From: an uncultured Bacilli bacterium
Lineage (GTDB): Bacteria > Bacillota_I > Bacilli_A > RF39 > UBA660
Assembly (NCBI GenBank): GCA_947585915.1
Contig: CANPXJ010000002.1
Coordinates: forward strand, 1-38,913
Direction: 5' to 3'
DNA: 38,913 nucleotides
Positions within the stretch are counted from its first letter, which is position 1; every line of letters begins with the position of its first letter. The notes under the pieces are model-generated. The model made no database searches, was not told where the DNA came from, and saw only the letters and a program-made list of their open reading frames with translations. The translations under genes were made by a program, and so were the position numbers. This document shows positions 1 through 38,913 of the stretch, in pieces.

Positions 1-332
1 TTTCTAAAATTAGTAGCTATTTTAGATTTAATACGATATCCTAAAGAAATAATCATATCTAAATTATAAAATGGAATCTCTCGTGATACCTCTCTATTTC
101 CCTCTTTTCGAACTTGTCGGAAATTCTGACATGTTGAATTTTTATCTAATTCCTCCTCTAAATATATATTATTTATATGTTCAACAATATTTGTTCTTGA
201 AGTTTTAAAAAGCAATGACATTTGTTGTTGAGATAACCAAACAGTTTCATTTTCCAATTTTACATCAATTTTAGTTTCTCCATCATCAGATTGATAAATT
301 ATTATATTATTAGAATCATACTTGTTCTCCAT
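1..332 (-). CDS. RhuM-family protein, N-terminal ~110 codons only (gene runs off the left edge of the window)
   Basis: Hand translation of the reverse strand from ATG at 332-330 (AAGGAGG 7 nt upstream) gives MENKYDSNNIIIYQSDDGETKIDVKLENETVWLSQQQMSLLFKTSRTNIVEHINNIYLEEELDKNSTCQNFRQVRKEGNREVSREIPFYNLDMIISLGYRIKSKIATNFR. It is open to position 1. The DG-x-x-x-I-x-V, TVWLSQ.QM..LF and YNLDMIIS.GYR motifs match my memory of RhuM-family N-termini. It is absent from the ORF track because it is truncated. Confidence 0.6.
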   Translation of the reverse strand, partial: MENKYDSNNIIIYQSDDGETKIDVKLENETVWLSQQQMSLLFKTSRTNIVEHINNIYLEEELDKNSTCQNFRQVRKEGNREVSREIPFYNLDMIISLGYRIKSKIATNFR

Positions 333-493
333 TTATACACCTCCTTAAATTTAAAAGATGTCAACCATTTATAATATCGCGACATCCTTTATTTTACGTA
401 ATTTTTTATCACTTTTTTGATTTTTTGGTTGACAAAATTTAAATTAGATTAAATTTTTTATTAATTAAAATCTTCTAAATTACTTTATTTATT

Positions 494-2995
494 TCATTTT
501 CCACAACAATTTTTATATTTTTTTCCCGAACCACAAGGACATGGCTCGTTCCTACCTACTTTTTTTACTCTTTTAGGTTTTGCTTTAGCTTTTGTTTTAC
601 CGTCATTAGCTAGCATTTTTTCAGGTTGTTTTCTCTCTGTGTTTTGTCTAATTTCGGCATTCATAATATAAATAGCAATTTGGGCATCGATATTATCTAA
701 CATACGATCAAATATTTCATAACCTTCCATTGCATAAGCTTGTAATGGATTAGTTTGTCCATAACCACGAAGACCAATTCCTTCTCTTAGATGTTCCATT
801 GAACTAATATGTTCAATCCAAGCATCATCTATAACACGAAGAGAAATAGCTCTTTCAAATTCATTAGCAATTTCTTTTGGTAATTCTTTTAGTTTTGCTT
901 CATACTCATCAATTACTAAATTAGATAAATAATCTACTATCTCTTCATTAGTTTTATCCTCAATTGCTTTAACTTCTATATTGGTTTTAGTTAGGTTAAC
1001 GTTAAAATATTCAACGATTTCTTTTAAATCATTTTCTGTCAAATAACCTTCTGGTTCTATATGTGATTCAATAAGGGTAGAAATATTTATTTTTAAAGTT
1101 TCAATAATTCGGGCGTGGATATCTTCATTATCTAATATTTCATTACGACGAGTATAAATAATATCTCTTTGCTCATTCATGATATCATCATAATCTAGCA
1201 AACTTTTACGCATGTCGAAGTTATTACCTTCCACTTTTTTCTGAGCTGATTCAATACTCTTAGTAAATGTTTTAGAACGAATCGCTTGATCGTCAGTAAT
1301 ACCTAGACTTTGAAGCATATTTTTAATTTTCTCTGTTCCAAAACGACGCATTAAGTCATCTTCAAAAGATACAAAGAACTGGCTCATTCCTGGATCTCCT
1401 TGACGACCTGCACGACCACGTAATTGGTTATCAATACGACGAGATTCATGACGTTCTGTTCCTAATACACAAAGTCCTCCAAGTTCAACTACTCCTTCAC
1501 CAAGTTTAATATCGGTTCCACGACCAGCCATGTTTGTCGCAATAGTTATTGCTCCTTTTTGACCAGCTTTGGCAATAATCTCCGCTTCACGGGCATGATT
1601 TTTGGCATTTAAAACTTCATGTTTTAAACCTTCTTTTTTAAGCAAAGCACTTAAATGTTCATTAGCTTCAACTGAAATTGTACCAACAAGAATTGGTTGA
1701 CCAGTTTCATGAATCTGTTTAATAGTTTTAACAATTGCTTTATATTTACCTTTTTCATTTGAATAAACAAGGTCTGCTAAATCTTCACGAATAACTGGTT
1801 TATTAGTTGGTATTTGAATAACATACATGTTATAAATATTTCTAAATTCTTCTTCTTCTGTTTTAGCTGTTCCGGTCATACCAGACAGTTTATTATACAT
1901 TCTGAATAAATTTTGGAAAGTAATTGTTGCTAAAGTTTTAGTTTCTTCATTAATAGTTACATGTTCTTTAGCTTCAATGGCTTGATGAAGACCATCACTA
2001 AATTGACGTCCATGCATTAAACGTCCCGTAAATTGATCAACAATAATTACCGCATCATCTTCAACGACATAATCAATATCTTTTTTAAATCCATAATTAG
2101 CCTTCAATGATTGATTAATATGATGAACTAAAACAGCATTATCCAAATCATATAAGTTCTTTAAATTAAAATGTTTTTCAATTTTTTCACTACCAATTTC
2201 TGATAAAGATACATTTTTAGTTTTAACATCAACTACATAATCTTCTTCTTTTAACATTTTAACAGCTTTATCAGCTTGTTCATATAAATTTTTAGCGTCA
2301 AACTTTCCACCAGAGATGATTAAAGGAGTACGCGCCTCATCAATTAAAATTGAGTCCACCTCATCAACTATACAAAAGTTTAGTGGTCTTTGTACTCTAT
2401 CTTCTTTACGAATAACCATGTTATCACGCAAATAATCAAATCCGACTTCATTATTGGTTGAATATACAATATCACAATTATAAACATCTTGTTTTTCTTT
2501 AGGAGTTAAATCTCTTAAGTTAAGACCTACTGTTAAACCTAGAAATCTAAATATCTCGCCCATCCATTCTGAGTCACGTTGTGCTAAGAATTCGTTAACG
2601 GTAATAATATGCACTCCGCGTCCATCAAGGGCATTTAAATAAGCAGGCATTGTTTCCGTTAATGTCTTTCCTTCACCAGTCTTCATCTCCGCAATATTAC
2701 CAAAATGAATCGCAAGTCCTCCTATAATTTGGACATAATAAGGCTTTTCACCAATAAGTCTATAAGCTGCTTCTCTAACCGTCGCAAAAGCTTCAACTAT
2801 TAAATCATCTAAAGTTTCCCCTTTATCTAATCTCTTTTTAAATTCATCGGTTTTAGCTTGTAGTTTCTTATCACTTAATTTAGAGTATTCTTCATCAAGT
2901 TCCATAACTTTATCAGCTATACCCTCAAACCTTTTTAATTCTTTATATTCTGAATCGATTAATTTTCTAAAAAATCCCATCTTGCATTCCTCCAA
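494..2995 (-). CDS. secA: Preprotein translocase ATPase SecA
   Basis: 833-aa ORF with Walker A MKTGEGKTL, DEVDSILIDEARTPLIIS and the C-terminal zinc-binding tail CPCGSGKKYKNCCGK. Confidence 0.97.
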   Translation of the reverse strand: MEECKMGFFRKLIDSEYKELKRFEGIADKVMELDEEYSKLSDKKLQAKTDEFKKRLDKGETLDDLIVEAFATVREAAYRLIGEKPYYVQIIGGLAIHFGNIAEMKTGEGKTLTETMPAYLNALDGRGVHIITVNEFLAQRDSEWMGEIFRFLGLTVGLNLRDLTPKEKQDVYNCDIVYSTNNEVGFDYLRDNMVIRKEDRVQRPLNFCIVDEVDSILIDEARTPLIISGGKFDAKNLYEQADKAVKMLKEEDYVVDVKTKNVSLSEIGSEKIEKHFNLKNLYDLDNAVLVHHINQSLKANYGFKKDIDYVVEDDAVIIVDQFTGRLMHGRQFSDGLHQAIEAKEHVTINEETKTLATITFQNLFRMYNKLSGMTGTAKTEEEEFRNIYNMYVIQIPTNKPVIREDLADLVYSNEKGKYKAIVKTIKQIHETGQPILVGTISVEANEHLSALLKKEGLKHEVLNAKNHAREAEIIAKAGQKGAITIATNMAGRGTDIKLGEGVVELGGLCVLGTERHESRRIDNQLRGRAGRQGDPGMSQFFVSFEDDLMRRFGTEKIKNMLQSLGITDDQAIRSKTFTKSIESAQKKVEGNNFDMRKSLLDYDDIMNEQRDIIYTRRNEILDNEDIHARIIETLKINISTLIESHIEPEGYLTENDLKEIVEYFNVNLTKTNIEVKAIEDKTNEEIVDYLSNLVIDEYEAKLKELPKEIANEFERAISLRVIDDAWIEHISSMEHLREGIGLRGYGQTNPLQAYAMEGYEIFDRMLDNIDAQIAIYIMNAEIRQNTERKQPEKMLANDGKTKAKAKPKRVKKVGRNEPCPCGSGKKYKNCCGK

Positions 2996-3016
2996 CTAGT
3001 ATTTTAACACAAATAA

Positions 3017-3034
3017 AAAGAGTTTTCACTCTTT
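3017..3034 (-). terminator. Hairpin between hpf and secA (possible terminator or attenuator)
   Basis: On the minus strand, AAAGAGT-gaaa-ACTCTTT (7-bp stem) is followed by the T-rich ttatttg. It overlaps the hpf stop codon by 2 nt. Confidence 0.45.
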
Positions 3035-3563
3035 ATTTCATATTTATTAGCCCATAATGGCCATCCTTTCGCTTATAAACCACAGAAATGCACTCTTCTT
3101 TAACATTTTTAAAAGCAAAAAAGTCATGATTTATAAGTTCCATTTGTAAAATTGCTTCTTCTTCATCCATTGGTTTTGATTCAATTGTTTTTCTTTTTAC
3201 TATCTTTTCTTCATTTTCTTTTTCTTTCACCTCAAAGTTAAAATCAAAATCAACAACCTCAGCATTTTTGTATCTGTTATTAAGTCTAGTTTTATTTTTT
3301 CTTATCTGTCTTTCTAGTTTATCAATAACTAAATCAGTTGCGGCGTATAAATCTTTATGAGATTCTTCTGCTCTTAAAGTAAATTTATGAGTTGGTACCG
3401 TTACCTCTATAATTTGTTCTGCCCCTCTAATTCTAACTTTAATAAAAGCTTCTTGAGATTCACTATCTTCAAAATAACGATTTAAACGCTCCATTTTAGT
3501 TTCTATATATTCTTTTATTGCTGGTGTTATTTCAACTTTTTCACCACGTATATTAAGTTTCAT
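3033..3563 (-). CDS. hpf: Ribosome hibernation promoting factor (long HPF)
   Basis: 176 aa. N-terminal MKLNIRGEKVEITPAIKEYIETKMERLNRYF and a C-terminal dimerisation-type segment KPMDEEEAILQMELINHDFFAFKN..VVYKRKDGHYGLI. It lies upstream of secA, as in Bacillus. Confidence 0.9.
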   Translation of the reverse strand: MKLNIRGEKVEITPAIKEYIETKMERLNRYFEDSESQEAFIKVRIRGAEQIIEVTVPTHKFTLRAEESHKDLYAATDLVIDKLERQIRKNKTRLNNRYKNAEVVDFDFNFEVKEKENEEKIVKRKTIESKPMDEEEAILQMELINHDFFAFKNVKEECISVVYKRKDGHYGLINMK

Positions 3564-3602
3564 TAATATACCTCCTTCTTTACTAAATTATATCATTTGT
3601 TA

Positions 3603-3628
3603 ATAAAAAAAACTACTAAATAGTAGTT
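3603..3628 (-). terminator. Rho-independent terminator of the cold-shock gene
   Basis: On the minus strand, AACTACT-attt-AGTAGTT (7-bp stem, with the stop codon TAG spanning the loop and the 3' arm) is followed by a run of 8 T. Confidence 0.7.
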
Positions 3629-3828
3629 AATTGTACTTCTTTTACCTCTTGTGCTTGTAGTCCTTTAGAAGTTTCAATAAGTTTAAAATCAACGATATCG
3701 CCTTCTTTTAAAGTCTTGTAACCTTCTTTGATGATTGCTGAATAATGCACGAAAATATCTTCAAGGTCATTGTATTTAATAAATCCAAAACCTTTTTCGG
3801 CATTAAACCACTTAACAGTTCCTCTCAT
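3616..3828 (-). CDS. Cold-shock protein (CspA family)
   Basis: RNP-1 KGFGFI and RNP-2-like DIFVHYSAI motifs. The ORF track starts at 3837 (MIVM...). I prefer the ATG at 3828 (MRGTVKWFN) because GGTGAGGTG lies about 8 nt upstream. Confidence 0.93.
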   Translation of the reverse strand: MRGTVKWFNAEKGFGFIKYNDLEDIFVHYSAIIKEGYKTLKEGDIVDFKLIETSKGLQAQEVKEVQLTTI

Positions 3829-3949
3829 TACTATCACACCTCACCTTCTGCAACTACTACTAATATACCTCACCACTATAATAAGAATCAACAAAAAGCG
3901 TTCGACAAATTCTGCAGACTTTATCTTATTAAAAATAGTGGCGTGTTCT

Positions 3950-3978
3950 ATTTTACCAAAATATGGGTTATATGATTA
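3950..3978 (-). promoter_or_regulatory. Candidate extended -10 promoter for the cold-shock gene
   Basis: On the minus strand, TGgTAAAAT (plus 3950-3958) has a weak -35 TAATCA 17 nt upstream. This would give a roughly 115-nt 5' UTR, as is usual for csp genes. Confidence 0.35.
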
Positions 3979-3984
3979 AAAGTT

Positions 3985-4016
3985 TGTCTAAAAGTATCGT
4001 TTTTGTGTCTAAAAAG
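3985..4016 (+). promoter_or_regulatory. Direct repeat TGTCTAAAAG x2 with 21-bp period upstream of agrB (candidate LytTR regulator site)
   Basis: TGTCTAAAAG at 3985-3994 and TGTCTAAAAAG at 4006-4016, start to start 21 bp. LytTR regulators such as AgrA bind paired 9-bp direct repeats at about this spacing. Confidence 0.35.
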
Positions 4017-4132
4017 TTTATAATGTTAAGTTACAGTTAATAATTCAGACTATTGAAACTTTAAAAAATCATTTTAAGACCTAAATTAAAATTTATCAAA
4101 AAATATTTGTTATTATCGAATTGTGAAGTAGT

Positions 4133-4735
4133 ATGAAAAAGAAATTTTTAGATTATTCAATGAATTTAATAAAAGAAAAAAATAATTACAGCGATATAAA
4201 ATTAGCTGAATTAAAATATGGACTAGAAGCGTTTTATATGTTAGCAACCAAACTACTAGTTATATTTGTTTTAGCGATTGTACTAGGTTTGTTTAAAGAA
4301 TTAATGTTATTTATGTTTTTTTATACTCCTCTTAGAGGGTTAGGTTTTGGCTTTCATGCAAACAGTAGTATAGAGTGTTGGATTATAAGCTTACCCACTT
4401 TTATAATTATACCTTTTTTAGCAAAAACACTTTCTATTCCCATATATATAATTCATATAATAATCTTATTTTCAGTAATATCATTTTTGTTTTTTGCTCC
4501 AGCTGATTCCCACAAAAAACCTTTAGTAAATACTAAAAAAAGATTAATAAATAAATCAATATTAGTAATAATTAGTTTAATTTATTTATTTTTAACAATC
4601 ATTATTAAAAATGAACTTATTATAAACACTTTAATGTTTGCTTCTTTATGGCAAGCTATCTGTGTAAATCCCTTAATATATAAATTATTTAATCAACCAT
4701 TTAATAATTATAAAACATATTTAAAAGAGGTTTAA
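4133..4735 (+). CDS. agrB: AgrB-family membrane endopeptidase (autoinducing-peptide maturation)
   Basis: 200-aa polytopic ORF. PLRGLGFGFHANSSIECW gives R68-G69...H75...C82, the same R/G-7-H-7-C spacing as the S. aureus AgrB R70/G71/H77/C84 catalytic set. It is followed by an agrD-like mini-ORF. Confidence 0.85.
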   Translation: MKKKFLDYSMNLIKEKNNYSDIKLAELKYGLEAFYMLATKLLVIFVLAIVLGLFKELMLFMFFYTPLRGLGFGFHANSSIECWIISLPTFIIIPFLAKTLSIPIYIIHIIILFSVISFLFFAPADSHKKPLVNTKKRLINKSILVIISLIYLFLTIIIKNELIINTLMFASLWQAICVNPLIYKLFNQPFNNYKTYLKEV

Positions 4736-4785
4736 ATGAATTAAAATATATTTAAACAAAATTTAGTAGTAAAGGAGGTAAAATA

Positions 4786-4899
4786 ATGTTAGCAAATATT
4801 TTTGCAGGTATTGGTTCAATTTGCTCACACGCTGTTTCTACATTTACTTTAATGTGGATAGCTGATGAACCTGAATGTCCAAAATCTTTAATTAAATAA
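4786..4899 (+). CDS. agrD: AgrD-like autoinducing-peptide precursor (37 aa), not in the ORF track
   Basis: AAAGGAGG lies 7 nt upstream of the ATG at 4786. Translation: MLANIFAGIGSICSHAVSTFTLMWIADEPECPKSLIK. It has a hydrophobic or amphipathic leader, and its acidic tail DEPECPKSL aligns with the S. aureus DEVEVPKEL recognition tail. It sits 50 nt downstream of agrB. Confidence 0.75.
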   Translation: MLANIFAGIGSICSHAVSTFTLMWIADEPECPKSLIK

Positions 4900-4902
4900 T
4901 TT

Positions 4903-4930
4903 AAGACGCATTATTTCGATGATGCGTCTT
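4903..4930. terminator. Shared hairpin between the convergent agrBD and regulator/kinase operons
   Basis: AAGACGCAT (4903-4911), a 10-nt loop, then ATGCGTCTT (4922-4930), followed by T-rich sequence on the plus strand. The hairpin also encodes the last codons of the kinase on the minus strand. Confidence 0.6.
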
Positions 4931-6206
4931 TTAGTTTTACTTTAATGGTTACTTTGAACAAATTATTTATAACTTCTTTTTTTAACGACAAAAAATCAAC
5001 TTCCTTTTTTGCCGTTTTTTCTATATAGTTTAAACCAAGACCACCTTTTTTATTTTTTGTTGAATAGTTTTTTTGACCAATTTTATTTAAATCAATTTCA
5101 TTATTAAATGTATTTATGAATTCTAATATTAAATTGTTTTTGATTTGTTTTATTTCGATATATATAACTTTTTCTTTGGTTTTTTCGGAAGCATAAATAG
5201 CATTATCTAAAACAATACCAATTACATCGCATAAGTAAGAATATTGTTTAGACGTTAGCTTCTTTAAATTAGTTTCTTTAATACTACTATTTATTTCAAT
5301 ATTTAGCTTTCTTTTTTTTAATTCTTCTAATTTCAAATAAATTAAACCTTGTAATCCTTTAGGCATTTTATCAAAATTATTTATCCACTCATAATTCTTA
5401 TTATATTTTTTCAATTTTTCATCAATTAATTTTTGAGACTTTTTTGATGAAATGCTTTTTATAGCAAGCAAATCATTATTTAAATTATGTTTTAATTCTT
5501 TATAATCATCAATAATTTGCTCGTATTTATTAATTTTTTCTTGCAAATCTTTAGATTTAATCATGTATATTTCATTTTTATAATTGATTTTTAATATATT
5601 AACAATTAAAATGGATACAAAAAATAATATTATAGCATTGAATATATTATTCATGTTATTTTTATAATCTATATTAAACCGAATTAAGATAAGATTTAAT
5701 AAAACTATAGTTATTATAAAAATAAACTCTACAGTAATTTTCTTTTCTAAATAGTTTACTAATTTATATGTTTTTTTTCTTATAAGTTTGTTAGAAAAAA
5801 ACATATATAATAATATCATTAAAATTATAGTTATTCCATATTTTAAAAATAACATTTTATTTAATTGGTTAACATCTTTTATAAATAAAGCCAAAATATA
5901 GCAAATGATAAATTCAATTACCATAGAAAAAATGCTAATGATAATACATGTTAAAATTGTTTCTTTTAGATTTTTTTTAAACCAAATATAATTTAACAAA
6001 ACCAATAATGTAAAACTAATTAAAATTTTAAATATATTTACATTATAAAAATTATTTATAAAATTTATAAGTGAAACAAAAAATAATAATATAATCTTAT
6101 TTTTATTTATATTTAAATTATAGTTATTAATATATTTGAAACATAAAACATGAACAAATTCAGTTAATAACATTAATATTATTCCAATAATGACTCCCGT
6201 TATCAT
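4911..6206 (-). CDS. agrC: AgrC-like (HPK10 subfamily) membrane sensor histidine kinase
   Basis: 431 aa. The N-terminal ~200 residues are multi-pass hydrophobic. H-box YKELKHNLNNDLLAIKS, N-box VLDNAIYAS, G-box KKGGLGLNYIEK. There is a 4-nt ATGA overlap with the upstream LytTR regulator. Confidence 0.8.
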   Translation of the reverse strand: MITGVIIGIILMLLTEFVHVLCFKYINNYNLNINKNKIILLFFVSLINFINNFYNVNIFKILISFTLLVLLNYIWFKKNLKETILTCIIISIFSMVIEFIICYILALFIKDVNQLNKMLFLKYGITIILMILLYMFFSNKLIRKKTYKLVNYLEKKITVEFIFIITIVLLNLILIRFNIDYKNNMNNIFNAIILFFVSILIVNILKINYKNEIYMIKSKDLQEKINKYEQIIDDYKELKHNLNNDLLAIKSISSKKSQKLIDEKLKKYNKNYEWINNFDKMPKGLQGLIYLKLEELKKRKLNIEINSSIKETNLKKLTSKQYSYLCDVIGIVLDNAIYASEKTKEKVIYIEIKQIKNNLILEFINTFNNEIDLNKIGQKNYSTKNKKGGLGLNYIEKTAKKEVDFLSLKKEVINNLFKVTIKVKLKDASSK

Positions 6207-6907
6207 ATCATCTCATCCCTATACTTTTTAGATAAAAAATTAACTTCTTCTTTTGTATCTAAAATAAATTTACCATCTTTCCAATCATATTTAGAAATTC
6301 TTTGCGTATTGGCAATACATGATCTATGAACTTTTTTAAATCGATCATCTAAATCTTTTAAAATATCATCTAATGATTTATTAACTAAAAAAGAATTATT
6401 AGTAGTTTTAATAACTAACTTTCTTTCATCTTTATCACGATAAATATATAAAATATCTTTCATATAAATTTGTAAATCTATTTGATTATTTTTATATTTA
6501 AAAATTCCCTTATCATATTTTTTCTTTAATATAAGATCTATACATTTACTAAGTCTTTCTTCCATATGATCAAATTTTTCAATAAATTTAAATACTTTTA
6601 GGATACTATTATAAACTTTTTGTTCGTAACTAGTATGATTTGTTAAAAATATTATTTCACTATCCCAATCTTTTTCTCTAATTTTTAACCCAATATTAAT
6701 ACCAGTAATTTTACTTTGCAGACAAATATCTAAAATATATATTTTTCTTTGAGATAAATCGTCAATTTCTTTTAGTAAAGAAGCATTATATTTTTTATAG
6801 TAACTTACCTTTATAGTTTCATTATATTTAAAATAGAAAGGGTCTAATATTTCTTGAATTGTTTCTTGATCTTTTATATCATCTTCTACTACTATAATCT
6901 TTATCAT
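6203..6907 (-). CDS. agrA: LytTR-family response regulator (AgrA-like)
   Basis: 234 aa. Receiver domain (IIVVEDD, IYILDI) plus a C-terminal LytTR-type segment (...KVHRSCIANTQRISKYD...). Confidence 0.8.
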   Translation of the reverse strand: MIKIIVVEDDIKDQETIQEILDPFYFKYNETIKVSYYKKYNASLLKEIDDLSQRKIYILDICLQSKITGINIGLKIREKDWDSEIIFLTNHTSYEQKVYNSILKVFKFIEKFDHMEERLSKCIDLILKKKYDKGIFKYKNNQIDLQIYMKDILYIYRDKDERKLVIKTTNNSFLVNKSLDDILKDLDDRFKKVHRSCIANTQRISKYDWKDGKFILDTKEEVNFLSKKYRDEMI

Positions 6908-6932
6908 ACTACCAACTGCCTTAACGATTTAA

Positions 6933-6959
6933 ATTATATCACAATTTTTCTAATAGCAA
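6933..6959 (-). promoter_or_regulatory. Candidate extended -10 promoter of the regulator/kinase operon
   Basis: On the minus strand, TGaTATAAT (plus 6933-6941). The best -35, TTGCTA, is only 15 nt upstream, which is suboptimal spacing. Confidence 0.4.
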
Positions 6960-6975
6960 AATAAAAACAATAGAT

Positions 6976-7566
6976 TTATTTATCCATTATTTTGTTCATT
7001 TTTTGGATTATATATTTGTTTCCTTCAAAATAAGTAAAAGTTTTAATTTGTAATTTTTCTTCTATTTTTCTAGCTAACTCTTCGATTTTACTAAAGTTTC
7101 CTATAACTCTTAATTCATTTATTTTGGATTGTTTTTCTAAAAAGTTAAGTATTTCCTCTTGAATATCTTGATTAAAATTATTATAATCTAAAAAATAATT
7201 TTTATTTTGAATTGTTATTAAGGCATTTTTATGGTTAACATTAATAGTATCATTATCAATTATGCTATTATATTTAATAAATTTTACTTTATTAAAAGAT
7301 AATTTTTCAAAGACTGACATAATTAATTCTTTATCGCTCTTTAAATAATTTGGATATTCCAAAATAAAAATATCTTTTCCTAATAAAGAATCATTTAATT
7401 TATTCTTCTTTAGTATTTTATTAAAAAAACGATAAAATTCTTCCGTTTGAGCAATACGATTGTTTACGATTAAAGTTTTATCGACCTTTTCTTCATAAAT
7501 ATTATCTTTTGAAGCTAAATATACACAATCATCTGTTAAATAAACAGCAATATTTTTCTTGGCCAT
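6976..7566 (-). CDS. Hypothetical protein (196 aa)
   Basis: Long ORF with AAGGAGG upstream and no motif I recognise. It lies downstream of the spoIIQ-like gene on the same strand. Confidence 0.75.
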   Translation of the reverse strand: MAKKNIAVYLTDDCVYLASKDNIYEEKVDKTLIVNNRIAQTEEFYRFFNKILKKNKLNDSLLGKDIFILEYPNYLKSDKELIMSVFEKLSFNKVKFIKYNSIIDNDTINVNHKNALITIQNKNYFLDYNNFNQDIQEEILNFLEKQSKINELRVIGNFSKIEELARKIEEKLQIKTFTYFEGNKYIIQKMNKIMDK

Positions 7567-7605
7567 AGTATCCTCCTTTTTATAATATACCCAAAGAAAA
7601 AAAGC

Positions 7606-8250
7606 TTATTCTGCTAAAGCTTTTAAATCCATTTCATAGAATTTTTCAGGGTCAATTAATTGTCCTTTATTATAAACTTCAAATAACAAACAATTTTTAT
7701 TAGTATTATTTAGTTTATTTTCTCCACTTGTGGCAATAACATCGCCTTGTTTTACTTCATCACCAACTTTAACTTTTACATCATTTACACTTTGATAAGT
7801 AGTCTTAAGTTCATTATTGTGCTCAATTACAATAACATTTCCTAAAATTTCATCTTCTTTAACTTCACTTACTTTTCCATCTAAAACAGCAACTACATCA
7901 TAAGTATTTTCAGATGTGTATAAAGTTCCAGAATTTTGCATATAAGTATTTTCATAATAAATTAGTGATTGTTCTTGCGTTGCTTCATCAGCATCTTTAT
8001 CATAAAAATTCTTACTAATTGTTACTCCTTCAGCTGTATAAGGTTTTACTACTTTATCATTTGTTAAGTTAATAACTTCTTCTGCCTCATCGTCAAGTAA
8101 AGCATTTACTACATAAGAATTTAAATCTTCCTTAGTATACGAACTTAGGGTTTTGCCAATTAAGACTACACTAATTAAAACAGCAGATATGGCTATAGTA
8201 TAGATAGTTGGTAATACGAATTTTTTTAGTCTTCTTACTTTTACTTTCAT
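7606..8250 (-). CDS. Membrane-anchored degenerate M23/LytM-domain protein (SpoIIQ-like)
   Basis: N-terminal TM segment (VLPTIYTIAISAVLISVVLIG). LytM core GNVIVIEHNNELKTTYQSV...GDEVKQGDVIATSG...NCLLFEVYNKGQLIDP. The canonical H-L-H of HLHFEV is replaced by C-L-L. It is adjacent to spoIID. Confidence 0.7.
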   Translation of the reverse strand: MKVKVRRLKKFVLPTIYTIAISAVLISVVLIGKTLSSYTKEDLNSYVVNALLDDEAEEVINLTNDKVVKPYTAEGVTISKNFYDKDADEATQEQSLIYYENTYMQNSGTLYTSENTYDVVAVLDGKVSEVKEDEILGNVIVIEHNNELKTTYQSVNDVKVKVGDEVKQGDVIATSGENKLNNTNKNCLLFEVYNKGQLIDPEKFYEMDLKALAE

Positions 8251-8300
8251 GTTCTCACCTTCCTATTAATAAGTGTGAACATATTTAATTATTTTATTCT

Positions 8301-9209
8301 CTAAATTTTGGCAATTTCTACATTTTTATAATAATGTTTTAAAATTTCTTGGTAACTAGCTCCGCTTTTAGCCATCTCATTTGCGCCGTACTGACTCATG
8401 CCTACTCCATGTCCGTAGCCCTTTGTTGTTATTTCGATTTCATTATCATTAACTTTTAAAGTAAAATCAGTTGACCTTAAGCCTAACAAATTACGCATTT
8501 CAGTTCCTAAAAAAGTTTTATTATTAATAGTTATATCTTTGATGCGTCCACTATCGGAATAATTAATTTTACCAATTTGAATTTTTTGACAAGCAATATT
8601 TAATTTTTGGCAAAATTCGTCTTTAGTTAAAGTAGTAGTTTGGATTAAGTTACGGGAATCTTCTACGCTTTCAACACTTACTAAATAATCTTGTTGTTCA
8701 TTAAAAACATTTATGGCATCTTCCGTCTTACCATTACTCATGGCAAAGTAATATGACTTTATTATCTCATTATGATATTTGATGACCTCATTTTTAGTAC
8801 TATCCACCGCTTGTTTTATTTTGCTTAAATATTTTGCATAGTCCCCTTGCCATTTGTCTTGCATTTGTTCATTAGTTAAATAAACTTGGTCAGCAGTTGT
8901 AGCTTTAACATCATAATTGTTATTTAAATTCTTTTTGTACATGGCATAGGTTCTTGAGGCAATGGCTTGGGCTTTTAAGGCTTCTTCTTCAAAACTGGCG
9001 GGCATTTCTCCAGCCACTACACCTATGACATATTCTTCTAAATCTAAAGTTAAGACCTCATTATCAGTTTGTAACTTTATCGTATAATTTTTCTCGGTTT
9101 CTTTTTTTTCTGATTTTGGCAAATTAAAATTAGTTTCCTTTTTAAAGAAACTAATTACTGCTATTGGTAACAAAATTATAACAATACTTAATAGTATTTT
9201 ATTTTTCAT
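8301..9209 (-). CDS. spoIID: Stage II sporulation protein D (SpoIID/LytB-domain lytic transglycosylase)
   Basis: LEEYVIGVVAGEMPASFEEEALKAQAIASRTYA and GHGVGMSQYGANEMA motifs, with an N-terminal signal anchor. Confidence 0.88.
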   Translation of the reverse strand: MKNKILLSIVIILLPIAVISFFKKETNFNLPKSEKKETEKNYTIKLQTDNEVLTLDLEEYVIGVVAGEMPASFEEEALKAQAIASRTYAMYKKNLNNNYDVKATTADQVYLTNEQMQDKWQGDYAKYLSKIKQAVDSTKNEVIKYHNEIIKSYYFAMSNGKTEDAINVFNEQQDYLVSVESVEDSRNLIQTTTLTKDEFCQKLNIACQKIQIGKINYSDSGRIKDITINNKTFLGTEMRNLLGLRSTDFTLKVNDNEIEITTKGYGHGVGMSQYGANEMAKSGASYQEILKHYYKNVEIAKI

Positions 9210-9214
9210 TCATA

Positions 9215-9436
9215 TCACCCAATAAAAATTTTACTAAATTCTAAAAAATCGATTAAAAAATTAGTAAGAAGATAACCACTAATAAAACTTAAAATCATGA
9301 CTAAGATTCTCGTTTCTAAAATTTTATTTTTCTTAATAAACTTTTCAAAATTTACAGCACTTAAAGCAAAAGCACTAAGCATTACGAATACGATATAAAC
9401 AAAAACTTTATAGTCCATTATATTCACCATTTTCAT
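9215..9436 (-). CDS. Small integral membrane protein (DUF1146/YwzB-like)
   Basis: 73 aa with two hydrophobic helices. Its position next to spoIID/murA-region genes mirrors Bacillus ywzB. The start is uncertain (the ATG at 9418 is an alternative), and it overlaps the rpiB 3' end. Confidence 0.55.
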   Translation of the reverse strand: MKMVNIMDYKVFVYIVFVMLSAFALSAVNFEKFIKKNKILETRILVMILSFISGYLLTNFLIDFLEFSKIFIG

Positions 9437-9872
9437 ATTTTATGATTTTATCTACTCTTCTTATGTGTCTTTCTTCGTTAGAAAATTCAGTATTTATAAA
9501 AGTTTTGATAATTTCTTTAATCAACTCAAAATCAAGCTTTGAAGAAAAAGCTAAAACATTGGCGTTGTTATCAAGTTTTGTCATTTTAGCATCATTAATA
9601 CTGTGACAATTAGCACAACGAATTCCTTTAACCTTATTAGCTGCAATAGAAATACCTATACCAGTAGTGCATATTAAAATGCCATAATCCACTTCATTTT
9701 TAACAACTTTTTCACACACAGCAAAAGCAAAGTCTGGATAATCATCTGTTGGGGTATTAACTTGACTTAAATCGACGATGCCAATATTATTTTCTTTTAA
9801 AAACTCTATTACTTTTAATTTTATTTCTCTTCCTGCATGGTCAGTTGCAATAGCTACTTTCATTTTCATCAC
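9408..9872 (-). CDS. rpiB: Ribose-5-phosphate isomerase B (RpiB/LacAB family)
   Basis: MKVAIATDHAG and LICTTGIGISIAANKVKGIRCA motifs. The likely true start is the ATG at 9863, with AAAGGTG upstream. Confidence 0.9.
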   Translation of the reverse strand: MMKMKVAIATDHAGREIKLKVIEFLKENNIGIVDLSQVNTPTDDYPDFAFAVCEKVVKNEVDYGILICTTGIGISIAANKVKGIRCANCHSINDAKMTKLDNNANVLAFSSKLDFELIKEIIKTFINTEFSNEERHIRRVDKIIKYENGEYNGL

Positions 9873-9915
9873 CTTTATTTTTCTTAATTATATCACAGAC
9901 CCAATTAAAAAACTG

Positions 9916-10131
9916 CTATTTTGCAGCTTTTTTTTCTTGATTTAAACCAAACTTTTTATTAAATTTCTCAACAGTACCTGTTCTTTTTGCTTGTTGTTTT
10001 CCAGTGTAGAAAGAGTGACATTTATCACAAACCTCTGCATGGAATTCAGGCATTGTAGACTTGGTTGTAAAAGTTGCCCCGCAGGCACAAGTTACTTTAC
10101 AATCAACTAATTTTGGATGAATATCTTTCAT
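9916..10131 (-). CDS. rpmE: 50S ribosomal protein L31 (Cys-containing type A)
   Basis: [18 protein letters not shown]...[13 protein letters not shown], 71 aa. Confidence 0.95.
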
Positions 10132-10189
10132 ATATCTTCTCCTTCCGCCATACTAAATTCTTTAGTATAGAAATTTTGCATTCCCTTGT

Positions 10190-10217
10190 ATTATACCATA
10201 AATATTGTTGTTGACAA
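10190..10217 (-). promoter_or_regulatory. Sigma-A-type promoter of rpmE
   Basis: On the minus strand, TTGTCA (plus 10212-10217), a 16-nt spacer, then TGgTATAAT (-10 at plus 10190-10195). Confidence 0.6.
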
Positions 10218-10260
10218 GCTCTATTTGTTTAAAAGTGTGTACTCTTGTGTACTCTATTGT

Positions 10261-10986
10261 TTAAAAATGTGTACGATACCGTCTACGCTCTCTAACAGAA
10301 TTATTTACCATCCCATTTACACCTAACCTAGCAGTCATTATGGCTTCACTATTTTCTAATTCCAAAAAATTATTATAATATTTTTCGATTTCTTTTAGCT
10401 TTTGTTCCAATTCTTCTTTAGTTCTATAATAAGCTTCTTCGGTTATGATTGAAGGAGTAACAAAAGTTTTATCTATTAAATTAATACCTAAAATTAATTT
10501 CTTTTCTTGTTTTAATTTTTCAATTTTATATAAATTATTATTTTGTTTTTCATATATTTGGGTTTGCCCTTTTTCGTTAGAAGTTTCACAATATAGTTTA
10601 TAATTATCTTTGCTAAGATCTTCCATCCTTATATAATTTCTACTCCATCTATTTTTACTTAAATCTTTTTGTGTAAAAGTATCTATCTGTAGATAATCTC
10701 TTTCTTCTAAAGTTTGTCCAAAATAATATTGATAATAAGCTATTTCATTTTCATTATTTATCTCAAAAAGCTCTCTTTGACTCCTAATTAATTCATTTCT
10801 TCTAATAGATTCCATGTATAATAGTTCTTTACCATCTTTCAAAAAATGCGAAGAGGTGATTAAACTATCATTATCTTTTTTATTACTTTGTTCTAAAGTT
10901 AATACCCCTAATTTATAGATTCCTTCTTTTAATCTTAATAAGTTATTAATTAAATTTCTAAGTTCACTTGCTTTAATATTTAACAC
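10261..10986 (-). CDS. Hypothetical protein (241 aa, GTG start)
   Basis: Long ORF with GGGAGG 8 nt upstream of the GTG at 10986. It has a basic C-terminus (RERRRYRTHF) and no recognisable family. Confidence 0.7.
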   Translation of the reverse strand: MLNIKASELRNLINNLLRLKEGIYKLGVLTLEQSNKKDNDSLITSSHFLKDGKELLYMESIRRNELIRSQRELFEINNENEIAYYQYYFGQTLEERDYLQIDTFTQKDLSKNRWSRNYIRMEDLSKDNYKLYCETSNEKGQTQIYEKQNNNLYKIEKLKQEKKLILGINLIDKTFVTPSIITEEAYYRTKEELEQKLKEIEKYYNNFLELENSEAIMTARLGVNGMVNNSVRERRRYRTHF

Positions 10987-11045
10987 TTACAAAACCTCCC
11001 TAATGTTCCTTATTATATTATAATTTCTTTTTACTGGCAAGAATT

Positions 11046-12311
11046 CTATACCTCATCAATTTTTATTTCCGCTCCTACAGAAGATAACTTACCAACAATG
11101 TTTTCATATCCCCTTAAAATATGTTCAATATTAGTAATAATTGTTGTTCCCTCGGCTATCATTCCAGCAACAAGCATAGCTGCCCCAGCTCTTAAATCAG
11201 TAGCAATTACTTCTCTTCCAACTAAAGGAGTTTTACCTTTAATAACAGCCTTTTTATCAAATAATTTAATACTTGCCCCCATAGCATTTAAATGTTTTAT
11301 ATGACGCATTCTATTTTCATAAATAGTTTCTTCAAATAAAGATTCCCCATCACATTGGGTTAAAAGAGTACTCATGGGTTGCCCTAAATCGGTCGGAAAG
11401 CCAGGATAGACAAGCGTTTTAACATTGACTGGTTTTAATTTTTTGCTTTTGCTGACAATTATTTTAGTTCCTTTTATTTCAAAATCAGCACCAGCTTCAT
11501 GGAGTTTAGTTAAGACCGCTTCCAAGTGTTCTTTAATTATTCCTTCAATTACTAAATTTTTACCTAACAAACTACCAATCATCAAGTAAGTTCCTGCCTC
11601 TATGCGATCGGGAATAACCTCAACAATTCCATTTTTTAATTTATCTACGCCTTGAATTTTGATTTCACTTGTTCCCGCTCCACTTACCTTTGCTCCCATA
11701 GAATTTAAGAAAGAAGCGACATTTACGATTTCTGGTTCCATAGCGGCGTTATATATATAAGTTGTTCCTTCCGCCTTTATCGCTGCCAACATCAAATTTA
11801 GGGTTGCTCCAACGCTGGCTACATCTAAAAATATTTCCGTACCATGGAGTTTTTTTGCATTAATTATGTATTTATCTCCTTCTTGTTTAATATCGGCTCC
11901 CATCTTAGCAAAACCTTTTAAATGAAAATCAATAGGTCTACTACCTATATTACAACCTCCCGGTAAGGAAATCTCGACATATTTATATTTGGTAAGTAAA
12001 GCTCCCATATAATAGTAAGAAGCACGAAGTTTAGTGGAAAAATCACTAGTTATTTCTTTGTTTTGACAATTCCTATTATTTATTTTAATTGTTTCATTTT
12101 CGTAAGTTATATCGCTACCTAAATATTTCGTAATGCTTTCTAAATTTTTAACATCACTAATTGCCGGCACATTATAGATAGTGGCCTCGTCCTCCGCTAA
12201 GATTGCTGCGGGAATTAGAGCGACTACCGAGTTTTTTGCTCCTCCTATTTTTATCGTTCCATTAAGTTCTTTTTTTCCTTTTATTACTAAACGTTTCAAA
12301 ATACCACCCAA
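11046..12311 (-). CDS. murA: UDP-N-acetylglucosamine 1-carboxyvinyltransferase
   Basis: KIGGAKNSVVALIPAAILA and the active-site Cys loop LPGGCNIGSRPID. The ORF-track start is a TTG. A TTG at 12299 (LKRLVIKG...) fits typical MurA N-termini better. Confidence 0.93.
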   Translation of the reverse strand: MGGILKRLVIKGKKELNGTIKIGGAKNSVVALIPAAILAEDEATIYNVPAISDVKNLESITKYLGSDITYENETIKINNRNCQNKEITSDFSTKLRASYYYMGALLTKYKYVEISLPGGCNIGSRPIDFHLKGFAKMGADIKQEGDKYIINAKKLHGTEIFLDVASVGATLNLMLAAIKAEGTTYIYNAAMEPEIVNVASFLNSMGAKVSGAGTSEIKIQGVDKLKNGIVEVIPDRIEAGTYLMIGSLLGKNLVIEGIIKEHLEAVLTKLHEAGADFEIKGTKIIVSKSKKLKPVNVKTLVYPGFPTDLGQPMSTLLTQCDGESLFEETIYENRMRHIKHLNAMGASIKLFDKKAVIKGKTPLVGREVIATDLRAGAAMLVAGMIAEGTTIITNIEHILRGYENIVGKLSSVGAEIKIDEV

Positions 12312-12374
12312 TTTCCCTTATATTATAACAAGATAAAGTAAAATAACAAACATTAAATTCTCATTTTTGACACT

Positions 12375-12911
12375 TTACCCAAATAAATGGAGTAAAGCCA
12401 CGATTATTAAAAGAATTATTCCTAAAATGTTAGCATATTTTCCCAACTTTTCTTTAGAATATTTTCCAATAGTTAGACCTAAAAAAGTAAAACTAAAACT
12501 ACACAGTGCAAATATAATCGCCGCTTTAAAGTTATTTGAGGTTAAAGCTTTTAAACCTATTCCGGTACTAAAAGAATCTAAACTAACACTAAAAGCAAAA
12601 AAGAGTATCCCTAAAAAAGTTAAAGTAAATTTTGTATCTCGCTCTTCCTTTAAATCTTTTATCATCATAAAAGCAATAAATATTAAGATAATACTAACTA
12701 AAAAATTGGGATTTATGATAAAAATATTTAAAATTTGTTTCCCTAACAAAAAACCTAAAAGAGGCATTATAAAGTGCATAATACCAACTATGGAGGAAAC
12801 TAATAGTATTTTATTCTGTTTTAATAAAAGTGTGCCAATGCCTAAAGATAGGGAAAAAGTGTCCATACTAAGAGCGATACCAATACTAAGTAGGGAAAAT
12901 AGTTCTAACAT
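12375..12911 (-). CDS. mntP: MntP/YwlD-family (DUF204) putative manganese efflux membrane protein
   Basis: 178-aa polytopic protein with the duplicated motifs LSMDTFSLSLGIG and SVSLDSFSTGIG. The antisense ORF 12367-12915 is a shadow. Confidence 0.75.
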   Translation of the reverse strand: MLELFSLLSIGIALSMDTFSLSLGIGTLLLKQNKILLVSSIVGIMHFIMPLLGFLLGKQILNIFIINPNFLVSIILIFIAFMMIKDLKEERDTKFTLTFLGILFFAFSVSLDSFSTGIGLKALTSNNFKAAIIFALCSFSFTFLGLTIGKYSKEKLGKYANILGIILLIIVALLHLFG

Positions 12912-12951
12912 TTAAAATTCCTCCCTAATAATTATATTAAGAAGGGACTTT

Positions 12952-13482
12952 TTACTTGCTAAATTTTTCAATAATTTCCTGAACAAAAAATTTATACTCA
13001 ACATCTTCTTGTTTACTTTCATCAGCTTCAAGTAGGCATAAAGGGGGAAATAGGACACACCACCAATTCTTTCCTTCTCCTTTTCCTAAAGTCACAACTA
13101 ATGATTCATACTCTCCTTCGGGATAAGTAACTCCTTTAAACGTTTTAGAAGGAAAATAATTATTACCATAATTTACTTTAAATGTTTCATTACTATTGTT
13201 TTTCTTTAAAGTATTAAAGACATTAGATTCTATTGTATCTAAGTTGTTTATTAAAGCTTCTCGACTTTCCTCAATTGTATCTTTATCTTTTAAAATACTA
13301 GCTATATCCTTGTTTAAGGAATTTTTAACTTGTTGTTTTAGCTCTTGATCACTATCTTCATCGCTGCTCGATATTACGCGAAAACGAATAGAATCTTTGG
13401 GAATAATTATTTGTTCTGATATATTTTTAGGAATAAAATAAACACATAAGATAATTACTATAACTATTATTAATTTTTTCAT
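12952..13482 (-). CDS. spoIIR: Stage II sporulation protein R
   Basis: Signal peptide plus the signature NWWCVLFPPLCL near the C-terminus, 176 aa. Confidence 0.88.
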   Translation of the reverse strand: MKKLIIVIVIILCVYFIPKNISEQIIIPKDSIRFRVISSSDEDSDQELKQQVKNSLNKDIASILKDKDTIEESREALINNLDTIESNVFNTLKKNNSNETFKVNYGNNYFPSKTFKGVTYPEGEYESLVVTLGKGEGKNWWCVLFPPLCLLEADESKQEDVEYKFFVQEIIEKFSK

Positions 13483-13531
13483 AAATAAAATGCTACCTTT
13501 CTAGCTTTTTTATGGTAACATTTAGATTATT

Positions 13532-14254
13532 TTATTCACAATTATTTAAAATAAAGATATACCTATCAAAATTATTATAATCTTTTTCGGCTAAAATTAA
13601 GGCCGTAGGAAAATATTTTTTAAAGATATTGCTAACATGTTCTTTTTGATTATAGCCAATCTCTAAAGCTATTATTCCTCTATTGCTTAAATTTTTTTTA
13701 CCTATCTTGGCTATCGCTTTATAAAACTCTAAACCATCATCGGATGCAAAAATAGCATCTTGGGGTTCGTATTTTGTTTTTTCATCAACTTTTTCATTCA
13801 ATGCTACATAAGGAGGATTACTGATAATTACCTCATATTTTCCCACAATAGAATCTTTTAATATATCTTTTTTTAAAAACTTAATATCAGCCTTATTATT
13901 ATGAGCATTTTTTTTAGCTACATTTAAGACCGCGTCTTTATAGTCTAGAGCATCCACCTTTAAACTTTCTATTTCTTTTTTTAAAACAATTGCAATACAC
14001 CCACTTCCCGTTGCTATATCTAAAACTTTACTATTTTGGAAGTTATATTTTTGCATTAAATGAATAGTTTTTTCAACAAGCAGTTCTGTTTCAAAGCGCG
14101 GAATTAAAACATTCTCATCAACATCAATAATATACCCAAAAAAATCCACATTGCCAATTATATATTGAACAGGATAACCAGCTTGATATTTTTTTAAAGC
14201 TTCAGCTAATTTGTCTTTAGGAACGTATTTTTTGATTAATTCAATTTCCTTCAT
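13532..14254 (-). CDS. prmC: Release-factor glutamine N5-methyltransferase
   Basis: SAM motif DIATGSGCIAI and catalytic IISNPPYV. It lies immediately downstream of prfA. Confidence 0.9.
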   Translation of the reverse strand: MKEIELIKKYVPKDKLAEALKKYQAGYPVQYIIGNVDFFGYIIDVDENVLIPRFETELLVEKTIHLMQKYNFQNSKVLDIATGSGCIAIVLKKEIESLKVDALDYKDAVLNVAKKNAHNNKADIKFLKKDILKDSIVGKYEVIISNPPYVALNEKVDEKTKYEPQDAIFASDDGLEFYKAIAKIGKKNLSNRGIIALEIGYNQKEHVSNIFKKYFPTALILAEKDYNNFDRYIFILNNCE

Positions 14255-14259
14255 TGATA

Positions 14260-15318
14260 TTATTTTTCTCCTGCTAACTTGCGTTTTTGGTCTTCAGTTA
14301 TTAATGCTTCAATTATTTTTTCAATATCTCCTTGCATTACTTTATCTAAAGTATTTATCGTAAAACCGATACGATGGTCCGTTACTCGATTTTGAGGATA
14401 GTTATAAGTTCTTATTTTTTCCGAACGGTCTCCTGTTCCTATTTTACTACGACGTTCTTCCCCTAGTTCTTTATCCCTTTGTTGCAGTTTTAAATCATAA
14501 AGTCGAGCTCTTAAAATTTTGAAAGCTTTCTCTTTATTTTTAATTTGGCTTCTTTCTGTTTGGGAATAAACAACTATACCTGTTGGAATATGGGTTAGTC
14601 TAACAGCTGAATCAGTAGTATTTACTCCTTGTCCTCCATTTCCGCTTGCTCTTGTAATGTCAATTCGTACCTCACTCATATCTAGATCATCATCTACCTC
14701 ATCTACTTCGGGCATGACTAAAACAGTGGCTGTTGAGGTATGAACTCGTCCTTGAGTTTCGGTAACTGGAACTCTTTGAACGCGATGAGCACCACTTTCA
14801 TATTTTAATTTTGAATAAACATTATCACCTTTAATCATTAAACTAATTTGGGAAAAACCACCAGCATCGCTTTTTTCTTCTTGCATTATTTCAATATGCC
14901 AACCTTGTTTTTCGGCATATTTTTTATACATATCAAAAAGGTCTCCAGCAAAGATATTGGCTTCATCCCCACCAGCTGCTCCTCTAATTTCCATAATAAT
15001 ATTTTTATCATCATTTTCATCCTTAGGAATAAGAAGAATTTCTAACTCTTTAGTAAGCTTTTCTTTTTTCTCTTCTAAAGTAGCTAGTTCTTGCTCAGCT
15101 AAAGAAGCCAATTCTTTATCGTTTAACATCTCTTTATCTTCTTCTATACCTTCCAAAACTTTCTTATATTCGTTGTACTTATTTACAATTTCTTCTAAAT
15201 TACTTTGTTCTTTAGATAAGTTTTTCATTTTATTATAATCATTTAAAACTTCTGGTGTTGATAATTCTTCACTTAAGGTATTATATCTATTTAAAATGTC
15301 TTCTAATCTTTCTATCAT
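14260..15318 (-). CDS. prfA: Peptide chain release factor 1
   Basis: The P-x-T element is present as PVT, in [20 protein letters not shown] motif in [19 protein letters not shown]. Confidence 0.96.
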
Positions 15319-15341
15319 TATATCAACCTCCCAAATTATTA

Positions 15342-15773
15342 TTAATCTAAATTATTTTCATCTTCATCTGGATCAATGACCGCCAAATCCTTTAAATCAT
15401 CTTCAACAATGTCATCATCACTATTTTTTTCATCGAAGATATCCTCATCCTCTTCTTCCTCGTCTTCTTCCTCTTCTTCCACAAACATATCTTCATCTTC
15501 GTCTTCATCAATCACAATTTTTTGAGAATGATTGTCTTTTAAATCCCAAAAACCATTTTCTAACATTAAGAATCTTTTGTCAGTAGAAAGAAGTTGAAAG
15601 AAATCTGCAATTTGATTTTCAAACACACTATCAGGTAACTTTAAAATTTTACATACTTTAGAAAATAAATCGGTTATTTTCATTTTTTTACCAGCTTCAC
15701 TCAAAATCATATAAGCTAAATCATCATAAGACATATTTTCTAAATCTTCGCTCTTTAAATCTTTTATTTTCAT
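15342..15773 (-). CDS. rpoE: DNA-directed RNA polymerase delta subunit
   Basis: N-terminal HARE-HTH-like domain ([24 protein letters not shown]...FWDLKDNH) followed by a long Asp/Glu-only tail. Confidence 0.85.
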
Positions 15774-15857
15774 ATCTAAACCTCCAATATTATAATCTTT
15801 TTTTCTAGAACATTATACGATATTTTTTTATAAATGTGTTAATTTTTTAACTATTAT

Positions 15858-16208
15858 TTATTTCTTTACAATAATTACTTTCTTTTCATCTTCATCAGTT
15901 TCAATTTTATAGTTTATAATAATGCCATTTTCATCTAAGTTAAATACTGCTTTATCAACTGAAACTGCAAATGTTTTTTTCTCATTTTTTAATGTAAAGT
16001 AACACTCATTTTCTTCTTTTATTTTTAAACAAAATTCATATTCCTCACAAATTCTTTTAAAGATTAATTCATCTTTTTTAATATTTATTTTAGTTAAAAC
16101 ATCATCCATAAAACTTAAAGTGTTTTCTTTTTTATTATAGTGCGATTTAATATTTTTATTTTCTTTTATTTTTTGGTCATTAGCATAAAGAGTTAAATCA
16201 ATAAACAA
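15858..16208 (-). CDS. Small conserved hypothetical protein, possibly DUF1934/YwiB-like
   Basis: 116 aa with a TTG start. The size and the neighbourhood of rpoE resemble Bacillus ywiB. No decisive motif. Confidence 0.4.
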   Translation of the reverse strand: MFIDLTLYANDQKIKENKNIKSHYNKKENTLSFMDDVLTKINIKKDELIFKRICEEYEFCLKIKEENECYFTLKNEKKTFAVSVDKAVFNLDENGIIINYKIETDEDEKKVIIVKK

Positions 16209-16454
16209 GAATTATCACCTCGTTTGTGAGGTCATTATAACAAAAGCTTAAGTAAAAGTAAACTTATAACTTAAAATCTATAATTTTTAAATGCAATTAA
16301 TTATTAATTAGGTGATTAAAGGGGCATTTTACCTTCTTACATTTGTTTATTACAATCTCTATTGCATTTGTTTGATCCATAACTATTATTAAATATAAAT
16401 TTATTCTACTTATAATTTAAAAAAGTTTTTTCATAATAAAAATAAGGTGATTTC

Positions 16455-18410
16455 ATGAAAAAAGTTTCTTTCTTAATAAAAAGTTGTATTTTTTTATGTA
16501 CGTTAGGAATTATTACTATTATAGCTTTATATGCTTATGCTTATTTTAGTCCTAAAATTGAACTTAAAAGCTCTAATCAATTTTATATATATGATAATGA
16601 TGAGAAGATAGTTTATGAAGGCTCCGGAACAACTAAATGGGTTGATTTAGAAGATATTTCTCCCAATTTAATTAACGCTGTAATTAGTATTGAAGATAAA
16701 AACTTTTATAAGCATCAAGGATTTGATTATTTAAGAATTGCGAAAGCCATGTTTAATAATTTGAAAAATCGTAATATAATGCAGGGCGCATCCACTATTT
16801 CTCAACAATATATAAAAAATATGTACTTAGATTTTGATAAAACTTGGAAAAGAAAAATAGAAGAAGCTTTTTTAACTTTAGAATTAGAAATGCACTATTC
16901 TAAAGATGAAATATTAGAAGGATATTTAAATACCATTAATTATGGACAGGGAAACTATGGGGTAGAAAATGCCAGTGAATATTATTTTAATAAAAGTGCT
17001 AAAGAGTTAACTCTAGAAGAAGCTGCTATTCTGGCTGGTATTCCTAAAAATCCTAGCAATTATAACCCAGTAAGTCATTTAGATAAATCTCTTAAAAGAG
17101 CAAATTTAGTGCTTGATGCAATGGTTAAAAATAATTATTTAAAAGAAGAAGATAAAAAAAATATTTCTTTTGATAATTTAGAAATTGTTGGTAAAAACAA
17201 TAATAAAAATTTACAAACTTTAATGTATTATCAAGATGCTGTTTTAGATGAACTTAAAACTTTAGATAATATTCCTAAATCTTTAATAGATGCGGGTGGT
17301 CTTAAAATATATACAACTCTAGATTTAAATTCCCAAGAAACTTTAGAAAACGCTATTTTAAATAATATGGATGAAGATAATGAACTCGAAGTAGCTAGTA
17401 TTATCATTAATCCGCAAAATGGAGGAGTTTCCGCTTTGGTTGGAGGAAAAGACTATGCTAAAAGTCAATACAATCGTGCTATTGACTCTAAAAGACAAGT
17501 TGGTTCCACAATGAAACCTCTTCTTTATTATTCAGCTTTAGAAAATGATTTTACGGCTTCTACTACTTTTTTATCTGCTCCTACTACTTTTTCTTTAGCC
17601 AACAACAAGACTTATTCCCCTTCAAACTACAATGATAAATATGCTAATAAAGATATAACTATGGCCGCAGCTATTGCTTACTCTGATAACATTTATGCTG
17701 TTAAAACGCATTTATTTTTAGGAGAAGAAAATTTAGTTGATATTGCTAAAAAAATGGGTATTAAAACTAAGTTAGAAGCCAATGCGTCTTTACCTTTAGG
17801 TACTAGTGAAATTCCAATGATTGATTTTGCTAGTGCCTATACAACTTTAGCAAGTGGCGGCTATAAGAGGGATATCCATTTTATAAAAAAAGTAGAAGAT
17901 TTAAATGGTAATGTTTTATATAAATATAAAAATGAGAAAGACTTAGTTTTAAATGAAAATTATGTTTATATCTTAAATGAACTTTTAACCTCTACTTATA
18001 ATAGTGCTTTTGTTGATTATAATTCCCCTACTGTTATGAGTCTTTCTTCTCAACTTTCTAAAAAATATGCTATTAAAACTGGTTCAACTGGAAGTGATTG
18101 TTGGATTGTTGGTTACAATAAAAAACATTTAATGATGGTTTGGAATGGTTATGATGACAGCCGAGAAGTGAAGGTAAGTGACGGGTCAATTTCTAAAAAA
18201 ATATGGCTAGATACTAGTGAAGAGGTTCTTAAAAATAAAGATGATACTTGGTATAAAGCTCCAAAAAATATTATAGGAATTCCTTTAAATGCCATAACTG
18301 GTGCGTATGATGAAAAAAGCAAAAATTCAAATATATTTTATTTTGTCAAAGGAACAGAGCCAGGAGCAAATAAGGAAATTAGTGTATCAAAAAATACTAC
18401 AGGTGAGTAG
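16455..18410 (+). CDS. Class A penicillin-binding protein (glycosyltransferase + transpeptidase)
   Basis: N-terminal TM. GT51 motifs EDKNFYKHQGFD and GASTISQQYIKN. Transpeptidase motifs STMKP, SDN (YSDNIY) and KTGST. Confidence 0.92.
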   Translation: MKKVSFLIKSCIFLCTLGIITIIALYAYAYFSPKIELKSSNQFYIYDNDEKIVYEGSGTTKWVDLEDISPNLINAVISIEDKNFYKHQGFDYLRIAKAMFNNLKNRNIMQGASTISQQYIKNMYLDFDKTWKRKIEEAFLTLELEMHYSKDEILEGYLNTINYGQGNYGVENASEYYFNKSAKELTLEEAAILAGIPKNPSNYNPVSHLDKSLKRANLVLDAMVKNNYLKEEDKKNISFDNLEIVGKNNNKNLQTLMYYQDAVLDELKTLDNIPKSLIDAGGLKIYTTLDLNSQETLENAILNNMDEDNELEVASIIINPQNGGVSALVGGKDYAKSQYNRAIDSKRQVGSTMKPLLYYSALENDFTASTTFLSAPTTFSLANNKTYSPSNYNDKYANKDITMAAAIAYSDNIYAVKTHLFLGEENLVDIAKKMGIKTKLEANASLPLGTSEIPMIDFASAYTTLASGGYKRDIHFIKKVEDLNGNVLYKYKNEKDLVLNENYVYILNELLTSTYNSAFVDYNSPTVMSLSSQLSKKYAIKTGSTGSDCWIVGYNKKHLMMVWNGYDDSREVKVSDGSISKKIWLDTSEEVLKNKDDTWYKAPKNIIGIPLNAITGAYDEKSKNSNIFYFVKGTEPGANKEISVSKNTTGE

Positions 18411-18412
18411 TA

Positions 18413-19645
18413 TTATTTTTCTATTTTAATAATTATTTGATATTCCTTATCCAAATCTATTTCTTCCGTATCAATTTTAAAACCCTTTTCTTTAAGTTTA
18501 TCAATAGCATCACGAGCTTGAGTAATAGCACTTGATAAATCTAGTCCAGCGTCCTCAATTTGTTTTTGTTCATAGTTAGGATCTAGCATTTCAACGTTAT
18601 CCATAGGGTCGAATAATGTTTCTAATTCTGGTTCGTCTTCTTCTGGTTCTAACGTTTCGTCAATTACAGGTGTATTGTCTATTTTAACTACGGGCTCATC
18701 ATTAGGAATATTAATAAACTTATTTTCTTGAGTTGGAGGGGTAGTAGGAGCAGACATGTTTTGTGGATTAAATGATTGTCCTAAATCAGGCGGAGTAGCG
18801 TTAAAAATTGAGTCGTCCCCTGATAAAGTATTTAAATTGGCCGATTCGTCTTCTAAAAAATTAAAAAATTTATTTTGGGGTTTGTCAGTTATATCGCTTT
18901 TAGATGTTGGTCTAGGGGCTTGGTTATCAAAATTAAAGAATGTATTTTCGCTTCTATTGTTTGGATTAATGTCAGTTGCTTTATTTTTTATATCATCTAC
19001 ATTACGAGTTATTGTCACTAAAGGGACACTATCATCTTTTTTATCTTGTTCTTTCTTTATTTCCATATCTAATTGTCTAACTGTTAGTCTTTCATTTATT
19101 GTTCTATTTAACCATCTCTTTTGGTCATCTTTATTTTCTAAAGCAAGCAAAGATCTAGCATGACGTTCGGATATTTGCCCATTTAATAAGGCTTGTTGAA
19201 CTTCTTCATCAAGATTTAGTAATCTTAATTTATTAGCAATGGCCGGTTGAGATATACCCATTTTTTTAGCTAATTGTTCTTGAGTTAAGTAACCTTTATC
19301 TAAAATATTTTTGTAACTTCTAGCTTCTTCTATAGCAGTTAAATCTTTTCTTTGAACATTTTCAACTAATGCTACCTCTGCACTAGCTTGGTCATCTATA
19401 TTAGAAATGATAGCTGGAACAGTAGTGAGTCCTGCCATACCTGCGGCACGAAATCTTCTTTCTCCTGCAATTATTTCATATTTATTTCCCATTTTACGAA
19501 GCACTAAAGGTTGAATTATTCCATGTTCTTTTATTGAATTAGAAAGTTCTTGTAATTCATTTTCATCAAAATTAACACGTGGTTGAAATTGATTAGGAAT
19601 AATATCAGCTAAAGAAATTTGCAATACTTCATTACTTGTATTCAT
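18413..19645 (-). CDS. parB: ParB/Spo0J-family protein with a long low-complexity C-terminal extension
   Basis: ParB box IIAGERRFRAAGMAG and HTH GISQPAIANKLRLL. Residues ~205-350 are Pro/Asn/Asp/Glu-rich, followed by a ~50-aa terminal segment. Total 410 aa. Confidence 0.85.
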   Translation of the reverse strand: MNTSNEVLQISLADIIPNQFQPRVNFDENELQELSNSIKEHGIIQPLVLRKMGNKYEIIAGERRFRAAGMAGLTTVPAIISNIDDQASAEVALVENVQRKDLTAIEEARSYKNILDKGYLTQEQLAKKMGISQPAIANKLRLLNLDEEVQQALLNGQISERHARSLLALENKDDQKRWLNRTINERLTVRQLDMEIKKEQDKKDDSVPLVTITRNVDDIKNKATDINPNNRSENTFFNFDNQAPRPTSKSDITDKPQNKFFNFLEDESANLNTLSGDDSIFNATPPDLGQSFNPQNMSAPTTPPTQENKFINIPNDEPVVKIDNTPVIDETLEPEEDEPELETLFDPMDNVEMLDPNYEQKQIEDAGLDLSSAITQARDAIDKLKEKGFKIDTEEIDLDKEYQIIIKIEK

Positions 19646-19679
19646 ACTTAATGCCCCTTTTTATTTTATTCTATAATTT

Positions 19680-19708
19680 ATTTTAGCAATTTTTTAAGAT
19701 TTTAGCAA
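19680..19708 (-). promoter_or_regulatory. Sigma-A-type promoter of parB
   Basis: On the minus strand, TTGCTA (plus 19703-19708), a 17-nt spacer, then TAAAAT (plus 19680-19685). Confidence 0.55.
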
Positions 19709-19857
19709 TAGTTCTGATATTAAAAAATACACATATTTAAGTATGCGCATCTTAATATCAACATTAGTTTAAGGTTTCTTATTGTTTAATCTTTTTTTTA
19801 TTTTTTTACTTTCGTAGTTTCTAAATATATATTCCATAATTTAATTCTTATAATTTA

Positions 19858-20787
19858 TTAACTGTTTTTAGGTGCACTATTGTATTTTTTTATAAATTTG
19901 ATGTAATCAACTAATCTATTAAATTCAGGATCTAAAGAAGTTAATATCTCTTTCATTGTATTCAATTCATGAGTATTATTTCTTAAATTCATTGTTTTTA
20001 AATATATTTTAGATAATTCGACTAATTTCTTTTCTTCCTGCTTTATGTCACTAATGTTTAAATCTAATATTCCTAATTTTTCGATTAATTTTTTATCTAT
20101 AATATTCTTTAAATATTCATCATTTTCTATATAACTTATTTTTTCTTTTACAGCATTTAATTCTTTTTCAATATCTTTATTCTTAGATACTCTTATAAAT
20201 CCATCGCTAGTAACTTCACTAATTATTTTTCTTCCTGCACCATACCTACGTGCTAATATAATAAAGTTTAAATAATTTATAAATATCATTCTATCAAAAT
20301 TTTTCAAATCTATAGCCAAATTTTGACCAAGAATTTTGTTGTCAGAAATTCTTGCTAAATGTTCATGAGTTGTATTTTTCCATTTGGTTATATCTTTTTC
20401 ACTTACCAAATAATATTCAGTATGCTCGTTGTCTAGATATACTTTAATATTATGATTATTATAATCAACCTCATACCCATGTACAAAGTTTATTTTATCG
20501 GGAATATCAATTTCATTTTCATATGTGTGAAAATCCGTGTGAAAATCAAGTTCTTTTCGGTTTTCAGAAAAATAATAATGACTAAATAGGTTCCCATTTT
20601 CATCAGTAATTTTTATGTCATATCTATAAGAATAATAATCACTATAGTTATCATTTTCTAATTTAGTAATTTTTTCAATTTTAAAATTTCCTCTTGAAGT
20701 ACTTACATTATATTCCCCATCTTCTAATTCTGATAGACTTCTCATCAAGTGCATGTTTTCTTCTTTATTTTTTATTTCGTTTTCCAT
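19858..20787 (-). CDS. Orphan paralog 1 of 3 (short form, lacks the C-terminal module)
   Basis: GGGAGG-ttttgttt-ATG at 20787. The track start at 20793 is an upstream TTG. The N-terminus MENEIKNKEENMHLMRSLSELEDGEYNVSTSRGNFKIEK is shared with the two upstream genes, as is NTHELNTMKEILTSLDPEF. Confidence 0.8.
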   Translation of the reverse strand: MENEIKNKEENMHLMRSLSELEDGEYNVSTSRGNFKIEKITKLENDNYSDYYSYRYDIKITDENGNLFSHYYFSENRKELDFHTDFHTYENEIDIPDKINFVHGYEVDYNNHNIKVYLDNEHTEYYLVSEKDITKWKNTTHEHLARISDNKILGQNLAIDLKNFDRMIFINYLNFIILARRYGAGRKIISEVTSDGFIRVSKNKDIEKELNAVKEKISYIENDEYLKNIIDKKLIEKLGILDLNISDIKQEEKKLVELSKIYLKTMNLRNNTHELNTMKEILTSLDPEFNRLVDYIKFIKKYNSAPKNS

Positions 20788-20846
20788 AAACAAAACCTCC
20801 CTTTGTTTTTTTTTAGTTATTATAATTTAGCTTTTTTGTTAATGAT

Positions 20847-22121
20847 TTAATTTTTCCCTTCACATCTTCTTTTTATTCTCTTCATTTCCTCATCTTCTTT
20901 TTGGTTTTGAATGATAATATCTATACCATCTATTATCTCTTGCGTATAGGCTCGGTCTAGACTTGTTATGTTATTTCCTTTTTCATCACTCATACGATAA
21001 CCATTATATAAAATATCAATTTGTAGTTTTCCTAAATTAGAAACATCAACAAAATATACTCCACAATGTAATTCTTTCAATTTATCATATAGCTCATCTG
21101 CAACGTGTGGTAGAGATTCATAAAAATGCTTTTTATTCATTTTAGTTTTTCTAAATTTTGGATTCAATTCAGATACTATTTCTATCATTGTATTTAATTC
21201 ATGAGCATTGGTTAAAATTTTCTTTGCTCCTAAATATAATCTACAATATTTTAATAATTCTTTTTCTTTACTTTTTAAATTATTTAAACTAACTTTTTTT
21301 TCAGTTAACTCTGATAATAAATCTTTATTTATTGGATCACTTAATTTTTGTTCAATATCCTCATCCATTGGCACTCTTATAGTCATGCCATTAATATCTA
21401 TTATTTTATCAAAATTAGATAAGTCTATTTTAAGTAAGCCTTCATTTATATTATCTTTATTATCAGTAATAAATAATATATTATCACTATCAATATCTAT
21501 TATTTTACGATTTGTGTTTTTATAATCCGTAATAAATGCATCAGTTGGTGCTTTCTTCGGATCAAAACTTTCTGTTCTATATACTTTACCACAACTTTCT
21601 AAGTCAAGAAAAATAACATGATAAACAACTTTACCATCCTTATTGAAAAACATAATTGAATCATTATGTCTTTCTTTTAAATTAACCTTATATGTATATT
21701 CAAAATCCGATGTATCATAATAGTCTATTTCTTTGTCATAATCCCAATAATTTGGAGGTTGAGAGCAATAACACTTAAAGTATTCAGCAAATAAATTATC
21801 GTTTTCATCAAAAATTAAAACTTTATTATCTTCATAAAATCCTGGTATATATTCTTTTGGTTTAATAACACCTGATCCACTTACTTTTATTTTAAAATTT
21901 CCTTTAGAGGTCTTTACTCTATATTCCACATTTGCTAGTTTTATCAAACTTCTCATTATATTCATATTAGCTTCTTTATTTTTTATCTCTTTTCTTATAT
22001 TACTTTTGATATTAAAATCTTTTTCTTCAGTTTCTAAAGAAGTTTCCATATTTTTTGCCTTTAAATTTAATATTTTTTTTATTATTCCAAGATTTTGCAA
22101 TTTTTTTATTTCATTCTTCAT
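20847..22121 (-). CDS. Orphan paralog 2 of 3 (long form with a duplicated or inserted N-terminal segment)
   Basis: GGAGG-ttttgttt-ATG at 22121. In the track start at 22136, the ATG overlaps the RBS. It contains KEIKNKEANMNIMRSL, NAHELNTMIEIVSELNPKF and the C-terminal module LKELHCGVYFVDVSNLGKLQIDILYNGYRMSDEKGN. Confidence 0.8.
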   Translation of the reverse strand: MKNEIKKLQNLGIIKKILNLKAKNMETSLETEEKDFNIKSNIRKEIKNKEANMNIMRSLIKLANVEYRVKTSKGNFKIKVSGSGVIKPKEYIPGFYEDNKVLIFDENDNLFAEYFKCYCSQPPNYWDYDKEIDYYDTSDFEYTYKVNLKERHNDSIMFFNKDGKVVYHVIFLDLESCGKVYRTESFDPKKAPTDAFITDYKNTNRKIIDIDSDNILFITDNKDNINEGLLKIDLSNFDKIIDINGMTIRVPMDEDIEQKLSDPINKDLLSELTEKKVSLNNLKSKEKELLKYCRLYLGAKKILTNAHELNTMIEIVSELNPKFRKTKMNKKHFYESLPHVADELYDKLKELHCGVYFVDVSNLGKLQIDILYNGYRMSDEKGNNITSLDRAYTQEIIDGIDIIIQNQKEDEEMKRIKRRCEGKN

Positions 22122-22155
22122 AAACAAAACCTCCATTATTTCAACTTAGTAATTA

Positions 22156-23328
22156 TTATAGTTTAGCTAATCTTCTTGTTAATGATTTAATTTCTTCTTC
22201 CATATCTTCTTTTGTTTGTGAGCGAAGTATTTCCTCTACCCCTTTTAGTATCCAAGCTCTCCATATAGGATTATGAATTTTCTTACAAACATTTCCATCT
22301 TCTGTACTAATTCTATATCCGTCTGGAAAAATATCAATTTGTAGTATTCTAAAACTATCTATATTAACAAAATATATACCACATTTTAATTCTTGTAATT
22401 TTTCATCAAGTTCTTTTGCTACAATTGTTTCCTTCTTATCACATATCTCTTTTTTTGGTAATTTCTTAAACTCAGGATTTAAACCTATTGCTATTTTTGT
22501 CATTAGATCTAAATTATGTGTATAATTTAAAGCCTCCATTGCTTTTGCATATAATTTAGATAATTCAGTTAATTTTTTTTCTTCTTTCTTTATCCCACTA
22601 TAGTCTAAATCAGAAATATATAAAGATTCACAGACTTTAAATTTCGACGAATCCTTGTCTATAACTTTATTTAAATATTCATTTTTTTCAATTTGACTAT
22701 TTATTTCTTGATTTATTTTATCTAAATAGCTATTAAATTGTTCAACTCCTTGCTTATATTTATTTATTTCTTCAATAATATCTTTGTCTTTTGATATTCT
22801 TATTTCCTTCTCATTAATTTTTATTATTCGATCAAAATTGTTTAAATCTATTGAAAGGTATTCTGTATCATCCTTTAAATCATTAGTAATTATGTTATTA
22901 TCAACATAAATTCCTTGGGTTGCACCTTCTTCGTTAGGAAAGAAAATATCTGTTTCATCTATAGTATAAAATATTGTATGTTCTTTATTGGTATAAATAT
23001 AGACTTTTGCTTCCTTACAATCTATATCATACCCATAATTTAAGTTAAGTTCAGGAGAATGATCTGCCTCTCTTTCTAACAAGTCCCCCTCTGTATTACT
23101 ATTATAATAGTGATTGTAATAGTATTGACTAAATGGAGCACCTTGTTCATCCGTAATTAAAATATTTTTATATTCATCATACGCACCACAAACAATATTA
23201 CAAGTTCCTGATTTTTCTATTTTAAATTTACCTTCGAGAGTATTTACACTATATTCCCCATCTTTTAGTTCTGATATCATTCTCATCAAGCGCATGTTTG
23301 CATCTTTGTTTTTTATTTCATTCTTCAT
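22156..23328 (-). CDS. Orphan paralog 3 of 3 (long form)
   Basis: GGAGG-ttttgttt-ATG at 23328. MKNEIKNKDANMRLMRMISELKDGEYSVNTLEGKFKIEK, and the C-terminal module LQELKCGIYFVNIDSFRILQIDIFPDGYRISTEDGN. Confidence 0.8.
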   Translation of the reverse strand: MKNEIKNKDANMRLMRMISELKDGEYSVNTLEGKFKIEKSGTCNIVCGAYDEYKNILITDEQGAPFSQYYYNHYYNSNTEGDLLEREADHSPELNLNYGYDIDCKEAKVYIYTNKEHTIFYTIDETDIFFPNEEGATQGIYVDNNIITNDLKDDTEYLSIDLNNFDRIIKINEKEIRISKDKDIIEEINKYKQGVEQFNSYLDKINQEINSQIEKNEYLNKVIDKDSSKFKVCESLYISDLDYSGIKKEEKKLTELSKLYAKAMEALNYTHNLDLMTKIAIGLNPEFKKLPKKEICDKKETIVAKELDEKLQELKCGIYFVNIDSFRILQIDIFPDGYRISTEDGNVCKKIHNPIWRAWILKGVEEILRSQTKEDMEEEIKSLTRRLAKL

Positions 23329-23354
23329 AAACAAAACCTCCTCATTTCATTTTA

Positions 23355-23363
23355 ATTATACCA
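23355..23363 (-). promoter_or_regulatory. Extended -10 element (TGgTATAAT) in front of paralog 3
   Basis: On the minus strand, TGgTATAAT lies about 20 nt upstream of the GGAGG of paralog 3, in the 48-bp gap after rsmG. TATAAT hexamers also precede paralogs 2 and 1 at similar distances. Confidence 0.45.
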
Positions 23364-23376
23364 TTTATAGTCCCGT

Positions 23377-24090
23377 TTATAAAGGTCTTTTCTTAATCTT
23401 ATCGTATCTTCTTGGATACTTTGAAGGATTAGAATTTATCTTTTTAAATTTTATTAAAGTTCTAAGTGACTCTTCAATTGGTAAATTAAATTCACAAATA
23501 TCTTCAGTTTTTCCATTTAAAACTAAAAGAGCATTATTAATATTACTTACTTCTTCTTTTGCTTCGCCTTTTAAAGATACGAAAAAACCATCTTTTTTAA
23601 CAAAAGGTAAACATAACTCTAATAAAATATTTAAATTAGCAACGGCCCTGGCTGTAACTAAATCATATTTATCATAATTATTTAAAGCATATTCTTCTGC
23701 CCTACTATGAATCAAATTCACATCTTTTAAATTCAATTTTTCGACTAATTTTTTTAAAAATAAAATTTTTTTATTATTAGCATCAATTATATCTAATTTT
23801 AAATGTGGATAAAAAATTTTTAAAACAATTCCGGGAAATCCTCCCCCACTACCTACATCTAATAAAGAAGCAATCTTATTTAAATCAATTATCTTCGTAA
23901 TCGTTAAACTATCATAAAAATGCTTTAAGTATACATCTTCCTTTTTGGTAATAGCTGTGATATTTATTTTAGCATTCCAGTAAATTAAAGTTTCATAATA
24001 AACATTTAATTTTTCTAACATTTCTTTGGTATATAAAATATTTAACGTTTCTAACTCTTTAATAAACACTTTTTCATTCATTTTTGCCAT
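23377..24090 (-). CDS. rsmG: 16S rRNA (guanine527-N7)-methyltransferase
   Basis: SAM motif LLDVGSGGGFPGIVLKI, 237 aa, downstream of mnmG. Confidence 0.93.
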   Translation of the reverse strand: MAKMNEKVFIKELETLNILYTKEMLEKLNVYYETLIYWNAKINITAITKKEDVYLKHFYDSLTITKIIDLNKIASLLDVGSGGGFPGIVLKIFYPHLKLDIIDANNKKILFLKKLVEKLNLKDVNLIHSRAEEYALNNYDKYDLVTARAVANLNILLELCLPFVKKDGFFVSLKGEAKEEVSNINNALLVLNGKTEDICEFNLPIEESLRTLIKFKKINSNPSKYPRRYDKIKKRPL

Positions 24091-25960
24091 ACTCTTTCTT
24101 TAAATATACTGATAATACTGCAATATCGGAAGGATTGACACCACTTATTCTTGTTGCTTGAGCAATAGTAGTAGGATTTACTTTTTTTAATTTTTCTAAA
24201 GCTTCAGTAGCTAGGTTACCAACTTTATCGTAATCAATATCTTTAGGGATTTTTTTGTTTTCTAAACTTATTAACCTTTCTACTTCTTTTTTAGTTTTTT
24301 CAATATACCCTTCATATTTAATTGCTATTTCTACTTGCTCTAATATTTCTTCGTTATAATCTAAACTGCAAAAGTTTTTTAAAAATTTAATATTTATTTC
24401 AGGTCTTTTTAATAACTTACTTAAACTTTCTGAACGATTAGGAATTTCTATATTATTTTGAGTAAATATTTTCTTTGTTTCTTCGTTTAGTTTAAGATTT
24501 GTCGTTTTTAAAAGATTAATAACATAATTTATGTTTTTTTCTTTTTCAATTAGATTATCATATTGTTTTTGGTCAATTAAGCCTATTTCATATCCATATT
24601 TTCTTAAGCGTAGATCAGCATTATCTCCTCTTAATAATAAACGATATTCGGCTCTTGATGTAAGCAATCGATATGGTTCTTTCGTTCCTTTGGTAACTAA
24701 ATCATCAATTAAAACACCAATATAAGCTTCATTTCTTTTTAAAACTAAAGGTTCTTTGCTATCAATTTTTAAGCAAGCATTTATACCAGCCATTAAGCCT
24801 TGCGCAGCAGCTTCCTCATAACCACTAGTTCCATTAATCTGACCAGCTGTAAATAAATTAGTAATTATTTTTGTTTCTAAAGAACTTTTTATTTGTAAAG
24901 GATTTATAGCATCATATTCGATAGCATAAGCATATTTATTTATTTTTGCTTTTTCAAACCCTTTTAAACTATGAACCATTCTTTCTTGAACATCCTTTGG
25001 CATACTAGTTGAAAATCCTTGTAAATACCATTCATCATTAGAAACTGTTTCTGGTTCTAAAAACAATTGATGTCTTTCTTTATCTTGAAATCTAACAATT
25101 TTATCTTCAATAGATGGACAATATCTAGGTCCTACTCCCTCAACATATCCTCCATACATACTTGATTTATCTAAATTTTCTTTGATTATTTTATGAGTTT
25201 TTTCATTTGTATAAACTAAATAACAACTTATTTGTTTATCTAAGTCATAGCTTGGTTCATTATCAAAACTAAAAGTATAATACTTATTATCCCCTTTTTC
25301 TTCTTGTAATTCTTTTAAATTAACTGTTCTTTTATCAATACGCGGAGGTGTTCCAGTTTTAAGTCTTTGAATTTCAAAACCTAAATTTCTTAATTTATCA
25401 CTTAAATTTTTAGAAAAGTTTTCCCCATGAGGTCCGCTGGGGGTTTTAGTATCCCCAACTAAAATTTGGGATTTTAAGTAAGTTCCAGTTGTTAAAATGA
25501 CACATTTAGACTTTATTATTTCGCCATTTTCTAAAATAACACCCTCTATTTTTTTGTTCTTTACATCTAATCCTTCAACCATAGCTTCTTTAATTTCTAA
25601 ATATTTTTGGCTTTTTAAAATATTTAACATCGCTTTAGGATATTCTACTTTATCAGCTTGAGCTCTTAAAGACCTTACGGCTGGACCCTTTTTAGAATTT
25701 AACATTTTTATTTGTAAATGAGTCTTATCAGCAACCTTTCCCATTATTCCTCCAAGAGCATCTATTTCTCTAACTACAATTCCTTTGGCTGTTCCCCCAA
25801 TTGAAGGATTACAGGGCATATCGGCAATATTTTTAATGTTAGCACTTATTAATAAAGTTTTTTTCTTTAATTTACTACAAGCATAAGAGGCTTCACAACC
25901 TGCATGGCCTCCACCAACAACAATAACATCATACATATTTTCACCTACTTTCCTAAACAA
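24074..25960 (-). CDS. mnmG: tRNA uridine 5-carboxymethylaminomethyl modification enzyme MnmG
   Basis: FAD motif YDVIVVGGGHAGCEA. The probable true start is the ATG at 25936 (AGGTGA 5 nt upstream), which removes the overlap with mnmE. Confidence 0.96.
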   Translation of the reverse strand: MFRKVGENMYDVIVVGGGHAGCEASYACSKLKKKTLLISANIKNIADMPCNPSIGGTAKGIVVREIDALGGIMGKVADKTHLQIKMLNSKKGPAVRSLRAQADKVEYPKAMLNILKSQKYLEIKEAMVEGLDVKNKKIEGVILENGEIIKSKCVILTTGTYLKSQILVGDTKTPSGPHGENFSKNLSDKLRNLGFEIQRLKTGTPPRIDKRTVNLKELQEEKGDNKYYTFSFDNEPSYDLDKQISCYLVYTNEKTHKIIKENLDKSSMYGGYVEGVGPRYCPSIEDKIVRFQDKERHQLFLEPETVSNDEWYLQGFSTSMPKDVQERMVHSLKGFEKAKINKYAYAIEYDAINPLQIKSSLETKIITNLFTAGQINGTSGYEEAAAQGLMAGINACLKIDSKEPLVLKRNEAYIGVLIDDLVTKGTKEPYRLLTSRAEYRLLLRGDNADLRLRKYGYEIGLIDQKQYDNLIEKEKNINYVINLLKTTNLKLNEETKKIFTQNNIEIPNRSESLSKLLKRPEINIKFLKNFCSLDYNEEILEQVEIAIKYEGYIEKTKKEVERLISLENKKIPKDIDYDKVGNLATEALEKLKKVNPTTIAQATRISGVNPSDIAVLSVYLKKEYGKNE

Positions 25961-27294
25961 AAGTTTTTAAATAGTTCATCTATTAATTCATCTTGATAAG
26001 TCTCCCCAGTAATTTCTCCTAAAACATCATAAATTCTTTTTAAATCAATTTCAATTAAATCTACAGGCATTTCATTTTCTATTTGTTCTTTGATAGATTC
26101 AATTAACTTTTTCGCTCCCTTTAACAAAGCAATTTGACGAGCATTACTTATATAGGTAAAATCATTTAGATTAAGTGAACCTAAATTAAACATTTCAATT
26201 AATTTTTCTTTTAAATTATCTATTCCATCTTCATTTATTGTATTACCATAAATAACATCTATCGTATTTTTTAAATCTATGTTTAATTTTTTATCATTTT
26301 TATTAATAAAGATTAAGCTCTTTTTTGACTTTACAGATTCAAGGATTTTTTTATCTTCTAAAGTTAACTTTTCAGTTCCATTTAAAACAACAATAACTAA
26401 ATCAGCATCATTAATTGTATTTATTGACTTTTCTACTCCTATTTTTTCTACTTTATCACTAGTATCTCTAATTCCCGCTGTGTCAATAAATCTAAACTTA
26501 ATACCTTTTAAAGAAATACTACCCTCAACTATATCTCTAGTAGTTCCCGCTATATCGGTAACAATTGCTTTATCTTCTTCGATTAATTTATTAAGTAAAC
26601 TTGATTTTCCGACATTAGGTCGACCTATTAAAGCAACTTTAATTCCCTCTTGAATTAATTTTCCATCTTTAGCTGTATCTAATATTTCTTTTAATTTTTT
26701 TTCAATTATTTTTATTTTTTCTTTTAATATATCAACTGTTACTAAAACTGCATCTTCATATTCTGGATAATCAATATTGACCTCAATATTAGCTAAAACT
26801 TCAAGTATTTCCTGACGCAGATTTTTAATTATTTTAGATAACTTTCCCCCTATTTGATTTAAAGACAGTTCTCTTGAAGCATCGGTTGTTGATGAAATTA
26901 AATCACTTACAGCTTCCGCTTGGATTAAATCTATTCGCCCATTTAGAAAAGCTCTTTTTGTAAATTCCCCAGCTTCTGCTAAACGACACCCATTACAAAG
27001 TAATATTTCTAATACTTTATTAGTTGAAGAAATACCTCCATGAGAGTTTATTTCTACCACATCTTCTTTTGTATATGTTTTAGGTGCTTTCATTATAGAT
27101 ACTAAGACTTCATCAATTATCTTATTTTTATCTATAATATATCCATAATTGATAGTATGACTATCAACTTTATTTAAATCTTTACCTTTAAAAACTTTAT
27201 TAACAATTGAAATGGCTTCTGGTCCACTAACTCTAATTATCGAAATTGCTCCAACTCCTAGAGCAGTTGAAATAGCACAAATAGTATCGTTCAT
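25945..27294 (-). CDS. mnmE: tRNA modification GTPase MnmE
   Basis: G1 motif GRPNVGKSSLLN, DTAGIR, and the C-terminal FCLGK. Confidence 0.96.
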   Translation of the reverse strand: MNDTICAISTALGVGAISIIRVSGPEAISIVNKVFKGKDLNKVDSHTINYGYIIDKNKIIDEVLVSIMKAPKTYTKEDVVEINSHGGISSTNKVLEILLCNGCRLAEAGEFTKRAFLNGRIDLIQAEAVSDLISSTTDASRELSLNQIGGKLSKIIKNLRQEILEVLANIEVNIDYPEYEDAVLVTVDILKEKIKIIEKKLKEILDTAKDGKLIQEGIKVALIGRPNVGKSSLLNKLIEEDKAIVTDIAGTTRDIVEGSISLKGIKFRFIDTAGIRDTSDKVEKIGVEKSINTINDADLVIVVLNGTEKLTLEDKKILESVKSKKSLIFINKNDKKLNIDLKNTIDVIYGNTINEDGIDNLKEKLIEMFNLGSLNLNDFTYISNARQIALLKGAKKLIESIKEQIENEMPVDLIEIDLKRIYDVLGEITGETYQDELIDELFKNFCLGK

Positions 27295-27319
27295 GAAAAA
27301 ACACCTCCTTGACAGAGGT

Positions 27320-27348
27320 ATTATAGCATGTTGAAGACTTTATCCACA
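27320..27348 (-). promoter_or_regulatory. mnmE promoter (TGcTATAAT) with a perfect DnaA box over the -35 position
   Basis: On the minus strand, TGcTATAAT (-10 at plus 27320-27325). TTATCCACA on the plus strand at 27340-27348 overlaps where the -35 should be. Confidence 0.5.
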
Positions 27349-27471
27349 ACCTAAATTACGAAAATATTTTAAGATATTATTACAAAATTTTTAAGTGATT
27401 TATAATAAATACTTTTTTTACTTTTTACATAATATATTTTATTTTGATAATATTTATCATTTAATTTATTA

Positions 27472-28086
27472 TTAAAAAAATAAATATATTATTGATGGTA
27501 TTATCAATAAGAGTAATAGAATAATAATAGTTCTTAATACTATTTTCTTCTGAATATTCGAAAAAAATTTATGTTTTTTTATAGTAAAAATAATTTGATA
27601 AATTAATATTATTGGATATATTGGAATAATTGACCCAACTAAAAGAACTATTAATATTGCTTCAAATCCATAATAAATTGTAGTATCATCAAAAAAACTA
27701 ATCTCTATTCCAAATATACTAAAATATATTAGTAATAAATAGGGAAGTAAACTTATCATGTATAAAACAAATAGTTTATCATTTTTCTTGATTTTCGGAG
27801 GAACTTTTAATTCCTTATCTTTTTTCTTACTTGGTTTATCTAATAAATAATAAATAGGATATACTATACAAAAAATTATTAAAAATATATAAAATATATT
27901 CAAATCTATAATAATTTCAAACCAAAAATTGGCGAGAGGTTCAACCAAACAGTATAAATCCAAATGCCCGGTTTCAACAATATCTTGACACAAATTAAAA
28001 ATTCCCATAACTAATAATATTAAATATGGAAGTATTGATAAAAATAATAAAATTTTTTTTATCTTGAATTTAATAGTGTTATCCAT
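27472..28086 (-). CDS. Polytopic membrane protein of unknown function (204 aa)
   Basis: About six hydrophobic helices, with a Lys-rich loop KPSKKKDKELKVPPKIKKNDK in the middle. AGAGGTAA precedes the ATG. Confidence 0.7.
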   Translation of the reverse strand: MDNTIKFKIKKILLFLSILPYLILLVMGIFNLCQDIVETGHLDLYCLVEPLANFWFEIIIDLNIFYIFLIIFCIVYPIYYLLDKPSKKKDKELKVPPKIKKNDKLFVLYMISLLPYLLLIYFSIFGIEISFFDDTTIYYGFEAILIVLLVGSIIPIYPIILIYQIIFTIKKHKFFSNIQKKIVLRTIIILLLLLIIPSIIYLFF

Positions 28087-28164
28087 AATTTACCTCTAAC
28101 AAATATATTGTACCATTATTTTATATCTAATAAAAGAATTTTAATAATTACTAATTGATAGTTT

Positions 28165-29424
28165 TTAATTTTTTAAAGTTCCTATCGAAACTACATAAAC
28201 TCCATCATCACGCTTGTAAGAGTAATTAGCTCCAGTTAACACCATTAAGAATAATGGTTCTCCACATTTTTTAGTATCCACTCTTTTTTTAAATTTTAAA
28301 AGATTCTTCGCAGCTTCATCAATATATCCAGCTCCGAGTTTTATTTCAATAGCTCCCCATTTTCCACTACTTGTCCTAAATATGGCATCTACCTCAAAAT
28401 CTTTTTCATCACGATAAAAGGTTAAATCTCCATTGTAACTTTGCGTATATATCTTTAAATCTCGCATACATAGTGACTCAAACATAAAACCAAATGTATT
28501 TAAATCATTAATTAAATCATTAGGTTTAATATCTAGAATTGCTGTAGCAATAGAAGGATCAACAAAATATAACTTAGGTTTTGTTCTAAGAGCATACTTA
28601 CTTCTAAAATTTAAGTTAGTTGCATTAACATTTTCAATTACAAATAATTTAGCTAAAGTATTTAAGTAATCGTTTATTGTTGGTCGAGAGATATTATCAT
28701 TAAATTTGTTTTGCACATCATTTTCTAATGTAGAATTAGATACTTGAGTAGAAATATTTCTTGCTAAACTTCTTAAAATGTTTTGCATTTTTTCGGGATT
28801 TCTTTCTATTCCATCAATTTTTTTTACTTCTTCATGTAATAAAGATTTTACATATTCTTTAGCAAATCTATATTTTGCCTCACTTTTTACCTCTAAAGAA
28901 GCAGGCCATCCACCTCTTACAATAATACTGGCTATATCTTCTAATGATAATTTGGAGACCCCTGATATATCTTTTCCTTCCAATATATTTTTAAATGAAA
29001 CTTCTCCAGTAGATTCGTTTGATTCATACAAACTCATAGGACGCATTAAAACTCTTGAAATTCGGCCCGTTCCAGTGTGCATTGTTTCACCTTCGCTTGG
29101 TTTAGCTGAACCAGTAAGGATATATTGTCCTTTTAATCTGGAATGATCAATATCTGTTCTAATTGAATCCCAAACTACTGGGTACATTTGCCATTCATCA
29201 AACATTCTAGGTTTTTCTCCTGTTAAAAATAAAGAAGGTTTAGTATTTTTAATTTCATCATATTCTTGCTTTTTATCAGGATTTTGAAATTCAATAACAC
29301 TTTTTGAATGATGCAAACCTGTTGTTGATTTCCCACACCATTTGCACCCTTCTATTAAGACTGCTCCCATTATTTCCATAAGTTCATCTATTTCGAAATC
29401 CACAACTCTTGGTAAATATTTCAT
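28165..29424 (-). CDS. AAA+ ATPase of the AAA_14 + DUF4143 type, with a PD-(D/E)xK-like C-terminus
   Basis: P-loop-like GCKWCGKST near the N-terminus. C-terminal FEVDAIF...WGAIEIKLG matches a D...E-x-K nuclease-fold signature. 419 aa, with GGAGGGG as RBS. Confidence 0.7.
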   Translation of the reverse strand: MKYLPRVVDFEIDELMEIMGAVLIEGCKWCGKSTTGLHHSKSVIEFQNPDKKQEYDEIKNTKPSLFLTGEKPRMFDEWQMYPVVWDSIRTDIDHSRLKGQYILTGSAKPSEGETMHTGTGRISRVLMRPMSLYESNESTGEVSFKNILEGKDISGVSKLSLEDIASIIVRGGWPASLEVKSEAKYRFAKEYVKSLLHEEVKKIDGIERNPEKMQNILRSLARNISTQVSNSTLENDVQNKFNDNISRPTINDYLNTLAKLFVIENVNATNLNFRSKYALRTKPKLYFVDPSIATAILDIKPNDLINDLNTFGFMFESLCMRDLKIYTQSYNGDLTFYRDEKDFEVDAIFRTSSGKWGAIEIKLGAGYIDEAAKNLLKFKKRVDTKKCGEPLFLMVLTGANYSYKRDDGVYVVSIGTLKN

Positions 29425-29456
29425 TTATTACCCCTCCTCGTAAAAAGATTATATCA

Positions 29457-29512
29457 TTATTTTACAAAAAGAGCAATTTTTATTTTACATTTTGAGAAAA
29501 AATTATTTTACA
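29457..29512. repeat. Three direct copies of TTATTTTACA with an exact 23-bp period in the ATPase upstream region
   Basis: Copies at 29457-29466, 29480-29489 and 29503-29512. On the minus strand each reads TGTAAAATAA and contains a -10-like TAAAAT. Confidence 0.6.
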
Positions 29513-29531
29513 AAAAAAGACAAAATTTAAA

Positions 29532-29555
29532 GAAAAAAAATCCGATTATTCGGAT
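29532..29555 (-). terminator. Rho-independent terminator after jag
   Basis: On the minus strand, ATCCGA-ataa-TCGGAT is followed by 8 T. It begins 6 nt after the jag stop. Confidence 0.7.
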
Positions 29556-29561
29556 ATATTT

Positions 29562-30170
29562 TTATTCTGCCTTTTTAATTACAACATGACGATTAGGTTC
29601 TTCACCTTCACTAATTGTTGTAACTCCTTTAAAATCAGTTAAAGCATTATGAACAATTCTTCTTTCATAGGAATTCATATTTTCTAAACTTGCATCAATT
29701 CCTGTTGCTCTTACTTCTTTAGCTGTTCTACGTGCCAGTCTTTCAAGATTTTCATTTTTCTTATCTTTATAATTTTCAACATCTAAAATAATGTATGGTA
29801 AAATTTTCGTTTCTTTAATTATTATCTGGCGCACTATTAATTGTAAAGCACTTAAAGTTTGACCATTTTTACCAATTAAAATTGCGTTATTATCAGAAAA
29901 CATTTTTATATATATTTGTTTATCTCTAATTCTACTTTCAAAAGTAACATCTAGACCCATTCTTCTAAGTAAATCGCTTAAAAAGTCTTTTACATATTCA
30001 CATATATCTTCTAACTTAACTACAGTAACAACATTTGTTGTTCCTTTAAATATTCCCCCTTTTTTAGTAAAAGATTTATACACTATATCTTCTTCTTTTA
30101 ATTCATTTTCTTTTAAAATTTCTTCTAAAACTTTTTCATAATCTTTTCCACTTTGTTCATAAATTTTCAT
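29562..30170 (-). CDS. jag: Jag/KhpB RNA-binding protein (Jag_N, KH, R3H)
   Basis: 202 aa. KH-like IGKNGQTLSALQ and R3H segment NMNSYERRIVHNAL. It lies downstream of yidC. Confidence 0.88.
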   Translation of the reverse strand: MKIYEQSGKDYEKVLEEILKENELKEEDIVYKSFTKKGGIFKGTTNVVTVVKLEDICEYVKDFLSDLLRRMGLDVTFESRIRDKQIYIKMFSDNNAILIGKNGQTLSALQLIVRQIIIKETKILPYIILDVENYKDKKNENLERLARRTAKEVRATGIDASLENMNSYERRIVHNALTDFKGVTTISEGEEPNRHVVIKKAE

Positions 30171-30187
30171 AACTAACTACCTTCTTA

Positions 30188-31150
30188 CTATTTTTTTGAT
30201 TTTATTTTTTTCATATATAAGTTCTGTAATACCATTATACCATTAGTTACAATCCAATACAAAGCAATTGCAACTGGTAATGTTATAGAAATGACTGAAA
30301 TCATTATCATCATAAATTTGGACATCATTTGCATTTGTTTTTCGGCTTCTCCTCCACCAGAGGCGGCCATGTTCATTTTAAACGATAAGTAAGTAGTTAA
30401 CATTATTAATAAAATTATTACAATATAAACTATTTTAACTCCCATTGAACCAGTTGTAATACCTATTAGAGAGTTTGTTCCTAAATTGACCCCAAATAAG
30501 TGTTCTTCAAAAATAGCTGGTACTCTATTAATTGCTTCCAAGAAAGCAAAGAATAAAGGTAATTGAATAAATGATACTAAACATCCAGAAACAGGATTTA
30601 TATTATATTTTTTATAAACCATCATTGTTTCTTGACTCTTAGCCATCATTGATTCATTATCAGTTTTATTTTTATATTTTTTTTCAATTCGATTAATTTC
30701 TGGTTGGGCTTTTTTCATATTTTCACTCGTTGTTAAACTTTTTTTAGAAAGTGGTAATAATACTAACCTTATTAAAGCTCCAACCACCATAACAGCTATA
30801 CCAAAATTCTTAACAATTAATCCTACTTTGATAATTACCCAAGCAAGTGGCTTGACAAAGATACTTTCCCACAAACCGTGATATTCGATTTTGCCAGGTG
30901 TAAATTTAGGACAAGCAGGTAAATTTTTTAATTTTGTTTGCATTTGTTTTTCATACTTATCATAAATACTAATCAATTTTTTATCAGTTGGCTTACATAA
31001 AATATCATTACGAACAGACTGACCTGTTTCTTTGTTTTGAACTAATTTCTTATCTCCATCTTTAATATAATCTGCCGACCCACAACTAGTACAAGTAAGG
31101 AGCATTAGAATTAATACTAATATTGATAACTTTTTTTTCAATTTATTCAC
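30188..31150 (-). CDS. yidC: Membrane protein insertase YidC/SpoIIIJ
   Basis: 320 aa with a signal or lipoprotein-like N-terminus and multi-pass C-terminal core. 4-nt overlap with rnpA. Confidence 0.92.
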   Translation of the reverse strand: MNKLKKKLSILVLILMLLTCTSCGSADYIKDGDKKLVQNKETGQSVRNDILCKPTDKKLISIYDKYEKQMQTKLKNLPACPKFTPGKIEYHGLWESIFVKPLAWVIIKVGLIVKNFGIAVMVVGALIRLVLLPLSKKSLTTSENMKKAQPEINRIEKKYKNKTDNESMMAKSQETMMVYKKYNINPVSGCLVSFIQLPLFFAFLEAINRVPAIFEEHLFGVNLGTNSLIGITTGSMGVKIVYIVIILLIMLTTYLSFKMNMAASGGGEAEKQMQMMSKFMMIMISVISITLPVAIALYWIVTNGIMVLQNLYMKKIKSKK

Positions 31151-31470
31151 CTTTTCTTTAGTACATTTTTCATCTCATTTAATAGTTTATCATATTTTTC
31201 ATCTTTACAGAACCTTTTTGCAACAATTATATAATCATTATATGTTGGAAAACTTTTCATATTATAATCTATTATATTTCTAATTTTTCTTTTTACTTTA
31301 TTCCTTATGACAGCATTTCCTACTTTTTTCCCCACTGCTATTCCAAATTTTGGTTTTTCAAAAGTTGATCTTAAACAATAAATTATAAAATTTTTAGAAT
31401 TAATTTTTATTCCTTCTTTAATTACTTTATTAAAATACCTATTATCTTTTACAATATCTTTTTTTTTCAT
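31147..31470 (-). CDS. rnpA: Ribonuclease P protein component
   Basis: FGIAVGKKVGNAVIRNKVKRKIR (RNR-type motif), 107 aa, downstream of rpmH. Confidence 0.92.
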   Translation of the reverse strand: MKKKDIVKDNRYFNKVIKEGIKINSKNFIIYCLRSTFEKPKFGIAVGKKVGNAVIRNKVKRKIRNIIDYNMKSFPTYNDYIIVAKRFCKDEKYDKLLNEMKNVLKKR

Positions 31471-31514
31471 ATATTTAGTCCTTTTTAGAAGAAAAAACCA
31501 TAATACTTTATGGT

Positions 31515-31637
31515 TTATTTAGATAATACTTTTCTTCCTTTTTTTCTTCTTCTTTTTAATATGTTCGTTTCTTTTCTAGCAAAAAATCCATGTTTCTTTG
31601 CTTTTTTACGATTATTTGGTTGATATGTTCTTTTCAT
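31515..31637 (-). CDS. rpmH: 50S ribosomal protein L34 (not in the ORF track)
   Basis: Hand translation gives [40 protein letters not shown] (40 aa). GGAGGTG lies upstream of the ATG at 31637. Confidence 0.9.
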
Positions 31638-31671
31638 AAATGCACCTCCAAACCTTTTGTTAAGTCAATTT

Positions 31672-31701
31672 ATTATATTATAAAGTTTCAATAAAAGTCA
31701 A
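31672..31701 (-). promoter_or_regulatory. Candidate sigma-A promoter of rpmH-rnpA-yidC-jag
   Basis: On the minus strand, TTGACT (plus 31696-31701), an 18-nt spacer, then TATAAT (plus 31672-31677). Confidence 0.5.
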
Positions 31702-31727
31702 GAAATGAATATAAATTTTTTTTTAGT

Positions 31728-32471
31728 TTATTTATCAGATGGTGATAAAGAAAGAATTTTATTATTTATTTCGTTAAAACATCTTACATCTTCTTCATCC
31801 ATATATTCATCAAGCTGACATATCCAGAATATGTGATAACTTTTAATCACTACATTTCTATGTGCTAATATATCTGATCCTTTGACTTTTTCTGCAAAAT
31901 AATAATTATATTCTGGATCTTTACTTTTTAAAATCACTTGTCCATGTGCTTTAATATTCGCTCCTATCACGAATTGAGCAAATTCATAATTCAACTGTAG
32001 ATTTTTGCTATCTAAAACTATTTGTTCATGTGATTTGATATCCGCTCCTTCAACATCACGAGCATAGTAGTAATTCAATTCTGGGTCTTTACTATCTAAA
32101 ATTATTTGACCATGTGCTTTTACATTAGCACCTTTTACATCACGAGCAAAGTAATAACTTACTTTAGGATTATTACTTTCTAAAACAATTTGTTCGTGGG
32201 CCTTGATATCCGCTCCTTCAACATCACGAGCATAGTAGTAATTCAATTCTGGGTCTTTACTATCTAAAACTACTTGAGCGTGTGCTTTTATATCTGCCCC
32301 TTTAATGTTTTTTGCAAACCAAGTACTTAATTCTGGATTTTTTACTTTTAAAATATTTTTTTCAAATAATTCTATTACAACACTATTTCCCCAGCCTTCT
32401 TGAACAAATTTTATCTTAGATATTATTTCATCAATTTTATTCTTTTCAATTTCACTTTTACTTTCATTCAT
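31728..32471 (-). CDS. Tandem-repeat protein: six 28-residue repeats (predicted helical solenoid), function unknown
   Basis: The repeats fit P-E-x-x-Y-Y-(F/Y)-A-x-x-V-x-G-A-(D/N)-(I/V)-K-A-H-x-Q-(I/V)-(V/I)-L-x-S-K-x, for example DSKDPELNYYYARDVEGADIKAHEQIVL. The track start at 32516 is a TTG. The ATG at 32471 (MNESKSE) has GGAAAGGAA upstream. Confidence 0.8.
   Translation of the reverse strand: MNESKSEIEKNKIDEIISKIKFVQEGWGNSVVIELFEKNILKVKNPELSTWFAKNIKGADIKAHAQVVLDSKDPELNYYYARDVEGADIKAHEQIVLESNNPKVSYYFARDVKGANVKAHGQIILDSKDPELNYYYARDVEGADIKSHEQIVLDSKNLQLNYEFAQFVIGANIKAHGQVILKSKDPEYNYYFAEKVKGSDILAHRNVVIKSYHIFWICQLDEYMDEEDVRCFNEINNKILSLSPSDK
32035..32269. repeat. 67-bp perfect direct repeat (32035-32101 and 32203-32269), 168-bp period, inside the repeat-protein gene
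   Basis: Both copies read ttgatatccgctccttcaacatcacgagcatagtagtaattcaattctgggtctttactatctaaaa. They correspond to protein repeats 2 and 4. Confidence 0.9.
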
Positions 32472-32540
32472 GTTAATTTCCTTTCCCAAACTTAATTTAA
32501 TATTAATAGTATTCAAAAATATTTATTAAATAAAATTTTC

Positions 32541-33635
32541 TTAATTACGATTAAGTTTTCTTTCTATTCTTAATCTTTTTATTTCTTCTTTTTTAAAATT
32601 TTCATCTTCAGCATGATTTTTTAAAACATTTACAAGATTTTGCATTGCTTCTTGTTTCTTATTTTTATCAATATCATAAATATCTTTAATAGTAACTTTT
32701 TCTACTTTTTCATATTTTTTTGTTCTATCAAAGTAATTTTCATAACATACTAAATTAGGATTTCCTCCCAATTCTAAATACTTAGCAATAAAATCATCTA
32801 AATTTGGATCAGAGGTATCTATTCCATATATCATTGGTATATCTATATTTCTATTAAATTCCTGGGCAAATAATAAACCGCGACGAGGTCCTATTCTATT
32901 TCCTCCCCTTTCAATAATACGATACATTACACAATTTAATAATTCTTCTTTAAAATAACAATCTTGTTTATAATTGTTTATGGCATTTAATAATTCTTCT
33001 CTTGTATCACTAGCTATTTTAATAGAATTACTATCTAAAAAATTTAAAAATTCTTCCGCCTTTACATCATTTAATTTTACGATTTTTCCATTATTATCCT
33101 TAATTTCAATTATAGGTGAATTTTTAAAGGAAGAATAAAGGGTACTTACTCTAAGTCGTCCTTTAGCTGTTAGATAATAATAATAATTATTATTATTCAA
33201 TATTTTGAGCCTATGACAACATAAACTTTGACATCTAGGTTTTGCTAAAAAATGATATTCATAATTAGGTAAAGTATTAGTAAAAGCATTCAAATTATAT
33301 AAATCTGCCCAATCTAATAATTGAATATCTGAATCCTCATCAATTTGAGATTTTAAATATATATTTTCTTTAAACATTTTTCTATTGATATTTTCTTTAT
33401 CATTATAAGGAAAACGAAGCTCATACCAAACGGCCATTTTTTCAATAAAATTTCTTAACTCTATGGGTTCTCTATACTCTCCTATATCAGTATATTGTCC
33501 TTTTACCATGTTTTCATAATACCAATTAATAAATTCATCTACTTTATCATCTAGAACAATTGGTTTTTCATTTTCTTCCTTTTCTAAAAAACTATTTAAT
33601 TTTTCTTTTAACATTTCTAAATATTTCTTTTTCAT
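32541..33635 (-). CDS. Hypothetical protein (364 aa)
   Basis: AAGGAG lies 5 nt upstream of the ATG. No motif I recognise. Conserved-looking core RIIERGGNRIGPRRGLLFAQEF. Confidence 0.75.
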   Translation of the reverse strand: MKKKYLEMLKEKLNSFLEKEENEKPIVLDDKVDEFINWYYENMVKGQYTDIGEYREPIELRNFIEKMAVWYELRFPYNDKENINRKMFKENIYLKSQIDEDSDIQLLDWADLYNLNAFTNTLPNYEYHFLAKPRCQSLCCHRLKILNNNNYYYYLTAKGRLRVSTLYSSFKNSPIIEIKDNNGKIVKLNDVKAEEFLNFLDSNSIKIASDTREELLNAINNYKQDCYFKEELLNCVMYRIIERGGNRIGPRRGLLFAQEFNRNIDIPMIYGIDTSDPNLDDFIAKYLELGGNPNLVCYENYFDRTKKYEKVEKVTIKDIYDIDKNKKQEAMQNLVNVLKNHAEDENFKKEEIKRLRIERKLNRN

Positions 33636-33750
33636 AAATACTCCTTCTTTTTGAGACTTAGTATATCATAAAAATCATTTTTTACAATATTTTTTCTTGT
33701 AGAATATTAATTAATCCATTATAATATTTTTTCAAAGGAGAAACATTAAA

Positions 33751-35211
33751 ATGGATAAAATACTTTCTTTTTCTAACTCTAATGATATTTTTAACTATAT
33801 AAAATTTATCGATTCTTACTCTGATAATGAAATAATTAATAATTTACCTCTTATGATATTTAATATGAAAAGATTATTTTTGTATTCTAAATTAGAAGAA
33901 TATATCAAAATTTCCATTAAAAATATTAAAGATATAAATTTAAAAAGTGAGCAAATAAAAAAATATTTTTATAATTTTTACAAATATGATTGGGAGAATA
34001 TATTTTCTATAATAGAAAATCACTCTTTAAAAGAAAAAGAATGTATCTTAAGAAATCTTAATAATTTAAAATTTTCTAGAGTTCAAAATATTTTAAATAT
34101 TCCTTCAAACTTAAATTTTGGATTAGAGCTAGAATATAGTAATGTTTCTCTTAAGTTTTTAAAAAAGTTATGGACAAATAATTCTATAATTGGATTAATG
34201 AATATTTTAGATATACCCAAAGATATTCAAAATTCTATTATCAAAAATACTGTTTTTGAAAAAGAAGGGGAGTTTGATAAATTTAACATTTCTATAGAAA
34301 ATGATATTGATACTGATTCAGAATTATCAACACCGATAATGAATAATTCTTTAAAAAACTTAAATGAAATAAAAGCCTTTATTCTTTTATTTAAATTTTT
34401 AAATGCCGAGCTAAACGGTTCTACATCGTTACAAATCAATATAGATGTAAAATATTTGCAAAAAAACATAAAAGCTTTAAATTATTTATTGACTATATGG
34501 GGTGAATGTGAAGAATTGTTTTTTAAAATTGCTGGTCCAGAAAATGAAGTAATAAGAAATAGTACGCTTACAATGGCTAAACCAATTAAACATAATATTC
34601 AAAATTTCTTTAATAATAATTCAAATTTTGAAATTAATGATAATGATGATATGAATTTATTTCTTTATAATGTTCAGGGGAAAGAATATTTAGAACAAAT
34701 ATTAGAATATACCCATGATTCATTACTAAATTCTATTAAAACTAAAGATGATAAAATTATTGTATTTAATAAATTTATGAAAGAAGATATTAATAATAAA
34801 AATGATATAAAGTATACAAGTATAAATTTTAATCATATGGAGTGGAATAAGAATATTGGTAGAATTGAATTTAGAATTTTTAATAATTCCTTATCCTCTG
34901 ATATAATATTTCAAGATTTAACTTTAATAGCTAAATTATGTGAAACTTGTGTACTATTAGCTAGTAATCCTTTTTATAAAAAAGAAATTTACGTTGCTTT
35001 ATTAAATCATAATATTTCTGAAGAAAATAAATTAAATTTGTTATTAGATTTATTATTTGATGATGATTATGATAAAAACGTCTTTAAAAAAAGGTGGAAT
35101 TCCGTAAAAGATTTAGAATTTTATCAATATTTTAAAGTGGGTGTTGATACATTTTGCACTTCTCCTAATAATAAACAATTAATAAAATCTTTATCCACAA
35201 CTAATTCTTAA
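33751..35211 (+). CDS. Divergent amidoligase-like protein (glutamine synthetase/GCS2-like fold, Amidoligase_2-like); tentative
   Basis: Ordered motifs: FGLELEY (G-x-E-x-E strand), ELSTPIM (E-x-x-S/T-P), GSTSLQINIDV (where H-V-H-V is expected) and GRIEFRIFNNS (T/I-E-F-R). 486 aa with AAAGGAGA as RBS. Confidence 0.4.
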   Translation: MDKILSFSNSNDIFNYIKFIDSYSDNEIINNLPLMIFNMKRLFLYSKLEEYIKISIKNIKDINLKSEQIKKYFYNFYKYDWENIFSIIENHSLKEKECILRNLNNLKFSRVQNILNIPSNLNFGLELEYSNVSLKFLKKLWTNNSIIGLMNILDIPKDIQNSIIKNTVFEKEGEFDKFNISIENDIDTDSELSTPIMNNSLKNLNEIKAFILLFKFLNAELNGSTSLQINIDVKYLQKNIKALNYLLTIWGECEELFFKIAGPENEVIRNSTLTMAKPIKHNIQNFFNNNSNFEINDNDDMNLFLYNVQGKEYLEQILEYTHDSLLNSIKTKDDKIIVFNKFMKEDINNKNDIKYTSINFNHMEWNKNIGRIEFRIFNNSLSSDIIFQDLTLIAKLCETCVLLASNPFYKKEIYVALLNHNISEENKLNLLLDLLFDDDYDKNVFKKRWNSVKDLEFYQYFKVGVDTFCTSPNNKQLIKSLSTTNS

Positions 35212-35383
35212 TTTTAATCACTAATAAATTAGGAATATTTTACTTACTAACATTTTTAACAAGTTTGTTAATAAATTTATCCATAATTGTTGATTATTTT
35301 AACTAAAATTTGTGGAAAATGTTGATAAGTTCTTTTTTTTTAGTTATTATAGTAACTAAACTTGTTGATAACATTGTGAATAA
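35191..35383. promoter_or_regulatory. oriC left part: DnaA-box cluster upstream of dnaA
   Basis: Perfect TTATCCACA at 35191-35199, inside the last codons of the upstream ORF. One-mismatch boxes at 35277-35285 (TTATCCATA), 35311-35319 (rc TTTTCCACA), 35320-35328 and 35363-35371 (rc TTATCAACA), and 35375-35383 (rc TTATTCACA). Confidence 0.8.
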
Positions 35384-35468
35384 CTTGTTATTAAAAAAAT
35401 TGGACTTTTAATTTCTAAAAACTTGTGAGAAAATGAAATTAAGTTATTAAGGTAGTGGGGTGATATGA

Positions 35469-36821
35469 TTGAATGAAGAAATTCTTTGGGATGATTTTTT
35501 AAATATTATTATTAAAAAAACTAATCCTGTTTCATTTAATACTTGGTTCAATAATATTACTTTACTAAATATTAAAGATAATAAAATAACTATTAAAGTT
35601 CCTTATGCAATGCATAAAAAAGTTTTAAGTGATAATTATTATTCTTTAATTGAAGATACTTTTATGAATTTAACTGGTATTAATTATGATATAGACTTTA
35701 TTTTAGAAGATGAAATTGAAGATACAAATAGAAATATTGTTGAAGTTGAAGAAAAAGAAGAAACTAGATGGGAATCTAATTTAATTGAAAATTATACTTT
35801 TGATAATTTTGTGGTGGGGGACACCAATCGTTTTGCTAAAACGGCAGCGGTGGCTGTAACAGAACAACCCGGAAAAATATATAATCCTTTATTTATATAT
35901 GGAAAGAGTGGTCTTGGTAAAACTCATTTAATGCATGCCATAGGCAATGAAATTATGAAAAAAACAAATAAAAAAGTTTTATATACGACTAGTGATATGT
36001 TTATGAATGATTTTACGGGACTGGCTAAAACAAATGATAATACTAACAACCTAGATTATGCGCAGAGTTTTAAAGAAAAATATCGAAATGTTGATGTTTT
36101 AATAATTGATGATATTCAATATTTAGTAGGGGCAGAGAAAACCCAACAAGAATTTTTCCACACCTTTAACTATTTACATCAAAATAATAAACAAATTATT
36201 ATTAGTTCAGATCGTTCTCCTGATGATTTAAAAAAATTAGAAGAAAGATTAAGATCACGTTTTACTTGGGGGCTTCCTGTTGATATATATCCGCCTGATT
36301 TTGATTTACGGTGTCGAATTTTAAAAAATAAAATTAAAAATCTAGATATTGCTAGCTTAATTGAAGATGATGTTATCGAATATATTGCTAATTCTTGTGA
36401 TAATGATGTTAGATATCTAGAGGGAGCTATTACAAGATTATGTGCCTATGCTGCAATGATTGTTCCTAAACAAATAAACATGGAATTTGCTACTGAAGCT
36501 TTAAAAGATTATATTAACAAGAATATCTATGATAACGGTGACATCCCTAGTATTCAAAAAGCTGTTAGTGATTATTTTCAAATAACTATTGATGAATTAA
36601 AATCAAAAAAAAGAGGGAAAAAAATTGCCTATCCGCGTATGATTGCTATGTACCTTTCTAGAATGCTAACAGATGAATCTTTTCCTAAAATAGGTTTAGA
36701 ATTTGGGGGAAGAGACCACTCAACTGTAATTCATGCCTGTGATAAAATTGAGGAAGATTTAAAAGAGAATAGTGAACTTAAAAATATTATAAAAAGTATT
36801 AAAAATAATATAACTTGTTGA
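35469..36821 (+). CDS. dnaA: Chromosomal replication initiator protein DnaA (TTG start)
   Basis: Walker A GKSGLGKTHLMHAIGN, LIIDDIQYL, and the DNA-binding domain DHSTVIHA. Confidence 0.97.
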   Translation: MNEEILWDDFLNIIIKKTNPVSFNTWFNNITLLNIKDNKITIKVPYAMHKKVLSDNYYSLIEDTFMNLTGINYDIDFILEDEIEDTNRNIVEVEEKEETRWESNLIENYTFDNFVVGDTNRFAKTAAVAVTEQPGKIYNPLFIYGKSGLGKTHLMHAIGNEIMKKTNKKVLYTTSDMFMNDFTGLAKTNDNTNNLDYAQSFKEKYRNVDVLIIDDIQYLVGAEKTQQEFFHTFNYLHQNNKQIIISSDRSPDDLKKLEERLRSRFTWGLPVDIYPPDFDLRCRILKNKIKNLDIASLIEDDVIEYIANSCDNDVRYLEGAITRLCAYAAMIVPKQINMEFATEALKDYINKNIYDNGDIPSIQKAVSDYFQITIDELKSKKRGKKIAYPRMIAMYLSRMLTDESFPKIGLEFGGRDHSTVIHACDKIEEDLKENSELKNIIKSIKNNITC

Positions 36822-36832
36822 TATCTAAATAA

Positions 36833-36913
36833 CTATCCACAATTAATAAACTCTTAAAAATATAAAAAAATAAAGAAAATAAAGGATTTTTAAATTTATC
36901 CACATTATCAACT
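36833..36913. promoter_or_regulatory. oriC right part: DnaA boxes flanking an AT-rich candidate unwinding element between dnaA and dnaN
   Basis: CTATCCACA at 36833-36841, an almost pure A/T stretch at 36842-36895, perfect TTATCCACA at 36896-36904, then TTATCAACT at 36906-36914. Confidence 0.7.
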
Positions 36914-36949
36914 CTATTATTAAAAATAATTAAGAAAGAAGGAATAAAA

Positions 36950-38071
36950 ATGAAATTTACAATCTCTAAAAATATTTTATTACAAAATTTAACTTATGTA
37001 ACTAAAGCTATATCTATTAAGAACATTATTCCTATATTAAATGGAATAAAATTTGAACTTACTGATAAAGGATTATCTTTAACAGCTAGTGATTCGGAAC
37101 TTACTATTAATACTTTTATTGAAGAAAAGGAAATAACTAAAATAGAAAAATCGGGTACTATTATTATTCAAAGCAAGTTTATTGTCGATATAATTAGAAA
37201 AATGCCAAGTGATGTTATTAACTTTGAATTAGTAGATGGTTTAAAAATAAAAATATTTACTGATAATAATGAATATTCTTTAAATTGTTTAGATCCTAAA
37301 GAATATCCTACTTTAAAATTAGAAGAAAGTAAAACTCCTCTTATAATTAAAGCATCTATATTTAAAAGTATCATAACTGAAACATCTTTTGCTATTTCTA
37401 ATCAAGAACTTCGTCCAATATTAACAGGTATTAACTTAAAAATAGTAGGGGATTTATTAGAATGCACAGCAACTGATTCATATCGTTTATCAAAGAAAAA
37501 TATTAAATTGGATAGTCCAGTTAAAGAAGATATTAATATTGTTATTCCTGGGAAAAATTTAATTGAATTTGAAAAAATGTTAAATGATGATGAGGAAAAT
37601 TTAGAGTTACATATTTTTAATTCAAAAATATTGTTCAAATATAAAAATATTTTATTTCAAAGTAATTTATTAAATGGTAGTTTTCCTAATACAACTAACT
37701 TAATTCCTACAGAATTTGAAATTATAGCTAAAACAAAATTGGCAGATTATTTTGCGGCGATTGATAGAGCATCTTTACTTACTCAAGGCAAAGATCAAAA
37801 TATTGTAAAAATGACTATTGATGATGGAAAAATGGTTGTTAATTCTTACGCTTCGGAAATTGGAAAGGTAGAAGAGAAAGTAGTTATTGAAACATCTGAT
37901 AAAGCCAAACTTGCCATATCCTTTAGTGCTAAATATATGTTAGAAGCATTAAGGACAATTAAAGATGAAGAAATTTTGATTTTACTTAATACTGATGTTA
38001 AACCGATTGTTATCAAATCCGTAAAAGATGAATCTTTAATTCACTTAATATTACCAATAAAAACATATTAA
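36950..38071 (+). CDS. dnaN: DNA polymerase III beta sliding clamp
   Basis: 373 aa. MKFTISKNILLQNL... has the typical three-domain length and lies immediately after dnaA. Confidence 0.95.
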   Translation: MKFTISKNILLQNLTYVTKAISIKNIIPILNGIKFELTDKGLSLTASDSELTINTFIEEKEITKIEKSGTIIIQSKFIVDIIRKMPSDVINFELVDGLKIKIFTDNNEYSLNCLDPKEYPTLKLEESKTPLIIKASIFKSIITETSFAISNQELRPILTGINLKIVGDLLECTATDSYRLSKKNIKLDSPVKEDINIVIPGKNLIEFEKMLNDDEENLELHIFNSKILFKYKNILFQSNLLNGSFPNTTNLIPTEFEIIAKTKLADYFAAIDRASLLTQGKDQNIVKMTIDDGKMVVNSYASEIGKVEEKVVIETSDKAKLAISFSAKYMLEALRTIKDEEILILLNTDVKPIVIKSVKDESLIHLILPIKTY

Positions 38072-38097
38072 TTAGAAGTAAAATTCTAATTTTTTTT
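38071..38097 (+). terminator. Rho-independent terminator after dnaN
   Basis: ATTAGAA (38071-38077), loop gtaaaa, TTCTAAT (38084-38090), then 7 T. Confidence 0.6.
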
Positions 38098-38179
38098 AAT
38101 ATTCAACAAAATTCTACAAATTTAAATAAAGTAGTGTGGTATAAGAGAGTCATCTTTTATCGAAGGGGGTGATAAAAAG

Positions 38180-38641
38180 ATGAAAGATTATGAAATAAAT
38201 GAACAAACTTTAGCTATTATTCCATGGAAAAACAAAAGTAAAGTCTATGAAAAAGAAATCAATTTTGTGGTTGATAAAAGTGTTCATACAATTATGGAAG
38301 AAAGTTGTGAATATTTTGGAAGTTCTTTAGAAGGAAGACAAAAAGGAACTACTTCTTTGATTGGTGTAAGACATAAAACCCCAATTATTATTGAGGAAAG
38401 TAAGGAAATAATATTTTTTCCTACCTCATCACCCAGAGGAAATAATTGTTCTTGGATATCTTTAAATAATTTAGAAAATTATAAAAAAGAAAATGATAAA
38501 ATTCGTTTAAGATTTAATAATAAAAAGGAAATTAATATGGATATTTCTTATGGAATTATTGATAATCAAGTTTTAAGAGCAACTAGGTTAGAATCAATCT
38601 TAAGAAAAAGAAAAGAGGTGAATTTCAAAAGTAAATTGTAA
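38180..38641 (+). CDS. comK: Competence transcription factor ComK family
   Basis: 153 aa. TLAIIP...IMEESCEYFGSSLEGRQKGT..L.G...KTPIIIEES..IIFFPTSSPRGNNCSWISL matches my memory of the ComK core (SC..(F/Y)GSS..GR, K.PI.I, FPT.SP...C.W). Confidence 0.8.
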   Translation: MKDYEINEQTLAIIPWKNKSKVYEKEINFVVDKSVHTIMEESCEYFGSSLEGRQKGTTSLIGVRHKTPIIIEESKEIIFFPTSSPRGNNCSWISLNNLENYKKENDKIRLRFNNKKEINMDISYGIIDNQVLRATRLESILRKRKEVNFKSKL

Positions 38642-38840
38642 TTTGCTAAGAAATAAGAAAGTGCAGATTTAAATTGATAAAATATGCACTTTTAAATTGC
38701 AAAAATGAAAAAGAAATGGTAGTATAAAATGGAAATTAAATAATTTATTGAATGCAAAAGAGGTTTTGCCAAAAATTGTGCAAAACAAAATTGACATTTA
38801 TAAGAGAGATATTTTGCTTGTATTATTTAATTTTTATTAT

Positions 38841-38913
38841 GTAGCAAACGAAAGTTAGCTACTTATAAAACCACGTGCTATGCACGTGCGAGCCAAAGAG
38901 CAGGAGCGATGTA
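38841..38913 (+). other. GC-rich structured segment at the right edge (possible 5' end of an RNA element, truncated)
   Basis: Hairpins GTAGC...GCTAC (38841-38862) and CACGTGC-tat-GCACGTG (38872-38888). The last 43 nt are about 58% G+C by hand count, in an otherwise very AT-rich window. Confidence 0.25.

Follow-up and report, generated by a model that had tools for sequence, protein, structure and literature searches.

The main finding of this study is that the 37-codon open reading frame that follows agrB in an uncultured Bacilli bacterium is, as homology confirms, a real AgrD quorum-sensing peptide precursor, and that the residue standing in the cysteine column of its family is a threonine, Thr21. 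An initial annotation of the same DNA had placed a leucine, Leu22, at the thiolactone cysteine position. Read against the aligned relatives, this leucine anomaly is a register artefact, and the genuine, milder peculiarity is a threonine in the nucleophile column of an AgrD family with a predicted six-residue ring. On balance, we lean to the view that the reading frame is the functional agrD of an agr-type quorum-sensing locus and that Thr21 closes its product into a macrolactone of six residues, T-L-M-W-I-A. A lactone of this type, Thr-linked and six-membered, had been one of three products entertained in the initial annotation and, with Thr21 in the nucleophile column, it becomes the best-supported of them. 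By the window we mean the whole stretch of DNA analysed here, 38,913 nucleotides in length (contig CANPXJ010000002.1, positions 1 to 38,913).

The agrD reading frame lies on the forward strand at 4786..4899, with its stop codon at 4897-4899, and translates exactly as first reported, as MLANIFAGIGSICSHAVSTFTLMWIADEPECPKSLIK. A strong ribosome-binding site, AAGGAGG (4772..4778, +), is found 7 nt 5' of the ATG, and agrD starts 50 nt past the stop codon of agrB (4133..4735), on the same strand, an arrangement that is kept in all orthologous loci. The orthologous agrD reading frames likewise all retain the ribosome-binding site and the frame itself. The identical 37-aa peptide is present beside an identical AgrB in five other assemblies from different samples, so the window agrD is not a sequencing error, nor is it a chance reading frame.

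Transitive homology supports the assignment of the window peptide to AgrD, despite scores below the cut-offs of the generic models. Against TIGR04223 the peptide reaches 18.2 bits, with a cut-off of 19 and only residues 23-37 aligned, and against the Pfam AgrD model (PF05931) it reaches 14.4 bits, with a cut-off of 22.7. Nevertheless, phmmer from the window peptide finds Cys-type peptides at E = 4e-8 to 1e-2, and the two Cys-type relatives that were scored, P0005 and P0013, pass the TIGR04223 cut-off of 19 with 30.8 and 26.9 bits. The orthologue in locus L001 scores 24.1 bits against the same model. The relatives, all of which derive from metagenome assemblies, come from searches of different reach. 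A query padded with three upstream in-frame codons, to meet a 40-aa minimum, returned 13 relatives, and a profile built from those 13 returned 819, while HMMER, run exhaustively over 1.8 billion cluster representatives, gave 173 matches at E <= 0.001. For example, loci L001 to L003 belong to uncultured Bacilli bacterium entries from rabbit, mouse and Hadza samples. The first 17 residues of the window peptide (MLANIFAGIGSICSHAV), for the most part hydrophobic, can be aligned with the leaders found in the relatives, the whole predicted leader being residues 1-20 (4786-4845, +). Two alleles, ...TFTLMWIM... and ...TFTFMWIM..., are found in the 90% cluster of the window peptide, and one relative carries three tandem agrD paralogues, all of them F-T-W-x-W. 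Some Cys-type members already bear the label 'cyclic lactone autoinducer peptide' at NCBI and JGI, so the AgrD family as such is already recognised.

The evidence that points to Thr21 comes from the residues in front of the follower. The relatives were anchored on the follower motif Asp/Glu-Glu-x-x-x-Pro, and the residues N-terminal of the motif were then read. Among 117 close relatives with DEPECPKSLIK-type followers, position -6 is Cys in 108, Thr in seven and Ser in two, and none of the 117 has Cys at -5. Across all 266 anchored relatives, 215 have Cys at -6, 22 have Ser and 21 have Thr, while Cys is found at -7 in eight and never at -5. In the window peptide this column, six residues N-terminal to Asp27, is occupied by Thr21 (codon ACT, 4846..4848, +), and Leu22 is the first residue after it within the ring. 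Ser or Thr stands at -6 in 41 of the 43 peptides that have no Cys between -8 and -4, and Ala, Gly and Asn never do so among these 43; within the ring columns -5 to -1 of the 266 anchored relatives, in turn, Ser and Thr are rare. Altogether, about 16% of the family members sampled have Thr or Ser in the Cys column. Where an AgrD is expected to carry Cys, or rarely Ser, at a fixed distance from the follower, the window peptide carries neither, and it conforms to this pattern once Thr is accepted as a nucleophile.

The codons of this column are also informative. They are ACT in the window, in L004 and in all three L008 paralogues, AGT in L001 and TCT in L006, both Ser-type members of the family of the window peptide itself, and TGT in the Cys-type L002 and L003; these four codons are single-step neighbours that all encode nucleophilic side chains. 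Outside the ring, several Ser/Thr-type peptides are closer to Cys-type peptides than to other Ser/Thr-type ones, such as P0146 with an identity of 0.84 to the Cys-type P0053, which suggests repeated switches between Cys, Ser and Thr at one codon, as far as trees of short peptides, in themselves weak evidence, can indicate.

These counts bear directly on the proposal that the signal is linear, that is, that AgrB only removes the follower, the acyl-enzyme is hydrolysed, and hydroxyls, above all the one on Thr, are not nucleophilic enough to close a ring. As a matter of general chemistry, secondary alcohols are inherently weaker nucleophiles than thiols. Moreover, no description of a characterised Thr-closed AIP was found in the literature searched, the coverage of which is incomplete, so that absence is not proven. 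However, if a nucleophile were needless, residues such as Ala, Gly or Asn would be expected at -6, and their consistent absence there argues against a linear signal, as does the arrival at Ser by two unrelated codon families, AGT and TCT. In addition, Ser lactone AIPs are documented (PMC12312760, PMC5322536), and linear AIP analogues showed no activity in the systems examined (PMC8251862, PMC5322536). We consider a linear signal unlikely, and propose that the AgrB of the window would make use of the more hindered secondary alcohol of Thr21.

The C-terminal boundary of the putative ring T21-L-M-W-I-A26 (4846-4863, +) rests on homology to the cleavage site of S. aureus AgrD. The follower, D27-EPECPKSLIK37 (4864-4896, +), is acidic and carries the Pro-x-x-Pro motif, which in AgrD followers is recognised by AgrB (PMC8748961), and its segment D27-E-P29-E-C-P32-K-S-L is invariant in 14 close relatives. 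The earlier alignment of this segment with the tail of S. aureus AgrD-I stands as far as the tail is concerned, both occupying the same TIGR04223 positions with window D27 and S. aureus D33 at position 28, and fails in the ring, where it falls one residue short. The S. aureus and C. perfringens AgrD sequences compared here score 33 and 53 bits against TIGR04223; S. aureus D33 is the known P1' residue of the AgrB cut. Among the 266 anchored relatives, column -1 varies to the same degree as the rest of the ring, in contrast to an invariant follower, and even near-identical alleles of one 90% cluster differ in it, having either Ala26 or Met. From the homology of D27 to the S. aureus P1' Asp, the ring-like variability of column -1 and the Ala/Met alleles, we infer that AgrB cuts between Ala26 and Asp27, giving the six-residue ring T-L-M-W-I-A.

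A ring of five residues, T-L-M-W-I, could also be closed by Thr21 if AgrB cut between Ile25 and Ala26 and left Ala26 in the follower. Most characterised AIPs have five-residue rings (PMC12312760), which favours such a product, but column -1 is hypervariable in the manner of the ring and unlike the invariant follower, alternates between Ala and Met within one 90% cluster, and is followed by D27, which shares a profile position with the S. aureus P1' Asp. Nor is a six-residue ring without precedent, since six-residue macrocycles are documented for Rc-AIP1 (CWFWSY) of R. cellulolyticum and for the C. acetobutylicum AIP (PMC8251862), and are also noted in a primer (PMC12312760). A five-residue ring thus appears to us quite improbable. 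Sequence comparison with the PDB gave no AgrB relative, and for that reason no structural argument on ring size is offered.

The comparison with five-residue-ring AgrDs also accounts for the initial reading of the locus, namely an aberrant AgrD without a canonical nucleophile, having Leu22 at the ring-forming position and a product that is either linear or cyclised in an unprecedented manner. In the register of S. aureus and C. perfringens, Leu22 does fall on TIGR04223 position 23, which is the Cys of the profile and corresponds to C28 of S. aureus AgrD-I. However, TIGR04223 models a five-residue ring, and the Cys-type P0013 and L002 need one net insertion between their N-terminal part and the tail in order to fit it, so the generic profile fails to place the ring of this family; the profile alignment that the initial annotation had suggested succeeded for the tail and left the ring unplaced. 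The Cys of the family is at -6, the column of Thr21, in the 266 anchored relatives, and close alleles and paralogues have L, F or W in the column of Leu22 but keep Thr or Ser in that of Thr21. The apparent anomaly thus arose from alignment to AgrDs such as that of S. aureus, as a one-residue register error, and we give the Leu22 reading almost no credence. The initial annotation had also considered that related genomes might show Cys at L22; literally they do not, the Cys being one residue earlier, at T21. As for the three residues that it had proposed to follow through orthologous loci, Leu22 is variable, the Thr21 column is Cys, Ser or Thr, and Cys31 does not vary among the 14 closest relatives.

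The other residues that had been flagged in the window peptide behave as ordinary members of their columns. Cys does occur only at residues 13 and 31, as stated. Cys31 had been regarded as unusual inside a recognition tail, but it is conserved as just described, and in more distant relatives its column is mostly Met and less often Ala or Thr; by alignment it is an ordinary follower position of the family. Thr19 and Ser18 had been listed as candidate nucleophiles, but columns -8 and -9 are Ser/Thr-rich in Cys-type peptides as well, and because of this they provide no replacement for the missing Cys. There is, finally, a thiol in the peptide, that of Cys13, which might close a large thiolactone with Ala26, some 14 residues in size, and many close Thr-type relatives retain this Cys within a GS[IVL]C[ST] motif. 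However, the column is Phe in the Ser/Thr-type L001/P0132, P0121, P0135, P0158 and P0225, so the alignment indicates that Cys13 behaves as a hydrophobic leader position. It lies within the hydrophobic leader, and Cys is also found there in some Cys-type peptides that have their own ring cysteine, such as P0063. We regard a thiolactone through Cys13 as scarcely credible. A ring at C13-SHAV, considered separately, was rejected on the alternation of Cys13 with Phe.

The processing enzyme of the locus appears to be intact. The agrB gene (4133..4735, +) encodes a membrane peptidase/cyclase of 200 aa that matches the Pfam AgrB model at E = 3.9e-31 and the NCBIfam AgrB-like model at E = 3.8e-35. Ten orthologues aligned with S. 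aureus AgrB show no variation at H75 and C82, which match the His/Cys pair of the S. aureus enzyme. The claim that the partner AgrB keeps its catalytic His and Cys is borne out, and with the family homology of the peptide, so is the description of the locus as an AgrD-like propeptide beside a catalytically intact AgrB.

The AgrB sequences were also compared around the catalytic Cys. All six AgrBs of Thr/Ser-type loci have Glu just before it (IEC or LEC), and a different residue is found at that point in almost every Cys-type AgrB, most often in W-I/M-C. The value of this Glu as a marker of hydroxyl use was rejected, as the IEC AgrB of L066 pairs with a Cys-type AgrD. The pattern is confounded by phylogeny. 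A metagenome scan with the AgrB alignment returned 80 loci and gave no new Thr/Ser pairs; those loci in which an agrD was found were all Cys-type (71 loci, plus L066 by inspection). The agrB partners of the Thr/Ser-type P0127 and P0151 were sought on their contigs of 1-1.5 kb, and none was found there.

The genes and regulatory elements around agrBD are those of an agr locus, with an AgrC-type membrane kinase and an AgrA-type LytTR regulator adjoining. The agrC-like gene (4911..6206, -) encodes a 431-aa sensor histidine kinase, hydrophobic over its N-terminal half and of GHKL type at its C-terminus (Pfam HATPase_c_5, E = 3.8e-11), matches AgrC weakly (E = 0.0012), and keeps its position in orthologous loci. 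The agrA-like gene (6203..6907, -) encodes a response regulator of 234 aa with a receiver and a LytTR DNA-binding domain (Pfam LytTR, E = 2e-14), and matches NCBIfam quorum_RR_AgrA at E = 1.8e-15, under the equivalog cut-off. Both proteins score far under the S. aureus equivalog cut-offs, and by this measure they are family members, not orthologues, of S. aureus AgrC and AgrA. An intrinsic-terminator-like hairpin with a 12-bp stem and a T-rich tail is located at 4903..4930 (+), 4 nt past the agrD stop codon (dG -14.6 kcal/mol; z = -4.9 against shuffles; two terminator-like sites observed versus 0.1 expected). This hairpin shares sequence with the 3' end of the agrC-like gene, which is convergent, and may on that account act bidirectionally.

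On the 5' side of agrB there are two perfect 9-bp direct repeats, TGTCTAAAA, at 3985-3993 and 4006-4014 (+), 21 bp from start to start, with a TATAAT hexamer 3' of them at 4019-4024. The pair is the sole perfect match of its kind within the window, and in six orthologous loci the two boxes form a conserved island in otherwise diverged upstream regions of agrB. The sites of AgrA and other LytTR regulators have an architecture of 9-bp repeats with a 12-bp spacer, and because of the match to this architecture the repeats are a candidate binding site for the AgrA-like regulator. An Rfam scan of the window gave no match, hence no RNAIII-like or other known RNA. The gene order SecA, ribosome hibernation factor (HPF), cold-shock protein (Csp), agrB, agrD, followed by agrC and agrA in reverse orientation, is common to the Thr/Ser-type loci L004, L006 and L017 and the Cys-type loci L015 and L016. 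Although an IS200/IS605-type transposase follows the terminator in assembly L010, and the identity of L010 to the window stops inside the 3' end of agrC, a decaying locus, in which loss of Cys would mark a non-functional agrD, is very hard to reconcile with a reading frame, ribosome-binding site and follower kept whole in species-level relatives and over many samples, with intact AgrB catalytic residues, kinase and regulator in the window, with a hypervariable ring around a fixed nucleophile, the pattern that marks active AIP specificity groups, and with a tandem agrD expansion in one relative.

Taking the Thr21-closed six-residue macrolactone as the preferred product, we propose the following circuit. 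AgrB would recognise the follower D27-EPECPKSLIK and cleave between Ala26 and Asp27 to form an acyl-enzyme on Cys82, which the side-chain hydroxyl of Thr21 would resolve to give the macrolactone Thr-Leu-Met-Trp-Ile-Ala. The peptide would then be exported, freed of its leader and sensed by the AgrC-like kinase, and the LytTR regulator would activate agrBD through the two TGTCTAAAA boxes 5' of agrB, closing an autoinduction loop. The calculated [M+H]+ is 716.380 for cyclo-TLMWIA and 734.391 for linear TLMWIA, a difference of 18.011 Da, and for cyclic forms extended to FTLMWIA, TFTLMWIA and STFTLMWIA it is 863.448, 964.496 and 1051.528. Were the leader removed exactly at Thr21, the ester could pass by an O-to-N acyl shift into an all-amide, homodetic cyclic hexapeptide, a step that is plausible by analogy with tail-free clostridial Cys-type AIPs, in which an S-to-N shift has been shown, the fate of tail-free Ser lactones being open (PMC8251862). 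That Thr21 is the ring-closing residue, and that the autoinducer of the lineage is either a Thr-linked macrolactone of six residues or the cyclic hexapeptide formed from it by the O-to-N shift, is in our judgement evenly balanced.

It is useful to compare this predicted product with the AIPs that have been characterised. The closest in ring size are Rc-AIP1 and the C. acetobutylicum AIP, which are AgrB/AgrD-made six-residue macrocycles with the nucleophile as the first residue, as is predicted for the window peptide (PMC8251862). The aromatic hydrophobic ring of Rc-AIP1, CWFWSY, also resembles those of relatives of the window peptide, which carry T-WFWSA and S-WFWYH. In contrast to the Thr of the window peptide, both of these clostridial AIPs use Cys, and their thiolactone becomes a lactam by the S-to-N shift. 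With regard to the nucleophile, the nearest comparison is with Ser lactones, which are rare exceptions among AIPs (PMC8251862, PMC12312760, PMC5322536). They include the S. pseudintermedius AIP, the E. faecalis GBAP and NSA[SSWVA] from C. difficile AgrD2 (PMC12312760), and a C. thermocellum pentapeptide (PMC5322536). In these, as predicted here, a hydroxyl takes the place of the Cys thiol and the ring is closed by an ester rather than a thioester. However, these Ser-lactone AIPs use Ser and have rings of five or nine residues, whereas the window peptide would use Thr in a ring of six.

The best-known system, agr of S. aureus, shares the general design. AgrD-I (YST[CDFIM], follower DEVEVPKEL), like the window peptide, consists of a leader, a core and an acidic, Pro-bearing follower, and the two systems have in common the Asp position of the follower, the AgrB His/Cys pair, a LytTR regulator and direct repeats 5' of agrB. 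They differ in that S. aureus makes a five-residue thiolactone and the window peptide is predicted to form a six-residue lactone. In addition, unlike the co-transcribed agrBDCA of S. aureus, the agrCA genes of the window are convergent with agrBD, and, again unlike S. aureus, the Rfam scan found no RNAIII-like element in the window.

What appears to be new is a subclass that has Thr (and Ser) in a six-residue register, all of it in uncultured gut Bacilli as judged from the relatives collected here. AIPs are described in reviews as Cys thiolactones or, rarely, Ser lactones, and in a single AgrD family one and the same codon has apparently been switched several times between Cys, Ser and Thr. 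A practical implication concerns genome mining, where rules that look for Cys at -5, or reliance on the generic AgrD profile, would give a wrong core peptide for this family; the window peptide itself scores just under the TIGR04223 cut-off. If the Thr/Ser-type peptides are cyclised, AgrB-type cyclases tolerate more nucleophiles than has been documented, with Thr as a third natural nucleophile for agr-type signalling and AgrB accepting a thiol, a primary alcohol and a secondary alcohol alike. Thioester, primary ester and secondary ester linkages differ in stability, hydrolysis rate and ability to rearrange, and the linkage of the ring would then be a variable trait under evolutionary tuning.

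Comparison of the window AgrB with its orthologues (alignment A3) reveals that Glu immediately precedes the catalytic Cys (E81-C82, positions 4373-4378 of the window), and the same I/L-E-C arrangement is found in all six AgrBs of the Thr/Ser type, that is, those whose partner AgrD carries Thr or Ser six residues before the follower Asp (position -6). In nearly all Cys-type AgrBs this position is occupied by I, M, Q, Y, H, N or D. However, the use of this Glu as a marker of the Thr/Ser type is countered by one related locus, L066, in which an IEC AgrB accompanies a Cys-type AgrD. This counter-example makes the meaning of the Glu ambiguous, and the pattern may be purely phylogenetic. Ring size also appears to vary among the family peptides related to the window AgrD. 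In P0157, P0161, P0173, P0197, P0246 and P0262 the only nearby Cys is at -7 and there is no nucleophile at -6, which implies that these peptides, members of the same AgrD family, would form seven-residue rings. In P0134 and P0204, a Cys at -7 is accompanied by Thr or Ser at -6.

Upstream of agrB, two perfect TGTCTAAAA repeats lie 21 bp apart and are followed by TATAAT (3985-4024). The pair is kept in orthologous promoters, occurs nowhere else in the window, and is probably a box for the LytTR regulator. Directly downstream of the agrA-like gene, a 196-aa ORF (6976-7566, minus strand) gave no significant match in a Pfam comparison. Genes of similar size (180-198 aa) and position, likewise without a Pfam match, are present in L004, L017, L015 and L016, at both Thr/Ser-type and Cys-type loci, suggesting that the ORF may be a conserved neighbour of the agr locus with no Pfam-assigned function.

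Locus L010, from one assembly, is identical to the window through agrB, agrD and the terminator, but identity stops about 7 nt past the hairpin, within the agrC 3' end (window equivalent about 4937 onward). Beyond this point lies a 157-aa IS200/IS605-type Y1 transposase (L010, region 3150-3887). Some strains may carry an agrC disrupted by insertion, or the break may be a join made during assembly. In the relative L006, whose AgrD is Ser-type (ring SWWWLA), the region downstream of agrD (4121-6674) encodes a tandem pair of AgrC-like histidine kinases, of 422 and 427 aa, rather than a single one.

In a close relative, a single agrB is followed by three tandem agrD paralogues (L008 1047-1484; L009 1470-1907), each with its own AAGGAGG site. 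All three are Thr-type, with predicted rings TWFWSA, TWIWIA and TWIWLS, and thus one strain may produce several related signals.

Follow-up and report, generated by a model that had tools for sequence, protein, structure and literature searches.

In Bacillus, noc and soj occupy the junction between rsmG and spo0J. What fills the equivalent junction, between rsmG and parB, in an uncultured Bacilli bacterium? We analysed a 38,913-nucleotide stretch of DNA (hereafter, the window) where the initial annotation placed three same-strand paralogs between these genes. Open reading frames (ORFs), translations and the Pfam-identified flanks agree with that layout:

23377-24090, minus strand: rsmG, the upstream flank (Pfam GidB, 1.8e-49)
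22156-23328, minus strand: X3, the paralog closest to rsmG and first in the array; 390 aa, complete architecture (ORF and translation)
20847-22121, minus strand: X2, between X3 and X1; 424 aa, N-terminus extended by 41 codons (ORF and translation)
19858-20787, minus strand: X1, the parB-proximal paralog; 309 aa, without the C-terminal module (ORF and translation)
18413-19645, minus strand: parB, the downstream flank (Pfam ParB_N, 7e-35; HTH_ParB, 6e-33)

Overall identity among X1, X2 and X3 is 33-42%. The X2 extension opens with a copy of the X3 start, and the family profile covers X2 residues 43-423. The conserved N-terminus was recounted; 27 of 39 positions match between X1 and X3 (26 of 37 had been reported). 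The IDLxNFD(R/K)(I/M)I motif and the helical KEEKKL...HELNTM...LNPEF region are also present in the paralogs. Pfam scans, and synteny with annotated loci L001 and L014, confirm that the window has no ParA/Soj gene. The host has sporulation genes; SpoIID and a SpoIIR ortholog lie inside the window.

We examined the signals for expression of the array:

23309-23341, minus strand: repeated translation start block GGAGG-TTTTGTTT-ATG plus first codons, X3 copy (direct-repeat family D7)
22102-22134, minus strand: start-block copy of X2, 100% identical to the X3 copy (33 nt)
20768-20800, minus strand: start-block copy of X1, 91% identical
23355-23383, minus strand: X3 sigma-A-type promoter TTTATA-17-TGgTATAAT (TG-extended), overlapping the rsmG stop codon
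22155-22182, minus strand: candidate promoter-like site ahead of X2 (TTAACA, 16 nt, TATAAT; 11/12 matches), inside the 3' end of X3; such matches reach chance frequency in AT-rich DNA
19714-19761, minus strand: terminator-like hairpin with U tract, between X1 and the parB promoter (RNA fold -17.7 kcal/mol, z = -3.8)
19680-19708, minus strand: parB promoter-like site (TTGCTA, 17 nt, TG-extended TAAAAT; promoter scan)

As first described, the translation start is identical in each cassette: GGAGG-N8-ATG, GGAGGTTTTGTTTATG, occurs at the starts of X1, X2 and X3. A GGAGG site also precedes the first or single family copy in all lineages. A TATAAT hexamer had been proposed before every cassette. Only the X3 promoter, which recurs unchanged in L002, is convincing. 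Overall, 50 TATAAT-type promoter matches were found compared with 41.9 +/- 7.0 in shuffled sequence, which is no excess. In every other locus, a sigma-A-like TTGnnn/TGnTAnnnT promoter lies ahead of the first or single copy. The separate parB promoter, also predicted at the outset, corresponds to the site at 19680-19708. The adjacent hairpin was missed by a consensus terminator scan because its stem is AU-rich. Judged by sequence, hairpin and promoter probably uncouple parB from the array.

No family had been recognised for these proteins, and searches of four HMM libraries, PDB sequences, and PDB and BFVD folds bear this out. Briefly, Pfam, NCBIfam, PADLOC, PHROGs and PDB sequence searches gave nothing convincing for X1-X3. 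An exhaustive HMM scan of 1.84 billion representative proteins returned just 22 relatives, none outside uncultured low-GC gut Bacilli. JGI metagenome contigs, IMG/VR, INPHARED phages and PLSDB plasmids yielded no relatives. Profile searches and structure prediction, the checks originally suggested, assigned no known domain; for two structural models, Foldseek found no neighbour at E < 1e-3. We conclude that X1-X3 are true orphans of a clade-restricted family.

Several specific identities were considered and rejected. ParA/Soj (deviant Walker ATPase) calls for a CbiA/AAA_31-type P-loop NTPase domain with a KGGxxK[ST] Walker A motif; no Pfam or NCBIfam match was obtained in the paralogs or in 19 family members, and the X1, X2 and X3 translations lack any evident GK[ST]. 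For ParB/Noc, ParB_N and HTH_ParB matches are confined to the gene at 18413-19645, with none in X1-X3. Below E = 0.1, PADLOC-DB v2 gave a single match (17.5 bits, E 3.4e-4), between the ZorA tail and X3 residues 161-239, a K/E-rich helix; X1 and X2 had no match, there is no Zor partner gene, and the known anti-phage systems were discounted. Nor are these polymorphic-toxin immunity proteins, with no Imm, SUKH or DUF600-type Pfam match in 19 members. No cognate toxin gene (LXG, Rhs, CDI or WXG-associated) sits beside family loci. Neighbours in the window are rsmG, parB, mnmG, mnmE and a PBP gene; at other loci they are proS, LMWPc and GNAT genes or orphans. A phage-encoded family was dismissed on PHROG E-values of 0.02 or worse. 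Finally, a diversity-generating retroelement target would have a nearby reverse transcriptase (RT) and a template/variable repeat pair; the scanned ORFs of the window contain no RT domain, and the direct repeats at 19600-23450 correspond to the paralogs.

Comparison with related genomes showed that the locus is unstable. The copy-number survey proposed with the initial annotation gave 1 to 3 copies where the flanks are 96-98% identical. There are 3 copies in the window and 1 in L014, where an LMWPc gene is also present (flanks 96-98% identical). In L001, an unrelated 404-aa gene accompanies 2 copies. L019-L023 have a single copy; flank identity is 96.4% and the 2.4-kb indel is clean. Tandem duplications arose independently in the window/L002, L001 and L009 lineages. 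Alignment with the close relative L014 delimits the variable region:

19696-23211, no strand: variable islet (blastn of the window against L014)

Similarity to L014 ends after X3 codon 39 and resumes at the parB promoter (19695). The blastn flanks are 95.9-98.1% identical, the mnmE-rsmG segment is 88.9% identical up to window position 23212, and the islet gives only 65-80% patches. Hence, the locus is a strain-variable islet in a conserved origin-proximal backbone, and it changes via tandem duplication, deletion and allelic replacement. Both the sequence and the copy number of the rsmG-parB locus turn over much more rapidly than the genome around it.

The window and L002 each have intact ORFs for X1, X2 and X3. 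The L002 orthologs of X3 and X2 are 78% and 96.7% identical, respectively. Conserved ends with a diversified middle had been noted, and X3 is indeed a mosaic; compared with L002, its ends have 94-100% and its hypervariable segments 57-67% nucleotide identity:

23059-23238, minus strand: X3 hypervariable segment 1, spanning residues 31-90 in long β-hairpins (nucleotide identity to the L002 ortholog 60-67%)
22879-22968, minus strand: hypervariable segment 2 of X3, residues 121-150 (57% nucleotide identity to the L002 ortholog)

In 40-codon windows, segment 1 has pS of ~0.5-0.6 and pN of 0.18-0.36. For residues 121-161, pS is 0.55 and pN 0.36. No donor of these segments was found among the local paralogs. 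At this near-saturated pS, dN/dS in the hypervariable segments is 0.4-0.66. Positive selection is not demonstrated, because these values are below 1; relaxed constraint with recombination could yield the same picture.

Whole-gene comparisons with L002 gave dN/dS of 0.37 for X3, 1.09 for X2 and 0.66 for X1, compared with 0.08-0.22 for flanking genes. The excess over the flanks is significant in each case (Fisher p 9e-11, 3e-5 and 4e-17, respectively). The L001 lineage, an independent replicate, gave 0.33 against 0.01-0.17 in flanks. Overall, the family spans 0.33-1.1 and flanking genes 0.01-0.23. For X2, dS is 0.013; its synonymous sites have diverged 10-fold less than those of the flanks (p 3e-8). 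Relative to L014, pS peaks at the locus (mnmE 0.13, mnmG 0.42, rsmG 0.48, X 0.55, parB 0.33, PBP 0.15). The suggestion that the family diversifies is thus upheld by variable copy number, the X3 mosaic and dN/dS raised relative to flanks. X1-X3 are real protein-coding paralogs kept by selection.

What kind of protein is encoded? AlphaFold2 models of two members, 24% identical to each other, independently have the same architecture (pLDDT 80 and 82). The predicted order is a helix-hairpin, an up-and-down β-meander of ~150 residues, a long helical stalk, a second helix-hairpin and a C-terminal heptad helix. In the X3 model (pLDDT 80, pTM 0.71) these are helix 6-18, β-meander 24-178, helices 184-222 and 246-287, a second helix and 3-strand module at 305-341, and C-terminal helix 354-389. 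Both hypervariable segments would be carried by hairpins of the β-meander. The extra C-terminal module assigned to X2 and X3 is present in both and is an internal repeat of the N-terminal module (hhalign probability 91.7%, P 7.9e-7, 28 columns; controls P >= 0.076):

23215-23301, minus strand: repeat unit A, the N-terminal helix-hairpin motif of X3, residues ~10-38 (hhalign)
22333-22422, minus strand: repeat unit A', the C-terminal helix-hairpin motif of X3, residues ~303-332 (hhalign; model H305-313, E317-322, E328-334)

The few residues that are invariant across the family (G, I, Y, N, Y and I) are structural, and none is of catalytic type. No effector domain was found in the X proteins. They lack a signal peptide and, as previously stated for the paralogs, a transmembrane segment (highest 19-residue Kyte-Doolittle mean <= 1.08). 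Family members are ~310-520 aa long, soluble and mostly acidic, with pI mostly 5-6.7.

Two fold classes alone recur among the weak Foldseek matches of both models. Open up-and-down β-barrels (BACUNI_01323 'porin-like' 4ghb, YmcC-like 3fzx, BDI_3050 4fvs, LolA and VtrC/ToxS) have an antiparallel β-meander, as in X, and CapZ has a sheet backed by a long C-terminal helix. However, these matches, with E-values of 0.015 or worse and TM ~0.3 or less, give no evidence of homology or a common fold. The best PDB E-values were 0.015-0.035, with TM ~0.3 or less, and the best BFVD E-value was 5e-3, with TM 0.14 (normalised to query). Hence, neither a LolA/YmcC/lipocalin-like open β-barrel nor a MORN/OspA-like β-sheet was accepted at thresholds of E < 1e-3 and TM > 0.5. 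Moreover, most of those bacterial barrel proteins are exported, whereas X lacks a signal peptide.

Could the copies be non-functional, decaying duplicates? X1 gives this idea some substance. It is a C-terminally truncated derivative, and a remnant of the lost module lies directly past its stop codon:

19823-19856, minus strand: non-coding C-terminal-module remnant (KLQELKCGIYF-coding)

Local alignment of the remnant scores 42 with X3 and 40 with X2 (shuffled mean ~26, maximum 39 and 38). An insert at X1 residues ~173-195 holds an out-of-frame copy of the gene's own 20014-20041 segment (repeat D10). The X1 promoter hexamers have a spacer of just 12 nt, the Shine-Dalgarno site is degenerate in the L002 ortholog, and the C-terminal tails differ between the window and L002. 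The X2 dN/dS of ~1 also fits. However, none of 5000 neutral simulations run to the observed divergence left X1 or X3 open (mean 12-13 stop codons). In addition, the three ORFs are intact in two genomes and X3 dN/dS is significantly below 1 (p 2e-6). Hence, there is no neutral decay of the ORFs, which the initial annotation had named as a possible refutation; only the X1 C-terminus has decayed, and the idea is highly improbable for the array. It is scarcely more probable that the family is a ParB partner, functionally replacing Soj/ParA or Noc. X genes fill the slot of noc and soj in a window with no ParA gene, and the family locus is origin-proximal in the window, L002, L001, L008, L014 and L019. 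In L009/L010 the family occupies a different junction of this cluster, flanked by mnmE and mnmG. Set against this, X proteins have no P-loop, ParB or HTH domain, and their acidity is a further point against. A dedicated partner is expected to be conserved, but X proteins are 39% identical between genomes with ParB 92% identical; ParB is 92-98% conserved while X is hypervariable. Strain-to-strain copy number variation, the hairpin and separate parB promoter, and the lack of any parS site in the window at up to 3 mismatches point the same way. Of the origin- or segregation-linked role first raised, the location stands for several lineages. The segregation role itself is poorly supported; in at least five others the gene is upstream of proS or elsewhere, and it is hypervariable without an NTPase or DNA-binding signature.

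Our preferred reading, which we hold tentatively, is that X is an oligomeric protein with a recognition function and no enzymatic activity, shaped by diversifying or balancing selection and perhaps involved in conflict. From the monomer models, X would be a scaffold oligomerising via its helices, with the variable β-hairpin face as a specificity-determining recognition surface. The ligand may be a phage protein or another foreign or competitor protein. Multiple divergent copies and alleles would be retained because the ligand varies, and the locus would therefore be under diversifying or balancing selection. Allele-replacing recombination could be anchored in the block comprising promoter, ribosome binding site and first 39 codons, and in the conserved 3' part. 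The site beside parB may simply be a permissive, highly expressed insertion site with no functional link to segregation. The immunity-like or anti-phage function proposed earlier found no direct support; no toxin gene, defence domain, mobile-element or phage linkage was found. All lineages of the clade that were sampled have the family, in many cases as one copy driven by a sigma-A-like promoter, a pattern closer to that of a housekeeping gene specific to the lineage than to that of a sporadic defence gene. This distribution, and the absence of mobile-element context, also suit a structural or cell-biological protein specific to the lineage, such as a coiled-coil scaffold for division, the envelope or nucleoid organisation. 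It would then evolve fast only through weak constraint on most of its surface, and extra copies would be subfunctionalised or partly redundant. Consistent with this, dN/dS is below 1, the L001_c copy is 96% conserved between strains and the modelled long heptad helices are typical of scaffolds. However, relaxed constraint alone leaves unexplained the locus peak of synonymous divergence, the sharp mosaic boundaries, the low divergence of X2 and the 1-versus-3 copy polymorphism between near-identical flanks. We regard such a scaffold as a plausible rival, somewhat less probable than the preferred reading. More doubtful still is a protein of the spore surface (coat or exosporium), or one exported by some other non-classical route, with an exposed face that host or phage pressure diversifies. 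Coat proteins are lineage-specific and do not require a signal peptide; many are rich in Tyr, and tandem paralogs are frequent among them. The host has the sporulation genes described above, and Tyr makes up 5-8.5% of family members. However, the promoters are sigma-A-like (TTGnnn, TG-extended -10), unlike those of sigma-E or sigma-K, and X proteins match no coat-protein family.

The array can be set beside known systems. In Staphylococcus aureus, EsaG/DUF600 arrays adjoin EsaD; these are tandem orphan-immunity arrays of polymorphic toxin systems. Like X, EsaG/DUF600 proteins are cytoplasmic, without signal peptide, and are encoded by same-strand tandem paralogs with conserved ends, variable middles, strain-variable copy number and inter-copy recombination. 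However, X proteins are 2-3 times larger with no DUF600, Imm or SUKH match, single-copy members are common, and neither the window nor related loci contain a toxin, LXG/WXG or type VII secretion gene. Noc and Soj (ParA) share only same-strand position between rsmG and parB; X has no ParB_N, HTH or Walker ATPase, is mostly acidic and hypervariable, and occurs at proS and other sites in other lineages. HsdS, of type I restriction-modification, is an analogy of design only. It also has two hypervariable recognition segments in a conserved frame with long helical spacers; recombination in conserved parts shuffles alleles, and divergence is raised around the locus. Conversely, X has no Methylase_S domain, hsdM/hsdR neighbours or DNA-binding features, and its variable parts are predicted β-hairpins of one domain rather than two target-recognition domains. 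The array also recalls pilE/pilS-type antigenic variation, in which an expression locus is combined with partial cassettes. In the array, the strongest promoter is at the 5' copy, downstream copies carry the conserved 5' block, and one of these is truncated with weak signals. Unlike that system, no local copy is the donor of the X3 variable segments, and the downstream X copies retain a Shine-Dalgarno site, a start codon and ORFs under selection.

Between rsmG and parB, the minus strand of the window carries three tandem orphan paralogs, here called X3, X2 and X1. The gene order on this strand is mnmE, mnmG, rsmG, X3, X2, X1, parB; a convergent class-A PBP gene is next.

Genes at the rsmG-parB junction of the window
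23377-24090, minus strand, rsmG
22156-23328, minus strand, X3 (390 aa)
20847-22121, minus strand, X2 (424 aa)
19858-20787, minus strand, X1 (309 aa)
18413-19645, minus strand, parB

The open reading frames, with pairwise identities of 33-42%, confirm the three same-strand paralogs proposed in the initial annotation. All of the shared motifs listed there were found in X1-X3, and GGAGG-TTTTGTTT-ATG does open each of the three genes. For X3 and X2, the start regions share 33 identical nt. Transmembrane segments had been judged absent; consistent with this, no hydrophobic segment was detected in X1-X3 (top 19-residue hydropathy mean at most 1.08). The window was also said to lack ParA/Soj, and domain scans of ORFs, together with synteny with related loci, found no such gene within it.

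The X2 start is a copy of the X3 start, after which 41 extra codons precede the point where the family N-terminus picks up. The C-terminal module described as an addition in X2 and X3 is present in both. It is a repeat of the N-terminal helix-hairpin. Comparison of the two sub-alignments using hhalign gave 91.7% probability (P 7.9e-7, 28 columns); four control comparisons gave P values of at least 0.076. The module was once part of X1 as well, where a remnant encoding KLQELKCGIYF lies just 3' of the stop codon. X1 contains an out-of-frame internal duplication.

A TATAAT hexamer had been assigned to every cassette. The hexamers exist but, in an array of ~25% G+C, promoter-like hexamers occur at chance frequency (50 found versus 41.9 +/- 7.0 in shuffles). 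As judged by sequence, only the X3 promoter is convincing: TTTATA, a 17 nt spacer and a TG-extended TATAAT, overlapping the rsmG stop codon. In each of the other loci recovered, the first or only X gene has an equivalent promoter (TTGnnn / TGnTAnnnT) and GGAGG on its 5' side; this includes members only 24-25% identical. The X2 site (TTAACA, 16 nt, TATAAT) is a plausible promoter. The promoter-like site of X1 has a 12 nt spacer. No terminator was predicted between the X genes in a terminator scan. X1 is followed by an AU-rich hairpin that has a U tract (19714-19761; -17.7 kcal/mol, z -3.8). Downstream of this hairpin is a separate parB promoter-like site, in line with the earlier claim that parB has its own promoter. 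The X genes and parB appear to be transcriptionally separate.

Searches of Pfam, NCBIfam, PADLOC and PHROGs returned nothing credible for X1-X3, as did Pfam for 19 family members. A match to the ZorA tail was rejected as compositional. Among PDB sequences, the family profile found no usable match (best E-value 0.07). When 1.84 billion representative proteins were scanned exhaustively with the profile, 22 matched; the weakest of these, a 722-aa protein (E 4.9e-4), is doubtful. Exhaustive scanning was required; a word-indexed homolog search overlooked most family members, even X1 and X2 of the window. Every match traced derives from a gut metagenome or an "uncultured Bacilli bacterium" MAG. No relatives were found in JGI metagenome contigs, IMG/VR, phage records or plasmid records. 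None of the cluster members is named in its source database, and the literature searched has nothing on the X family or the rsmG-parB junction. Orphan families are frequent in metagenomes and uncultured lineages. The host is a low-GC sporulating Firmicute; the window has SpoIID, a SpoIIR ortholog, ComK (38180-38641, plus strand, directly downstream of dnaN) and an Agr-like module (4133-6907; AgrB, GHKL histidine kinase and LytTR response regulator).

AlphaFold2 models of X3 (pLDDT 80, pTM 0.71) and P0015, a distant member 24% identical (pLDDT 82, pTM 0.70), are both confident although the alignments are shallow. The two predicted layouts are alike. An N-terminal helix is followed by ~14 antiparallel strands, the first five being long hairpins, then a helix of ~40 residues, a helical pair, and a second helix with a three- to five-strand module. 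The C-terminal helix has 36-46 residues with a-d heptad spacing (I/L, 3-4-3, "IKxLxKxLxxL"). Foldseek gave no match below E = 1e-3 in PDB (X3, P0015) or BFVD (X3). Weak matches recurred to open β-barrels (4ghb, 3fzx, 4fvs, LolA, VtrC/ToxS) and CapZ, with TM ~0.3 or less; these describe topology only, and homology was not accepted. The initial annotation recognised no family, and neither sensitive profile searches nor structure comparison assign one. The X family is categorically new by distance, having no known match in sequence or predicted fold. G33, I58, Y69, N172, Y260 and I279 are invariant. The family alignment has no conserved set of acid, base or nucleophile residues, a lack that favours a binding or scaffolding role over an enzymatic one.

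We surveyed the occupancy and copy number of the junction, as had been suggested. One to three copies occupy rsmG-parB, and other sites are used in further lineages.

Loci carrying X family members (L numbers denote loci of relatives)
rsmG-[X]n-parB: window, L002-L005, 3 copies
rsmG-[X]n-parB: L001, 2 copies and an unrelated 404-aa gene
rsmG-[X]n-parB: L008, 1 copy and a 205-aa membrane protein
rsmG-[X]n-parB: L014-L017, 1 copy and an LMWPc gene on the opposite strand
rsmG-[X]n-parB: L019-L023, 1 copy
mnmE-[X]3-mnmG: L010/L009, 3 copies
Upstream of proS: L007, L018 and L011 (two genes in between in L011), 1 copy
Unrelated settings: L012, L013, 1 copy

The L002-L005 contigs are identical and add no population information. 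In a neighbour-joining tree, each window paralog pairs with its own L002 ortholog. Hence, the triplication is older than the split between window and L002. Separate duplications occurred in the L001 and L009 lineages. The window and L014, a close relative, have outer flanks of 96-98% nucleotide identity; PBP is 99% (98.6%) identical at the protein level, and ParB and MnmG 92%. L014 has a single X copy (~39% identical by tblastn) plus a different extra gene. Similarity ends at X3 codon 39 (window 23212) and returns at the parB promoter (window 19695). Between L001 and L019/L020, with flanks 96.4% identical, a clean 2.4-kb indel comprises the 404-aa gene and one X copy. Copy number thus differs between very close genomes, so the junction is a strain-variable islet. 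The gap also accepts cargo unrelated to X (the 404-aa gene, the 205-aa membrane protein and the LMWPc phosphatase) and therefore behaves as a permissive insertion site. No conserved partner gene emerged: all-against-all BLAST of neighbours from divergent contexts found no gene in common, and Pfam was uninformative for these neighbours. A likeness between the C-terminal tail of X and window ORF 32541-33635 was not significant (E 5.5).

Divergence between the window and the orthologous three-copy locus L002 differs sharply between genes.

Divergence between window and L002
Flanking genes: dS 0.10-0.16, dN/dS 0.08-0.22
X3: dS 0.38, dN/dS 0.37
X1: dS 0.31, dN/dS 0.66
X2: dS 0.013, dN/dS 1.09 (15 non-synonymous and 3 synonymous changes)

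Compared with the flanks, Nd:Sd differs for X3, X1 and X2 (Fisher p 9e-11, 4e-17 and 3e-5, respectively). Synonymous divergence is significantly higher for X3 and X1, and about ten-fold lower for X2 (p 3e-8). In an independent pair, L001_c and L019, dN/dS is 0.33 versus 0.01-0.17 for flanks (p 1.6e-4). X3 is a sharp mosaic. Residues 1-30 and 271-390 have 94-100% nucleotide identity with L002; residues 31-90 and 121-150 are 57-67% identical (pS 0.5-0.6), approximately as distant as paralogs. Gene conversion from X1 or X2 into these segments is unsupported, local paralogs being 42-60% identical there. Against L014, pS climbs toward the X locus and drops on either side: mnmE 0.13, mnmG 0.42, rsmG 0.48, X 0.55, parB 0.33 and PBP 0.15. 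The very uneven divergence, with PBP (16455-18410) at one extreme and mnmG/rsmG (23377-25936; RsmG 81.6% identical) at the other, indicates that recombination tracts reach past the X islet. These comparisons show that the scaffold is under purifying selection, that variable segments are replaced by recombination and that divergence peaks at the X locus. Such a pattern would be expected of long-lived allelic diversity. Positive selection is not proven because dN/dS stays below 1 in the X3 variable segments.

The initial annotation allowed that the genes might be decaying duplicates. At the observed divergence, neutral simulation introduces 12-13 stop codons, and 0/5000 frames stay open for X1 and likewise for X3. 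The X1 and X3 frames are under selection; decay is confined to the X1 C-terminus, and we regard plain decay of the copies as very improbable. The earlier idea of an origin-, ParB- or segregation-linked role is weak, and we give it little credence. X has no NTPase, ParB or HTH signature, and the proteins are mostly acidic. X is enormously variable while ParB is nearly invariant, and at least five lineages have family members outside the origin cluster. Apparent transcriptional separation from parB, and the unrelated cargo in the gap, also count against this role. That X is a coat or surface protein we regard as improbable. As the main rival, X would be a weakly constrained scaffold, structural or housekeeping in nature and specific to its lineage. 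Its occurrence in all lineages sampled and its housekeeping-type promoters favour this explanation, which we consider possible but doubtful.

X proteins are selected, soluble, non-enzymatic-looking orphans in which a conserved scaffold carries hypervariable β-hairpins; a recombining, copy-number-variable islet encodes them. Their evolutionary behaviour is striking and testable; as to mechanism, we infer the following. X would oligomerise via its long heptad helices, and its specificity would reside in the variable hairpin face that it presents. Variation in the ligand, which is most plausibly a protein of foreign origin (from a phage or competitor), may explain why several divergent copies and alleles are retained. 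The conserved promoter-RBS-first-39-codon block and the conserved 3' half could act as recombination anchors. Hypervariable loci with copy-number turnover, of the specificity type, usually mark host-parasite or competitor interactions. Hypervariable hairpins, allele and copy turnover between near-identical strains, and a neutral divergence peak underlie our tentative preference for an oligomeric, ligand-recognising conflict-type locus kept as divergent copies or alleles. A fuller version is unlikely as a whole: a previously unseen, new-fold class of cytoplasmic hypervariable recognition proteins that act as sensor or decoy in an undescribed defence or self/non-self system of uncultured gut Bacilli, drawing on a recombining, multi-allele, origin-proximal rsmG-parB islet with high gene dosage and expression. 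If the conflict-type reading is right, this compact and tractable specificity-like locus, whose protein family is invisible to all current annotation resources, would bring to light, in an uncultured gut lineage, a new fold and perhaps a novel mechanism too. Even should the function prove mundane, two points stand: accessory genes have a hot spot at the rsmG-parB junction of this clade, and the absence of soj/noc there should not be over-interpreted.

Canonical parS (TGTTTCACGTGAAACA) has no match at up to 3 mismatches in the whole 39-kb window around oriC and parB. After its HTH domain, ParB contains a low-complexity Asn/Pro/Asp/Glu-rich stretch of ~140 residues (roughly 200-340); the L009 ortholog is 517 aa. 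DnaA boxes with at most 1 mismatch number 30 in the window versus 12.2 expected, with clusters at 35191-35383 (upstream of dnaA) and 36833-36904 (dnaA-dnaN gap). Cumulative GC skew reaches its minimum at about 33-34 kb. Clusters and skew look like a bipartite oriC. The stretch from rnpA to the DnaA-box cluster contains three further orphan genes (31728-35211). One encodes a 262-aa protein made up of about five tandem 28-aa (84-nt) repeats (31894-32302); the others are 364-aa and 486-aa ORFs without a Pfam match. In L001, no gene lies between dnaA and rpmH. Rfam and tRNA scans of the window gave no match. Long plus-strand ORFs antisense to X2 (21208-21525), X3/rsmG (23294-23677) and parB (18756-19163) are probably by-products of an AT-rich, purine-skewed coding strand.

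An AAA_14/DUF4143 ATPase gene (28165-29424, minus strand), inserted between jag/khpB and mnmE, is shared by the window and L014 but missing from L001 and L019. It represents the second insertion of accessory DNA into the origin-proximal cluster. Between this gene and mnmE, a ~760-bp segment (27333-28093) is absent from L014; it contains a 204-aa ORF (27472-28086, minus strand) in which several stretches are very hydrophobic and for which Pfam gives no match. In MAG E20_bin216, the first of the three X copies between mnmE and mnmG (L010 7965-8402 / L009 3-671) is broken by a contig end and contains an A17 tract as well as an in-frame TAA; a pseudogene, a tract prone to slippage and an error of assembly are all possible explanations. 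L009 also encodes a 523-aa family member (2122-3693) in which an insertion of ~130 residues separates the C-terminal β-module from the terminal helix.

What the first reader, a model, noticed from the sequence alone, without database searches (positions are those of the whole stretch)
31728..35211. Orphan three-gene island between rpmH and dnaA, abutting the DnaA-box cluster
rpmH and dnaA are normally separated only by the left half of oriC. Here about 3.5 kb is inserted:
- a 6 x 28-residue repeat protein and a 364-aa unknown on the minus strand
- a divergently transcribed 486-aa amidoligase-like gene on the plus strand

The last codons of the 486-aa gene (L-S-T-T) are themselves a perfect DnaA box (TTATCCACA, 35191-35199). 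The gene would also be transcribed head-on to the leftward replication fork.

I could not assign any of the three to a characterised family. Their position inside the most conserved synteny block of bacterial chromosomes is unusual.
Basis: partly seen in the sequence, partly recalled or inferred. Interest (0 to 1): 0.65.

Follow-up and report, generated by a model that had tools for sequence, protein, structure and literature searches.

The report
Variable accessory genes between rpmH and dnaA
The 3.5 kb between rpmH and dnaA is real, but it is three unrelated, dispensable accessory genes sitting in an intergenic slot that often holds different cargo in this uncultured rabbit-gut bacterial lineage, not a coherent origin-linked system.

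Summary
Observation confirmed. Three intact ORFs fill window 31728-35211 between rpmH and a DnaA-box cluster upstream of dnaA. The perfect DnaA box TTATCCACA at 35191-35199 forms codons Leu-Ser-Thr near the 3' end of the 486-aa gene.

Interpretation only partly supported.
- The three genes are not a module. Their families (at least 78, 604 and 147 homologs) occur as scattered singletons. None of 58 loci with a homolog of the 364-aa gene, or the 11 other homolog loci, has a second island family or dnaA/rpmH nearby.
- None of 80 related species has any of them within 9 kb of dnaA.
- The slot is not invariant in this clade: 16 of 68 species carry 0.75-2.8 kb of other cargo there.
- The island varies within the species. 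Two conspecific contigs and one metagenome contig carry a ~1.43 kb deletion of the 486-aa gene that leaves a 3' remnant. One strain has 3 repeats instead of 6, plus a premature stop.

Identities:
- The 486-aa protein is a glutamine-synthetase-like amidoligase (PF12224 family; fold closest to YbdK).
- The 364-aa protein belongs to an unannotated family (442 clusters) with no fold match, sometimes found on small mobilisable elements.
- The 262-aa protein has six unclassified 28-residue repeats.

Ordinary accessory cargo in a permissive site; modest interest.

The parts
31515..31637 (-). rpmH (ribosomal protein L34), the left conserved anchor. Its promoter is TTGACT-18-TATAAT at 31701..31672.
   Evidence: Pfam PF00468 3e-14. 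Promoter scan 11/12. The sequence up to 31719 is homologous to L019/L021.
31720..35231 (.). Window-specific accessory segment (3.5 kb). The closest species have 857 bp with a different gene (L019) or about 146 bp with no gene (L021) in its place.
   Evidence: blastn blocks 29557-31719 and 35232-38072 flank it. No target-site duplication, terminal inverted repeats, integrase or tRNA was found at the edges.
31728..32516 (-). 262-aa protein with six 28-residue repeats (consensus roughly SKDPELNYYFARDVKGADIKAHEQIVLD). The repeat class is unassigned and the copy number varies between strains.
   Evidence: At least 147 homologs exist, some fused to NDK. L100 has 3 repeats and an in-frame stop. There is no Pfam or PDB match.
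32541..33635 (-). 364-aa protein of an unannotated conserved family. Its motifs include MRNFIEKMAVWYELR and LNCVMYRIIERGGNRIGPRR.
   Evidence: At least 604 homologs at 90% clustering and 442 clusters at 50%. No Pfam, NCBIfam, PHROG, PADLOC or PDB sequence match. AF2 model pLDDT 77.7 with no Foldseek match in PDB or BFVD. dN/dS is 0.31-0.50 between conspecific strains.
33636..33750 (.). Divergent intergenic region between the 364-aa and 486-aa genes. The left breakpoint of the strain deletion lies here, at about 33672-33696.
33751..35211 (+). 486-aa glutamine-synthetase-like amidoligase (PF12224 family). It has an N-terminal helical extension of about 110 residues and a non-conserved C-terminal tail. 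The gene is present or absent depending on the strain.
   Evidence: 78 homologs at 35-46% identity. 29 of 33 aligned members hit PF12224, best 2.5e-12. AF2 pLDDT 89.4. Foldseek top hit is YbdK 1r8g, E 2.7e-5, followed by GS, Dop/PafA and GCL. Invariant residues are E126, E128, E183, E191, N230, H362, R371, E373 and R375. The deletion allele is seen in L099, L100 and run X4.
35191..35199 (+). Perfect DnaA box TTATCCACA. It is the outermost box of the cluster upstream of dnaA and overlaps codons 481-483 of the amidoligase gene.
   Evidence: It is retained in the deletion strains.
35232..35468 (.). Conserved DnaA-box and dnaA-promoter block (left part of a bipartite oriC). It aligns with the relatives.
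   Evidence: Alignment A3 and blastn. Relatives have a median of 5 boxes in the 350 bp upstream of dnaA, against a background of 0.27.
35469..36821 (+). dnaA, the right conserved anchor.
   Evidence: Pfam Bac_DnaA 4.5e-64.
36822..36949 (.). AT-rich dnaA-dnaN spacer with two DnaA boxes (36833 and 36896). It is the probable right part of oriC and the probable unwinding region.
   Evidence: That unwinding starts here is inferred by analogy with Bacillus subtilis (my knowledge).

Best explanation
The segment is non-essential accessory DNA that has accumulated in a permissive intergenic slot. The slot lies between the rpmH promoter and the DnaA-box/dnaA-promoter block of the origin, in an uncultured rabbit-gut bacterium labelled 'Bacilli' or 'Tenericutes'.

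It holds three functionally unconnected genes:
1. A stand-alone ATP-dependent carboxylate-amine ligase of the glutamine-synthetase-like fold (PF12224 family). Its most likely chemistry is ATP-dependent formation of an amide (gamma-glutamyl-type or peptide-like) bond on a small molecule or a protein. The substrate is unknown.
2. A member of a conserved but unannotated 360-420-aa family that sometimes travels on small integrative mobilisable elements.
3. A protein with a 28-residue tandem repeat, presumed to be a protein-binding scaffold.

The essential origin elements all lie to the right of about 35190, so cargo to the left is tolerated. Related species hold other cargo in the same slot. Within this species the content is still changing: the amidoligase gene has been deleted in some strains, and the repeat array has contracted and gained a stop codon in one strain.

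The DnaA box inside the amidoligase gene's last codons arises because the ORF's unconstrained tail reads into the outermost box.

What is shown: boundaries, lack of linkage, the polymorphism, and the fold and family of the amidoligase. What is inferred: the enzyme chemistry, the route of acquisition and the tolerance argument.
For: Boundaries:
- Window 31720-35231 has no counterpart in the closest species L019 and L021 (DnaA 86% and 85% identical), while both flanks align.
- The DnaA-box block upstream of dnaA aligns with the relatives.

Variable slot:
- Of 68 related species with both genes in the locus, 52 have a gap of at most 560 bp (median 416 bp) and 16 have 750-2813 bp.
- The cargo differs between species: GlmS-like, Metallophos, HTH plus Ham1, and several unknowns.
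- In those loci the cargo gene nearest dnaA ends roughly 230-600 bp before the dnaA start.

No linkage:
- tblastn of the three proteins finds only the queried family in L001-L018.
- It finds none of them in the 80 dnaA loci.
- It finds only the 364-aa family in 58 loci.
- No neighbour family occurs in more than 8 of those 58 loci.

Polymorphism:
- L099 and L100 (DnaA 99.3% identical; DNA 92-97%) lack window 33697-35128 but keep residues 453-486, which include the family-conserved KVGVDTF.
- Run X4 holds both the deleted allele (12.6x) and contigs of the intact gene (3.6-4.6x).
- The intact-gene contigs in X4 differ from the window about as much as the flanks do.
- L100 has 3 repeats and a stop codon in the repeat gene.

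Selection: dN/dS is 0.31-0.50 for the 364-aa gene and 0.013 for dnaA at similar dS.

Amidoligase.

Mobility link: a serine recombinase and/or Mob_Pre relaxase lies next to 364-aa homologs in about 8 of 58 loci.
Against: - No mobility gene, repeat signature or compositional anomaly marks the island, so the route of acquisition is unproven.
- The window's own amidoligase copy does not reach any Pfam threshold by itself. It also has Gln where most members have His in the LHINxG motif, so activity is not assured.
- Foldseek TM-scores to YbdK are low (0.29-0.37), even though E = 2.7e-5 and probability is 1.0.
- All three ORFs are intact in the window, and the 364-aa gene is under some purifying selection. 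A fitness contribution, or an origin-proximal dosage benefit, is therefore not excluded.
- Only four independent contexts were examined for the amidoligase family and one for the repeat family.
Confidence: 0.72

Rival explanations
1. The three genes form one functional module. For example, the amidoligase modifies the repeat protein or the 364-aa protein, and the module was acquired and maintained as a unit next to the origin.
For: The genes are adjacent and arranged divergently, sharing a 115-bp intergenic region. PF12224 enzymes have been predicted to modify proteins (Iyer et al. 2009, cited in PMC11318856; I could not read the primary paper).
Against: No co-localisation was seen in any of 69 homolog loci. 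Conspecific strains keep the other two genes after losing the amidoligase. No conserved partner exists for the 364-aa family.
Confidence: 0.04
2. The segment, or at least the 364-aa gene and perhaps the repeat gene, is the decayed remnant of a small integrative mobilisable element. The element would have integrated beside the origin and then lost its recombinase and relaxase.
For: In L112, L110, L101 and L106 the 364-aa homolog lies directly downstream of a large serine recombinase and/or a Mob_Pre relaxase. Further loci (L116, L122, L141, L014) hold such mobility genes or the 83-93-aa protein at varying distances. L014 has the 83-aa protein that recurs in these elements just upstream of the homolog. 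Contexts are otherwise highly variable.
Against: The window has no remnant of a recombinase or relaxase (best tblastn E above 0.3) and no flanking repeats. There are no hits in plasmid, phage or viral collections. dS of the 364-aa gene matches that of dnaA between strains, so any acquisition predates the divergence of these strains. About 50 of the 58 loci show no mobility genes.
Confidence: 0.2
3. The position next to oriC is functional. The genes would be regulated by DnaA through the shared box cluster or exploit origin-proximal gene dosage, and one of them would modulate replication initiation.
For: A perfect DnaA box overlaps the 3' end of the amidoligase gene and is retained in the deletion strains. 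In the deletion strains the 364-aa gene is directly divergent from dnaA across the box cluster. Some homologs lie near dnaG-sigA (6-7 of 58 loci) or thyX-tmk.
Against: No homolog of any of the three lies within 9 kb of dnaA in 80 related species. No dnaA, dnaN or rpmH lies near 58 homolog loci. Conservation of the box between strains is expected at 92-97% identity anyway. Cargo in the same slot in other species consists of unrelated metabolic genes.
Confidence: 0.05
4. The arrangement is an assembly or binning artefact: a chimeric contig joining unrelated DNA at AT-rich sequence.
For: The source is a metagenome-derived contig with about 26% G+C, where misassembly is possible.
Against: Independent assemblies reproduce the junctions. 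L100 spans rpmH to the repeat gene, the 364-aa gene and the DnaA-box block. L099 spans the repeat gene, the 364-aa gene and dnaA. Contigs from runs X1 and X4 cover the junction from the 364-aa gene into the amidoligase gene (33663-34088) and from the amidoligase gene into the box region (34893-35285).
Confidence: 0.02

Closest known systems
PF12224 (Amidoligase_2) and the glutamine-synthetase-like carboxylate-amine ligases (YbdK/GCS2, GlnA, PafA/Dop, glutamate-cysteine ligase)
   Same: The 486-aa protein is 35-46% identical to proteins that hit PF12224. Its model's best structural neighbours are YbdK, glutamine synthetases, Dop/PafA and GCL. The family conserves an E-x-E strand, further Glu residues, an H/N motif and an R-x-E-x-R strand, which is the kind of pattern these ATP- and metal-dependent ligases use (my knowledge).
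   Different: The window copy is below the Pfam threshold on its own. It has an extra N-terminal helical region of about 110 residues and large helical insertions, which fits the low TM-scores of 0.29-0.37. It has none of the partner genes reported beside phage amidoligases, such as gamma-glutamyl cyclotransferase. No relatives were found in phage, viral or plasmid collections. The substrate is unknown.
Accessory-gene islets in a variable intergenic slot between conserved core genes
   Same: The flanks are conserved and the content differs between species and between strains. The genes inside are unrelated to each other.
   Different: The slot is the rpmH-dnaA interval next to oriC, which is usually described as invariant. 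No integrase, tRNA, direct repeats or compositional shift was found, so this is not a classical genomic island.
Bipartite oriC of Bacillus subtilis type (DnaA-box clusters upstream and downstream of dnaA)
   Same: The window has 6 boxes upstream and 2 downstream of dnaA, and 75-78 relatives show the same pattern with medians of 5 and 2.
   Different: The upstream cluster is separated from rpmH by 3.5 kb of genes, and its outermost box lies inside a coding sequence. Origin function itself was not tested.
Small integrative mobilisable elements carrying a serine recombinase and a Mob_Pre (MobV-type) relaxase
   Same: Homologs of the 364-aa gene lie directly downstream of these genes in several metagenome loci.
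   Different: The window contains no recombinase, relaxase or remnant of either.

Membership tests
PF12224 Amidoligase_2 / GS-like carboxylate-amine ligase superfamily (486-aa protein) | Match to the PF12224 profile at or above its curated threshold | tested here: inconclusive
   The window protein alone shows no PF12224 hit at E <= 1. 29 of 33 aligned homologs (35-46% identical to it) match at E <= 0.01, best 2.5e-12. Membership therefore rests on transitive homology.
PF12224 Amidoligase_2 / GS-like carboxylate-amine ligase superfamily (486-aa protein) | Glutamine-synthetase-like catalytic fold | tested here: met
   AF2 model pLDDT 89.4, pTM 0.88. Foldseek against PDB gives YbdK 1r8g at E 2.7e-5 and probability 1.0, and 1tt4 at 3.9e-4. 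Nearly all of the next 30 hits are GS, Dop/PafA or GCL. TM-scores are only 0.29-0.37.
PF12224 Amidoligase_2 / GS-like carboxylate-amine ligase superfamily (486-aa protein) | Conserved acidic and basic active-site residues on the central strands | tested here: met
   G124, E126, E128, E183, E191, N230, H362, G370, R371, E373 and R375 are invariant across 33 sequences including the window copy. The window has Q228 where most members have His. Mapping onto the metal and ATP ligands of GS or YbdK is inferred, not superposed.
PF12224 Amidoligase_2 / GS-like carboxylate-amine ligase superfamily (486-aa protein) | ATP-dependent amide-bond formation | not testable with these tools
   This needs an enzyme assay.
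Classical genomic island or integrated mobile element | Integrase, recombinase or transposase gene within or beside the segment | tested here: not met
   No such Pfam domain in the three proteins or their neighbours. tblastn with a serine recombinase and a Mob_Pre relaxase from homolog loci finds nothing in the window.
Classical genomic island or integrated mobile element | Flanking direct repeats or insertion next to a tRNA gene | tested here: not met
   No edge-flanking repeats. The only long-range pair (31821 and 35192, 72% over 32 nt) starts about 100 bp inside the repeat-protein gene. No tRNA search was run; the flanking sequence at both edges is accounted for by rpmH with its promoter and by the DnaA-box block.
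Classical genomic island or integrated mobile element | Base composition deviating from the host | tested here: not met
   Island genes have 20-28% G+C, against 26% for the window and 24-28% for dnaA, dnaN and yidC.
Classical genomic island or integrated mobile element | Presence or absence varies between close relatives | tested here: met
   The segment is absent from L019 and L021 and from all 80 dnaA loci. Its content is polymorphic between conspecific strains.
Conserved multi-gene functional module or operon | Member families co-localise across genomes | tested here: not met
   No locus among 69 homolog loci holds two of the three families. No recurrent neighbour exists for the 364-aa family.
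Known helical or solenoid repeat families (262-aa protein) | Match to a curated repeat profile or to a solved repeat protein | tested here: not met
   Only sub-threshold Pfam hits (DUF5873 at 20.8 bits against a cut-off of 32.6). No PDB sequence match for the protein or its family profile.
Bipartite oriC flanking dnaA | Clusters of DnaA boxes upstream and downstream of dnaA, and a GC-skew switch | tested here: met
   The window has 6 and 2 boxes, against a background of 0.27 per 350 bp in relatives. The cumulative skew minimum lies at about 34 kb. Firing was not tested.

The most novel reading that the evidence does not exclude
The 364-aa protein represents a protein family that is new to the databases: 442 clusters at 50% identity, strongly conserved motifs, no Pfam model, and no structural neighbour in PDB or BFVD. 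It may be a DNA-processing or establishment factor of small serine-recombinase/Mob_Pre mobilisable elements in uncultured gut Bacilli. In that reading, the rpmH-dnaA interval of this clade is a preferred landing or retention site for such cargo because of its position next to the origin.
Probability: 0.15. Interest if true: 0.5.

Novelty: new member of a known kind. Interest (0 to 1): 0.27.

Why it matters
The finding shows that the textbook rpmH-dnaA adjacency is not fixed in a large uncultured gut lineage. About a quarter of species, and different strains of one species, hold different cargo between the rpmH promoter and the origin's DnaA-box block. That matters for people who locate origins or anchor genome coordinates by synteny. 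It also suggests a neutral, origin-proximal site where genes could be placed in these organisms.

It flags two uncharacterised protein families that deserve a Pfam entry: the 364-aa family and the 28-residue repeat family. It also flags a chromosomal, non-phage branch of the predicted PF12224 amidoligases.

It does not reveal a new origin-linked system.

Tried and rejected
- Pfam, NCBIfam, PHROGs and PADLOC on the three proteins gave nothing significant. PDB sequence searches with single proteins and family profiles gave nothing.
- Foldseek of the 364-aa model against PDB and BFVD gave no match.
- Long members of the 364-aa family, scanned for informative fused domains, had none.
- Viral-contig scans with both family alignments found no relatives. 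The repeat-family alignment was too variable to scan.
- tblastn of the 364-aa and 486-aa proteins against the plasmid and phage collections found nothing.
- A search for RNA runs found none, so expression is untested.
- The primary amidoligase paper (PMC3268129) is not held.
- A search for island-edge repeats, integrase or mobility-gene remnants found none.
- I considered that the deletion allele is ancestral and the amidoligase gene a recent insertion. I rejected this because the deletion strains keep a 3' remnant with family-conserved residues, and because the intact-gene contigs in X4 differ from the window about as much as the flanks do.
- The GC3 values printed for minus-strand genes were computed on the wrong strand and are not used.


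Full report
**What is there**

The window's right end has the usual origin-proximal gene order of low-G+C Gram-positive bacteria: parB ... rsmG, mnmG, mnmE ... jag, yidC, rnpA and rpmH on the minus strand, then dnaA and dnaN on the plus strand.

Three intact ORFs lie between rpmH (31515-31637) and dnaA (35469-36821), exactly as described:
- 262 aa, 31728-32516, minus strand
- 364 aa, 32541-33635, minus strand
- 486 aa, 33751-35211, plus strand

The 262-aa protein contains six 28-residue repeats at residues 58-225. The DNA shows a matching 84/168-bp periodicity.

TTATCCACA at 35191-35199 is in frame as Leu-Ser-Thr, four codons before the stop of the 486-aa gene.

DnaA boxes with at most one mismatch are enriched in the window: 30 against 12.2 +/- 3.4 in shuffles. 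They cluster at 35191-35383 (six boxes) and at 36833 and 36896 (two boxes). In 75-78 related loci the medians are five boxes in the 350 bp upstream of dnaA and two in the dnaA-dnaN spacer, against a background of 0.27 per 350 bp. The cumulative GC skew turns at about 34 kb. The observation and the placement of the origin are therefore sound.

**Where it comes from, and the synteny test**

A scan of one genome per species with the window's DnaA returned 80 loci. All are from uncultured gut MAGs labelled 'Bacilli', 'Tenericutes' and the like. The closest, from rabbit, have DnaA at 86, 85, 85, 80 and 79% identity. Public runs that hold the locus are rabbit gut metagenomes.

In the 68 loci that contain both genes, the rpmH-dnaA gap has a median of 416 bp, and 52 loci have at most 560 bp. 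Sixteen loci have 750-2813 bp. Three further loci show no rpmH in the 2.1-6.8 kb of upstream sequence held.

The enlarged gaps hold different genes in different species:
- a GlmS-like gene
- a calcineurin-like phosphoesterase
- an HTH regulator plus a Ham1-family pyrophosphatase
- several unknowns

In those loci the cargo gene nearest dnaA ends roughly 230-600 bp before the dnaA start. None of the 80 loci encodes a relative of any of the three island proteins within 9 kb of dnaA.

At the DNA level, the window aligns with its two closest species over 29557-31719 and 35232-38072. The 3.5 kb in between is replaced by 857 bp carrying an unrelated 226-aa gene in L019, and by about 146 bp in L021. 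A second window-specific block, 27299-29556, lies between mnmE and jag.

**Are the three genes a unit?**

No. Each belongs to a family with many members: at least 78, 604 and 147 clusters at 90% identity.

- In ten loci with relatives of the 486-aa gene (four contexts), six with relatives of the 364-aa gene and two with relatives of the repeat gene, tblastn finds only the family that was asked for, and never dnaA or rpmH.
- A metagenome scan added 55 loci of the 364-aa family. Among 58 such loci, none has a relative of the other two genes, or dnaA, dnaN or rpmH, within up to 8 kb.
- Clustering of 461 neighbouring ORFs shows no family present in more than 8 of the 58 loci.

**Variation within the species**

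Two short contigs from other samples, L099 and L100, are conspecific with the window: DnaA is 99.3% identical and the DNA 92-97% identical.

Both contigs lack window 33697-35128, which removes the promoter and roughly the first 450-460 codons of the 486-aa gene. A short filler sequence stands in its place. Both keep the last codons, including the family-conserved K-V-G-V-D-T-F. This is therefore a deletion of a gene that was present earlier.

In run X4, a 2.5-kb contig at depth 12.6 has the same joint (33672 to 35129, with 45 letters between). Contigs covering the intact gene are present in the same run at 3.6-4.6x, and they differ from the window about as much as the flanks do. Both alleles therefore coexist in one animal's gut.

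In L100 the repeat gene has three repeats instead of six, and an in-frame stop.

Between strains the 364-aa gene has dN/dS of 0.31-0.50. dnaA has 0.013 at a similar dS (0.12 against 0.14). The 364-aa gene has therefore diverged in step with the chromosome and is only weakly constrained.

**What the genes are**

*The 486-aa protein.* It has no Pfam hit of its own. It is 35-46% identical to proteins of which 29 of 33 match PF12224 Amidoligase_2, best E 2.5e-12.
- The family alignment has an invariant G-x-E-x-E strand, further invariant Glu residues, an (H/Q)-x-N motif, H362 and a G-R-x-E-x-R strand. All of these are kept in the window copy.
- A confident model (pLDDT 89.4) finds YbdK as best structural neighbour (E 2.7e-5), followed by glutamine synthetases, Dop/PafA and glutamate-cysteine ligase.
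- The most likely mechanism is ATP-dependent amide-bond formation through an acyl-phosphate intermediate, as in that superfamily. This rests on my knowledge of the superfamily and was not tested.
- Its C-terminal tail after G-x-x-T-F varies in length and sequence across the family. That explains how the ORF can end inside the outermost DnaA box without implying a special design. The box is retained in the deletion strains, but at this level of identity that says little.

*The 364-aa protein.* It has no match in Pfam, NCBIfam, PHROGs, PADLOC or PDB sequences. Its model (pLDDT 77.7) has no structural neighbour in PDB or BFVD.
- An exhaustive profile search finds 442 clusters at 50% identity. Long members carry no known domain.
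- In about eight of 58 loci, genes of small mobilisable elements lie near the homolog. In L112, L110, L101 and L106 a large serine recombinase and/or a Mob_Pre relaxase sits directly upstream, and a recurrent 83-93-aa protein accompanies these elements.
- The window keeps no trace of such genes. Neither this protein nor the amidoligase has relatives in the viral, phage or plasmid collections.

*The repeat protein.* It matches no curated repeat family. Some relatives are fused to nucleoside diphosphate kinase, and tandem paralogs occur in L017. A role as a binding scaffold is only a guess.

**How it most likely works**

The essential origin parts are the DnaA-box and promoter block directly upstream of dnaA, and the AT-rich dnaA-dnaN spacer. 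Both lie to the right of about 35190. The stretch between that block and the rpmH promoter (TTGACT-18-TATAAT, 31701..31672) tolerates inserted DNA, and in this clade it has been filled repeatedly with different genes.

No integrase, flanking repeat or compositional shift marks the island. The route of entry is therefore unknown. Two possibilities fit the data but are not shown: recombination between conserved flanks after DNA uptake (a comK-like gene sits just after dnaN), and decay of a small mobilisable element.

The 486-aa gene does run against the leftward fork. So does dnaA if unwinding starts in the dnaA-dnaN spacer, and so does the 226-aa cargo gene in L019.

**Verdict**

The 'three-gene island' is a set of unrelated, dispensable passengers in a variable slot. 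It is a new member of a known kind (an accessory-gene islet), with modest added value: the variability of the rpmH-dnaA interval in this lineage, and two protein families that still lack any annotation.

Noticed in passing
window 27299-29556: A second window-specific insertion in the conserved origin-proximal block lies between mnmE and jag. It holds a 204-aa unknown gene (27472-28086) and an AAA_14/DUF4143 ATPase (28165-29424). The closest species L019 and L021 have only about 60 bp there.
   Followed up: partly
window 19858-23334: Three tandem paralogous genes (311, 429 and 392 aa; 30-39% identical to each other; no Pfam match) lie between parB and rsmG.
   Followed up: partly
window 38180-38641: A ComK-family gene (Pfam 2.1e-43) sits directly downstream of dnaN. 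That is an unusual neighbour for dnaN and hints at natural competence in this uncultured lineage.
   Followed up: no
window about 5000-7000: This stretch has very low G+C (16-20%), against about 26% for the whole window. It covers the ORFs at 4911-6206 and 6203-6907.
   Followed up: no
L112 3960-9110 (also L110, L101, L106): The gene order is a small 93-aa protein, a large serine recombinase, a Mob_Pre relaxase and then a homolog of the 364-aa gene. This looks like a compact integrative mobilisable element that carries the unannotated family.
   Followed up: partly
L017 6792-10315: Three tandem paralogs (237, 322 and 434 aa) of the 28-residue-repeat protein lie in one locus. Other family members are fused to nucleoside diphosphate kinase, PF00334.
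   Followed up: no
L099 1760-1800 and L100 150-190 (deletion junction): In the deletion strains, the sequence at the junction reads TTTTCCACA, a one-mismatch DnaA box. The window has TTTTATCAA at that position.
   Followed up: no
window 32541-33635 compared with alignment A2: The copies of the 364-aa protein in this species lack an 11-residue segment (consensus DYEINRLMPGS) that nearly all other family members have. They also carry a low-complexity N/Y-rich stretch in the middle domain.
   Followed up: no
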